This document shows positions 1-64,000 of a DNA stretch of 64,000 nucleotides, piece after piece. Below the pieces are notes generated by a model, which ran no database searches, was not told the origin of the DNA, and worked only from the letters and a program-made list of their open reading frames with translations. Source of the stretch: Lytechinus pictus. Its lineage: Eukaryota. The translations under genes and the position numbers were made by a program. Each line of letters starts with the position of its first letter. Position 1 is the first letter of the stretch. The stretch covers positions 47,308,001-47,372,000 of the forward strand of contig NC_087251.1 of the NCBI RefSeq assembly GCF_037042905.1, read 5' to 3'.

Positions 1-692
1 TCGCCTGCATTACGCAATTCAATACAGCAGCAGTACTGCCTTTGAAAACAGCTAATGAATAATTATTCACAAAAGAAAACACTCATACAGGTGTATGATA
101 TTAATAAAATACTGTGTCCATTCCCCCAAAATGACCTCTGACTTGATTACCCATGTCAATGTTTCATGAGCTAGATTCATAAACTTTCTAAGTTATGATG
201 CCAATTCACCATATACTCCCAACACTGCCACAGGTCATTAACCTTTAAATGACCTTTGATCTTGGCCATGTTCCTGAAACGCACACAGGGTATTCAGGGA
301 CACATTGCTGCCCTAACATGTATGTCAAAGTTTCATGAACTAGATCCATAAACTTTTAAAGTTATGACAATTCCACAAATACCCCCAACATTACCAAGGT
401 TTGTTGACCCTAAATTACCTTTGACCTTGGTCATGTGACCTGAAACTCCCACAGGATGTTCAAGGATACTTGATTGCTCATGTCCAAGTTTCATGAACTA
501 GATCCATACAATTTCAAAGTTATGATGACAATTCCTCAAATACCCCCAACATGGTTAAAGTTCATTGACCCTAAGTGACCTTTGACCTTGATCATGTGAT
601 CTGAAACTCGCATATGATATTCAGGGATACATGATTGCTCTTATGTCTAAGTTTCATGAACTAGATCCATAAAATTTTTAAGTTATGACAAT
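1..692 (-). mobile_element. Helentron/HINE-like element with ~160-bp tandem repeat array (runs off the window start)
   Basis: Bases 1-37 are the reverse complement of the 3' region of the 47035-52930 element. About four tandem units contain GACCTTTGACCTTGGTCATGTGACCTGAAAC and TTCATGAACTAGATCCAT. Confidence 0.7.
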
Positions 693-1078
693 TCTTTTTT
701 TTTATAATAAAGTTTAATTGATTTTTACATCACAAAATTTCTTTTTACTTCACATTATATGGGGAAGCTGCTCCCAAATAATGTCACAATACACACAAAA
801 AAATCTAATACAGTTTTAATCTGTGATCGATTTCCCCCAATCCTTTACCAGTAGGCCTACTTTTCATTATCATTCTGCTATTCTTACGATAAACTTTTTG
901 TCATGTTGAATTTCCCTTTATTGCCCTCACAGATTCTTTTCAGTTTTTAAAGGAAATTTTTGCGATTTCCCCATCAAAATGTTTAAATCAGGTACATAAT
1001 AAGTGTAAATCACAAGTATTGATGAAATTCCAGTAATTATAATTCCATTAAACAGAGTTAAAATATAGAGACTCTTAC

Positions 1079-4000
1079 TTATTTAGAGTTTACTTTAGTC
1101 CTCTTTGCATCACTACTATGCAACAAATCTCTATCACTCTCTCCTCTCCTTTCCTTTTCAGGAAATCCCTTACCTGGCCCAGTCACTTGCCTCACACTGA
1201 TATTTATCCTGCCATGTTTCAGGTATTCCTCAAATTCTTTCCACAGATCCTCTCTAGATAGACTTCTAATTGCACTTGATATGTTTTTGGATACCCCAGA
1301 AATGTCAGTAATGCAGGGGTCTGCCGAGTTTGACGGGTAAGTCCTAGATGCAGAGACAGTATCTGTGACAGATGTTCTCTTGATGCAGCTACCTAGACGT
1401 TCACATGGCTCATCTGTAGAAGAATTGTATGGACACTGTTCAAGGGTGTTCTTTGGTCTATGATCTCCAGCAACACTTGATGCAACAGAATCTGAAAGCT
1501 TTCCCGAATGTTCAACATCCACATCAACTGCTGCATTGCATGTTTCGTCACACTGATCATTCATGCCCTGTTGCGAACCTCTTGGAGCCAGGTTGTTGTT
1601 TGGTTTTTGATTCCCTGTGGCACTTATTGTAACAGAATCTGAAAGCTTTGCAATATGTTCAACATCCGCATCAACTGCTGCTTTACATGTCTTGTCACAC
1701 AGATCCTCTATATTCTCCTGTGCTGTGTGATCTCCAACATTCAGAGTGCTTCCAGTGACATATTCTTCTTCTTCACTCTCTTGTTGCTGCAGAAGATCAT
1801 CAGTTAGGTCAAAGCACCGTGGAAGCTGACCTTCCTTACGGGCATACATGATCCTTGGTACAGCATGATAGGCAAGCCTTGATGCACCTCCCAGGACAAT
1901 GACATCACCACTCCTTAAGTGCAAAGCCATTGGCTTGGTAGCTTTGGTAGTGCCTCCCACCAAGAAGATAGCTGACTGTCCAAGGCTATGAATTAGAACA
2001 ATTACAAAGGGTCTGAAATTTAATTAATATCTCATATAAGCCCTCTAGTCTGAGCCTTTGGGGCATTAACAAATTCTCTTGTGTAGCTTTAAGTACAGAT
2101 AGAAATTGAGAATCAAATCTGTTGAATCTCTAAGTTTATATGAATTACCTCCTGCAAAACATAACCTAGGACTGCTAATATAAAGGCTTCCATAAGAAAT
2201 AATATTCCATTTTGTTATTGTTCAAGATCTAAAATTCTGGAGAATAACTTGCAAGGACAATACAAGGATCTTACATGAAATATGTCTGACACTGAATAAG
2301 AGACAAATATGGGGTTTCATAAAGTTACAATCAACTTGATGCACGACCGGTGACCCTTTCCTGTGAGTTAAATCAACACCAATAGAAATTTGGCGATTAC
2401 CACAAGAAAGGATCACCAGTCGTCCACACAGTCATGCGCAACTTACAAACAGCTTTATAAAACAGCCCCCTGGCACTTTACCTGTATGAAATGAGCGGAG
2501 CAGTGAGGTCAAATTCTGAATGATCGGTATGACCTCCAAGTGTAGAATCCATGTGGTAGAAATTCACGATGCCTGCCTGAGCCTTGAATTGAGGGTAGCC
2601 AAGTACCTCGGCAATCAGGGCTGTCATAAGACCCAGGTCCTCTGGGAACGGGGAGTACTGGTCCTCGTTGTAGACCTTGTTGTCCCAGTCATAGTGGTAG
2701 CCCAGGGTCACCCATCGCAGCTGGTCCATGGCAGTCTTGTCTTTGGTCTTCTGACTTGGGGAACTGCATAAGGGAAGAAGTGCACTATTTTGTGTCTGTA
2801 TGTTCAACAATAATAATAATAACATCATATTCATTCGGGGTAGCCACCTTAGTTTCGAAAAATGTTCTACCAGTGGACCCTGATTAACAGGATGATGTTT
2901 CATGCAAATGCAAGATTGTTACATTCAAATGCACTATCCGACTATCATAGGCGAGTCTTTTAGTTTTAAGGATTTTATTTTCTAATGCCTTGCAAAAGGG
3001 AATATATTTGGGGGCCAGTAACACAAATCTTCACAACTGATTTTTGGGCTGTTTTTTACAACTGATCATACAAAATAATCATTGCAATCAATCGCAGAAA
3101 TCAACCCTATGATCAATTGCTACACTTCATGTTACAGGGCCTTGAGAGCATCAATCAACAAGGAGCATACCTGTCCTTCTTTCTCCTGGTCTGCCACGGA
3201 TTACAAAGCTGATCAGGGTGATGGTGTGTGTCTAAGTTGGTAACGTTGGGTTTACATGGGTAGTCAGCTAGGCAGCGTCTCACCCAGTATCTCTGAGCTC
3301 CCGGCAGGAAGGGATTCCTGATGAATTGAAATCCTGAGAAAAAACAAAGGGATCAATTCGGGAGGAATTTGAATGAGAATGACAGCGAGACCATGGAAGT
3401 GTGGTGGAACGAGGCGGATTAAACACACTCGCGCAGTACATTGACAGGGCCCACCACTGTGCTAAAACAGTATGGCTCGTAAAATGGAACCTGGCTAGTT
3501 CTGCCTAGTCTGCAGGCACAGACCCTGATTGAAACTTTGATCAACAGTTGTGTCTCCATGCAAAGACTAGCACATACAAGAGGGCCTTCAGTACACAAGG
3601 CATGAGTAGGCTGCAATTCAGACCCTTAACTCGAGTGAAGGGTTTGATAAGCAAGCTAAGTTCTGCCACTGTGTGAATGTGCACATCCACGTATACATGA
3701 ACGTAACCTTGGAGATTAGTATAACCTTTCCACGCCTACTTCATACCAAGGCACACTTGGTGCCGCGCATACTTCGCATTTCACGCTCAAACAAATAATG
3801 CATTGTTTCGCTGCCTGAAATAATCCAGCACAGAGGGGATCATGGCCCAGCGCACAAAGAGATAAACATGAATAAGAACACAAAGCATGCATGTTTTGGT
3901 CAATGATGGGTCGTACTGGGGCCCAATTTTAAAAAACTTGTTATCATAACAAAATTACAATAACAGTTAAAAGCTACGGAAATCCTTCAATTTGATTGGC

Positions 4001-6349
4001 CGATAGTAAAGCTGTAACAGAAATCATTATCATAAGGGGTCTTCACGTAAAAGGACCATGGTATTGGTAAGGGCATGGCTAAGCCTGTGGAAAAGGCCAT
4101 AACATGGGTAGATTATGTGAAAATATGATTAACTTAAAAGAGTGATTATGAACATAAATACATATCAATTGATAAATAACCAATACAGATAAAAATGCAA
4201 ATATTATTATACAGGTGATTAGAAAATATCACAATTTTATGGGAAAAAAATACAAGGCTAGACCACCTGAACAACAAAATTATATACCTGGGAATTCATG
4301 AGTCCCATAACACTGCCATTCACTGGGATTTTTCAGGCCAAAGCTTGCTGCTTCTGATCTTGTCTGCTTGGTGTCATCCTCTTGGGGAATCTGGAATCTA
4401 TAGAGCTTGAATGGAATTGGATATTTAAAAGTACTTTAGTATGCTAACAACTCAACTTACACAACTATATCAAATATACTGATAATTATGTCATAATTGC
4501 AGCATAGTATATTGGAAAGCATAATTAGGTGACTAAACCACAAGATTTCACATAAGATAGTAATCGTCGATCTCTTTATCAAATGAAATTTTCAATCAAA
4601 TCTAAAGACATGAAATGGTGTAGCCAAGCTACACCATCGTTCCCTTATCACAAACAACACCATCGTCGTAGTTTTAGTAGTTGGAATCTTGTTAAGAATC
4701 GTAAACAAAATCTATAAGAATCTTGTCAAGAGGGATTTTGTAATTGAGTATGGAATGGAAGTGTCCATAAACTTTTGAGTCCCAGATGGAGAGTTTACAT
4801 ACATGTACCTAAACTAGATAGATGTTCTTGATTCTTCATTATAAGGCACATATTGAATTTAATACAAATCAAAATAAAAGAGTGGATATATATTTTCCTT
4901 GTCTTTTGATTATATTTCTATTCTTTGAATAAGTTATAAAGGCAAAAATGATTGAAAAAAATAGATTAATGAACATGTGAATAAACAAATGAATAAAAGA
5001 ACAAAGAGATACATACATAGGAATTCACTAGTCAGACAGACAGACAAATGAATAAGTGAATAATCGAATAAATAAAATATTGCCATGCAAGCAAAAAAAA
5101 AATAGGGAGAGGAGGAAGAGAGGGAAAGGATACAGAATGAGGAAATGATGATGATGATGATAAAACATAAAAAGAAAATAAAAATTAGAAATTAATAAAT
5201 GTAAACAGAAAAAAAAAAGAATCCTGAGAAGAGAATGGGGGAAGAAAATAAATAAATAATGATAATAAAACAAGGTGTTTTTACTTTTTAGGGTATTAAA
5301 GGGAAAAAAAACTGGAATAAAAATGAAAACCACAAAATAAATAAAAGTAGAATACTAGTAGTACACTCTGGAAAAATATAGGAAAGGAAAATCAAGGGGT
5401 GAATTTACTGAAATAGGAAAATAACAAAAGTTAAGGGGGAAAGAACAGAACAAATCAAGAAAAAATTATGAAAAGCAAGATTCAAGACAAGTGAGAAATA
5501 AATGGGGAAAGCATATGCAACAACAAACAAAAGCAACAAAAACAACAATAACAAAATTAAAGCAACAAACTGTAGGTATAGCCCCAAAATTGCTGTGAAA
5601 GTGTGAATAATTTTTTTTAAGCAGAAAATAAGATTTAACACACAATCGTATCATTTCGTCTTGTCCAGGGGCAGATCCAAGATTTTCCAATAGGGGTAGG
5701 GGGCACATTTCAAAGATGAAAATTTGACAAGCCAAAAAAAATTTCTCACTTTCAAGAGGGGGCACACTGTCCTGGGTTAAAACGGCATAGATGATCTATT
5801 ACGTTAACAATTTTATGATATAGGCTCTCAAAACTATCAATCATCAAAATTAGGGGGCACAGGCCGAATGTGCCCCCCCCCCAATGGATCTATCACTGGT
5901 GTTATCTTTTTGTTGTTGCCCATAATCAAACTTCAAAGTGTTAGTGTCACTGTAACGTTGATTATTATTGCAAAGTTCAATTAAGTTGAAAAAAAAACTG
6001 CACTGCCAGTGCCAGTGGTACATATTCTATTTCTAGCTGGTGATTTAGCCAATATGAAATTTGTACACAACCAACACAAATATGTGATAAGGCCAATTTA
6101 CTTGCGTATCATCAAAATCGCACGCACTGACAATTGTCGATTGGCTCCACACACATTCTTGAAGGACCAGTCCCTTTTCAGGCTATTACGTTTTAATGAA
6201 CACATGGGACTGGACTGATTCTCCGGACTTACCATTTTCTCATGTCCAGCACTGTCTGTGTCAAGCACTTCCTTAAAACAAGGAGGAGGATATTTTTTCT
6301 TATAACGCTTGAATTCTGGTCGGAAATTATCATCAAAAGCACCTTCCAT
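1079..6349 (-). CDS. ALKBH1: Nucleic acid dioxygenase ALKBH1 (Fe(II)/2-oxoglutarate AlkB family), 5 coding exons
   Basis: Exons with GT-AG sites and consistent phases: 6349-6233, 4405 (or 4390)-4288, 3333-3171, 2763-2482, 1985-1079. The spliced protein has FQFIRNPFLPGAQRYW, KPNVTNLD, LRWVTLGYHYDW, AGIVNFY, HTD (HxD), SLGQSAIFL, SGD, HAVPR and RINISVRQV, all characteristic of ALKBH1. Confidence 0.95.
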
Positions 6350-6415
6350 GTCTATTTTTCCCTCTCTTATTTGGCCGATCCTTGACCTTGCTTAGGCGCG
6401 TACTAAGGCTCCATG

Positions 6416-6432
6416 GGGGCTGCCATTTTGAA
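6416..6432 (-). promoter_or_regulatory. YY1-like motif near the ALKBH1 5' end
   Basis: AAAATGGCAGCC on the minus strand about 70 nt upstream of the ALKBH1 ATG. The motif is seen directly; function is inferred. Confidence 0.35.
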
Positions 6433-6755
6433 TATATTATCGATTATGAGGTTTTTATTTCAACAGTACAAGGTGTCCAACAAAATCCATCATCAATTTT
6501 TATTTCTTTTCTCTTATTAGTTTTGTTCTCCTCATTTTCTTTTAATGAGATATCCTTGATACATAACAAAACAGTTAAAGAAGTATTGTAATAAAAGTTA
6601 AAGAATGATCGTGTAGTATAGCGAAACAGTATTTAAAAAATTAAGAAAAAAAATATTCACAAAAAGTCAACATCACATTGCCGCAAAGGGGCCGCAAAAC
6701 AAAAAATTAATGTCAGAAACTGAGAAAGGATTGAAGAAACGCAGGGATGGGAGAA

Positions 6756-6756
<1 letters not shown>

Positions 6757-6805
<49 letters not shown>

Positions 6806-6978
6806 GTTGAAATATATGAATGACGTATAGATGGGGTGGGGGCTTGGGGGCCATGAACCCCCTTCCAAATAAGTAAGCTAAAGTAAATAAATAAATTAAA
6901 TAAATAAATAAATAAATAATAATTGAAGAATAATATAATATTTTATAATAATAAAAAGAATTGAGAATCTTCTTCTTA

Positions 6979-7016
<38 letters not shown>

Positions 7017-7150
7017 TATCATCATCATCCGTCATCATCATCATTGTTATTATTATTCTCCTCCTTCATCTTCATCTTCATCTTCACCTTACTTATCTTC
7101 TTCTTCATTTCATCTTCTTTATCATCTTCTTCTTCTCCCTTCTCTCCTTC
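6757..7150 (+). repeat. Compound microsatellites (GA)n, (AAAT)n, (ATT/ATC)n, (TCT)n
   Basis: Seen directly. Confidence 0.9.
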
Positions 7151-7510
7151 TCCATTTTATTCTATACTAATTATTGCCCACATTATCGTAGACATGGTTA
7201 AAAAAGGAATATTTGATTTTAAAAAGTCATTAGTCAAAACATTTTGTGCCATTTTGTGTCCGAAAAATTTGATTAGGAAAAAAAAATTCATCAGTCAAAA
7301 TTGTTGGCCATTTCCTCCCCCCCCCCCCAATAAACAACCTGCTTTCCCCTCCTATTTTTCTTTCTTTTTGAAAATTGAGGGGTTCGATCGACCCCCGATC
7401 CCCTGGCTACGGGTTTGTATAACACATCTATATGGTTATAAACGAATGCGGCGTGTAGGTATATGCATGGGGAGGGGGGTGTGGTCGGCACAGAACGCTC
7501 TTCACCGTTT

Positions 7511-7650
7511 TCCTGACGCGCAATCGCAGTTGTTGAATTGCTTTCATTACGTCACAATAATAAGCGAGCAACGTGAAGAAACTTTAAGCCAATCATATTG
7601 CAGGGATCAGCCCATTGGAGATATCCGTGACGTCACAATCGTTTTATAGA
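7511..7650 (+). promoter_or_regulatory. Putative promoter with CRE/ATF sites and CCAAT boxes
   Basis: TTACGTCA 7547-7554, CCAAT 7589-7593, ATTGG 7614-7618, perfect CRE TGACGTCA 7628-7635 and TATA-like TTTTATAG ~7642-7649, clustered about 110-210 nt upstream of ATG 7757. Confidence 0.5.
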
Positions 7651-7756
7651 GCTACGCACAATTGTAATGTTTATGTATTTTAGCAAGTTGCTATATGCTT
7701 CATTCTTATTGAATTCCCCTAGCATTCGGATGTCTTTGCATCTTGCTTGCTTCAAA

Positions 7757-9135
7757 ATGCCAAACAGGTCTTCGAGAAAACGTCGATCCTTTGGGCGATT
7801 TAGAAAAACAGTCACCAGCGCTTTTCGGAAATTATTCTGCTGTTTACTGGGTAATGATTTGATTTGCAGTTCCCCCACGTTTTAGTATATATCCCTTTCA
7901 TTTTTGCGACAAAATTATTATTTGGGTTATTGCGTATTTCAAATGTTTACGTTTTCGTTTTGTAGCTAAATTCACTTTATTAATGCAACCAAAATCTAGA
8001 TTAAAAAAATACAACTATTTTTTTTTCATACTATTTCAAACAAAATTCTTGAATTATTTTATCCGTTCTTCCTGCCAGCTTCTCCTGATGAGTCCCATCA
8101 CCGCAGACTGACTGCCGATGATATCAGACTGGTAAGATAATAAAGTATAATAACTAAATTTGTAATCGTTTCTGTTAAAAACTCATATCATTATTGATAT
8201 TATTTTCTTAATGCCGGATAGTCGAATAATTAGTTATTATCTATTTTTTTTCTTTCAATACTTTCATTTGAATCCAAAATATTTTGATTTCAAGAATATA
8301 TCTCTGAAAATCAATGTTGGTGCTTTCTGTGGAAATGTATTTAGGTTAAAAGAACATGCAGATGTATTGGTCAAAAGGATTTTTTAGGTAAATTTAGGAC
8401 TGTGTTGGCTAATATCGGGATTTAAAAATTTTTCTTTGTTTTTGTTTGCCCCCATCCCGTATAGGGATCTTCATTTAGTAATTACATTAAGCCCCCCCTC
8501 AATATAACTTTTAGGCTAATTATATATACCAAACATTATTTTTAAATTATGTTTCCATGATAAACTCTTCACTTCGGTAGTCTTCATGTCGCTTAAGGCA
8601 GTATCGCATAACAAAAATGAAGAGTAAATGTGCATAAACAAAAAATATATATAATACCCGGGATATAATAGAGTTTATTATGCCAGTCCTTGCTTCTCAA
8701 TTGCCTGCTTTCCAGGTTCACGTTTCATCTTGCGAATCCATCTTAGCCTCCTCAGCTCACAGTCTTCCTGATCTCTGCCAAGCTGACGTAACTATAGCTA
8801 GCCAGGGTCTTGACAGCGACATCGCTCTCTTTCCTACAAACCTCTCTACGAACAACGCCACTGACTACTACAATGACTGCTTGAGTTGGCATTCCAGTTT
8901 GGTATCCGGTAGCGTCAGTGAATTGGCTTCACTTTTCGAAAACGAAGACTATGACGACTTCGTACGCGATCGTTGCGATGAGGGCACCATGTGTAGCAGT
9001 ACGACAATCGATATGTCGTCTTTAGACTTGTCAATAAGTGAGATTGAAAGAGGATTTTTTAATGACAATCAGACAGTCGCTGAAATTATTCTGCTGCAAA
9101 TGATAAGACAAGTGGTTTTCAAAAACTATGGCTGA
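7757..9135 (+). CDS. Putative 3-exon orphan protein (188 aa) with a polybasic/di-Cys N-terminus and acidic Ser-rich body
   Basis: Exons 7757-7850 (AAAATG start, G|GTAATG donor), 8079-8131 (pyrimidine tract-CAG acceptor, GTAAGA donor) and 8716-9135 (TTTCCAG acceptor, TGA). Phases join exactly (94+53+420=567 nt). AATAAA at 9161. Confidence 0.7.
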
Positions 9136-9556
9136 CAACACTATATGGAAATGTATTGATAATAAAAAAAACTTTAGTTTTTTATTGCAAGTCATATCTG
9201 TTTGTTTATTACGATAATGAGTTTTGATAAATATCCATCCTCTCCTCAGCTCCCTTTGTAAATGTGCTGGCCCCTCCCTATTCCCTCCCCCTTCACATTA
9301 AATCTCACTTTATCTTTCTGACCCAGTCCCAATTTGACAATGCAAAATTAACATTGAAAAAAAAAATCATCTAAAAAGGTTTTCGCATGATTTTTTTTGA
9401 AAATATTTATTCTGTTTTCTTTTACAGGTTAAAAACAGAATACAAAGAAGTAAGATTCCCCTATTTTTGCATATATACTTTGGAAATAAAAACCGTTTAG
9501 AGCAGTAGAAAACTTAAAAGTTCATGTATTTCTACACTTTTTAAATAGTTTACATG

Positions 9557-9895
9557 AAGGTGTCGTGGTGTAGTGGTTCAGTCACTTGACTTTTAAACCA
9601 AGGGTCGAGGGTTCGAATCCCACCCGGCGCTATTTGCCACTCTCCTCCCAAGTGTCAGTTATGGATGGATGGATACCCGATAGGATGTGAAAGTCAATGT
9701 GATTAGATTGGCATGATTGTGTGCACCGATAATAGGTTGCCCAGCCAAGATACCCCCCCCCCCCCCCAGGGAGTGGAGATGGTGCACTCTATGTGTGGAA
9801 CAGTGATGAACCCTATAACCGGAGTAACAAATATGTAAAACGCTTAGAAATCAAAGTATGAATTGATATATAAATGTAAAAAGAATTATTATTTA
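9557..9895 (+). mobile_element. tRNA-derived SINE
   Basis: Pol III A box (TGGTGTAGTGG) and B box (GGTTCGAATCC), followed by a SINE body related to the other copies and an (ATT)n tail. Confidence 0.7.
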
Positions 9896-11544
9896 AACAA
9901 ATGATCTGTCGATTTATGCATGAGTAGGCATATTTTGAACTTTAAAAGAGGGAGCGGGATGGATGGAAGAGAATGAGTTTATTGCAAAGAGAGGAGGGTG
10001 AGAATGAGAAGGGAAAGAAAGAGAGAGGGGGTAGGGTAACGGAAGAGGGTATCAGTGTGTTTAAAGAGTGATCCTACCCAAATGAAAAGTTGTGTTAAAG
10101 AGGAAAAGAAAAATCAGCCATGTAGATATAGGTAAAAAGTTTGAAGAAAATCAGAAAGTTATGAAAATTCAAAAGTTATAAAACTTCATTTATACATGGA
10201 GACTTCAAATTGGTCGCATTGGTGATATCGTAATGATGTACTCCAATGCATAAAGCGGCTAAAATGTCATTTTTTCCCCAATAAGTTTTATTTCAGATTA
10301 TATTATTCATTCATTTCATGAGGGCTTAAATCTTCTCCTTACAAAACTGCCAATAAACAAGTGAATTTATTGTATAATATAAGATGAATTGCTTGAGAGC
10401 CTCATATGTAATCAAAATATTCTACGATCATTGGGTTCTCTTTCATAAAATATATGGTGTCATCGACTTACTCATTTGCATCACATAAGTTAAGTTCATA
10501 AGTTCATTCTATTTGTCTTCCAACTTTAAGTTTGAATACATGACAAACATATAAGTGTGTATGAAACAATGAGCAGAGTACATGATAAAACATACAGGTA
10601 TATATAAAACAGAGTATGCAGAAAACATTGTTTTTTAAATACATTATACAGCTTAAGACAGAAAAGAAATAATTTTAAAGGAAGACGAGGAGACCTAAGT
10701 GAAGCAATGCTTGTAAATTAAGGTTCCTCATTACGAATTCAAAGAACATTGGATAAACAACAAAGAAATGACAATATAATATAATATGATAACTAAAGAG
10801 AGAGGCGGGGAGAGAAGAGGGACACATTTATGTACAAAAGGGACAAAAAAGGGGACATGAGGACAGAGACCAGCCAGGCCCGGGAAAGGGGGGATGTTAA
10901 GTATTGATAATTTAGCATTAACTGATAAATAACACACGAAAAATAGGCTTTACGAATCACTTCCATAGTTACTCAGTAAATAAGATTTCAATTTTCGTTT
11001 AAACACTGTAGAACTGACAGCATGTGTAATGTCAGGGTCAAGTGCATACCAAAACCTGGGTCCAGTGCAAACTAGAGTGCCCAAAGTGAACTTTGTTCTT
11101 GCACGAGATATATGGAGAGTGGAAGATTGTCTAGTATTGTAATTGAATGTGTACTTGACTATTTTTCTTAAATATCAGTGCCAGGGCTGAAGGGAGACTT
11201 CCTGAATCAAAATCATACATAAGAGATCCTAGCTGCATAAAGTAAATATCTTCCACTTTCAATAAGTGATTGTCATGAAATAAAACATTTGTATGGGCAC
11301 GATTCGTTTACAATTTGGGGGGAAATCAAGCAAAGTGACATTTCATATTGGTTTTATATAAGATTTTGACGAAATCGTCAGTGACTTTGCTCTTTTTCTA
11401 AATTTATTAAAATCAACTTTCTATTCAGGTGAGAGTGACTGTACAAACATTTAGGTTTTTTTCCTGGATCTTGGAAAAACATATAGAGAGATTGGTCGAT
11501 TATGATCATGACTCTGAAACCTTGCACATCATCACATGAATTAA

Positions 11545-12143
11545 AGGGGAATCCAGCCTTGGTCATTAAATGTTGTGTTGGGAAGGTGAAAAATAAATTA
11601 AATAGAATGGTGAAAATTTGAAAGAAATCGGACAGGCAATAAGAAAGTTATAACTGCTTTAAAATTGAGATCACTAATACTATGTAGATTTCAAATTGGC
11701 AACTGGGTAAGTAAATCATGACAAGGCCGGGGCAAGGACAACTTTCCCATAGGCCATGTACTTTATTATCAGGGATTTGTGGTTTTCTCCTAAGTACCCA
11801 TTCCCCTGGGGCAGTAATCTAAATATAACCCAGGTAGTATATTGTTTTATGTCCTCATGAAAGAAAAATATAATTTGAAATAAAACTTTAGGGGAAAATG
11901 ACATTTTAGTCATAATATGTATTGGAGTACATGGAAGAGTAGTCCTTGCCTGACATCACTATGACATCCCATATGCGGCCAATTTGAAGTCTCCATGAGT
12001 ATAGTGATTAAGAATATATACAACTTTTAAAAATTCATTACTTTCTTGTTGTTTGTCCAATATTGTTCAAACTTTCACCGATCAACTTGTCTGATTGTTT
12101 TTTTCCTTATAAAATCAAGTTTTTATTTGGGTTGGATTCCCCT
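11545..12143. mobile_element. Kolobok-like MITE upstream of GPHN
   Basis: TTAA|AGGGGAATCCA ... TGGATTCCCCT|TTAA, with long imperfect subterminal inverted repeats. Confidence 0.75.
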
Positions 12144-12429
12144 TTAAGGACGGGAGATCTACAAATTAGGGGTAATTGGTATACATGCAGACGATAAGGT
12201 TATCATTTCATCATTTAAATTAGATCATGAAGTTCGTGATGAAGGGGTATGTCCCGATCAGCTTCAATTTCCATGTCGTCACGTCAAACTGTTTGTATAT
12301 GTCTGCCATGCCTGTCCACAAGATAGTGTTGGAAATAACAATCGTCCGTCGAACGGGTCTGCTCACCATAAAAGGTATATCGCTGTGGTATGCATGTTGC
12401 ATATTTCCCAGAACTATTAATTTAGAGGA

Positions 12430-15400
12430 ATGGCGTCAGCTAAGAGAAATACAGTCAGAGTTGGCATTTTAACAGGTGAGTTGAATTTCAATTCTTTAAT
12501 CACTTTTTATGATTTGGTTTGGATGAAATCTACTGTTTTCCTGGGCAATTGTCTGCCTATTACGACTTTAGTCCCACATGCTTAAAAATATGTTTGTAAA
12601 TTGTCGCTTGTTGTAAACTGGCGTAGCCTACTCCATATTAGAATTGTATAGATTTGTTTTGGCTGATTGAGGAATTATTTTCCTTGATTTCAATAAGATC
12701 TAGAAATAAGATGGGTCTCCCTAAAGCTAAAACAAAGGAATTATTGATATATTGGAGAGGACCAGGCCCGGGGGGGGGGGGGGGGCTTACCACAACTCGT
12801 GGGGAATGAAAAGAGAGGGCATGGAGCCATGGGGGGGGGGGCAGGCGCGTAGCCAGGGGGGGGCGGTGGGGGCGGTCGCCCCCCCCAAAAAAACGTCCCC
12901 AAAAAGAAAAAAAAAGGAAAAAAAGTGAGGAGAAAAGGAAAAGGGAAGGGAGGAAAGGGAAGAAAGGTAGCTTTGTTGTTTTTTTTTTTATTCTTTATTT
13001 TTTTTCCCAAAAGAGAAACCCCTTCTCTCTTGCTCTAAATTTATATATGAATTTTGCTTCCGCGCTGCGCGCGGTTAAATGACAATATTGAAGTTCTCCA
13101 TTGTTTCCCCCACCCTTTCTCTAAGTCTAACCCTGTTTTTCCACCTCAGCTATATGTGTTTCTTGCCAGTTAAAGTTCAAATGTACACATTAGGGCATGG
13201 AATTTGAGTAAGATTAGGCCGAACTATATGAAGTTATCTTTTTTTATAATTAATCGCGCAACTTCTGGTCGGGTCGGCTCCGGGCGGGTAAAATCTTTAT
13301 ATCAATTTCTGCTGTCACCTCCATAAAGTCAACTTTCCCGCTTTTCAGCTCATTACTAAACAACCATAATTTTGGGGCAAACAGGTTCCTAATTTAAAAA
13401 GAAGAAGGTATAAAATTTGTGTCGTATTAAATAAAAAGTACAATATTTTTATCGAATTCTATTAAACTTCATGTCATTTCCCTGCACATTCATCTCCTGT
13501 CCTGTTTTGCGCCCTCAGTTTGAAATTTTGAATGACACTTGAGTTTCTTTATACACTACTCAAAAAAAGTTAAGGACCACTTTTTAAAACGTACATAAAG
13601 ATTTTATACAAGGTGTTTTATTTCTGGAAATACCTCAGTACAACTGTCCTAAATGTCCTTAAACACGCTGTAATCAATTTCACGCATGGGTGGTTTCAGT
13701 TGTTGCACAATGTCTCTCGCATCACTGCACATCCTGAAAAGTGGGCCCCGAGGGGTATCAGCTACCGACATGAAGTGGTAAAAACGAATGTCTGAGTGTC
13801 TTTCAGGCAGTTCAGTAACGAGTGTGACCACCTCCTGCAGCAATAACGGCTTCACAGCGCTGTCTCATGGAGCTGATGAGGCGATTGATGTCTCTGACGT
13901 CCAGTGCATCCCATGCAGCCTCCAGAGCCACACCCAGCTGCTGCAGTCCAAGTGGATGGGCTTCGAGCTGCTCGAGACTCCTCCCCATCATGTCCCAGAC
14001 GTGCTCTATCGGGTTTAAGTCCGGGGACCTCGCTGGCCACTCCATACGCTCAATCCCCTGGCCCTCAAGGAACTCGGTCACCACCCTAGCTCGGTGGGCA
14101 CGGGCATTGTCATCCATGAAAATGATGTTTTGTCCCACATTTTCTGCAAATGGCACCACTATAGGTTCAAGGACCTCATCCCTGTACCTCACTCCTGTCA
14201 TTGCTCCCCCTGGGACCACGTAGAGACGAGTACGGTTGGCGTAGGTGATGCCTCCCCACACCATGACGCTGCCTCCCCCATAACGGTCATGTTCTGCAAT
14301 ACAGGGGTCTGCAAATCTCTCTCCTGGTCGCCTCCAGACTCTCGAACGTCCATCATTGTGGTCAAGGGAAAATCTGCTCTCATCTGTGAACAGAACTCTA
14401 CGCCATTGCTGTCTGGTCCATCTGACATGCTCCCGGGCCCAGTTGAGACGAATTCTTCTGTGAGCAGGGGTGAGTGGGACACACTGAGCTGGCCGTCTGG
14501 CATGCATATTGGCTCTGTGAAGTCGGTTACGGATTGTTTGAGTGGAAACAATCACTCCAGTTGCTGCAGCGAAGTCATTGTTGAGGCGGCGTGCACTGTG
14601 AAAGCGGTTGCGGAGGCTGAGATTCGTCAAGTAGCGATCATCTCTAGGGGTTGTCGAAACTGGTCGGCCACTGCGGGGTCTCTCGTGTGTGTCCCACTCA
14701 CCCCTGCTCACAGAAGAATTCGTCTCAACTGGGCCCGGGAGCATGTCAGATGGACAGACAGCAATGGCGTAGAGTTCTGTTCACAGATGAGAGCAGATTT
14801 TCCCTTGACCACAATGATGGACGTTCGAGAGTCTGGAGGCGACCAGGAGAGAGATTTGCAGACCCCTGTATTGCAGAACATGACCGTTATGGGGGAGGCA
14901 GCGTCATGGTGTGGGGAGGCATCACCTACGCCAACCGTACTCGTCTCTACGTGGTCCCAGGGGGAGCAATGACAGGAGTGAGGTACAGGGATGAGGTCCT
15001 TGAACCTATAGTGGTGCCATTTGCAGAAAATGTGGGACAAAACATCATTTTCATGGATGACAATGCCCGTGCCCACCGAGCTAGGGTGGTGACCGAGTTC
15101 CTTGAGGGCCAGGGGATTGAGCGTATGGAGTGGCCAGCGAGGTCCCCGGACTTAAACCCGATAGAGCACGTCTGGGACATGATGGGGAGGAGTCTCGAGC
15201 AGCTCGAAGCCCATCCACTTGGACTGCAGCAGCTGGGTGTGGCTCTGGAGGCTGCATGGGATGCACTGGACGTCAGAGACATCAATCGCCTCATCAGCTC
15301 CATGAGACAGCGCTGTGAAGCCGTTATTGCTGCAGGAGGTGGTCACACTCGTTACTGAACTGCCTGAAAGACACTCAGACATTCGTTTTTACCACTTCAT

Positions 15401-16878
15401 GTCGGTAGCTGATACCCCTCGGGGCCCACTTTTCAGGATGTGCAGTGATGCGAGAGACATTGTGCAACAACTGAAACCACCCATGCGTGAAATTGATTAC
15501 AGCGTGTTTAAGGACATTTAGGACAGTTGTACTGAGGTATTTCCAGAAATAAAACACCTTGTATAAAATCTTTATGTACGTTTTAAAAAGTGGTCCTTAA
15601 CTTTTTTTGAGTAGTGTAGTTCAAAATGAAGCGCTTCAGGATAAGTCAAAGAAATTAGGCATCCTTTTTTATATAATTTCAATAAATCACAGAAGTTTCA
15701 ACTTTTTGCGCACAATTTTCCTTTTAATGAAGTTCAATAATCTTATAAAATCAATTGAATTAGAGCCGATGGGGTATTAGAGATATCTGCATGTGATGAA
15801 ACGTCCGCCCTTTGGAATTTCAGAGTTTCATTACTCTGCGCGGGGAGGAATATATTCCTCCCGGCATATACACTTCTTCTCCTCTGTTTTGCGAGTTAAA
15901 GATATGCACTGTCGCTAAATTGTTTGTAATCAAATCTGATCTTTCTAAGGGAAGTATTCAATGTATCTTTGAGAATACCCTTTTCTCGGGGCCCTTTTCA
16001 TGGCAAAAAAATTGATAACACGCTTTAGCTTCCTAGCTTCGCGCGGGTTTATTATTATTTTAATTTTCTCCATTGTATTCCTTTTTTGTACGTTCACAAT
16101 CACTTTTGAAAACAAGGTTCAAAATCACAATATAGTCAACTGAATTGGAGCTGATATAGGTACTAGAGACAAGAGAGACTGCTCCTTTTCATTTTAATTT
16201 ATGAAACACCAAAAGCTTCGCGCGGGAGGGGGAAACTCCCCCTCCCTGCACCCACCCCCTAGGGAGCGCGCTTCGCGCGCTCTGTAAGTGTTGGCACGCT
16301 TTGCGTGCATTTACCGCCCCCTCCAAAATGAAATCCTGGCTACGCGGTTGGGGGGGGGGGGAGAGGGAATGGAAACAAATGGGGAAAACAGAAAGAAATG
16401 AGGGGGAAAAAAACAGAAGGGGAAAAGGGTCGGGAGAGAGTGAAGAAAGGAAGGTAAATATATTTTTCCACTAAAGAATGGAAGATAAAAGGGATTGCTT
16501 CCCCCCACCCCCAAGCAAAAAGAGAAAGAAGGATTTAAGAGAAGGGTAAGGGAAAAGACCTGTTTTAAAAGAGACGGGGTGAAATAATTGGCTGAAAGAG
16601 AAGGGTGTAGGAAGGAATGTCAGTTTTTTTTGTTCATTTTTTTTAATTTTGTATTTAGGAGCCTAAAACTAAGCCCTTGCCTCCTGGCGTACTAACTATA
16701 TAGATAAGAGATAAAAATTGAGAGGTATAGGCAGATCCATGGGACTGACGCTGCTGCAGACGTATTTTTGGTGGCACAAAAAAAAGGAAAAAGAATACAA
16801 AAATGAAGGAAAGAATAAAAAAAGAATAGGAACAAAACCTTGCCTACCTTGAATAATTTTCTGTAGAAAATTGTTCTG

Positions 16879-16909
<31 letters not shown>

Positions 16910-19900
16910 TTTCCATCTTTTTCAGTTGATTACAATGTATATTTTCCTTACAGTATTTTGTTATTTGCAAAAATTTTAATTTGTTATTTTTATGGTCTTG
17001 TTTCAGTAAGCGATACATGCTCAAGAAAGGAAGCTGTTGATAAAAGTGGTCCAAATTTAAAGAAGTTAGCTGAAGATACTAGTGGGTAAGTGATTCTGTG
17101 TATTTTAAATTTCAATGTTAAAATTGTGCTACTAGTTTTTGCGGTGTAGGTAGAACTTATTTATGAAAATGATCTTAAAATTTCTTGAAGTTTTATGATA
17201 TTGTGTATTTTTTTAATATGTCATATGCCGGTAGTTAGAATTTAGTTGTGTAAAATGTTTAATGATGATTGATTTGAGAGACAGTTGGTTTAGTTATTTT
17301 TGGAAACCGCATCAGAATTTAGTTTTTCATTACTTCATGTAATCAGGTAATTCCATGCCAACTAACGGGAACAATAAGAATCCATATTTCATAATAATGA
17401 TTATTAAACTCTATATTCATATCATGCAAATATGTATTCTGGAATATCACCAAGGCACTAAAATCCCATTTAATATTCAAAATAATTTATTACCATGTAT
17501 GAAAAATACACAAATTTGCTTTCAGACCTACAATTTTTTTACTATATTTTTTCTCTTTGATAAAAATTTGCAGTGTAAAACATTATCTCTCTGTGAAGTA
17601 TTCCGTGCATTGAATAATACAAGAATCATGCAGATTAATTAGTATAGCACAGCTAAATAAAACCTAGATTTTCAACAAAATACAATACTGAAGTGTTTCG
17701 TCTTATATGTGAAGCACCACTGACTCAAATGTCTGCATATGGTTATCATTCTTACTCCATTGTCTTGTGGGCGCGTTGTGGTCTAGTGGTTCTGACTCTT
17801 GCCTTTCAAACAGAGGGTTGCTGGTTCGAATCCCAGCCATGGCGTGTTTTCCTTCAGCAAGAAATTTATCCACACTGCTGCACTCGACCCAGGTGAGGTG
17901 AATGGGTACCTGGTAGGAAGAAATTCCTCAAATGCTTGAGCGCCCAATCAAAGTAGCCGTGCTTCAGCCGGGGTACTAATAACATTATCATGTTAATCAG
18001 GGCCCACTGGTAGAACAGTTTCCAGAACTGAAGTGGCTACCCTGGATAAAATATGACATTATTATTATTATTCTGCTTTGTTCCTGTCTGTCTCTTACAG
18101 ACTTGATGGTGTAGTTGTAGCTACAGGAATAGTTCCAGATGAAATTTCAAGTATCAAGGTAAGAATGGCATATGTTGAAGTGAGAACAGAGGTGAAAGGA
18201 GTGTAAATATTAGTTATCACAATCCTCAAAACAACCCAAAAAACCCAAAACTATCAGGTGCAAAGCGGGGCAGGAAAATTATTTGGTGTATTTTCAACTT
18301 ATATTTACTCTAAATAACCATATACTAGTATATGAAACCTTATGATTAAAAGGGGCTAAATTGCAACTTATTAAGGCTATTCTTTTTAAGTTTTACGTTA
18401 CTAGGGCTAAATCACCCTCACCCCCAATGCATTTTTCATTTGATGGTCCTGCAAACTATTAGTCAATTTGCAAAAGTTATTTATTTGTCTTTCTATTTCC
18501 TCATTACAAATTGATAAGATGGCCTTATAATGATTACAGAGAGCCATATCATTTATTCACATGAACATTGTTATAATATTGATAATTCTTTGTTCCAGGG
18601 GTTTTCTTTTAATTTGATAGTTGACTTCATCAATCAATGTTCCGTGATCTTTAGAAAAATGCTTGGCAACCTAGCTATTACTTGGTTTATACTATGAAAA
18701 ATTGAAGCAAAATATTTGTTGTTGTCTTATATGTCACTACTACACATATTTCAAAAACTTGACAGGAGACTTTACTAGAATGGAGTGATGTGAAGGAGCT
18801 AGATCTTATCCTCACTACAGGCGGAACTGGCTTTGCTGATAGAGATGTCACACCAGAGGTAAGATTTATTAGCTCTATCGGAGTATAATCAAATAACCTA
18901 TTTACAATGATTCTATGTACAGTACGTACATGTAGAATATATGAACAACATATAGGGGTATAACAAGAAATTAATGTCTTGATTTGTAATTCAATCATCT
19001 TATGATTATACTAATATTTAGGATAGAAATGAAAAAGGTAATCAAATTAATGATAATGATACTATCAGAAATATTGATAATCATGATACTGTTGGGTGTA
19101 GTGGCCCAGTGGATCAGTCTCTGGACTTTTTTAAACAGATGGTTCAAACCCCAGCCATAGAGCAATTTTTTTCAGCAAGAAATTGATCTATAATTTGCTG
19201 CACTCAACCCAGGTGAGGTAAATGGGTACCCGCAGGAAGTACTTCTCAAAATCTGTGAGCCCAGTAATCGGTAGCCTAGCTTAGCTGGGTTAATATTGGA
19301 GTGCCTTGAGCACCTGACAAGGTGGATATGTGCACTATACAGATACTCTATAACATTATTATTCTACGGATAATGATTACAATTATAATCATAATTTTGA
19401 AAATTGTTATATATTATGGGAATGATATTTCTGCAATTTAGATCAGAGGCCTGTTTGATAAAAACATAAATCCAGCTTGACGACCCCATCTCTATGGAAA
19501 GCCAAGCTTGACAATAATCTACTGTGAACAGAAGTATGCTTTTTACATGCTAATTCCATTTGTCTGCATTTTATCCGCAAATTGTCAAGTAAGGCTTTCC
19601 ATAGAGGTAGCGTTGAGCTAGAGTTAAAGGTAAAAGAGAGTAGTTGCAGCAAACAATTATGTTTCATGAGAAAGTCTTTTAAATCAAGGTTAATTGTCAA
19701 AATATTATCATACATCTAGATCGGTAGATTTATGTAAACTCATCCTTGTAAAATCATGAAATCTTAGCTCAAAATCGATAATTCTGATGATCACTATCAC
19801 AGAAAAGCAAATGTGGAACAGTGTATTACATGTAATATTGCTTTGAAAATACCAATCGTTTGATGGCATTCCGTGTTTATTTTGCTTATATCTCAGCAAA

Positions 19901-22900
19901 ATTATGCATTTTCCTCCAGAGCTATTTGGCACATATTTTTTTTATTTATACATACAAACACTTTGGTGGTAATTTCATTGGATTCTTTTCGAACTCATTT
20001 TGAGATCGTTACTACAACTGGTATTTATCTGTAATACACTTGCAATTACATCACATGTATTTTGTATCTAGCACACACTATGTTTGTATTTTATGTTAGT
20101 TGGAACTGCATTGCTGTCCCGGGGGGGGGGGGGGGGGGGGGGGGGCTAGTCAAATATATTGCTGTACACACGCGTGACCAAAAATAACACGTTTAAAGGG
20201 GTGTTTTTTCAGTTTTGGACGCGGTCAGCACGTGGACTCGTTAAGGGTATAAAAAACACAGATTTTCAATAAAAAGGGTGGTTTTGAAAGACTGGTCAAT
20301 GGTCAATCACGGGGTCAAACGTATTTAGGGTATGTTTTTTTCCCCAGGTTTTTTTTTTAAGACTAGCCAAACGTGTTTAGGGTATGTTTTTTCCCCAAAG
20401 CTTTTTCCCCGATTTTGGCGACAACTTGTTTAGGGGCCAAAATGTGTAAATAAAGCCCGCGAAACACTTGTTTAGGGGGTTATTTTGCACACAGAGAAAA
20501 ACTCATTTAGGGGGTGTTTGGAAATTCCTTGGTCACGCGTGTGTACAGCAATTGACTATATTTGACTGGCCCCCCCGTAATTGCTGTTAACTGAGTATTC
20601 ATTGCCTGATCTGCTTTCCCTGGTTGAATTCTTCTTAAAGAAACAAAGACATCAATAATGATAAGAAGCAGTGATTGATGCAGGTTGTGTCAAATGTTTC
20701 AATTCGCAGAAATAATTTGAAATAACCTGTTGGGGATTAGTTCAGCAAGGCAAACTTCTTTCTCAGGACTAGCAGCCTGACTTTTGTTGATAAATGCCAA
20801 CACTCTTAGTGTAACACAGAGTTTGTCTTTCAGTCTCTCAGTCTCTTCCTGCTCACCTTGGCCCCCAATGTCCGTTTGACGCGCTCTACTGCAGCTGCCC
20901 ACCCCTATACAGTCACTGTCCCAAAGTCAAATACTTCTCTTCACCAATCTTCATATATTCCAAGGACGGCTCGGCTGTGGAATTCACTCTCCTCCAACAC
21001 ATTCCCTTTAGTTCCCAACATCGACAGATTAAAAATAGTGTTAAAATATATTTAAGAAGCTTGATGTAAAACCTTGTACTTTTCTTTAATTATGGTTTAT
21101 TACCTGGCAGTCATTGGCCACTTTTATGATGGCAACATCAGGGGCCCGTTGCATAAAACTATTTACCTGAGAAAACTCAGGTTGTTTTTACCAGAGTTTT
21201 TGCCCTGTGTAAAAGTCAATGGCAGAAATCAGACTAACCTTAGTTTTCAGTTTTTACCAGAGTTTTCTCAGGTAAAAAGTTTTATGCAACAGGCCTCAGG
21301 CCCAAAGAACAATCTAAATATATATATATATATATATATATATTGTTTGATTTTTGTATGCTCACACTGGTAATTACTTTTTCTATGGTTCCTCATCAAT
21401 GATACTCCTCTGCAGGCCACCAAATCCGTGTTGGAGAAAGAAGCACCTGGCCTGGCTATGGTCATGCTCATGGGATCTCTCAAGATAACACCACTAGCTG
21501 TCTTATCAAGGTACCAAAACTCTGCCATTATATCATGACTTGGTGAATCTTTTAACTGATAATATTTGCTCTTTTGTATCTCATATTCTATGAATACAAG
21601 GGATTAATCAATTTTATTCAAAAAACAAACTTACAGTATACAGAGGTACATTACACTACAATAATACATTGTAGAAGTGGTTAGGGACCTTGAAGAAACA
21701 TGAGCTTGTTGGTAGTAGATAAGTAAACAAGGAAGGATTTATTAACGGTTCAAATATTTCAAAGTTATAATATTTAATGTGATTATGTAAATCAACTTGA
21801 AGCACATACAGTCTGATAGAGAAGACTTCAGATTTTCTATCAATAGAAAGACATTTCTGTCATATTAAGAAATATAAATGTTACAGCTTTTCAAATAACG
21901 ATATCAATTTGCTCTTGATTAAATAAAATTGAAAATAGTTTTGTCAGATTAGCAAATAGTGCTAAATTATTTTGTGTTGAAATTTAGGTCTGTTTGTGGA
22001 ATCAGGAAGAAGACGCTGATTGTCAATCTACCAGGCAGTCTTAAAGGTTCACAGGTAGGAACATTAAAAGATGAAGGAAAGGAATAGAGAGAGGTTAGAC
22101 GAGAGAAAAAGAGGGGGGGTGGGAATGTTGAATCAGGAAAGAGACACTGATTTTCAATCTACAGAAGGATGAAGAAAAGGAATAGAGAGAGGTTAGGCAA
22201 GAGAAAAAGAGATTGAGAAGGAGGGGGGGGGGAGTGGGAATGTCGAATCAGGCAAGAGATACTGCTTTTCAATCTACAAAAGGATGGAGAAAAGGAATAG
22301 AGAGAGGTTAGACGAGAGAAAAAGAGATTGAGAGGGGGGTGGGAATATTGAATCAGGAAAGAGACACTGATTTTCAATCTACAAACGGATGGAGAAAAGG
22401 AATAGAGAGAGGTTATACAAGAAAAAAAGAGATTGAGAAGGAGGGGGGGGGGGTGGGAACATCGAATCAGGAAAGAGACACTGATTTTTAATTTACAAAA
22501 AAGGATGGAGGAAAGGAATAGAGAGAGGTTATACGAGAGAAAAAGAGATTGAGAAGGAGGGGGGGAGTGGGAATGTTGAATCAGGAAAGAGACACTGATT
22601 TTCAATCTACAGAAGGATGGAGAAAAGGAATAGAGAGAGGTTAGACGAGAGAAAAGAGCTTGAGAAGGAGGGGGGAGGGTGGGAATGTTGAATCAGGAAA
22701 GAGACACTGATTTTCAATCTACAAAAGGATGGAGAAAAGGAATAGAGAGAGGTTAGACGAGAGAAAAAGAGAGGGATAGAGAGTTTGGAGGAGTGAAGAG
22801 AAGAAAAAAAAGATAGAGTGATGGGAGGCATGAAGCCATTGATAGACTTGGAAAGAAGAAGAGTGAAAATAAGAAGGGGATAATGGGGTGGGGGGGGGGG

Positions 22901-25900
22901 CAAGAGAGGGAAATAGACACAGAACTGTCCGTCTGCAGGTCCCTATGCTAATGAGCAAATAGGCAAGATTCATCCAAATCCTCTCGTGGCCGAATCTTCC
23001 CTGCAAAATATGGCGATTCATGAGATTTTCTTTCTCAACTAATTCACCCCTTTATCTTCAAGTAAAATGAAATATCATAGTATCAAAAGAGAATTTTTAA
23101 ATAAGTTCAAACACATGACCTGAAAGAATGATTCTTCTTCACAATGATACCAGAATCATGAAATTTGATATAGATTTAGAGCAGCAATGGCCGAATAAAA
23201 AGAGTTGTTTTGGTTTTCACCCAGCTCATTAAATGTGCAGAACCTCTCTAGTCATGAATATCACTTGGATGAAAGAAGCTGCTTTTTGAGGACCTGCCTA
23301 CTGTCTTAGAAAGAGGAAGACAGAGTGAAAACAGACACTTAAAGTGATTGGTTAACATTGGTTTGACTTTAAAAAAATCTGAGCTAGAAGGTCACACTTG
23401 TCACCTGTGTCTGTGATATGTTACAAAAATGAAGCCCAGAAAAAATTGCGTTTGAAAATAATTATTTAGTGCTTCAAAAATTGAAATATAAAGTGACTGA
23501 AAACACCATCTTAATTTCATCCCATACACTTATGTGTACTATTTAGGCGTCTATAAGACGCCTATTTACAAAATCGGGGTTTGCCTTGTAGTTTTAGCTT
23601 TTCATTCTCAATAATGGTTGTTTTCAGGGTTTATTAGTTCTAATACATGCACTTGTACACATGTTTCATCTTGGTTTGAAAATTTTTTAAATCGGCTGCT
23701 CACAAGGTTAAACAATACCTTTAAGGATTATGTTGATGGAAATGAAGGGTAATTCCATAAATTAGGGGGCCAATTTGTGACTCTATTCATGTCCCATTAA
23801 CAATTTACAATTTTAGTGTCATATAAGTTATCATTAAATCCCATTGAATTTTAGTTGGCTACCAAATATTGAAGAGTTAGTCCAACATGTTCATTCACTG
23901 TATCAAAGATGAGAGTTCACACTTGTATTATGAAATTTTTTGGAAGGCATGAAGTCTAAAATCAATCAGATTCACCTGAACATCTATATTCTTTCAATCT
24001 CCTGTATGATGATATATATCTTTCCATTTGTGTTTATTTTAGGAGTGGTTTGGCTTTGCCCAGCCTTCTCTTAGCCATGCTATCCAGCTGTTGAAAGGAG
24101 AACGAGCCTGCGTCAAAGCTACTCACAAAGAACTGGCCGATACAGGACCACAGACTATCAACATGGTTTCAGTGAGTATTTTTATAGAAATAATATAGAT
24201 TGGGCACAGAATCGGGATACTGAATCGGTTTATTATGGGTAACACATAAATCATTATATAATAGTAGCAGGTGGAATTGAACAAATGAGAGTTCATATTT
24301 GCACCCTAAGAAAGCTACTAGTAAAGGATTTGCTGCATCAGGACCACGGCCTATCAACGTGACTTCAGTATTTGAGGGAAATAGTTCCAGTAGACAGGGA
24401 TTTGCATTTTATGATCCAACATTAATGTGTCTTTAGCAAACATTTATATATGCACAATAAAAAGCAGTGCAAATGAAATAGGTTTGTGTTCATATTTGCA
24501 CCCATAAACAACCTGGGCAATTACTTTTCAAGTGTTTTTTTTTCTCTTTCCATCATTATATAGAAAGTATATTTAAAACTATAGGTTTTCAACCTTAACC
24601 CAACTGGGGGATCATTTGCCCCCTCCCCTGCACCGCAGTTGTAATTAATGTGCAACAGACCTTTATCGTGACACATTGCTTAAGAATTTAATATAGTACT
24701 ATATTATCTATCCTTGACCTCTGCCCCTACTAACCTTTGTAAACTAAATTTCGCAAATGTTTTGCAAAACATTTGGTATTGATACACCTAATTTGAAGGA
24801 AATGATAGCAAAAAATAGACATACATGCATTTTGTTTGCATAAAGAATACAGGACTCTTAGCTGGCCCCAAAAAATACATAGCAACACTCTTTACACATA
24901 CATTAGTGTTTGTTTGAAGTTAACATTGTGCTTTTTTTTGTCATGGCTGAAATATGAAGGGGGTCTGGTCTGAAAATCCCAATTGAAATAACTAGTGTTA
25001 AAGGTAGCTGAAGGATCAGTATTTTCATTTTGATTTACATTCATTGTGCCTTTATTTTTTCTTACTTCCTAAAGCAACCCGCTCCTTCATATAAAGAGAA
25101 ATTTATATTTTGAAATGTGCAATGCATGGATTTACACTGATTTATAAATTTAGAATACTTTGGTTTTAAAAGCATGTGCTAATGGTCAGTGGTATTGATG
25201 GTTTTGAAGAGGAATGCATGGACCCATATTTTTGAAAATTTGCTTTGAAGCATTGCTTCCTTATGATATTATTGATGTGATAAATAAAGACAATGAAAAT
25301 TATATCTTTTCTGTCAAATGATGATTAATGGCAATCAAATGCCTAACACCATTGGGGTGACATTTCATTTTATAAGACGCTTCAAAACTATTTGAATACA
25401 AGACAATAAATAATATACGACCAGTGCAAATCATGTATTGAATTTTAACTTACACTTTTGTATTCATTCAGTATTCCCTCTATTGTTTTTGAGGTGAAAT
25501 ACAATATTTGAATTTCTTTTTAAAAACCTTGTCATGAATATCAAATGCTTGAAGTTTATGGCAAATTTTGCTCTTGACTATTAAAAAAGCACCATTTCAG
25601 AAGCGTTTATCAGTGGCTTACAAAACCCCAAAAGTGAAAGGAAGTTTTGTGACCGAGGGCACTGGAAATATTGGGTAGAATTCTTAAAGGTGGTTTAAGT
25701 ATTTATCTTATGATTCCGGATACAGAATGTGTGTGTTTGGTAAAATAAGATGGATTTGCGTTTGTCGTCATGGTTTAGACTGTGGACCAATGCCGGTTTT
25801 GGGAAATTAATTTTGCCTAAACCTGCATTAATCCCAGGTTTGAATTTTAACCACATTTGTGTGTTCCATAGTGATTAAGCTTCTTCTAGCATGATTGGAT

Positions 25901-28900
25901 TTTTCACAGTTAATAACTCTGTCCTTTGGAGTGATTGATTTACTCACACAATGATAACAATGATAACATTTCAGCAAAATGACCAATGGCTGTTGCATAC
26001 ATAAGCTTATCACTTTAATGAGAAATAGAATACATTTTTTTCCTTTTTTGTTTGCTGTTAGTGTGAGGTTAGGACATCGAGGGTTTATTTCGCTGATTTA
26101 TTTGTTCTGAACTAATCAGATGCAAGGATTTCAGTAGCTTTTGACAGTTGTTGATGAAAATCACTTTTGTTTCATGAAACATTCCCCAAACATTGTGTGA
26201 ATGTCTAATTTGTTTTGTTGGTTTAGTGAAAAGTCCTGAAACACTATAAATGAAACTGAACAAATGAAACTTCTCAGACTGCGTGGTACGTTTATTCACA
26301 TCTAGATACAGCCATTCATTCATACTCAAGTTTCATAAACATATTTCCATACTAAGCATCATACTATTCTCATCCATTGCGTTACATCAAAATTGCCCCT
26401 GCTTGTAGACAAACTGTGGATACTCATCACGCTAGAAGTGGCTAAAATAGTCATGTGGAAGAAGCGCGGGAGCCCCTTTTGCAACAAAGAACTTTCAAGA
26501 AAACTCTCTTTATGTGTGTGTGTTCAGGATGCTCAAAGGCTGAAAAAGAGGAAGAAGAAAAAGAAGAAACGCAAACGGACAAGATCAAGCAGCCCTGTAC
26601 CCAGTGATGGGAGTGAGGCTGTGGTGTCAGCATCCACTTGGCACGATGAGAACTATGAGGATCGTCATCACGCATTGCCAGATAGAGGTACATCTCGAGC
26701 AGATGCCCAACAGAGTGATGCAAGCCTGAGGGTGGAATCGAGTCCTGTCGGAGATCGGCTGGGTTTAGAGGGACAAGAGATGGACAAAGAGGTGGAAGAA
26801 GCGATTGAAGAGAGTAAAGGGGATGGGAACGAAGTAGAGGTGGAGGATAGTGACATGGAAGCTGTGTCACCGTCGAGCATGACAAATCCTGTGAACATGG
26901 ATGATATCATGAGCAGGCTGAAGCACATTGATGACAATGAAGAAGAGGTCGATGATGACATTGATGATGACGATGATGATAATGTTGAGGATGTTGAAAG
27001 CCCTGCTGATAATGAGAGTAACTCTGAAAGTGAGGAGAATACCAACAGTGAGCAAGGGAAACCCCGGTCACCGCAAGCGAAACCCAGAGTGATGATCATC
27101 AGAGGAACGTCCGGGTCACCTATCAAGAGGACAATCGAGAGCGATGACGACAGCAATGGGGGTAACGAAGAAGGGGAATGGACCTTGATGAAGGATACAG
27201 ACGATTGTAGTGATGAGGAGAACAAAAGAAATGAAAAGGACCCAAGAACTAGTCACTTGTCTCCCATCACCACAATTGATATGAGTGCCATTAGAGGAGA
27301 AGTTGTGCGTAAACCATTGTATGGTCCTAAGACACGCTCACCTGATCTTGGAGTCTTTCAGTTCGACCCTGAGGATACTGTTGAATCACCAAAGAAACAT
27401 CCTAGGGTGATCTCTTTCCCACGCCCCTTTGGCAAAGCCCCGAAGCAAAAAAAGGCAGTTAAGAAGGTTACGACCAAGAGGATAAAGCCTGAAGCAGTGG
27501 TTCACAAAATCCAAGCAGGAAAGCCCTTGAATACTTTCTTAAGGACGTTCGCGAAGTTGAAAGACGTCACCCTTTCGCGTGGTAAGCGGAACGTGAAGCG
27601 CCACCTTGTGACGAGGAAAAGAGGGGACCAGGAGGTGGATACCGGGATTTGGAAGCGAGGAGAGCAGGTTCAGGAGAGGAACCGGGTGGATGATTTGTTT
27701 GCCCCCACTGATGATGGAAGGAAGCTGCAAGAACTGATTAAGAAGAATAAGAGGAGGGACGAGTATGTGGTTGCATGGTACCTCTGGTGTCCTGGACATG
27801 GGAAGTGCCTGAGGAAATGTGGCGGATATGGTGAATGCATCGAAGGTGAGAAAACTATATATATCCTAAAAGAAAGAACTCTTAATTCCTAAGTACTGAC
27901 CAGCTCTCAGATTGCTAAATTGTTTATGAATAAGGAGCTATTTTACTTTCTTTTTATAATTTCTTTTATAAAGTTTAATTTCTTTTATTAATTTTAAATA
28001 TGTGATATCTTCATGACTACATTGTGTCAGAAGTCAGAACTTCATTTCTCCTCGTTGGAAAAGATTATGATTTGCTGTATTGTGACTGTTTTTTTAAATT
28101 GTAGAAAGAATGGTCCCTTGTGTATTTAATGTTTCCCATAGAGGAAAAATATATCTTGTGTACTTTGATGTATAAGGAACCATTTTCCCTTCCAGTTCAC
28201 ATCCACCTTGCAAATCCATTTCTGCTTCGGCCTTGCTTGCTTCCAGGTTGTTCCGGAGTGTCCCACAAGCAAGACCGCCACAACTGCTCTGTCCTGGTCA
28301 ATCTCAAACTCTTCCTAGGTGACCTTGACTACTGGGTTGTGACCATCACTGGACAGCACGTTGACCCCAAGGACTCGGTCATATGGACCCCACCGCCCAA
28401 GGACAAGTTGCGCCACGGCGTGGATGTGACGGATCTGATCGTGTCTCACTGCCAGAAGGGGGACACCTTGGACGAGATCCATCGCAAACTGATGGAGGAT
28501 CCAGAACTTAAAGGGATAGCTCCCACCAAGAGGAGATTGACTCATTTGTTGTATAATAGCAGGCATCTGAAGACGAAGCGAAGAAGCCAAGTTCAGCAGG
28601 ACGAGGAGGCGGATGATGATTCTGAATCATGACACGAGCCTTGTCACAAACCCCTGTCTTCTATTTTAATGACTTTTGTTGCTCCAATATTGTTGATCAA
28701 CTCGTGTACTCTCGAGCGTAATGGGCTCATTCTCTATAAAAATATGCTACGATTGGAAATATTATGGGTCACATTATTACTGCTATTTAGGAAAGAGATT
28801 GTCCTCTGCAGATGGGGTCTAATCATGACATGAGCCTGCTTGAAAGCTCATTGTCTCATGTTAATGACTCTTATGCACTAGGACAAAATTCAACCTGTGA

Positions 28901-31900
28901 TGTATCTGTACACATGTAGTACAATATCATGGCCTAACCTTAGTTTCCAGACACAATTCCCTGGTTTCATGTTAAAGTGGTCTGAGTTTGGAGACTAGAA
29001 GAGAAGAATTTGAATTCTGAATTGTAGCCTCTCCAACCCAGAGAGGACAAATCAGTTTAGCACTTGTATTTGACTTCACTCGTGAGAATTACATGTAAAT
29101 TGTCCTATGCAGGGGCCGTGGAACGGTTTTCAAAGTGGGGGGGGGGGGCTGACCATGCAAAAATTCACAATCATATGGTAATTTTTACGTTTTTGTACAT
29201 GGTTTTGGAAAAAGTTGGGGCTGAACCCGCCCCCCCCCCCCCCCCCCGCTTCCACGGCCCCTGCTATGGGGTCTATGCCTGCAGACTTCTTTGACCTTGC
29301 CTCACTCTACATCACTCTTGTGTAACAATAGACTGGCCTCATGTATTGCTCCAATGCTGTTGATCTACTCATTTGAATTTGAGCATAATTTCTATAACAA
29401 TGTACCACAATTTGATACATGGTATATCACAAATTACCATCTTTTACAAAAGAGATATCTGCAGGGCCCCGTCTTACAAAGAGTTGTGATTAATCCGATC
29501 AATCACAACTATGGACGGCCAGCAACGTCAACATCTATTATGCATGTTTGTGTGAAATATTTTCGAACTATGATGCATTTTCATGCATTCATTGTTTTTG
29601 TCTCACCTGCGAAGCAGAGTGAGAGTATAGGCGCCGCTTTTCCGACGACGACGGCGGCGGCGGCGGCGTCAACACCAAATTTTAACCGAAGGTTAAGTTT
29701 TTGAAATGACAGCATAACTTAAAAAAGTTTATGGATCCGATTCATGAAACATAAATCTTTGTAAGAAGGGGCCCAGTTTGCAACTCTTGAAAGTTTCATG
29801 CAATGATCCTTTCTAGATATACATTATGTGATGCTGGCCATCCTTCCACTTTGACTAGATTAATGAACTGGAAACATTGTGATACAAAGCATATATATTG
29901 ATAATAATCATGATAAAAATTTTCGATATCGTAATATACTTGTATGAATAGAAATACTGAAATTAAGATATTATCACAGATCATGACTGAATGATGGCTA
30001 ATTTAGTGAAAATGAACTTCAGTTAGCATCTGCATTTCCTTTCCAGTTGAGATAATCTAAAGCAGACATTTTGTTTACAGGTCTTGATGGGTCATAATGA
30101 TCCACTATTCCTAGTTGAGAATGAAAAAAAATAAATTAAAATATGAAATAGCTCTACTTCCAAGTTTGATAATGAATTTAAAGCTAATCTTGGGCCCATC
30201 TGAAGCCTGCATTGCACCATGCTATCTGCTGTGATGATTTTTTTTTTTTTTGGGGGGGGGAATGGCAATAGATCTTCAATTAAATGCACACAGACCCTAA
30301 AAGATTTATGTTTATGTTCTGAAAGAAAAAAATAATAATACAAAGATAGAGAAAAATTTAATTAACGGCAACCACCAGCCTATTTGTTTAAGAGGTCATA
30401 TTGGTTCCAAATTGTTTGATGGCAGCATGTTCTTGCAACCATCGGCAGTTTGAAACCGATTTGGCCTTTTTTTCCAGAGGTAATGCTTACCTTGTACAAA
30501 AATCATATGGAGTGTATCATTGTTTGAAACTGAATCAGGGATATTTGATAAATGATTAGATTTGATGGTGGCATAATTGCGGTTGAAAACCAAATTTGAT
30601 TGAAGGGAATTGCATAGTGTGAGGCAGGCTTGATATACACATCTTTTGTTACCAACAGTGGCATATCGAGTGTCATGCTTAGAAATAATTCTCTTTCAAC
30701 TTTTTTAGTCGTTAATGAGATTTTTTTTTTCATTATTAAACTATTGCTCGTTTTTGCCCTCTGTGAAGTCAGGGGCATACCCTTTTCTCTAATATGCGAC
30801 TGAAGTGTAATTTTGCATGAATTTTTTTATTCTTGATTTTGAATGAAATATCCTGATTTATTTATTGTGCATGAAATATTCTAATAAATCATACTCTTTT
30901 GTAATTTGATGTATTGTGATCATTTCAGATGAAAAAAATAGGGTTGAAATATGCATTTTAGATATTGTGTAGGAATAAAAATATGAGGATCCAACTTATC
31001 GGATGATTAACTATCAACAGACTTCGAAATACATGTCCTAAATGGGAAAGAATGCCAAAACATGTTCTAGTGTGGACAAGTTTGTACCAGTAAATCCTCC
31101 AAACCATGAACGGGAAGTTGACCTGATGTCCAGATGGTTTCAATAAAAGCACAAACATAAAGAAAAACATATCAATCAAACTTTGGTTAAAGCTAAATGA
31201 AAGTAGTTGCAGTAAAACACTGATTTCGTGAGAAAGTCTGTAAGACCAAGGTTAAGTATTACTATATCATCGTGGATCTAGATCTGGTACAGTTACATAA
31301 ACTGAACTTTGTGTAATAATAAAATCTAAGCTGAAAAACGATCACACTGAAGATCGCCAACACAGATAGGCACTCTTGGGACAGTGTATTATTATTGCTG
31401 GAATAAAGACCCGACGGAAGTGACCGAATCCGCGCTTATTTTGATTATTTCTCAGCAATTACACAATTTCTTCCAGAATCCTTTGGCACATATTTTTTAT
31501 TCATACAAACAGACACTTAGGTGGTCATTATATTAGATTCTGTAAAAAGTCATTTCAGATCGTTACCACAACTGGCATTTATCTTTAAAGTGGGGAAGTT
31601 GACCCTGATGTCCAGATGGCTTCAAGAAAATTAGAAACCTAAGAAAAACATATCAATCAAACTGGTTAAAATGTGTAAAGAGGATAGCGCTCAGTTATGG
31701 TTTTAACAAAGGTTTTATCTCTTATACTCCCATCAATTAAGTATCTTTTCCTTGTGAGTACCAAGTGCTTCCAAATTTGCTCCACTAAATATACATTATA
31801 TCTGCCACTGTCGATCACCATTCAGTCAGTACAGACTTAAAAAAGTACACAGAAATCCCATTGTGCTCCAATTAATTTGGCCTGTATTGTGACATAACTT

Positions 31901-34900
31901 GTGAGCAGCTGTTTTATGCTCAGTATCATAATTTCCCCCCCCAAAAAAAAAAAAAAAAAAAAGATGTATGAGTAGATATTTTTCTTAGACATGTGTATGA
32001 AAGTAAATGGATAGAATCAAAATTACAGGGATAATTTCCTTGGTAAATTCTACCATGTCCTCGCCCCAGTGATAAGAAGAAAACAAAACTGCATTGACCT
32101 TCTACCCATTTCCCAACACACATAGGCCAGGAGCCTGCTACCTCTTGACTATAAATTTTACTAAGCCCATGAAGTTTGAGCCCTGAAACCATGTCAACAG
32201 ACCTGACAACCAGTACGTTTTTGGCGTATTTAGTACGCTTTTGCAACAAAAATACGGCAGTACGTTTTTTTCTTTAAAAAATACGTTTTTGTAAAAAAAA
32301 GTAAATTTATTGAGAAAAATCATCTCTATATGTCTCTTTTTTTTCAATCATTTTGTTAAAACTAGGTTGAGATAAACACATTTTTAAATGTTTTTTTTTT
32401 CATCTGCAAGAGCAATGCGCATTTTAGCTTGCATGCAGCTTGAGCGCCGTGATGAGCGAGTGTGCCACGCATTTTATTATGAAATACACTTTTTGGGGGA
32501 AAAATACACTTTTTTTAATCACAGAATACACTTTTTCATTCATAGAGGTTGGCAGGTCTGTGTCAATGGGCACAAAGTGCATAAAAGTTGTGTAGTAATC
32601 AAGGCATTTGTCAAATGGAGCCATACAAAGTCCCAGCGAAAAATTGACAATGGCAGAGACTGAAACTTTTGCTTTGTGTTTGCATTTAGGTCCAAACTTC
32701 GCGAGACCGAAACTCTTCATCTCGACTCTAGACCCCGCTGGTCCTCTACACTTATCAGGCAGCACTGGAAAGAAGGCCTTGACCAATGAAGAAATTATCT
32801 TTTTGATGGAATTATAGCTTCTACGTCCATGCCATAAAAGATATGCTCTATAATTGCAGAATATTTTACCTATAAGGGCACATTCAGGGATAGATTACTA
32901 TTGACCAGTCACCCAAAATCAACAATGTGTTGCTAGGGAAGGTTCGTGTAAATAGCCTAACGATAACTTGACATTCAAAGAGTAAAAATTGTATAAAATT
33001 AACTTATCTGAAAGAGTAATTCTTCTCTCTGTCAAATCTTAAGTTGTAAAGTTTAAGGGGACTAGGATTTTTTTTTTAATGAAAATTGGCAAAGAAGACA
33101 GAAATTGAGTTTTTGTGATTTTTGTATACATTATCCATTTAAATAATAGGTGCAAGAAGGTTGGTTGCAAAAAATGGGTCTAAATGGCAGAAAAAAAAGC
33201 AAAAATCTGAGGCATTGTCCTTTTAAAATTCATTTAAATGCCCCCAAACAAATGAAAGTTTCTCTAAAAACAGCATTATTTGCAGCCCTGTTTATCCCCA
33301 CTTCTAAACACGGAACCTACACAAGCTTACTATCACTGTAAAGCTCAGCTTCAACTCTCCACATTCATGGCAAGCAGTCTCCTTATATTACATTTAGTAA
33401 AGACATTTCAGCTATACTCGGTCATCACCCCGGGGTGGACTCGAACCCACAATCTTTGGTTCGACGGGCAGACGCGTTACCGACTGAGCCAACAATGCTC
33501 TCAATTCAGCCTTTCATGTTGTTTGTAATTGTAAGTGACATGTTCGCATCTATAGTATATAATAATAATATAGGGTATTTATATTGCGCACATATCCACC
33601 TTGTTAGGTGCTCAAGGCGCTCCTATATTACCCGGCTAAGCTAGGCGTTCATAGCGCACACAGCTTTTTAAGGAATTACTTCCTACCGGTACCCATTTAC
33701 CTCACCTGGGTTGAGTGCAGCACATTGTGGATCAGTTTCTTGCTGAAGGAAATTACGCCATGGCTGGGATTCGAACCCACGACCCTCTGTTTCAAAGTCC
33801 GAAGACTAATCCACTGGGCCACAACGCTCCACTGTAGATCAACTGTAAACTACTGATAACTCTTAAGATCTGTTAATCATCTTAAAAGGGGATCACTCAT
33901 TGACAGTTATTTTGGGGGTCAGGAGAAAAAAGTAATCAGAACAATTAAATGAAGAAACACATGGAACTTCAAACCCCTACAAATGCATCACAATCACTTA
34001 AAGGAGAATGAAACCCTTGAAACCAGCTGAATCCATATCAAAGAGAAAAATCAAAGAAACATATTGTTGAAAGTTTGAGGAAGATTGAATGAATAATAAG
34101 AAAGTTATGAGCATTCGAATATTGAGATCACTAGTGCCATGTAGATCCTCCCAACGGCAATGCGACCAAGATCTGTGATATCACACACGTACAACTCCCT
34201 CATTACTTTAGTACTTATTTCACTTATATTCTCACTTTTATAGAGTCTATCACAAGGTGAGGTGTTCTCTTTATGAGATGACAAGTACAGAGGTTTCACA
34301 ACATTATATCATTGATGAATCGTTTGTCATATGATTAGAATGAGCAAAAAGAGATGTTTTGGGGTATATTTTCAGTGTCCAAATGGGAGAGTTGTACGTG
34401 TGTGACATCACAGATCTTGGTCGCATTGCCAATGGGAGGATCTCCATAGCATTAGTGATCTCGACATTCAAATGCTCATAACTCTTTTATTGCTAGTCCT
34501 ATTTTTCTCAAAGTTTTGTTGATCTTATTCTTTGATTTTTCTGCTTTCACAAAAGCTAATTTGTTCCAAGAGTTTCATTCTCCTTTAAGAGATCATAACC
34601 TGAAATTAAGTTGATTTGTATTCATATGGAATGTCATTGGAATTTGAATTTGATGTCAATGGTCCTCTAAAAATGCTCTGCTCCATCGAAGTTCACTTGA
34701 AATTTATGATCCAAATATTAAAAGAAAAAAATGATTCAGAACATTAAAAGAACAAATGATCATTGACATTGCATTTCAGGAATCTAAAAATTGTATTGTC
34801 CAATAAAACTGCAATTTGCAGAGAGAGGTTGTAGTTCAGTTAATGTATTTTCATTGCATCTCTGAAAACAATGAATACATATATGAATTTATTATACAAA

Positions 34901-37900
34901 TAATGAATGTTAATGAGTGCAATGGACAGAATACTTCATGAGGTGATAGATGAAATGATCCATTCAACAAGGCATAGCCGAGTTGAATGGATCATTATTT
35001 CATCTTTCACTTCATGAAGTATTCTGTCTATTGCACGAATGAAAAAACATTCATTATTTGGTTTATTTGGTGCCTGCAGCGACAATCTCGGTGCGCGCGT
35101 GCAATGGACAAATATCGTATGGATCCAAAATTGCACGATGAATGGATCCAAAATTGCACGGTTGATGACGTCATTGCAAAATGGGCTGAATGAACGATAT
35201 CAAACAACCAATCAAATCACAAGGATCTATCTAGGTGTCATATAAAATCAAATTTAGACATCAAATATGTAGATCAATAATCAATTTTAAAAAATACAAA
35301 AACACAATAAATACAAAAGAATTTTTAGTATAATTAGGCCTGTATAATGAAATAAGAAATTAAATAGGAAACCTTAGAATAAAGCAAATAGTGGCCTTGT
35401 GAGGGAAAGTATCCCAAAATAAGAAGTAATTGTTTGGAGGCTACTTAATATATATAATTATCAAAGCAAAATATGAATACATAAATGACAAAAGTAAGGG
35501 TGAAGAAAAGGGATGGAAAAGATAAGTAAGTCCTGTATATGGGGATTAACTAGGAAATTATGCATATAAAAAAAAAATTAAAGTGCATGAGGAGGTGAAT
35601 AAAACTTGATTGAACCCAAACATAAAAGTGTGTTGTGTGTATTTGTGATGCCATGTATAATAAAACCCCTCAAAAATTAACCTAAAAACGCTGTGTCAAC
35701 CTGTTTGACCCATGTACAAAATCTATGACATGTGAAAGGTCACGAGAACAGTTGGCCATCAAGCCACTTAGGAGTGCGTATACTGTGTATAATCCATAAG
35801 GGCCAATATTTCTCTAGCAGGTCTGGCTATATTTCATTCATTATAACAATGATGTATTGAATTATAAATTTTAAACTACTAACTGATTTATCTGCTACAC
35901 CGAGTAGAGAATTAAAGGAGAATGAAACTCTTGGAGCAAGTTAGCTTTTGTGAAAGCAGAAAAATCAAAGAATAAGATCAACAAAAGTTTGAGTAAAATA
36001 GGACTAGCAATAGAAGAGTTATGAGCATTTGAATGTCGAGATCACTTATTCTATGGAGATCCTCCCATTGGCAATGCGACCAAGATCTATGATGTCACAG
36101 ATGAACAACTCTCCCCTTTTGGACACTGAAAATATACCCCAAAACATCTCTTTTTGCTCATTCTAATCATATGACAAACGATTCATCAATGATATAATGT
36201 TGTGAAACCTCTGTACTTGTCCTCTCATAAAGAGAACACCTCACCTTGTGATAGACTCTATAAAAGTGAGAATATAAGTGAAATAAGTGCTAAAGTAATG
36301 AGGGAGTTGTACGTGTGTGACATCACAGATCTTGGTCGCATTGCCAATGGGAGGAACTACATGGCATTAGTGATCTCAATATTCAAATGCTCATAACTTT
36401 CTTATTATTCATTCAATCTTCCTCAAACTTTCAACAATATGTTTCTTTGATTTTTCTCTTTGATATGGATTCAGCTGGTTTCAAGGGTTTCATTCTCCTT
36501 TAAGTTTAATTAGAGCCAAGTATTTACCCTAATGTACTTTATGCATGTTTATTATTTGTCTGGCTAGAAGAAGGTGATCATCATGAGGGAAATGATGATG
36601 ATGATGATGATGATGATTAGGAATGATATTCTCCTGACTAATCTCGAAATTCTGATTTTTTTTTACGTGAAATCCTTTGCCCAAGAACATTGTCATGCTG
36701 TTTTTTTTATACTGCTTTTAGAAGTCAAATGATATAACTATCATGCAGACTCGCCTTGAAAAATCACTTTCGATTTCTTTACTATGCAAGAGCTGGTAAT
36801 CCCGATCAGGGCACCTCGGACTTCGTCCGTGACTTAGGGACCCTTGAATATTTTTCAGATTTTTTTTCAGAGGGGAATATCATGCCTGAACAATGTCGAT
36901 GATGGTGATGATGATGATGATGATGGTGATCAATGATGATGATAAAGATTGTGATATAATGATGATCATGATCATAATGATGGTAATTATGATGATGAAG
37001 ATGGTGGTGGTGGTGGTGATGATGATGATAAGGATGATGATGATGATGGTGAGGATGAGGATGAAGATGGTGATGATGATTATGACTATCACCGTCATCG
37101 ATGATGATGTTTATCATCATGATAATCATGATGGTGGTGATGATGATGATGATGAGGAGGAGGAGGAGGATGTTGATGATAATGTTGGTGATGATGATCA
37201 TGATAATTAGGGTGATCATCATCTTGAAATATCATGATGATGATGATGATGAAAATGATGATGGAGATGATGATGAATATTTTACATCAAATCACCAGAT
37301 TAACATATTTTCTCATTTTTTTCTCAGAATCTACCAACTGTCAGTCCACATGGGCATCACAACTGTCAGAAGATCCGTAAGTTAACAGATTTTTCATTTT
37401 TTAGAAGGCAGACTGTTTAGCAACTGAACTGAAGACATGATTATTTATTTGATTATCATTCACATATTCATTTGTAATTTTATTTGTTTTATGAAAGGGA
37501 TTATCGTCAAATGGTAATATAAATATAATAGGTTGATTTCTTAATGGCTGGAAGCCGGAATGAACGGAATCATAATACTATTAAGTAGCAGAAGCAGAAT
37601 ATATCATTCATTTTGCTTTTTAAAGCAATATTACTTATGATGTCAGAGGATGAAATCTTTGGAATCGTGATATGTTGTTTCACTAGTGCTATATCCTTGC
37701 AATGCATGTGCTCTGTAATGAGAATTTTCTACTGCTTTTATTGATTGAAAACATTCATTCTTCGAAAGGTGACTCTTCTGTTATGTCAATCATGTATGTT
37801 GGGACAATGATTGATGTTTATTAACAGAAAGCACTTGTAAATCTTCTATTCCATCAGGTCACCATGACGTTGAGAAGGTCGCCAGGCGTCCAAGAGACTC

Positions 37901-40900
37901 AATCTATCCCGTCATCCCTTTCAAAGATGCCCTTAAGATCGTCATGGATAACGCCCCAGTACTACCGTCAGAGGTTGTGGATATTAAGGGTAAGTTGAAG
38001 TGGAGGGGGAGGGAGAGAGAGCGGAGAGGGGGATGGGAAGGGGGAAGAAGGAAGGGAGGGGAATTGAAAGAGAGAATGTTGCCAGGCATCCAAGAGAATC
38101 AATCTATCCTGTCATCCCGTTCAAAGATGCCCTCAAGATCGTCATGGACTACCACCAGAGTTTGTGGATATTAAGGGTAAGTTGGAGAGCAAAGGAAAGA
38201 AGGAGGGGAGCGGAGGGAAGGAAGAGACAGACAGATAGATGGGAGGGAGATAATAGGTGAAGGGTATTGATGTAAAACTCCCTACTGTTTGATTTCATTA
38301 TGGTTTATTATGTGGTAGTTATGCGCCACTTTTCCTCATTTTATGATGGTAACATCAGGCCCAAAGAACAACCATAAAAAAAGAAGGGGGAAGAAAAAGA
38401 GGGAGGAGGGGATGGAGCAAGGGACAGGCTGAGAAGGGGTAATGGGAGAGGGAATTAGTTTTTTTTACACAAATATCTTATTCATGTATGCAGATGAATT
38501 GTTCTTATACGAGCTAGGAGGAGGTAGGGGGGCATTAGGATGGAAACTGGAGGAAAGGACTGGAATACTGATAACATATTTAGCTCATTTTAAAGATTGG
38601 TAAAAGTTAGATAGTGAAGTAGAAAATAAGTTATTTTTTTGTGAGGAGGAAATCTAATTTGAATGTGATAGATAACGATTAAATGGAGAAATCTCACATG
38701 GTTTCACAAAATAGTCCTACATTATTGTCATAAACTGTACTTGCATTTTATTGTTTTTCTTGTTCCTGTTCCTGTTCTTGTTTTTCCTACATTATTGTCA
38801 TATACTATTAGTATATTCTTTTCACATTTTATGTTTCTTTCCTGTACTTGTACTGCAGTACAAATGAATACAATAATCAATTAATATCTCTGTCCATAGA
38901 TGCATTGGCTAGAGTTGTAGCTGAGGAGGTCAAAGCCCCAATTTCACTGCCTCCATTCAGGAACTCAATCAAAGATGGTTATGCAGTACTAGGTAAGAAC
39001 ATTGAAATAATATGGATTGACCTTGATAGTATACAAATAGTACATATCATTGATGGCATGAGTAAGAATATCCCTTTTGGTCACTTGAATTATGAATTTA
39101 ATATGATGGAGGTGTGCCTCACAAAATCTTGAAATAAAGGTCTGAGACTAAAGCCCAGCACACTCTATGCGATCCGATATGATTTTTTTAATAAATCGTA
39201 ATTTGCATTAAACATGAAAGTTCCGAGAAGTAGAATTATTTTATTTGAAGTTTTGCATCATGTTAGGAGTAATAAAATCATATTTTTGCTATGCGGCAAG
39301 CCCTATGGTCGGGGGAAAGTCCAAATTGGCTTCAAGTCGAAGCCGATGATGACGTCATTAGGATTTGGAATTGAATTTTGCTTTTATTACTACAGGGGGG
39401 GGGGTCAAACAAGACTGAATTTGGATTTCAGTAGTCCCACCACTATTCTGAACTCTGATCGCTAAGATTTTATTGGTTGGAGTGTTCATATAAAATGTTA
39501 TTACAATTTCTTTGAAATTAGGATTACAACAAATCGCAAAGTGTGCACCGTGCTTAAAGGACAAGTCCACCCCAACAAAAATTTGATTTGAATAAAAAGA
39601 GAGAAATCCAACAAACACAACACTGAAAATTTCATCAACATCTGATGTAAAATAACAAAGTTATGACATCTTTAAGTATTGCTTAATTTCACAAAACAGT
39701 TATATGCACATCCCGGTCAGTATGCAAATGAGGGAACTGATGACATCACTCACTGACTATTTCTTTTGTATTTTATTGTATGAAATATGAAATATTATAA
39801 TATTCTCCTCATTGTCCTTTGAAACAAAGTTTTATTTCCCCCTGAACATGTGGAACTACCATTGTTAAACATTTTTTGGTTCAGTCAAGTTGGTCCTTAT
39901 TTTCAAATCCGTAAAAATTGAAAAATTGTGTAATTCAAACAATAAAAAACAAAAGAAATAGTGAGTGAGGGACATCATTGATTCTCTCATTTGCATGTGA
40001 CTAAATTGTGCATATAACTATGTTGTGAAAAATACGCAAAACTTCAAAATGTCATAACTTTCTTATTTTACATCCGATTTTGATGAAATTTTCATCATTA
40101 TGCTTGTCTGATTTTTCTCTAACGATTTAAATCAAAATTTTTCTGAAGTTGACTTGACCTTTAAGGAACTGACTACTAGGTTTGAAATACAGGGTTTTAG
40201 GCAGAAAGTAAAATGGTCTCGGGAACTGCATTGGATTGCTTTCGTTCGATGTAGTGAGCCCTCTTTATAGTTTATCTATATTCTTTGGCTGTAGTTGATC
40301 CCTCGCATTTGTACAGTATCATCAGTACGTGTACAGCCAATCCCTCTGCTGGTCACCCACTGTTGTAGGCATTGTTGTGCTGTGGAGGGACACCGAATAA
40401 CTTAAGCTAGATCGCGTGAATTATGGGTGCATAGCCTGGGTACAAGACCACAATCTTCATGCTTGCTCTTTGCCTGCGAACAGGGCCCCATCTTACAAAG
40501 AGTTACGATTGATCTGATCAACCTCAACTGTATTGAAATCCATGAATATCATAATTTTCTCCATGGGAAGTTTGCACAATGTCCTTTGTAAACAAAGAGA
40601 AGCACACTGAGTGTTCAAGAAAAAATGACTGTCTGAAAATACAGCATGTCTATTAAATATTTTGAACGAACATGCATTTTAGATGTTAATGTCGCTTGCT
40701 TTCCATAGTTGTGGTTGATCAGATCAATCACAACTCCTTGTAAGACAGGGCTTTTATATGTTTCATGATGGGAGGTTGGTAATCGGAGCAGGGCTGACAT
40801 GCTGCTTAATAGCGGTTTCTGAATGGAATTGAGTATCTAGAGAACTGAAACCAAGGTCCGGTAAAATGGGGTTGCCAAGGTACCTGTACCATATTACTCA

Positions 40901-43900
40901 TGAGTTATAATACATTTCATGGAATACTTGATTTTGATCAGTGTGGGCATCATTACCATGGATGGCAAATTATAATTTTCATGCACCAAGACCGAGGTCT
41001 TGTTTTGAACACTTATTTGTATCTATCACACATTTCATCGGTCAGCTTCTGATGGTCCCGGGGTACGTCAGGTGATGAACGATGCCACCGCCGGGGATGC
41101 ACCTGACCTAGAGCTTCTCCCAGGCCATGTGATCAGGATCACCACCGGTGCTCCAATCCCTAAGGGTGCTGACGCCGTGGTGCAGGTGGAGGATACCGAA
41201 CTGGTAGAAGAAGCCGATGATGTAAGTATGACTGGAAAGGCAGATCTTGAAGGCAGTGAGGCTGTGGTTTTTCAATCTTATTTTCTTAAAAAACAGATTT
41301 ATCAATTTTTCAGTTTCACTTTATGCACATTTATTTTTTCATTGAAAAAAAAAAGAGTACACCTACAGGAAACAGCTGTCAACTAGTACTGATTTCTAGT
41401 AGTTAGTACTGAAATATGAGAAGAATTTGGATGGTTTTCATGCTAAATACTATTTCCTCAGCCAAATATTGATTTCTAGCTCTTAAAATACTGGAATACT
41501 CTTGTTTACGTTGGCAGCTCTGATAAAACACTCTATGTGAAATAATGATATGGGTCTAATTAAAACTATCTCAACAGTCTTTTAGGTTTGTATGGTACAT
41601 CCATTTTTTTAATGCTGTGCACAGAGCAAAATACCAAAAACCTAAAATTTGTTAATTCTGACCAAACCATGCTTGCTGTCATCCAGCTACTAAAAATCAC
41701 ACATTGCAACTTTTTGTGGGTTTGGCCATACCTGATCTGTTTAAGTCCTTTAGTATTGGATTAAGTTCAGTGGCATACAGATGGGGGGGGGCGGCTTGGG
41801 GCACTTGTTCCCCAAAAATTGTTTACGACTAAAAATTGACAAAGAGAAAAGGATAGAGAGAAGGGTGAAATATATTTTTTTCTGTCAAAATCTATCATAT
41901 AATTTGATTTTTGTAATAATAATATTGCCTAATTTGCCATATCTGCCCCCCCCCCCCTCCCCAATGTTTTGCTAATTACGCCACTGATTGAATTGAATGT
42001 ATTGGCATCCTCAATGCAGAACTTTGTAATACACATATACATAAAATTAAAGTTAACCACAAACAAAAACAGATACAGTCATGGGTGTATAAAACATGTG
42101 TGAACAAAAATTGCTGTTGAATGGAACACTGGATTGTTAACTTATTTATCTCATCCATTCTATTTTGTTCTCCACCTTTCTCAGGGAAAAAGAGAGGTAT
42201 CTGTTAGAATTCTATCAACACCTACAGCTGGCCAGGATATCAGGTGGGTAGATTTCTCTACTATTGCAAAAAGTGGGGGCGTCGTGGTCTAGTGGTTATG
42301 ACTCTCGTCTTTCTATCTGAGGGGCGTGGGTTCAGTTCCAAACCATGGCGTGTTTTCCTTCAGCAAGAAATTTACCCACTTTGTGCTGCACTCAACCCGG
42401 GTGAGGTGAATGGGTTCCCAGTAGGAAGAAGTTCCTTGAATGCTTGGGTACCTATATAGACAGCGTAGCTAAAGCCGGGGTAAAAATAGCAGCGCTTTGT
42501 ATTCTCTGGCAAAAAGCACTTTAAAAATCCAACTGTTATTTTTATTTGATTTAATATCCTTTTTTTTCATGGGTGTACTGGGGCAGGTCTACATACTAAC
42601 TTTCATCTAGATACTTCTATTATAGACACAATGTTCTCTATTTGATTTAATATCCATTTTAAATGGGTGTACTAGGATATTTCCACACACAAGAAGCGAT
42701 TTGTGCATGTGATAATACATACAAGCTCTTTGTGCCCTTGTGTGACGTCATTCCATGGAGCTAACCCTGAGAGAGATAGATCAATAACAGAACTGTGCTC
42801 CGGAGCTTGTTGTCCTCAGTGGGAATTACTAGAGTCATGCCACTCTGTTTGATTAACCATCTTGTGCTGTAAAATGGAAAACTATAATCACGTAGATAAA
42901 GTAGTTGTAAACCAATTGTCAATTTTGGTTTCTATTATTCTAGACCTATCTGAAGCGACCTGCAAGAAGGGACCATGCTAGTGGTTCCTAGAACCAATCT
43001 CTGCCCTTTGAGCTTGGTCTCTTTGCCTTTATTTAGTGGGAATTGCTTGGGCCTTGCAACTTTCTATTTAAACAACCATTTTGTGCTTTATAATGGGAAT
43101 CTTTAGTCAACTAGATGAAAGCAGGTGAAAGCCGTTCATCGACTTACCATTATTTGTTTCCATTATTCTAGACCTATTGGAAGCGACCTGCAAGAAGGGA
43201 CCATGCTGGTGATTCCTGGAACCAAGCTTTGTCCTCCGGAGCTTGGTCTCCTTGCCTCGGTGGGAATCACGAAGGTCAAGTGTCACCGTCGACCCGTAGT
43301 AGGTGTCTGTTCAACAGGCAATGAGGTGAGTACAAGTGTGTACAAGGGGAGCGTTTCACGAAGATCGAGCTTAATCAGATATTTTCACCGACTAATTTGC
43401 CTTCAGCCAATCAGATGCAAGAATTTCAGTAGCTTATAACAATAAGTCACGAAGGTCAAGTGTTACTGTTGACCCATAGAAGGTGTCTGTTCAACAGGCA
43501 TTGAGGCGAGTGACCTGTGGAATAATACCGGGGGGGTAGGGGGGTGTTCCATAAAGCTGTTTATAAGATATGAACAGTTGTAACGACTGAAGGTCCTATC
43601 TTGTGGTGAAGGATATACACCAGGACCCCGTAACAAAGGTTAGTGGTTAATCTGTTAATTTGAAAGAACAATTCTGATTTGTTCCTCATCAGTCTACTGA
43701 CCAAAATGCAGTGATGACCTTAATAGACCGTTTTATCTAGCGATTAATCACTAACCCGTGTGATATGGGGTCCGAATTTCCATTACTGTTGATTTAGTTT
43801 CTCAGAAAGGGTTACCAGTCATTTAAAAAGTCGCTTGTAAGTTACAAACAGCTTTATGAAACGCCCCTGGAATGTATTTTTGTCATACCGCTACATCTTT

Positions 43901-46900
43901 TGTTCCTACAGTTAACAGAGTCCTGCAGAGTTCGTATGGAAGTTACCATAACAGAAACAGAAACCCTCTGAAAAGGAACCTCTTTGTCGCATCCATGATA
44001 TTAGGGGGATCAGTCGCATTTAATTCTTTGTGAAACACCCCCCTGAGATGTATCCTTCACTCTTGTTCTTACAGTTGACAGAACCCTCTGAGAAGCTTCC
44101 TCCTGGTCACATCTATGATAGTAATAGGATTACCATGCTGGCTACACTCCTAGAGCTGAATGTTCCTACAGTAGATGTAGGCATCGCACCCGATACGTGA
44201 GTCTTTCATTTAATCTCATGGATTTTGAATTGAATAGAATTAAAACTTGATTGTTGTCTGTATTCATGAGAAATTTGACACCATTGGATTATAAATCACA
44301 CATTGTTGAACCATGGTAGATCAAGATATATTGACTAGCAGACGTTGTGCAATACCACTGGAAAATGCATTACGGTAAAGTCATCATCCTATTCTATCTG
44401 GTCTGACAATTGCCCAAGGCTGATCAGGGGCCTGTTTCGTAAAGAACTTGAACTGTTGTAACTTTGCCTTTATGGCAACTACCATGGTAACCTTGATTTT
44501 GATTGGCTGCTGAGCCCTGTTGCCATGGTAGTTGCCATTATGGCATTGTTACAACAGTTGTAAGTCCTTTATGAAACGGGCCCCTGACCTGACTGAAGAA
44601 TGTCTTGCTGGTACACCAAGTATCCTGTCCCCCAAAGATGTCTCTGTTAGTCTGTTACAGGTATTTCCTATGCTATTCACAAAGCCAGGGGTCACCAAAC
44701 AATAATCCAATAATCCATTCTCTATGAAAGCTGACGTACAATTGAATTTAAAAAAATTTATCGGGGGGGGGGGGCTTCATATTGCTGTTCGTGTAAGCGA
44801 TGCATGAGTGTAGGCACGACTGGTCACACTTTGTTATGCTAAATGACTGGATAGGTACCCTAAACTATTCTCAGAAGCTTCACAGTTTCATCCATTCCGC
44901 CAATTTCCACACCTCGGAGGAAAGGAATCTGAAAGAACAAGATATGTCCTTGTGTAGCTGACTTAGCACATAGGAGCTTGTTGTAGGTGTGCATAAAGTT
45001 ATGTGTAATTTTCCGAACAGCTTTATGAAACCCCAACCTTGTATGGGTTTTCAATTCTTTTCAATTTTATATCAGGCCTTAAATTACACTCTTTTGATGA
45101 TAGCTGTAAGTTGCATGTGGAGAGGGTATCGCCCCTGGTCCTTAAGGCCACTGGACAGCTTACAATTGGTCTGCGACCCTATTTTAAAAACAATGCAGTA
45201 GAATTTAATGCGAATATTAAAACTTGAAACATCTTACTGTTCAAAGTTTTAAATCATCGTACAAATGCTCAATTCCTACCTGTGTCATCTGTTGCAGTGT
45301 CCAAGCAACCAAGGAGGTTCTCTTGAAGGCAGCTTCTCAATCTGATGTGATCGTTACTACCGGTGGTGTATCCATGGGGGAGAAAGATCTCCTCAAGTAT
45401 GTCCTCTCAGAAGAACTCAAGGCTACGCTTCACTTTGGACGTATATTCATCAAGCCAGGGTAAGAACCACATGAATGTTAAGCTCATCGATAAAAAAAAA
45501 ATTGATGGAGCAACACCGCACCTTTTAACCCTAAATAGACTGGGCTATTTCGACGTCTTAGAAGACCTTATGATCTCGGCCGATTGCGACGAAAATTGGC
45601 ACGAGCGTTACCCATGGCATAATCTACAAAACTATAAGATCAAATTTTGCGAAAAAGCTCATTGAAAATGAATCATGCTAATTTAAGCATAAGATCAAGT
45701 TTGCTCTAATTACCTAAATAATACCCCCTTAAAGCTATTTTTTGTTCACAGACTCTATAAGAATCTGATCAAATGTACTTTAAAAAAGTTTCAACATCAC
45801 ATTTATTTTCTTCTTTGTTTTATTGTTTTCTAAATTTCTAATGTATTTCTTTGTTTTTCGACTTTTGTATTTCATTGCTTTTTTTTCAATGGAAATTGTT
45901 GGGGACTTTATTTGGGCCATAAACAAGATGAAATTAATTGTCAGTAAAAAGAAAAATAATCATACATTTATGAATTTTGGCAAAGAATACTATTTGCATT
46001 AGATTTGTACACAAATTCACGCTTTTGAGCTATTTGGGGTCTGCATGCAATGCACTTACAAAATATTGAGTTATTTCGGAACCGCGTACCCGGGGGGTCG
46101 CAATTTTGGTCTCAAAAGTTGCGTGAGACTTGAAAGTAAAAAGTCAGATAGCGACGCAGTCAGAAAATTTTGCGCAGCGGATTTATCACAAAAATTAGAG
46201 GGGGGGCTGAATCAGCCCCCCCACATGACGAAAACCTCCATTTGAGAACACTATACCCCTGTTTCAATTCTCTTCTCCAAGTACGACAAACCCTAACTGC
46301 CCCCAAGCAAGCAATTTAAGTATCAAAACACCTGTTTCTTGACCTCGGTCCGAAGATAACACAACAGCCCGGCATATACAGTCACAGCAGGGGGCCACAC
46401 ACGATGGGATGCATGCGCAGCGCTGAGCGCGGTCCCTGCAAAGCATGCCGTCATTTTTATTCGCTTACTTTCCTTATTCCGAGGTCGATTTTCTTCGTTC
46501 GAAATTGAAAATGGACTAACATTGGATTTCTGAATACAATATGCCTTTGAAAACGTGATTAAATATCGAATACAATAATTTCATTCCGAAGGTCCTACTA
46601 CAGGCAGAGAAGTCTTACGTAATAGCACAGCTGTTGTTTATCATTTCGTCCTTGGCTCAACGCTCATATACTGGCCTGTGGAGGTGAAATTGAGACAGCG
46701 GGGATTACCTGGCCAAGCAGGGTTGATCAGGGCTTGGAAATGATTTTTGGGATTTCCAAACGTAAAATGGGGTATAAAACCGCAGTTTGCAATCTGAACT
46801 GCGGTCTTTCTCAAAACGGGGGTTTGACGTAATGAGTCTTTTTAGGGTTAAAGGCCACCAGAAACTCGAAAAGGTACTCCAAAAGGTCAAGCGTGCACAA

Positions 46901-49900
46901 AGTTCCACAATTTTTTCTCTTTTGTGTGTTTGTTTCTTACGTGTTGGTATGACCCCACGTTCTATTAATTGTGTCATGAAGTATTTTTCTTGTAGCTTTA
47001 AGGTTGTGTGGCAGCATACAACAAGCTCTATCCATTTTTGTCTCGCCTGCATAGCAGAGCGAGACTATAGGCGCCGCTTTTCCGACGGCGATGGCGGCGG
47101 CGGCGGCGTCAACATCAAATCTTAACCTAAGGTTAAGTTTTTGAAATGACATCATAACTTAAAAAGTATATGGACCTAGTTCATGAAACTTGGACATAAG
47201 GTTAATCAAGTATTAGTGAACATCCTGCCTGAGTTTCAGGTCACATGACCAAGGTCAAAGGTCATTTAGGGTCAATGAACTTTGGCCAAGTTGGGGGTAT
47301 TTGTTGAATTACCATCATAACTTTGAAAATGTATGGATCTAGTTCATAAAACTTGGACATAAGAGTAATCAAGTATCACTGAACATCCTGTACGAGTTTC
47401 AGGTCACATGACCATGGTCAAAGGTCATTTAGGGTCAATGAACTTTGGCCAAGTTGGGGGTATTTGTTGAATTACCATCATAACTCTGAAAGTTTATGGA
47501 TCTAGTTCATAAAACTTGGACATAAGAGTAATCAAGTATCACTGAACATCCTGTACGAGTTTCAGGTCACATGACCATGGTCAAAGGTCAGTTAAGGTCA
47601 ATAAACTTAGGCCATGTTGGGTTAATTGTTGAATTGCCATCATAACTTTGAAAGTTTATGGATAGAGTGAATGAAATGTGGACATAGGTGTAGTTGACAA
47701 GTCTTAACCCTTTGCGTGCGACGGGCTTCCACAGAAGCCCAGCGAGTCGTTCACTTAGCTACGACGGGCTTCTACAGAAGCCGAGATATGTTTGGTTTAA
47801 TTCAATGAAGTTTTTCAGCTTTTTCGTAATTGTTATGCACTAAAACCTCTGCCACTATTTCCTTTATAAACCTATTTCGATAACAGATTGAAAAAAATAT
47901 CCAGCTACGTGGGGAAAAATCCCGAAAATAGGAAATCATTTCAACTTTACCCGATTTTTTCGTTGGAGTCTGACGGGGAAGATAAATTTTGTGACGAGCA
48001 CGTACGCGCGCGCACAAGGCCTGATCACGTGATTTGTTCTGATCACGTGATTTGATCCATATCGTTGTTCTGATAGATATACGCTAACATCTTTTCTGCA
48101 AGATCGTCACGTAATAAGCTACGCGTTTATTCACCATTTTCGTCTTATTTGTTTAATCAAGAAGATATCACTCTAGATAAAATGATATCTCCTTGGTTTC
48201 ATCGATCGATTGTATTTTCAAAAAACAAAAAGCTTGTAATGTCTTAGTACTTTGAGCTGATCTCGGTGCACTTTTGAACTTTTTCCCTCCCCATCATCCC
48301 CCTTCTTATTATTTTTGTCTACTATTCTGGAAAAAAAAAGAGCAAAGAAAGCAGTTAAGCACACCATTCATCTTCTGCTCTTTTCAAAAGGGAAACGTCC
48401 ATGTAGTTCATGATATCGGCACTACCCGAACAAAAGAATGTCTGGGCGGCCACTCAAACAAATTCCTTCCGAAAAGAGCAGGATACAGATGGTCAACGCC
48501 CCGAACAAAAGGAAGATTAGTGTTTATCGGCAGGATGACCAATTGAATGCTTTTCGCACTTAGCAATACAAAAAAGCTTCTATGAATACTTTTATTTCGA
48601 CCAACATACCGTATTAAAAAAAAAAATTGTCTCATTTACCGACAACACTGGTGCTTATGACATCCGTCAGTGATTCATATTGCATAAAAGCGCTACCCTT
48701 GGGTGATGATGCATATAAGGATGAACGAAGAATCATTTAGGGAAATTATAGAAAAAATATGTTCAGATGTCACGGAGAACGAGAGAGAATGAGAGACAGA
48801 GATAAAAGGGGAAATAGACAAGTGCGCTTTTGCTAAAATTCCATGAATATCTACTTAAACGAATAACAACATGACTTTATTTTTGGTTAGATTACTTTTA
48901 AAAAATCCCACAGCGTTTGTTTGTCGCAACTCGGTCCCCAGACCCTTGCCAAACTGATGACTTTTTATCATTATTCTTGTTTGACCTTGCCCCCCCCCCC
49001 CCAGATGGAAATGTTCTGACCTACACTCTAATATTGCTTGTTTGTCTCCTCTCTCCGATTTTTTGTTTTTAATTGCGAGTAACGCGGTAGAAAAGATCAG
49101 AATAAAGACCGTCTTGGCCACTTTTTCCCCGTTACGACCAAAAAAAAAATAAAATCGCATTTGGGGCGCTTACCATGGTTAGCATCTAAACCAAAATATT
49201 TGGAAAAAGATGTTATACAGGGACAGCAATGTTTTTTTTTATGGTGCAGGGGTTGAGCTGTGGGACGGGGGTGAAGCGGTTAAAAAAAATCACAATTTGT
49301 TAATTCATGTCATTTTACAGAATGAATTTATAACATGTTAGGTTTTATATAAGCTCTTCATCTTATTTCCTTTTCTCTCCCAGATGAAAACTTTTGCATT
49401 GAAAAGTTGCCAGAAACATAATCACTTCAAATGATAATACCAATAATGAACTAAAAGTTTCCTCGCGTGAAATGGAAGAAATAGAATGATACAGGATGAT
49501 AATTTGTTTGTCTGGCGTGTCACCCGATAGAACCCTCTCAATCCTACAAATTTTTATTCATGTGTGACCTACACCCCCCCCAAAAAAAAAAATGTTGATA
49601 CCGACCCAAATTTTATTGATTTTCCTACTTTTTCGCCAATTTCTTTCTTCTTTTTTTTTTTACCGGTGAATAGCGTGCATGGTAGAAAAGATTCATAGAG
49701 GAAAACAAAGTTTTTCCTTTACTGCATACAAACATTTGGGGCGCTTACCTTGGTTAGCATCAAAACCAAAATATCTGATTTTTTAAAATAAAAAACAGGG
49801 GCTGCTGAGCGTTTTTTATAATGGAGGGGTTTAGCTGAATGTGGGAGGGAGTGGACCGGCCAAAAAAAATCATGAATTTATGTAGACTTCGGATTTTGTT

Positions 49901-52900
49901 GTACATGTTTGCTGAAAGGGGTGAGGACTGAAACTTCCTACCAACTCCGCTGCCTCTGTACTATGAGATTGAACGATTAAAACGATAGAGACAAAAATGA
50001 ATTCTAATCATTGTGAAAGTTTTTTTAATGATTTATTTATTACTTTGTTTTCGGCTGTGAAATCAAGGAGACAATATAACAAAACGAAGGAGATAATCGA
50101 ACAAAACGAAAGAACAAATAAAAAAAAAACACTTATGATTACGGATGCTATAATTTATTTAAAAAAAAATACTTTCTCTTACTTTCAGTAATTGCTATCA
50201 TGGCTCTTTTTGAGGGAATAGTAAGATAAAGAAACGTAGAAAGTGACAAGAAGAGAGTTGGGAGGTATGATTTCACTTTTTCAGACTTACAATTTTAGTC
50301 ACTTTTATTCGTTTAACACTTTGAAATAATTTCAGGATATTACAAATCGAATACCGGTGCGCAAACTTCAGGAACAAAATTATTTTGTCATTATAATAGC
50401 TGCGTGGAAAATCGAATAAAATGAGACTGAGACATATAATTTATGAAAAAATCTAAAAAAGAAAATTACTTTTAGTGAAAGATTGAGGCCTCTGTCTTGC
50501 CATAACCCTAAGCCCCAAGTTCACAAAAAATAGTTTAGTTGTCATTTTTATACGATGATGATGATCATCATCATCGTATTGTCTTTTGCGAAAGATATCT
50601 ACCCATGTTATCAATATAGAAAATGGAAGATGATGTAGAATTTATTGTGAAATGACAGTTACAATAGTAATTTTAAAAGGTTTTTCGAGACATTATTTGA
50701 GAAACTGGGGGAAAAACCCCAAAATTTTTCGACATGATGACCACGATGCAATAGAACGAGAGGCCCAAAAATCCAACCATCTCCGATACAAGTTGGCAAA
50801 AACGAGGCATTTTCTCGGAACCGTTTCCGATGAAGAGAGAGAGAGGGGGGGGGGGGAGACGTTAGACGTAATGTAAAACGACAGGTACTGAGAAGAAAAA
50901 TCAGAAAGGATTGAGGGGGTGGGGGCGGGTATATACCTCGTAATCTAAATCGGGAAGAAGGAAGACGATACATATATAATTTAAATGAGAAGAACTCAGA
51001 GAAAAAAAGGTGTAGAAAGGAGGGGATATAGAAAGACGATAGATATAAGGGAATGAAAGCGGTAGATAATACAATCGGTTACAGGTTAGAAACCAGAGAA
51101 AGGGAAAACAAGGAAATCCCTAATTGGTACCGTTGTATAAATACATTATACATGTACATTTTATGTTGACAAATGCGCAATAATTTAAACAAATTTACCA
51201 TCCGCCAGTCAAATAGAAGGATTTCAGTAGCTTTCAAGTGTTATTGAAAATTTGTAAACAAATCTTATATGAAACGGGCCCCTGGTAAATTTTTGAACCC
51301 CCCCCCCCGCTTTCTCTCGTTCTCTCATCCGATATTACTCTTATTTTTGTCTTCTATTTCAAAGGAAACAAACAGAAAATAAGGAATTTAGAACACCGTT
51401 TATCCTCTGCTCTTTTGAAAATGAAAACGTCCATGCAGTTCTTGGTGTCGGCACTCCCCAAACAAAAAGAAAGTCATGGCGGACGCTCAAACAAATTCCT
51501 TATGAAAAGAGCCTGGGGACAAATAGCCAACGCCCTGAATAAAAGGAAGATTAGTATATCCACCTAAAAAAAACACGTTTGTTTGACGTGTCCCGACAAA
51601 CCCCTCTCAATCTTACACCTACCCCCCCAAAAAAAAAATGTTATTATTTTTTTTCGCCAGTTTCTTTCTACTTTTTTTTGGTCTTTTGTTTTTCTGGCGA
51701 ATAGCGTAGCAGAAAAGGATCCATATAAAGAAAAAAAAAGACCGGTTGACCTTAAATTTTTTTTGGGGGCGCTTACCCTGGTGAGAATCAACACCCAAAT
51801 ATTTGAAAAAGATGTATAAATAAATCTAATTTAGATGCTACAATTTCAATAGATAATAATTTACTTTCTCTCATTGTGACGAACAGTAATCGGTAGCATG
51901 GTTATTTTGGAGTGAAAAGGGAGATAGAAAAGTGATAGAATGAGACGAGGAGAGCGTTGGGAGGTATGATTTCAGATCCACTATTTGAGTCACATTTACC
52001 CCCTTCGATCTTTGAAATTGCAACAGGAAAACAAATCGAAGACTGGTATGCAATCTTCAGGAACAAAATTATTTTTTTATTACAAACTATAATTCATGAA
52101 AAGAAGAAACCAAAGGCGATTTTTAGTGAAACATTGAGGCCACCGTCTTAAAGCCCAGAAGCCAAAAATCACAAAATAGTTTCGGACTTTCGTTGCGCAG
52201 CATCATCATCGTACTTGCAAGGGAATATTCACCCTTTTTTTATTCATTCTGGAAAATAAAGGTATTTGGCATGCTGTGATTTCACCCAAAACGGATTATC
52301 GTCGTAATTATACACTTTGCAAATTATCTGTATACAAGGGGGTAAAGAGACCATTCATGAGTAGCGTGACAATAGGCAATGAAAATAAGCACCAAGCAGA
52401 CAACAAAGCGGTATAGATCGAACCCGACTTGTCCGCGCGTGCTGATTGCCCTTACGCATTTTTGTACACAGTGCCTATTGACTTGGGAAAAAGCGAAGAT
52501 TTGACAAAATAACACGACTTTTTCCTCGTAAATTTCTTAACTATTCTGTTGATTTGAGAAGCGAGACCTTTAGTTCTAGAAAGAAAAATGTCTGATCTTT
52601 CATCTTTACATTTACTAAAAATCCTGAAAATACTTCAGTTTGGCGCAATTAGCAATAGATTAGGAAAACACCGCCACAGATCCAAATACCAGCAATGTAC
52701 AAAAACGGCTCCGCCGCAGGGAGAGGTATCCGGTTTCGCGGGCCCGCACGCAAAGGGTTAAGTCACCGTTCAAATGTCATTTAAGGTCAATGAACGTGGT
52801 ATTATGTCATTACATGTATATGAATGGTGTTTTTGTGAATGATTATTTTATAGTAGTTTTCAAAGTTAGCACTGCTGCTATATTAAATCGCGTAATGCAG

Positions 52901-55265
52901 GCGAGACTGCCAGAGGCGTTCCACTTGTTTTTATATCAATGGTTAGTCCTCAAACTACCGGGATGGGGGGACCTGTCCATTTTGTCTATGCAATAGCATG
53001 GTGGTCGCCTTGAAATGAGTGTCCCCCTTCTCTTCCTTTGAGGTTTCTGCCATACTTTATTGATATATTTGACAGCTATAGAAAATGCTTAATGATTTAC
53101 AAGATCATTGGGTGTATCTACCTTTGTCCCCTCCCCACTTTTCTTTAATTCTGTTTTTCCTTTTCTGTCTCCACTAACAATCAAAGCTCCATCTTTAGTT
53201 TGCATTTCTTTATTAGATCACACCATCCATTTCAGTCACCTTCAGAATCATATTTTTGTTTTTAAGTCATGACATACACAGAAAGATTGTTATGTTATTT
53301 TATATCTATAGATAAGGATGAATATTAATTTTGATAACCTGTATGTTTGCATAAAGTAGGCAAAGCAAATTCCAACATAAGAATATGGATTATCTCAGTC
53401 TCTCTCCCCCCCCCCTCTTTTTTATTTTCTCTCTCTCTACAGGAAACCAACAACTTTCTGCACATTTGAACACGAGGGTGCAAAGAAGCTCTTCTTCTCA
53501 CTGCCAGGTAAGATTCTACATTAGCATTAACAGGACCAAGATTAAACCAAGGGTCCCAATTTTATGGTATTGAAAGCCACATTGATTGGCCTCAGGGCCC
53601 TTCTAATCGGTACCAGAGATATTTAAATACCAATCAGCATGCGACCGCCCATACTCTAATTGAATATCACAATCCAAAAGATGTGGCCAATGTTTGTAAC
53701 TGCATCAACTTCTCCCATTTAGCGTGGATTGCAGCCGCACGCTAAAACACCAAGATGTCCTTTGAATTTCGATACATAAACGTGCAGTGCATGCAGTATG
53801 AAGAGTCTGCGGTCAGTGCGGTACCCTCATAACGATGGCGGCAAAATTCTTCATGTGACGCTCGTCAGGTCCGTTGTAGACGTATCATAGAGCGTTGTGG
53901 CCCAGTGGATTAGTCTCTGGACTTCTAAACAGAGGGTCATGGGTTCGAATTCCAGTCATGGCGTAAATTTCTTCAGCGAGAAATTGACCCACATTGCGCT
54001 GCACTCCACCCAGGTGAGGAACCTGGCAAGAAATTATTCTTTGAAACACGTGAGCATGTGACAGTAGCTCAGCTCAAGCCAGTGTAATTATGCTGCATTT
54101 ATTGTAGAGTGCTGTGGGGCTTCTGATAAAGGGGTATTAGGTGCTATAAAAGCAAGTATAGTTGTTACCTCTTCAACCATCATCTCTTTCTTACAGGTAA
54201 TCCTGTATCAGGCATCGTGACATTCAACCACTTTGTCTTACCCTGTCTGAGGAGGATGATGGGGCATGCGGACCTTCATCTCAAGAGAATCAAAGTTCGG
54301 GTAAGTTGCTGAGTATCATGTAAGAGAGAGAATCTCTTTTTTTTTTATCTGAAATAAGCAACTTTGTTGTTTATATAAAGAAATTAAAGGTCCTATGAAA
54401 TACAGCAAAGATGCTGATTTATTCGTTAGCTTAGTGGTTACTAATAACGATTCCATCAAAATTTTACCCGAAAAACATCCCACATCAGGTTCAAAGGCAG
54501 TTTTATATTGAAAATCGAGCCAAATTCGCCACGCCCACACAAAATTCAGCCCGATTTGGTTTCGTATATCACGTGACAATTATGACGTCAGGGGAAGAAT
54601 CTGCTGAGTGTTGCTGACGTTTGGTGCGTGAAGTGCCTATTGTGGTTGCACGTGTGGATTTACATGTGCAATAACTAGGGGTCCGGCTGCACAGCTGAGA
54701 ATGCTTTCTTTTGATGACGTCACGATGATTGACAGGTCGATCGGCCGACTTTTTCAAAAATTTTAGAGGGCGTTCCCGTTGAAGTTCATTTCCATGGAAT
54801 AACTCAACACCGGTTCGTTCTACACAGAAACCAATGGCAAATTCGTATTTTTCAAGTAAAACTACCCAAGAATAGATATATATCCAAAATAAGATGGTTT
54901 TTGTGTCATAGGACCTTTAAATAGGGGTCTTAATGAAGCGTTTAGGGCTCAAATTCGCTTTTGAGTCAGGATAGTATGGAAGTTTACCAAAGGGATATTA
55001 TTAACTCGCCCATATCTTCTTCTTGCTCTTTCAGGTCCAGGATGACCTCAAGCTTGACCCCCGACCCGAGTTCCAGAGGGCGCTGTTGGACTGGCAGTCC
55101 CCTGAGGATGGCGTGCCTCTGGCTTCGACGACCGGCAACCAGATCAGCAGCCGTCTGATCAGCATGCGGCAGGCCAACGCCCTGTTAGCGCTGCCTCCGA
55201 GGAGTGATGAGCAGCCGACTATCCCTAAGGGATCTCTCGTTGAAGCTGTAGTGCTTAGACTATGA
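12430..55265 (+). CDS. GPHN: Gephyrin (molybdopterin adenylyltransferase G domain + molybdenum insertase E domain), 18 coding exons, 637 aa
   Basis: Exons 12430-12475, 17007-17085, 18101-18158, 18766-18858, 21416-21510, 21988-22054, 24043-24171, 37328-37376, 37858-37989, 38900-38992, 41046-41221, 42185-42243, 43172-43325, 44075-44196, 45298-45459, 53443-53507, 54197-54300, 55035-55265. All are GT-AG and in phase (1914 nt). Motifs: [102 protein letters not shown]. Confidence 0.96.
12842..16350. mobile_element. Non-autonomous DNA element (hAT-like CAG-type termini) hosting the Tc1 insertion
   Basis: Imperfect TIRs CAGGCGCGTAGCCAGG / CCTGGCTACGCGGTTG, with poly-G on both sides. No coding capacity apart from the nested Tc1. 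Confidence 0.55.
13554..15616. mobile_element. Tc1 (DD34E) transposon rearranged into a 2.06-kb palindrome of two 5'-truncated transposase halves
   Basis: TA on both sides (13552-13553, 15617-15618) and CACTACTCAAAAAAAG termini. ORFs 13812-14744(-) and 14651-15358(+) carry FTDES, MDDNA-x34-E (SPDLNPIEH) and GGGSVMVWG. Arms of about 930 bp mirror each other. Confidence 0.95.
17768..18072 (+). mobile_element. tRNA-derived SINE
   Basis: A and B boxes, core CACTCGACCCAGGTGAGGTGAATGGGTACC and an (ATT)n tail next to the GPHN exon 3 acceptor. Confidence 0.8.
19094..19365 (+). mobile_element. tRNA-derived SINE
   Basis: Same family: TGGCCCAGTGG head, CACTCAACCCAGGTGAGGTAAATGGGTACC core, ATT tail. 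Confidence 0.75.
19628..20030. mobile_element. Older Kolobok-like MITE of the 31191-31584 family
   Basis: TTAA|AGGTAAA...GTAGTTGCAG start and CAACTGGTATTTATCT end. Colinear similarity to 31191-31584. Confidence 0.6.
20118..20579. mobile_element. MITE with CCCGGGG termini and 8-bp target duplication
   Basis: Inverted arms (AGTCAAATAT...TTGCTGTACACACGCGTGACCA) and ATTGCTGT direct repeat at 20110-20117 and 20580-20587. Internal TTTAGGG repeats. Confidence 0.7.
20860..21330 (+). mobile_element. 3' fragment of a non-LTR retrotransposon (ORF2 C-terminus and 3' UTR)
   Basis: Translation RLTRS...HPY...[14 protein letters not shown] is typical of CR1/L2/Jockey ORF2 C-termini. The 3' UTR is repeated at ~38265-38380. 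Confidence 0.7.
21142..21296. mobile_element. PIF/Harbinger-like MITE
   Basis: TIR GGGCCCGTTGCATAAAACT / AGTTTTATGCAACAGGCCT and a 3-bp CAG duplication, supported by the empty homologous site near 38352. Confidence 0.75.
22070..22775 (+). repeat. Purine-rich minisatellite, about six units of ~105-120 bp
   Basis: The core GAATCAGGAAAGAGACACTGATTTTCAATCTAC recurs at ~22130, 22245, 22351, 22464, 22578 and 22690. Confidence 0.9.
23343..23720. mobile_element. Kolobok-like MITE
   Basis: TTAA flanks and imperfect TIR AGTGATTGGTTAAC / GTTAAACAATACCT. Confidence 0.65.
26528..27845 (+). CDS. Large coding exon in gephyrin intron 7 (NLS, acidic disordered region, start of Cys/His Zn finger); probable alternative GPHN exon or nested gene
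   Basis: 1318-nt open frame with protein-like composition. Acceptor TGTGTTCAG|GAT is phase 0, matching the GPHN exon 7 donor at 24171; donor GAAG|GTGAG is phase 1. Contains [14 protein letters not shown] tracts and [23 protein letters not shown]. Confidence 0.85.
28247..28632 (+). CDS. Terminal coding exon completing the Cys/His Zn finger and a helical (HTH-like) tail
   Basis: Acceptor CTTGCTTCCAG|GT is phase 1 and joins 27845 in frame: [38 protein letters not shown]...TLDEIHRKL...[13 protein letters not shown]...stop at 28632. Candidate AATAAA at 30883. Confidence 0.85.
29110..29263. mobile_element. Short CAGGGG-terminus MITE
   Basis: CAGGGGCCGTGGAA / TTCCACGGCCCCTG TIR, flanked by a CTATG direct repeat. 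Confidence 0.7.
29604..29750 (+). mobile_element. 5' fragment of the same HINE-like family
   Basis: TTTTGTCTCACCTGC...TATAGGCGCCGCTTTTCCGACG(GCG)n...AAGGTTAAGTTTTTGAAATGAC closely matches 47036-47190. Confidence 0.75.
31191..31584. mobile_element. Kolobok-like MITE
   Basis: TTAA|AGCTAAATGAAAGTAGTTGCAGTAA ... TTACCACAACTGGCATTTATCT|TTAA. Confidence 0.7.
33400..33500 (-). mobile_element. tRNA-like head of a second SINE family
   Basis: Minus strand TGGCTCAGTCGG (A box) and GGTTCGAGTCC (B box), but the acceptor stem does not pair. Confidence 0.55.
33560..33832 (-). mobile_element. tRNA-derived SINE
   Basis: Reverse-complement copy with intact A and B boxes, the same core and a (TAT)n tail. Confidence 0.8.
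34002..34584. mobile_element. Kolobok-like MITE, copy A
   Basis: TTAA flanks and TIR AGGAGAATGAAAC / GTTTCATTCTCCT. Near-identical reverse complement of 35916-36499. Confidence 0.8.
35916..36499. mobile_element. Kolobok-like MITE, copy B (inverted relative to A)
   Basis: TTAA flanks and the same TIR. The matching spurious 64-aa ORFs 34105-34299(-) and 36202-36396(+) confirm near identity. Confidence 0.8.
36895..37276 (+). repeat. Degenerate (GAT/GGT/GAG)n trinucleotide microsatellite
   Basis: Seen directly; it is the source of the poly-H/M/D/I spurious ORFs. Confidence 0.9.
39558..40160. mobile_element. Kolobok-like MITE with long palindromic arms
   Basis: TTAA|AGGACAAGTCCAC ... GTTGACTTGACCT|TTAA, with extended inverted similarity (GATGTAAAATAA.AAAGTTATGACAT and its reverse complement). 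Confidence 0.75.
42275..42545 (+). mobile_element. tRNA-derived SINE
   Basis: Same head and core as 17768-18072. Confidence 0.75.
44427..44584. mobile_element. PIF/Harbinger-like palindromic MITE
   Basis: GGGGCCTGTTTCGTAAAG ... CTTTATGAAACGGGCCCC, with almost fully palindromic arms. Confidence 0.7.
47035..52930 (+). mobile_element. Helentron-associated (HINE/DINE-like) non-autonomous element interrupted by a piggyBac
   Basis: Starts in a T run. Subterminal inverted repeat GTCTCGCCTGCA (47040) / TGCAGGCGAGAC (52896), 5' hairpin, (GCG)n microsatellite, 163-bp tandem units (47237, 47400, 47563) and a CTTGTTTTT end. Family assignment is from architecture only. Confidence 0.7.
47708..52757. mobile_element. 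Non-autonomous piggyBac-like element (5.05 kb)
   Basis: TTAA on both sides (47704-47707, 52758-52761) and a perfect 13-bp TIR CCCTTTGCGTGCG / CGCACGCAAAGGG. No transposase ORF; internal duplicated blocks. Confidence 0.85.
53888..54150 (+). mobile_element. tRNA-derived SINE
   Basis: A and B boxes plus CACTCCACCCAGGTGAGG core. Confidence 0.7.
54388..54916. mobile_element. Kolobok-like MITE
   Basis: TTAA flanks and a perfect 11-bp TIR AGGTCCTATGA / TCATAGGACCT. Confidence 0.75.
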
Positions 55266-55773
55266 GCAGTAGATAATTCAAGCACATAGACCTGTAAGCC
55301 CTACATCTGATTCTTGCTAAATGATAATTTTGAATTATTGATTAAAAATCAGGTTGAAAATCGGATTGAACATCACTATGCTTTCTCACACCTATACTTG
55401 TTCCCCCCCCCCTCACCCTCGAAAAAATCCAGTGTATTGCCAAGTTCAATATTCTTGTCAATGCATTGCCTTAAGCGTTGGATGTCATCTCATCAGAGAT
55501 GAACAGAAAATATGTGTTGTTTGTTATAATATGTCTTGAATGACTTTGGAAGTCTGCCATAATTTTAGATTAAAATTGAATAATTTAAGAATAACTGACA
55601 GAAAAAGAAGTAATTGATTGAGAGTTTCAAAGTTCAGGCAAGTCAGGAGATTGATGGAAAGTCGTTGGATTGAGCTTGGAAGTTGTATCTTTAGTTAAGG
55701 AACTGGTTTAGATTTAGATATTAATTTCAGTTCAGTGTTATCAAGAATATGTGTCACATGTAACAGTATTATG

Positions 55774-56814
55774 CAGGGATGCCACTTGGTGTCCTCCAAA
55801 AATACTGAAAATTATCGTGGGCCGGGACAGTGTCCAAGAAAGAAAAAAATTTAGGGGGGTCCACCTTAAATTTTGGGATGGACACAGGTAAAAAATTGGA
55901 AAAAAAATTAGGAGGGGGGGGGGAGGACCAAGTGGCTTAATTGTTACCTTGTTGTGATCGATGACTTTGAAGTCAATTAGGTTTGAAAAACTGACGGTAG
56001 TTAGTTATTGTGTATTTCTCATAGAATGCTAGACCAAAAGCTTCAGTCTCTGTATTTTGGTTGTTCAGCTGAACCGCGTTGGCTCCACTCACCAGTACAT
56101 CGACTGAAGAGTTGTTGGCCCGTACTTAAAGACAACGTATCAGCTAACCCAGGGAGCTCCGGCCCGCTTTCCGGGCCAGAGCTCCCTGCCTGGGTTCCGT
56201 ATCAGCATGCAGCAGTAGCGTTAGATCTAACATTCGGCAGAAACCCGATTTTCGGATCGTTTTTGGTACATAAAATGTCACATTATAAAAAATATAATTA
56301 CATCCAAACTTACGAGAAAATATATGAAATTCAGAAACAACGTACCTTAGACCGCAGTTACCGCTAATTCCTTCCAAATGATGATCAAAACTTAGTCATC
56401 CTCGATTCCTTCGTTGGTCATCGTAAGTTGGATGACGTCATCATCTTTACATACGTATTTACCAGTCGCTATTATACCGCGATTCGTGCCGCTGCTTTGC
56501 GCTTGTGTATGTGCGTGCGTTCGGAACTTGTCGCTTGCATTGATTGGCCAGGATTTATTCTAATCGGAAAGCCTCGATAAAAGCATAACTCAATGAACGT
56601 AGTGGGTAGTGCGCGCGTTTATAATAATAGCAAATATCTCGGGGAAATATCTCTCACTCGGTCGATCGACATGCATGAGAGAGAGGGAGAAAAAGGAGGA
56701 CTTTCCGGTTTTTTAATACACAGAAAACAGGAAAAGTCGGAAATACGGAAATAAGACAGATATAGCAGGGAAAAAGCCGGAATTACGTATAAAGACGAAA
56801 AAGTGGCATCCCTG
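55774..56814. mobile_element. Non-autonomous DNA transposon downstream of the GPHN stop codon
   Basis: 14-bp perfect TIR CAGGGATGCCACTT / AAGTGGCATCCCTG, flanked by an ATTATG direct repeat. Confidence 0.75.
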
Positions 56815-57241
56815 ATTATGACACCATTTGTTACTAATTTAGAAATATTTCTCATGCATTTGTGGGCTTCTAAGTGAGAAAAATCAAAATTCTGTGCAAT
56901 ATGTATTTGAAATAGACATATTGATCATTTGAGTTTATTCCCAAGAAATAGGTAAATATGCAGGTAGATTGGATAGACAGTTCCTGGTAATGTAGAGTTT
57001 ATTCATTAGCCATACATGATTATTTCAAAATCTTTATGGAATTCCTGTTTACGAATGAAAGCTTTTGGATGAAATGTAGGTCAACCATAATTTGTCAGTT
57101 TTTCTTGGATATCAAAAATATCATTTGTTGTTTTTCAGTATGGCTGGGAACATGGTCATTTTATCGTCTATATGATTGGCATTTCAATATCTGATATGTG
57201 TAATGCAGTGTGTTATTGTACAGTTAAAAAAAAATCAATGT

Positions 57242-57530
57242 AGAGGCACTGTGGACCAGTTGATAAGTCTCCGGACTATGAACCGTAAGGTCCGGGGTTC
57301 AAATCTTACAGCAGCACTCTCGTCCTTTGGCAAGGCATTTATCTAAATTTGCCACTCTCCACCCAGGTGTAGAAAATGGGTACCCGGTAGGAAGGAATTC
57401 CTTGAATGCCTGAGCACCGAGGCAGCCCAGCTAAAGCTGGGGTAATAATAACATCATCATGTTAAGCAGGGACCACCTAGAGGACAAAACTGAAGTGGCT
57501 ACCCTGGGTAAATATTGTTATTTTTATCAT
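57242..57530 (+). mobile_element. tRNA-derived SINE
   Basis: A and B boxes, CACTCTCCACCCAGGTGTAGAAAATGGGTACC core, and a 3' part shared with 17940-18060. Confidence 0.75.
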
Positions 57531-58573
57531 ATTGCTGTATAGGCTTACAAGGAAATCTGTGTTTCCCCTTAAATAGATTCATATTACTGAGAAAACTATT
57601 TTTATACAACAGAAATGTTCAGATCATAGCAGTACTCTGTGGAGTGGATAATCATTAAAATGATTTATTCTTTCCAAATTGTTATTAAGATAGTACTGAA
57701 AATTCTTGTCCTTGAAAAATTCATAATTAAGGAAATGAATAATCATCTTTGAGCACCTTTTCTTACTATATAGAATGTTTGTTCAATTATTATTCATGGT
57801 TTATTTCAATTGTATCTCGCAGCCACTGGCTGAATTGTACATAATTTACATTTTTTTTAAGATACAAGTATGGTCATGAAACATCAAAATCCACAACAAA
57901 ATGTATCATGAATAACAAACATAAAAGTAATAAGAAATAAATAGATAAAAATCCATGGAGAGAAACTACCATATTGATTATGAGCTAAGATTGTGAACAA
58001 ATTAAGAATTGAAATTATAGTCAATTCCTTAATATAACCTGTAAAAGTTCTAGAATGGATTTAAGAATACAGTAGCATATTTGCTAGATGTCAAATAATT
58101 CAGTTGTTTTATAAGTAAATAAAAATTGTAATTTAAAGATCAAAATATAGTTATCATTTTTCTTCCATATTCTTTGTCCATTTACAATGTAAATAGATCA
58201 GATTTCTTTGTTATGTGGAATTATTTTTGTTTACTCAAGAGGCAACAAAGTTGTTCATTGATTAACTTGCGGATGTCATGAGTTTTCAAAAGTTTTGTAA
58301 GTTGAAGTGCCTTGCTAGGATGACTGAGAAATGGATATACATTTGATAAATTAGCATGATTTTTCAGATGTTTCAACCTCTACGTATCATTGGACTTATC
58401 CATATTATGTTGCCAATTTATGTTCATTTTTAAAAAGTTTTTCTATAATAGGAGTCTAGCACTGGTGAATATAGAACACAGGGGGAGGGGGCATGAAATA
58501 ATTGAATTGAATTGAAAACTTAAACCTGTTTCTTAAAACTTCTGAATAGAGTCATGTTGAGTTTAAATATTGT

Positions 58574-58874
58574 GGCCCGTATTCTGATAGCAGGTTTAAC
58601 TTAAACCCATGTTTAAAGTTGTGGTTTAAGTATGGACAGCAAATTGTTACATAAATCACTAACAGTATAGATATCATACTTCAGCTCATTTGGCTCTCAA
58701 ATCATTCATAATTGTCTAGGAAGTATAAATAGATGATTGTCTTCACCATCGATGAATCAGGAAAGAGCAAAGTAAACATAAGAAACATACAAATTTTGAT
58801 ACTTTTGGCTTCCCATACTTAAACCACAACTTTAAACCTGAGTTTAAGTTAAACCTGCTATCAGAATACGGGCC
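58574..58874. mobile_element. PIF/Harbinger-like MITE
   Basis: 33-bp perfect TIR GGCCCGTATTCTGATAGCAGGTTTAACTTAAAC and TGT duplication on both sides. A diverged inverted relative lies at ~59172-59476. Confidence 0.8.
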
Positions 58875-61800
58875 TGTATCTTTAATTTCAGTTGTTTGAT
58901 TTTGGACTCTTGTGTTCTAGAACTGCTTATTCCTTTGATATACCTCCGTGTTATGAATTATAATATTTTGTCTTATTCTTTGACTCTTACCCCAAACTGC
59001 TACTGTATAGTTATCACAATGCCCCTTTCACTGCCATTTTGATACCCGCATGGGCTAACTACAGGGAGGAGGGGTGGGGCGAGGGGCATTAATCAATTTG
59101 TGATTATCATAATATTTTGAACCTCAAAAAATATGAATATGATCGTTTTTGTTACACTTTTTTCAACACTCTGGCCCATATTGTGAAGTCTGGTTTAACA
59201 TCTAACTCTGTGTTAAAATTATGGGAAGCCATAAATTTCAAAAATGCATTTACATTATTATGTTTCCTATGAGTACTTTGATCTTTCATCATGTTTTAAT
59301 GATAAAAGAAATATTTCAATTATTATTCCCAGTCGGTTATGAATCATTAGAATATCAAATGAGCTGACAATTGAACTTGTACTGTCAGAGATATACCTGC
59401 CACAATTGGCTATCCATAGTCAAACCACAACTTTAGACCAGTGTGTTACTTAAACCTGAGTTCAGAATTTGGGCCGGAGTGTGTAAGTATTATGCTCCAA
59501 AATGAATACCACAGAAATTGAAACAATGTTACCAATTTGTAGGAGACGTTAACAAAATATCTCATGCAATATATTTAGCATGTGTGTGTGCATGAGTGAT
59601 ATTGTGTGTGGTATACCGGTAATTTTTATACCATAGCCTCATTTCATAGTATTATAAAGTGTATTTTATAAAATAGGATTACAGTGTTATGCGATGTAGC
59701 CACATATATGCCCATATCTTATAGATATATGAAAAGAAGACTTGTCTAGTTTGAAAATATTTTGATATAATTATAGATGAAGATTGATAGTTTAGATTTT
59801 GAACATTTCTATAATTGTTTTTATCATGAGTATATGAAGATTCCAGCTACATGTGAATGTAAATGATATCAGCATGCAATCATATATGAATTTTATTTTG
59901 ATGAAAAATGTATTCAGTTTCTACCATTTGCTTTTGAAAATACAGGATTTTTCTGGTTTCTGCATTTTCAGTTGCAGAAAAACGAATAAATTTCGAAAAT
60001 TATATTGAGGTAATTGCTTGTTTCTTTCAGTCTTTTAGTTGTCACTTAAGGGTACATGTCGTAGGCTGATGGGAAGGGTTGGCATTTTATGATTTCGGCA
60101 TAGGAGTCGTTTCATTAAACATTAAAAGAATGAACGGTAAAATTTCTACCCCCCCCCCCCCCAACCCTAGACAATTAGTTGGGGTTCCAATAGACTTTCT
60201 GCGGCAAGGGAGCATCAATTGACCAAAAAGTTAAGAGGAACCAAAAAAAAAGGTATCGCGGAAGAGGTTTACGGTCCATTCCATCCTTGGACTAAGAAAA
60301 GTGGATATAGGTTGAGGTGAAATTAAGAGGTCAGAAAGATTGTTCTTTTCTGAGATGAGTAGTCTTTTAAAAGGACTAAACCAGAAAGGTGAGAGGCTTG
60401 AGTAATTGGAGAGATGAGAGAAGGCTGGCTTGAGTCGGTGAGTAGAGCGGGAAAGAGGGCTCGACGTTACGGGCAGGCTGACTGTCTTCAGGAGACAGTA
60501 TACTGTTTTTATAAGAACCATGAACTAAACCCTTTCTACTTTTTGAAAAGTTATGATTTTGGAATTTTTATAATAACCTCGTCAAGCTAGTCGGAGTAAT
60601 AATTAACTTTCTTGGACGAGGGATCATTAATAAGCAAATAATGAACTAAGTTTGAACTAACTCATTGCTATTTTCTCTAAAAAGTTACGATTTGGGGGAT
60701 TTGTTCTCAAAAGTTTTCTTCACCCCCTCTGAACAATATTTTGGATGATAATGGTCTTTCTGGAGTGAGGGAGAATTGATGGACAAAGAATGAAAAGGAA
60801 CAAACAAGTTGATATTTTTAATCAAGATCTTGAACTATAGTCATCTATATTTTTTTCCTAACTGCCCCAAGACCCCTCTAATTAATTTACCGGATTGAAA
60901 ATGTCATTTCTTGGATGAGAGGGTATTTAATAAATAAAATAAAGAAATAGAAATTTGATATTTTTGATAAAAATCATAACCCCTTCCCATTTTCTCAAAG
61001 AAATTGGATCTAAAAAAAAACCTGCCCCAATTAAGTCTGTGTAATAATTTGCTTTACGATATGAGGAGACATTAATATAGACGAAAAAAATCATACTCTG
61101 GATTTTATTTCTAAAAACTGCCTCTTGTAGTTCCCCCTATACATTAGTAATGGTGGTACAATCCTCTTTCCGAAAGAAAATTTGATATTTTGTATAAAAC
61201 TTTTGAACTAATCCCTTGCATTTTAACATCCTTGTCTATATACCCATTCCTCTGTCTTTTAAATTCGTTGATCTTTGGAAGCATTTCGAAACGAATTATA
61301 AATTCAACTTTTTTTTTTCTTTTCTTTTCTTCTTTTTTTTTTTTTTTAGCTTTTTTTTTTTTTTTTCTTATATCTTTTTTTTTTCTTTCTTTTTTTCTTC
61401 TTTCTATTTTCGTTTCTCAAATATCATCGATTAGTAACTTTGCCTCGGTTAATTCTTATGAGACAATAGCAATCTGTACATGTACTGAACTCAATTCAAC
61501 TTATTACATATAAGCCCATTTTGGAGGCTATTCAGTTTGCTTCTGGACTTATTTTAGTTCAGTACATGATTATCACGACTAAAATAAATCAGTCTCATGT
61601 TTAACCAACTCATTAATCTCACTTTGAAATTTTGATAAATTTATCTTACCTGGTTAGAGACCTATCGTCTTATCTTAAATATATACTTTTTCATCCTGAC
61701 TATTATTTTTTTATTTATTATAATATTTTCTAAATGCTATTATCAGTGATTATCATAATTACAAAAAGTGTTTCAAATGTCACAAGTAAGTTAATTGTTA

Positions 61801-63309
61801 AAAATCAAATTCCCGCTTCGTGCTCGTATTTTCGTGATGAGATACCATCCTCATTAATTCAAAAGTGGATTTTTGAAAATGGAAATGTCTAAAATTTTGC
61901 TCGTTTGCAACTTTTAAATAAATTTTTACCCGATACTCCCTATTTAGCCCCCTCAAAAAATGTTTGGCTCATTAGGCCTTTATCGTAAAGGAAAAACTTG
62001 TAAGAATTATCCTAAGTGCCTCAACATTCATGAGTCATGTTCGAGTGGGGTAGATAAGTCATTTTTGGGGTTTTAAAATAGTGCCCTTTTCGAAAAAAAA
62101 GGTGCCATTTTTTCCCTGTGCCGCCTATTTTCAACTTCGCTCCGCCGCCCCTGTTATCAGGTCATACAAAAAATGAAGGTTAATAAACCCTATATACTGA
62201 TAATGAGTCCCACTGTGTATGACACAGTGTGGAACACAATTAAAAAAAAAAACCTTCACAATGTCACAGTGTGAATCACTTATTCACATGGTTGACCGTG
62301 TGAACACGCCGTGAACCGTCACACTGTCGAGGTGTCCACGGTGTAAACATATCTTCACACTGTTGAATTTGAGCAATTTAACAGTGTGAGTCCACTTTGT
62401 GAACACACTGTGATCATACTTGTTGATTGCAGCAGGGATTGCAATTGCATCATAATCTTTATTTAAATACAATATGATTCATGATTACACATATAGGCCT
62501 AACTATCGAGTTCGCTTCGCGCGCTCAAGGGACTTACACTATTTTGTATCCTGCCCAACCTCCCCCCCCCCCCACCTCCCCTCCCATTCCGTGACCCACT
62601 GTACGCCACTATTGGCGGAGACATCCACTGTAAAAAAAAAAAAAAAAAAACCGACGGATAGTAGGCCTGTGGTCCGTTGCAGAAAGAGTTGCGTTTAAGC
62701 GCAAGTCAAAAATTCAATTGCAAGTCCCAAATGCGCGCTGTTGATTGGTTGAAAATCAAGTTGCGATTGATTGCAACTCTTTCTGCAACGGGCCCCAGGT
62801 CCATTGTAATATGCACATGGGGCGAATAAAAAAAGAGCGCACAATGGCGGGAAATTTGAATAGGTGTGCAGGCGAGGGTGAATGAATTTTGCCGACATCC
62901 TGACATTTGGAGGAAGCAGACGTGTTTTTGGTTGCTCCTACTTTTGGATAATTATTTCGGGAAATATCATATCTCTGCCATTAAAGTTTACATCACCCGA
63001 TAGCGGACAGTGTGCTGACTAGGAAGGAGCTTGTTATATATCCTTAAACAAATTATCCTTGGAGTAATTGAGGAATTTCCGAAAAAATCTTCAACTTTTT
63101 CTGACGAAAATCAGTGGATTTTTGTCATCAGACGCGCAAAAACAAAAACAAGTTGCCATGGAACCAGTTGCAACTCAAGGCCTACGCAGAGACCTTTGTT
63201 ACTGTGCGCCGTGAAATTTCCAACATTGCGCCATTCTGTACAAACTTTTGATTACGTCATATCGCGTCTTTTTTAACGTTATTTCTCTTTATTTCGTCAC
63301 AATCAAATA

Positions 63310-64000
63310 ATGGCAACACTAGTAAACATTGAACAATTCAGGGTTAAAGAACTCCGAGCAGAACTAAGTAAGTTAGGACTGGAGAAAAGCGGGGTGAAGG
63401 CAACGCTCATCTCTCGACTAAAAAGAGCAATGGACGCAGAAAAGGCCACAATCGCTGGTAATGGAAGAGAGGAGTCGGTTACTAATAAGCGAGAGAATGT
63501 TACTTGTGATGATCGATCGGTTAGGCCTATCCTACTCGAAATCTTGGACATTGTCAAAAACATCGACAACAGACTCAAGCGACTGGAAGCACAGAAAGAC
63601 GTCCGTGACGCCTCAACCTCCACCATCGTTGTGGAAGACTGTCATAGCAGTCTTCACATGGACGATGCATTTGTACAACAGGCAACATCAGTCGAAGAAG
63701 AATCGAGCATCCTACAATCATCATCAAACATTCAACTTCCAACTGTGAATTCAAGAGAATTTGTATCCAACATTCCAACTAGCAATCGTTTCGAGATTCT
63801 TGGGGTGGAGGGCGAAGCAAATGGAGCAGAATCATCGGATTGCGTCAGTGAGTGGAGACGGGTCGGGGTCAACCAACGCCAGAGACGTAAGGAGCACGAC
63901 GTGCTACTTTTAGGAGATTCGATGTTGAAGAACATTGATGGTCGTCGCCTGGCAAGCAAAATGAAAGTGAGATGTCGTTCCGTTCCCGGTGCCAGGTCCG
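63310..64000 (+). mobile_element. ORF1 of a CR1/L2-clade LINE (SAP domain, coiled coil, SGNH/GDSL esterase), truncated by the window end
   Basis: Open frame from ATG 63310 to the window end, absent from the ORF track: MATLVNIEQFRVKELRAELSKLGLEKSGVKATLISRL (SAP), ILDIVKNIDNRLKRLE (coiled coil), IPTSNRFEIL, VLLLGDSMLKNID...RSVPGA (SGNH blocks I and II). Confidence 0.8.

Follow-up and report, generated by a model that had tools for sequence, protein, structure and literature searches.

The gephyrin gene of sea urchins raises a simple question: does the exon that closes its G domain lead only into the E domain of the Moco enzyme, or also into a second protein? The window, that is, the whole 64,000-nucleotide stretch of Lytechinus pictus DNA analysed here, contains this gephyrin (Mo-insertase) gene on the + strand at ~12430-55262. 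Gephyrin is a much-studied moonlighting protein, both a Moco enzyme and a synaptic scaffold, and a preliminary description of the window proposed that alternative last exons would additionally fuse its G domain to a nuclear localization signal (NLS) and a Zn-finger/HTH module. Our answer is that the locus looks like an ancient host-transposase fusion produced via alternative 3' exons. We consider it probable that the transcript has three 3' fates, that one of them carries a captured MULE/SWIM-type module, and that the G domain serves as the oligomerisation part of a nuclear DNA binder.

Table 1. Features of the gephyrin locus in the window
Feature	Position	Strand	Evidence
Gephyrin G-domain exons 1-6 (12430-12474, 16994-17086, 18102-18158, 18763-18861, ~21389-21511, 21986-22054)	12430..22054	+	tblastn of P0001 and P0172
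Exon 7, last of the G domain; phase 0 at both ends	24043..24171	+	sequence; tblastn 95% identity; joints
Alternative exon A, 1318 nt	26528..27845	+	sequence; contigs X1 record 1 and X2 record 8; 97% identical to P0001
Terminal exon, coding part, 386 nt	28247..28632	+	X1 and X2 contigs; 3 + 6 raw RNA reads; alignment A1
3' UTR of the fusion transcript, ~2.3 kb	28633..30900	+	contig pieces 28245-30867 with gaps at repeats; sequence
Third alternative acceptor exon	32690..32731	+	joint in raw reads and one X1 contig; sequence
Canonical next exon, [16 protein letters not shown] plus 1 nt	37328..37376	+	sequence; P0172 at 100% identity
Canonical gephyrin E-domain exons	37858..55262	+	tblastn of P0172

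The gene structure was traced with two L. variegatus RefSeq models, P0001 (757 aa) and P0172 (gephyrin-like, G+E). In tblastn searches of both against the window, the blocks of exons 1-6 show 83-100% identity each, the range also found between the window exons and residues 12-189 of P0001. Exon 7 comprises 129 nt, or 43 codons, and its earlier placement and phase-0 end are borne out in the sequence. Its donor (TCA/GTGAGT) is common to three alternative acceptors, at 26528, 32690 and 37328. The first and last of these had already been proposed, and both are indeed phase 0; the count of two did not stand, the acceptor at 32690 having been overlooked. That the acceptor at 37328 is used is known from the L. 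variegatus model P0172; the RNA comparison below covers a stretch that leaves this exon outside.

Exon A is entered at ...gtgttcag/GATGCT and left at GAAG/GTGAGA. It encodes a [12 protein letters not shown] tract, a low-complexity acidic region and, as far as C-x-E-G, the front half of a conserved module. The terminal exon (acceptor ccag/GTTGT) completes this Cys/His module and adds three helices and a basic tail before the stop codon, a TGA at 28630-28632. The exon lengths and product size first put forward hold in the sequence: 189 aa plus 567 aa give a fusion product of 756 aa, in which a complete G domain leads into a lysine/arginine tract, then ~300 aa of acidic disordered sequence and finally the conserved Cys/His plus helical module of ~225 aa. 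The poly-K/R tract is likely to be the NLS. Contigs reach ~30867 and an AATAAA lies at 30884-30889, in line with the approximate 3' end near 30900 suggested earlier.

The paired L. variegatus models have an identical 189-aa prefix, which stops exactly at the exon 7 boundary and continues into the module in P0001 and into the E domain in P0172; Branchiostoma lanceolatum P0031 and P0181 likewise have 213 aa in common. Because of these paired models, and of spliced contigs in two of the four runs examined, the central claim of the preliminary description is supported: one locus gives rise, via alternative last exons, to both the G+E enzyme and the fusion of G domain, NLS, Cys/His and helical parts.

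PF00994 (MoCF_biosynth) matches the G domain over residues 12-157 of P0001 with a score of 95.7 bits, the cut-off being 26.6. The alignment shows all of the motifs GILTVSD, DKSG, TTGGTGF..RDVTPEAT and NLPGS.KG, which have a catalytic role, in the urchin G domain and in the fusions of Ptychodera, Haliotis, Lineus, Lingula, Saccostrea and Amphiura. The fusions of Patella, Lottia and four transcripts (P0079/80/82/88) have lost TTGGTG, RD and PGSxKG yet still contain the G domain, a pattern that fits a structural role.

Predicted models that combine the G domain with the module occur in at least seven phyla, including Echinodermata, Hemichordata, Cephalochordata, Mollusca, Nemertea, Annelida and Brachiopoda. 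PF00994 is present on 17 of the 23 matches to the Ptychodera module and on 13 of 33 scanned representatives. Between phyla, the module is 41-49% identical to the urchin sequence, and alignment A1 contains 42 invariant columns, among them C94, C100, C104, C110, C114, H119, H124, C126 and H150. In the Diadema and Owenia models a single chain runs from G through the module to E, which places the module exons between the G and E exons in those species too.

What kind of domain the module might be was approached through families, predicted structures and profiles. In scans of the exons and of full-length proteins, the module matched no Pfam family; in particular, at E <= 1 neither the exons nor six full-length proteins matched WRKY, GCM, FAR1, FLYWCH or ZSWIM3_N. 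A module profile found nothing among PDB sequences at E <= 10. We propose that the module starts with a beta-rich Cys/His domain of weak WRKY/GCM likeness, after which come three HTH-like helices and a basic tail; the eight to nine conserved ligands probably form two zinc sites. With model 2 of the module (pLDDT 86.4), Aft2 and four WRKY domains are among the best 13 VIA rows at Z 2.6-3.5: Aft2 at 3.5 (rmsd 3.1, 67 aligned), AtWRKY1 at 3.4, WRKY 9m0k at 3.1, WRKY4 at 2.7 and WRKY33 at 2.6. For this beta part, no VIA row reaches Z >= 5 and no Foldseek match E <= 0.001, WRKY appearing in Foldseek only at ranks 45-46 (E 1.8-1.9). Atlas features give further weak leads, at 0.84-0.85 for ZSWIM3_N/FAR1 and 0.91 for GCM. 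The C-terminal helices weakly match Myb and transposase HTH domains at Z 5.0-5.7, a level that is common according to the tool; the neighbours of model 1 residues 169-224, where the local pLDDT is only 55-68, are OsPHR2 (5.7), ARR1 (5.4), LUX (5.2), Mos1 (5.1) and SETMAR (4.8).

A lead to the origin of the module comes from glomeromycete fungi. The module profile matches the Diversispora protein P0120, the Gigaspora protein P0157 and P0125 over positions 2-204 with E-values of 1e-23 to 1e-32. P0125 carries sub-threshold ZSWIM1-3_RNaseH-like (21.3 bits), MULE (20.1) and SWIM matches, and in the fungal proteins MULE and SWIM are likewise assigned below the Pfam cut-offs; a CxC...CxH motif is visible in it, the ten best named Atlas clusters for its residues 240-836 belong to one family or clan, and among the Atlas rows listed are MULE, SWIM or ZSWIM1-3 families. 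By profile comparison, then, the module and the N-termini of glomeromycete transposase-like proteins of the MULE/SWIM type are homologous. The likeness covers the first ~230 residues of Diversispora eburnea CAG8539081.1 (P0120) and Gigaspora rosea RIB05642.1 (P0157), and C100, C104, C110, H124, C126 and H150 are invariant in the glomeromycete alignment (profile positions 2-204). The fungal proteins differ in going on into a transposase-like body that has a SWIM motif, in having no G domain and in lacking H119 of the animal module. On the animal side, no MULE (PF10551) or SWIM match was found by Pfam in P0001 and five other module proteins (four of them G-fused), and the window product stops at 28632, directly after the helical tail.

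Descent would have run from transposon to host gene. In this reading the module stems from the DNA-binding N-terminus of a transposase lineage of the MULE/SWIM type and was captured into the intron between the G and E exons before the deuterostome/spiralian split, with the alternative terminal exon pair kept ever since. Because the capture would be older than that split, terminal inverted repeats or a target-site duplication are not expected to survive around the captured exons. The G domain, which trimerises in MogA, Cnx1G and gephyrin, may serve to oligomerise a nuclear protein that recognises specific DNA sequences, and possibly also to bind molybdopterin/ATP; localisation to the nucleus, trimer formation, zinc and DNA binding and ligand sensing are thus predicted properties of the fusion protein.

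A real fusion need not imply a sequence-specific DNA binder, and the module might instead bind RNA, chromatin or protein partners, or carry molybdopterin-adenylylation into the nucleus or another compartment. The beta/zinc part has neither a Pfam family nor a significant structural match and the HTH-like matches stay at the common level noted above, which leaves room for this reading, and the G domain, with all canonical motifs kept in most lineages, could still be catalytic. We nevertheless think it unlikely: MULE/SWIM-type transposases have their DNA-binding domain in the N-terminal region, to which the module is homologous, and among solved structures the module comes closest, if weakly, to domains that bind DNA, namely Aft2, WRKY, Myb and transposase HTH. 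The degeneration of the G motifs in some lineages also speaks against a need for catalysis, as the carrier version would have it.

Returning to the fusion itself, the junctions that the preliminary description predicted were sought in four RNA runs, two available as contigs (X1 and X2, which come from the same single study and are RNA by our guess) and two as raw reads (X19 and X20, ~6% of each sampled, with joints listed from 3 reads upward). Both are present in the contigs, which confirms the splicing that had been proposed. The joint 24171^26528, with GT..AG, occurs in one X1 contig (short side 29 nt) and one X2 contig, hence in two of the four runs. The joint 27845^28247, also GT..AG and fitting equally well as 27843^28245, is found in X1 and X2 contigs and in 3 and 6 raw RNA reads. 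X1 record 1 and X2 record 8 enter exon A from exon 7 and have 0 differences over it; the latter, 2794 nt long, consists of 507 nt from upstream of the stretch compared, exon 7, 26528-27843 and 28245-29084, again with 0 differences. Reads over 26480-28779 are all of the 'first mate on -' class (0 in +), which also predominates in the bin of exon 7.

Some of these data could also be read as a nested independent gene at 26528-30900 with its own promoter in the intron, the joins to exon 7 being occasional read-through splicing over-reported by assemblers and predictors. The open frame upstream of 26528 holds an in-frame ATG at 26455, so a transcript started in the intron could make the module alone; models of the module without a G domain exist in Saccoglossus (P0029), Mytilus coruscus (P0019), Mya (P0050), Dreissena (P0052) and Aplysia (P0055); and 24171^26528 stays below the 3-read threshold in X19 and X20, where 27845^28247 and 24171^32690 are listed; the depth of the alternative exons there is only ~1-4, which makes this a weak argument but still no support for the fusion. 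Against this, both contigs that reach 26528 come from exon 7. RNA depth over 24180-26019 is zero in X19 and X20 and close to zero in X1 and X2 (first bin 0 and 0.5), which leaves no separate first exon in that interval, as had been noticed from the sequence, and the signal at 26020-26479 is a repeat with a second copy at 29401-29472. The fused architecture moreover recurs in at least seven phyla, and the fusions of Patella, Lottia and P0079-88 have their own diverged G domain, so that the combination of G and module itself is maintained. We regard a nested gene as quite unlikely.

The third joint, 24171^32690, is again GT..AG and is seen in 6 raw reads of X19, 3 of X20 and one X1 contig. Its exon adds 13 codons ([13 protein letters not shown]) before a TAG, and choosing it yields either a truncated, G-domain-only product or a poison exon. 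Three fates are open to a transcript after exon 7: splicing to 37328 and on to the E domain gives the canonical Moco enzyme, splicing to 26528 and on through 27845^28247 to the stop at 28632 gives the 756-aa fusion protein, and splicing to 32690 ends after 13 codons. That the premature ends mainly regulate gephyrin by lowering full-length output, the C-terminal protein having no function of its own, would suit two competing ends after exon 7, one adding just 13 residues, but is very improbable, as a 225-aa module with 42 invariant columns and an intact 567-codon frame needs selection on the protein.

How does this fusion compare with known systems? Canonical gephyrin, Cnx1 and cinnamon (G+E) correspond to it in the G domain, gephyrin through the same exons 1-7; the E domain is replaced by the NLS-like tract, acidic region and Cys/His plus helical module, and the fusion product alone cannot insert molybdenum. 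CSB-PGBD3 (primate ERCC6-PGBD3) and SETMAR are host-transposase fusion genes formed by alternative splicing. As in these genes, upstream host exons are spliced to intron-resident terminal exons, here of probable transposase origin, and the original host protein is still made; the comparison with CSB-PGBD3 had been drawn from the start and is now strengthened by the homology to MULE/SWIM-type N-termini. Unlike in these genes, what was captured would be the DNA-binding N-terminus of a MULE/SWIM-type protein alone, without a catalytic domain; the host part, moreover, is an enzyme domain (MoCF/MogA-like G) rather than a chromatin or repressor domain; and being common to deuterostomes and spiralians, the gephyrin fusion would be far older than the vertebrate and primate examples.

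Plant FAR1/FHY3 and animal ZSWIM1-3 are regulators of MULE origin that bind DNA through a WRKY/GCM-type domain at the N-terminus. The module resembles them as a putative transposase-type N-terminal Cys/His beta-sheet domain, following the weak Atlas and VIA leads, and departs from them in a much larger inter-strand Cys/His loop (C-x5-C-x3-C-x5-C-x3-C-x4-H-x4-H-x-C ... H) and in the absence of the MULE catalytic and SWIM parts from the animal fusion. MULE-derived regulators with a WRKY/GCM-type N-terminus are among the subjects of Babu et al. (2006; PMC1702500).

If the fusion is what it seems, a third, cross-phylum product would add an unexpected chapter to gephyrin evolution, in which the G domain is re-used at the head of a nuclear protein that binds DNA and derives from a transposase. 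Host-transposase fusions by alternative splicing, to our knowledge documented so far mostly in vertebrates, would be pushed back to the base of Bilateria, and a metabolite-binding enzyme domain would join the host partners. A bolder version, which we rate as improbable, is that since before the protostome-deuterostome split the locus has made a trimeric transcription factor with the G domain as molybdopterin/ATP sensor and a domesticated MULE-type DNA-binding output, which could tune Moco-dependent or sulfur/purine-catabolic genes to molybdopterin status, could form mixed trimers with the enzyme and would have been lost in vertebrates and apparently in ecdysozoans.

Our literature search found no description of a gephyrin G-domain/transposase-module fusion, in agreement with the preliminary description; RefSeq models of it already exist, however. 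Invertebrate surveys that report 'separate G domains', for example in Pinctada (PMC13262936), may be counting the fusion isoform, which for many invertebrates is present in RefSeq as 'uncharacterized protein ... isoform X1' models.

Spliced contigs and paired database models support the structural reading proposed in the preliminary description, namely that one locus encodes both a G+E enzyme and a fusion in which the E domain is replaced by a conserved Cys/His and helical module of about 225 amino acids. We consider it very probable that this fusion isoform is real and conserved. The exon coordinates first proposed were exact when checked in the sequence, as were the claims that the acceptors at 26528 and 37328 both follow the phase-0 exon 7 in phase 0 and that the joined fusion frame, at 189 + 567 residues, yields a product of 756 amino acids. 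The tblastn query that located the G-domain exons also aligned the two alternative exons downstream of them.

Exons and splice sites of the gephyrin locus, in window coordinates
Feature	Position	Strand	Details
First gephyrin exon	near 12430	+	tblastn
G-domain exons	16994-17086, 18102-18158, 18763-18861, ~21389-21511, 21986-22054, 24043-24171	+	tblastn of closest database relative
Gephyrin exon 7	24043-24171	+	129 nt, phase 0 at both ends, ends TCA|GTGAGT (sequence)
Alternative acceptor 1	26528	+	polypyrimidine/(TG)n tract, then ttcag|GATGCT (sequence)
Alternative exon A	26528-27845	+	1318 nt, open frame up to donor GAAG|GTGAGA
Terminal exon, coding part	28247-28632	+	acceptor ccag|, 386 nt, stop TGA at 28630-32
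Canonical next exon	37328-37376	+	acceptor in phase 0 (sequence)
E-domain exons	37328 to 55262	+	tblastn

Four public sequencing runs were aligned to 22800-36580, a stretch chosen to avoid two long repeats, with 37328 and exons 1-6 lying outside it. The first of these repeats (22113-22772, in the intron preceding exon 7) is a 112-bp tandem repeat of 5.9 copies, and the second (36898-37276) is a (GAT)n-like array, about 380 bp long, that closely precedes the canonical acceptor. Two of the runs, X1 and X2, are assembled contigs from one study, their status as RNA being a guess; X19 and X20 are raw-read RNA runs, about 6% of each being read and joints being listed from three reads upward.

The predicted joint 24171^26528, with GT..AG ends, is present in both the X1 and X2 contigs; it does not appear at the threshold of three raw reads in the sampled 6% of X19 and X20, where depth on the alternative exons is only about 1-4. 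Record 8 of X2 (2794 nt) runs with 0 differences through 507 nt from upstream of the stretch, exon 7, 26528-27843 and 28245-29084, and an X1 contig passes from the final 29 nt of exon 7 to 26528. A k-mer mis-join is an implausible source of this joint, because only a single letter is compatible with both of its sides. The second predicted joint, 27845^28247, was recovered in both contigs and in 3 (X19) and 6 (X20) raw RNA reads. Raw reads over 26480-28779 all have their first mate on the minus strand, the class to which most reads in the exon 7 bin also belong. The expected 3′ end near 30900 agrees with further contig pieces reaching 30867 and with an AATAAA at 30884 in the sequence.

The RNA data also bear out the view that no separate first exon lies between 24171 and 26528. 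Depth over 24180-26019 is zero in X19 and X20 and near zero in X1 and X2, and the signal at 26020-26479 is attributable to a repeat with a further copy at 29401-29472. The repeat (26114-26140 / 29401-29472) is common to the intron upstream of exon A and the 3′ UTR, and joints 26140>29472 arising from it are seen in contigs and reads.

The preliminary description had named two downstream acceptors and missed a third, at 32690. The joint 24171^32690 (GT..AG) is carried by 6 raw reads in X19, 3 in X20 and one X1 contig; X19 and X20, for which 37328 lies outside the aligned stretch, list no other joint from exon 7. Reading in phase 0 from 32690 gives 13 residues and then TAG, so choice of this acceptor could lead either to a G-domain-only product or to a poison exon. 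The exon itself, at 32690-32972, overlaps a region of repeat-like high depth. Further into the intron, 33380-33840 has very high RNA depth of the opposite class (first mate on the plus strand, about 1758 and about 1512), with molecules ending sharply at 33493 and numerous loose ends at 33421 and 33688; the signal resembles that of an abundant transcript, or of a repeat expressed within the gephyrin intron. Intron 1 contains two inverted, overlapping Tc1/mariner-type transposase open reading frames (ORFs), 13815-14780 (-) and 14648-15355 (+), with DDE_3 at 69.8 and 70.8 bits and HTH_Tnp_Tc3_2 at 68.8 bits.

Database models from other species show the same arrangement. Exon A is 97% identical to a Lytechinus variegatus protein (P0001, ‘uncharacterized protein LOC121418192 isoform X1’, 757 aa) with PF00994, and a search with the G region of P0001 returned P0172, the L. 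variegatus ‘gephyrin-like isoform X2’ (637 aa), which carries PF00994, PF03453 and PF03454. The two are 100% identical for exactly 189 residues and then diverge at the exon 7 boundary. The Branchiostoma lanceolatum pair P0031 and P0181 follows the same pattern, with an identical prefix of 213 aa. A Strongylocentrotus purpuratus pair (P0039 and P0173) was rejected as a clean test of shared exons, its divergence point at residue 186 falling within a PGPQ repeat.

Among the matches to the Ptychodera module, 17 of 23 proteins carry PF00994. Searching with the module profile returned 227 hits at E ≤ 0.001, of which 82 were at ≤ 1e-30, and PF00994 was found in 13 of the 33 representatives scanned. 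Among the named hits, fused models occur in echinoderms (Lytechinus, Strongylocentrotus, Diadema, Amphiura and Patiria), a hemichordate (Ptychodera), cephalochordates (three Branchiostoma taxa), molluscs (Haliotis, Gigantopelta, Patella, Lottia, Biomphalaria, Bulinus, Mytilus, Mercenaria, Ruditapes, Sinanodonta and Saccostrea), a nemertean (Lineus), an annelid (Owenia) and a brachiopod (Lingula), and models with the module only in Saccoglossus, Mytilus coruscus, Mya, Dreissena and Aplysia. The named matches include none from vertebrates, arthropods, nematodes or cnidarians, but names are attached to a minority of the hits, and their lack is not evidence of absence. A hand count puts the match end at profile positions 112-115 in about 54 of the 150 representatives listed and the match start at 109-117 in about 28; most of these are single-ORF calls from short contigs, and the pattern, as indirect evidence, fits a conserved intron at the position of 27845/28247.

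Three of the 17 PF00994 proteins, from two Diadema species (P0036 and P0037) and Owenia (P0038), also carry E-domain families, the module standing between the G and the E domain in a single chain of 1139-1209 aa. As protein models, they would put the exons of the module after those of the G domain and before those of the E domain. In the Pfam scan, a Biomphalaria pfeifferi protein named ‘gephyrin’ (P0054, 1177 aa) showed only PF00994 alongside the module. These four chains may be genuine read-through isoforms, or they may be artefacts of gene prediction. In Biomphalaria glabrata, the module stands at the N-terminus (residues 33-215) of a tRNA pseudouridine synthase 3 protein (P0170, LOC106070325 / PUS3; PseudoU_synth_1 106 bits, residues 718-830), perhaps through another fusion to a host gene that arose independently. 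Additional paralogues from Branchiostoma lanceolatum (P0116 and P0141) and Octopus (P0161 and P0164) contain all or part of the module without a G domain; the module family has therefore expanded in some lineages.

An alignment of 13 modules (A1) shows 41-49% identity to the urchin sequence between phyla and 42 invariant columns, among them C94, C100, C104, C110, C114, H119, H124, C126 and H150 in module numbering, the module being residues 518-741 of P0001. Pfam found nothing above noise in the two alternative exons taken separately (best AC_N, E 0.22) and no family for the module in the exons or full-length proteins; the module profile had 0 matches among PDB sequences at E ≤ 10. The whole-module predicted model (pLDDT 71.6) gave only HTH-like matches in VIA, all to the last three helices (OsPHR2 Z 5.7, ARR1 5.4, Mos1 5.1, SETMAR 4.8). 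Because these C-terminal helices alone filled the list, residues 1-166 were refolded with a deeper alignment of 23 sequences (pLDDT 86.4). In this second model, a beta sheet flanks the Cys/His loop, and Aft2 (Z 3.5), AtWRKY1 (3.4), a WRKY domain (3.1), WRKY4 (2.7) and WRKY33 (2.6) make up 5 of the top 13 VIA rows, none of which reaches Z 5. Foldseek found no PDB match at E ≤ 0.001 for either model. Atlas feature hits, taken as leads only, were GCM (0.91), ALS2CR8/CARF (0.87) and ZSWIM3_N/FAR1 (0.84-0.85). The Atlas leads point the same way as the Aft2 and WRKY rows, and we therefore describe the predicted fold as WRKY/GCM-like, unproven.

The module profile also matches proteins in which the module is N-terminal, among them P0120 (Diversispora eburnea), P0157 (Gigaspora rosea) and P0125, over profile positions 2-204 with E values of 1e-23 to 1e-32. 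P0125 has sub-threshold Pfam matches to ZSWIM1-3_RNaseH-like (21.3 bits), MULE (20.1) and SWIM (8.8), P0157 and P0128 have weaker ones of the same kinds, and a CxC...CxH SWIM motif is visible in P0120 and P0125. For residues 240-836 of P0125, the ten top-ranked Atlas clusters with names all fall in one family or clan, and the rows shown carry MULE, SWIM or ZSWIM1-3 families. When fungal sequences were added to the alignment (A2), C100, C104, C110, H124, C126 and H150 remained invariant and C94 and C114 nearly so. Since the profile matches fungal N-termini and these Cys/His positions are kept, the animal module would be equivalent to the N-terminus of a MULE/SWIM-type lineage, the catalytic body being absent. 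The N-terminal region of MULE/SWIM-type transposases is where the DNA-binding domain sits.

This homology strengthens the analogy originally drawn with CSB-PGBD3. Both join host exons by alternative splicing to a terminal exon, transposase-derived in CSB-PGBD3 and putatively so here, and in both the host isoform is kept. Unlike CSB-PGBD3, the gephyrin fusion has an enzyme domain as its host part, would retain only the transposase front end, and is old, being common to deuterostomes and spiralians.

The G-domain motifs GILTVSD, DKSG, TTGGTGF..RDVTPEAT and NLPGS.KG are kept in six fused models (Ptychodera, Haliotis, Lineus, Lingula, Saccostrea and Amphiura) and in the urchin and amphioxus canonical models, whose G exons are those of the fusion. 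TTGGTG, RD and PGSxKG are lost in the fused P0018 (Patella) and P0047 (Lottia) and in transcripts P0079, P0080, P0082 and P0088, where PF00994 scores only 25.8-36.8 bits and the G domain still precedes the module; judged from these sequences, such lineages evidently have a diverged G domain that belongs to the fusion itself. MogA-like domains trimerise, and the motif divergence suggests that the fusion may need the G-domain fold rather than catalysis. The function of the fusion protein is inferred; we think it likely that the conserved isoform is a DNA-binding nuclear factor oligomerised by its G domain.

Literature searches under gephyrin and host-transposase fusion topics found no description of the fusion, in agreement with the earlier statement that no such gephyrin isoform had been described. 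The main text of Babu et al. 2006 (PMC1702500) contains no occurrence of molybd, MogA or MoaB; that of a 2026 Mo-insertase survey (PMC13262936), which describes the G and E domains as separate in Pinctada, C. elegans and Trichuris, contains none of ‘zinc’ or ‘additional domain’. RefSeq already holds the sequences as uncharacterised isoforms; the fusion sequence is therefore known, and its biology appears to be undescribed.

Elsewhere in the window, the upstream neighbour of gephyrin (1079-2918, minus strand) has two exons matching a 2OG-Fe(II) oxygenase (AlkB-like, PF13532; 53.7 and 60 bits), and an open frame at 63277-63999 (plus strand) runs off the window end with a SAP domain (39.3 bits) at its start.
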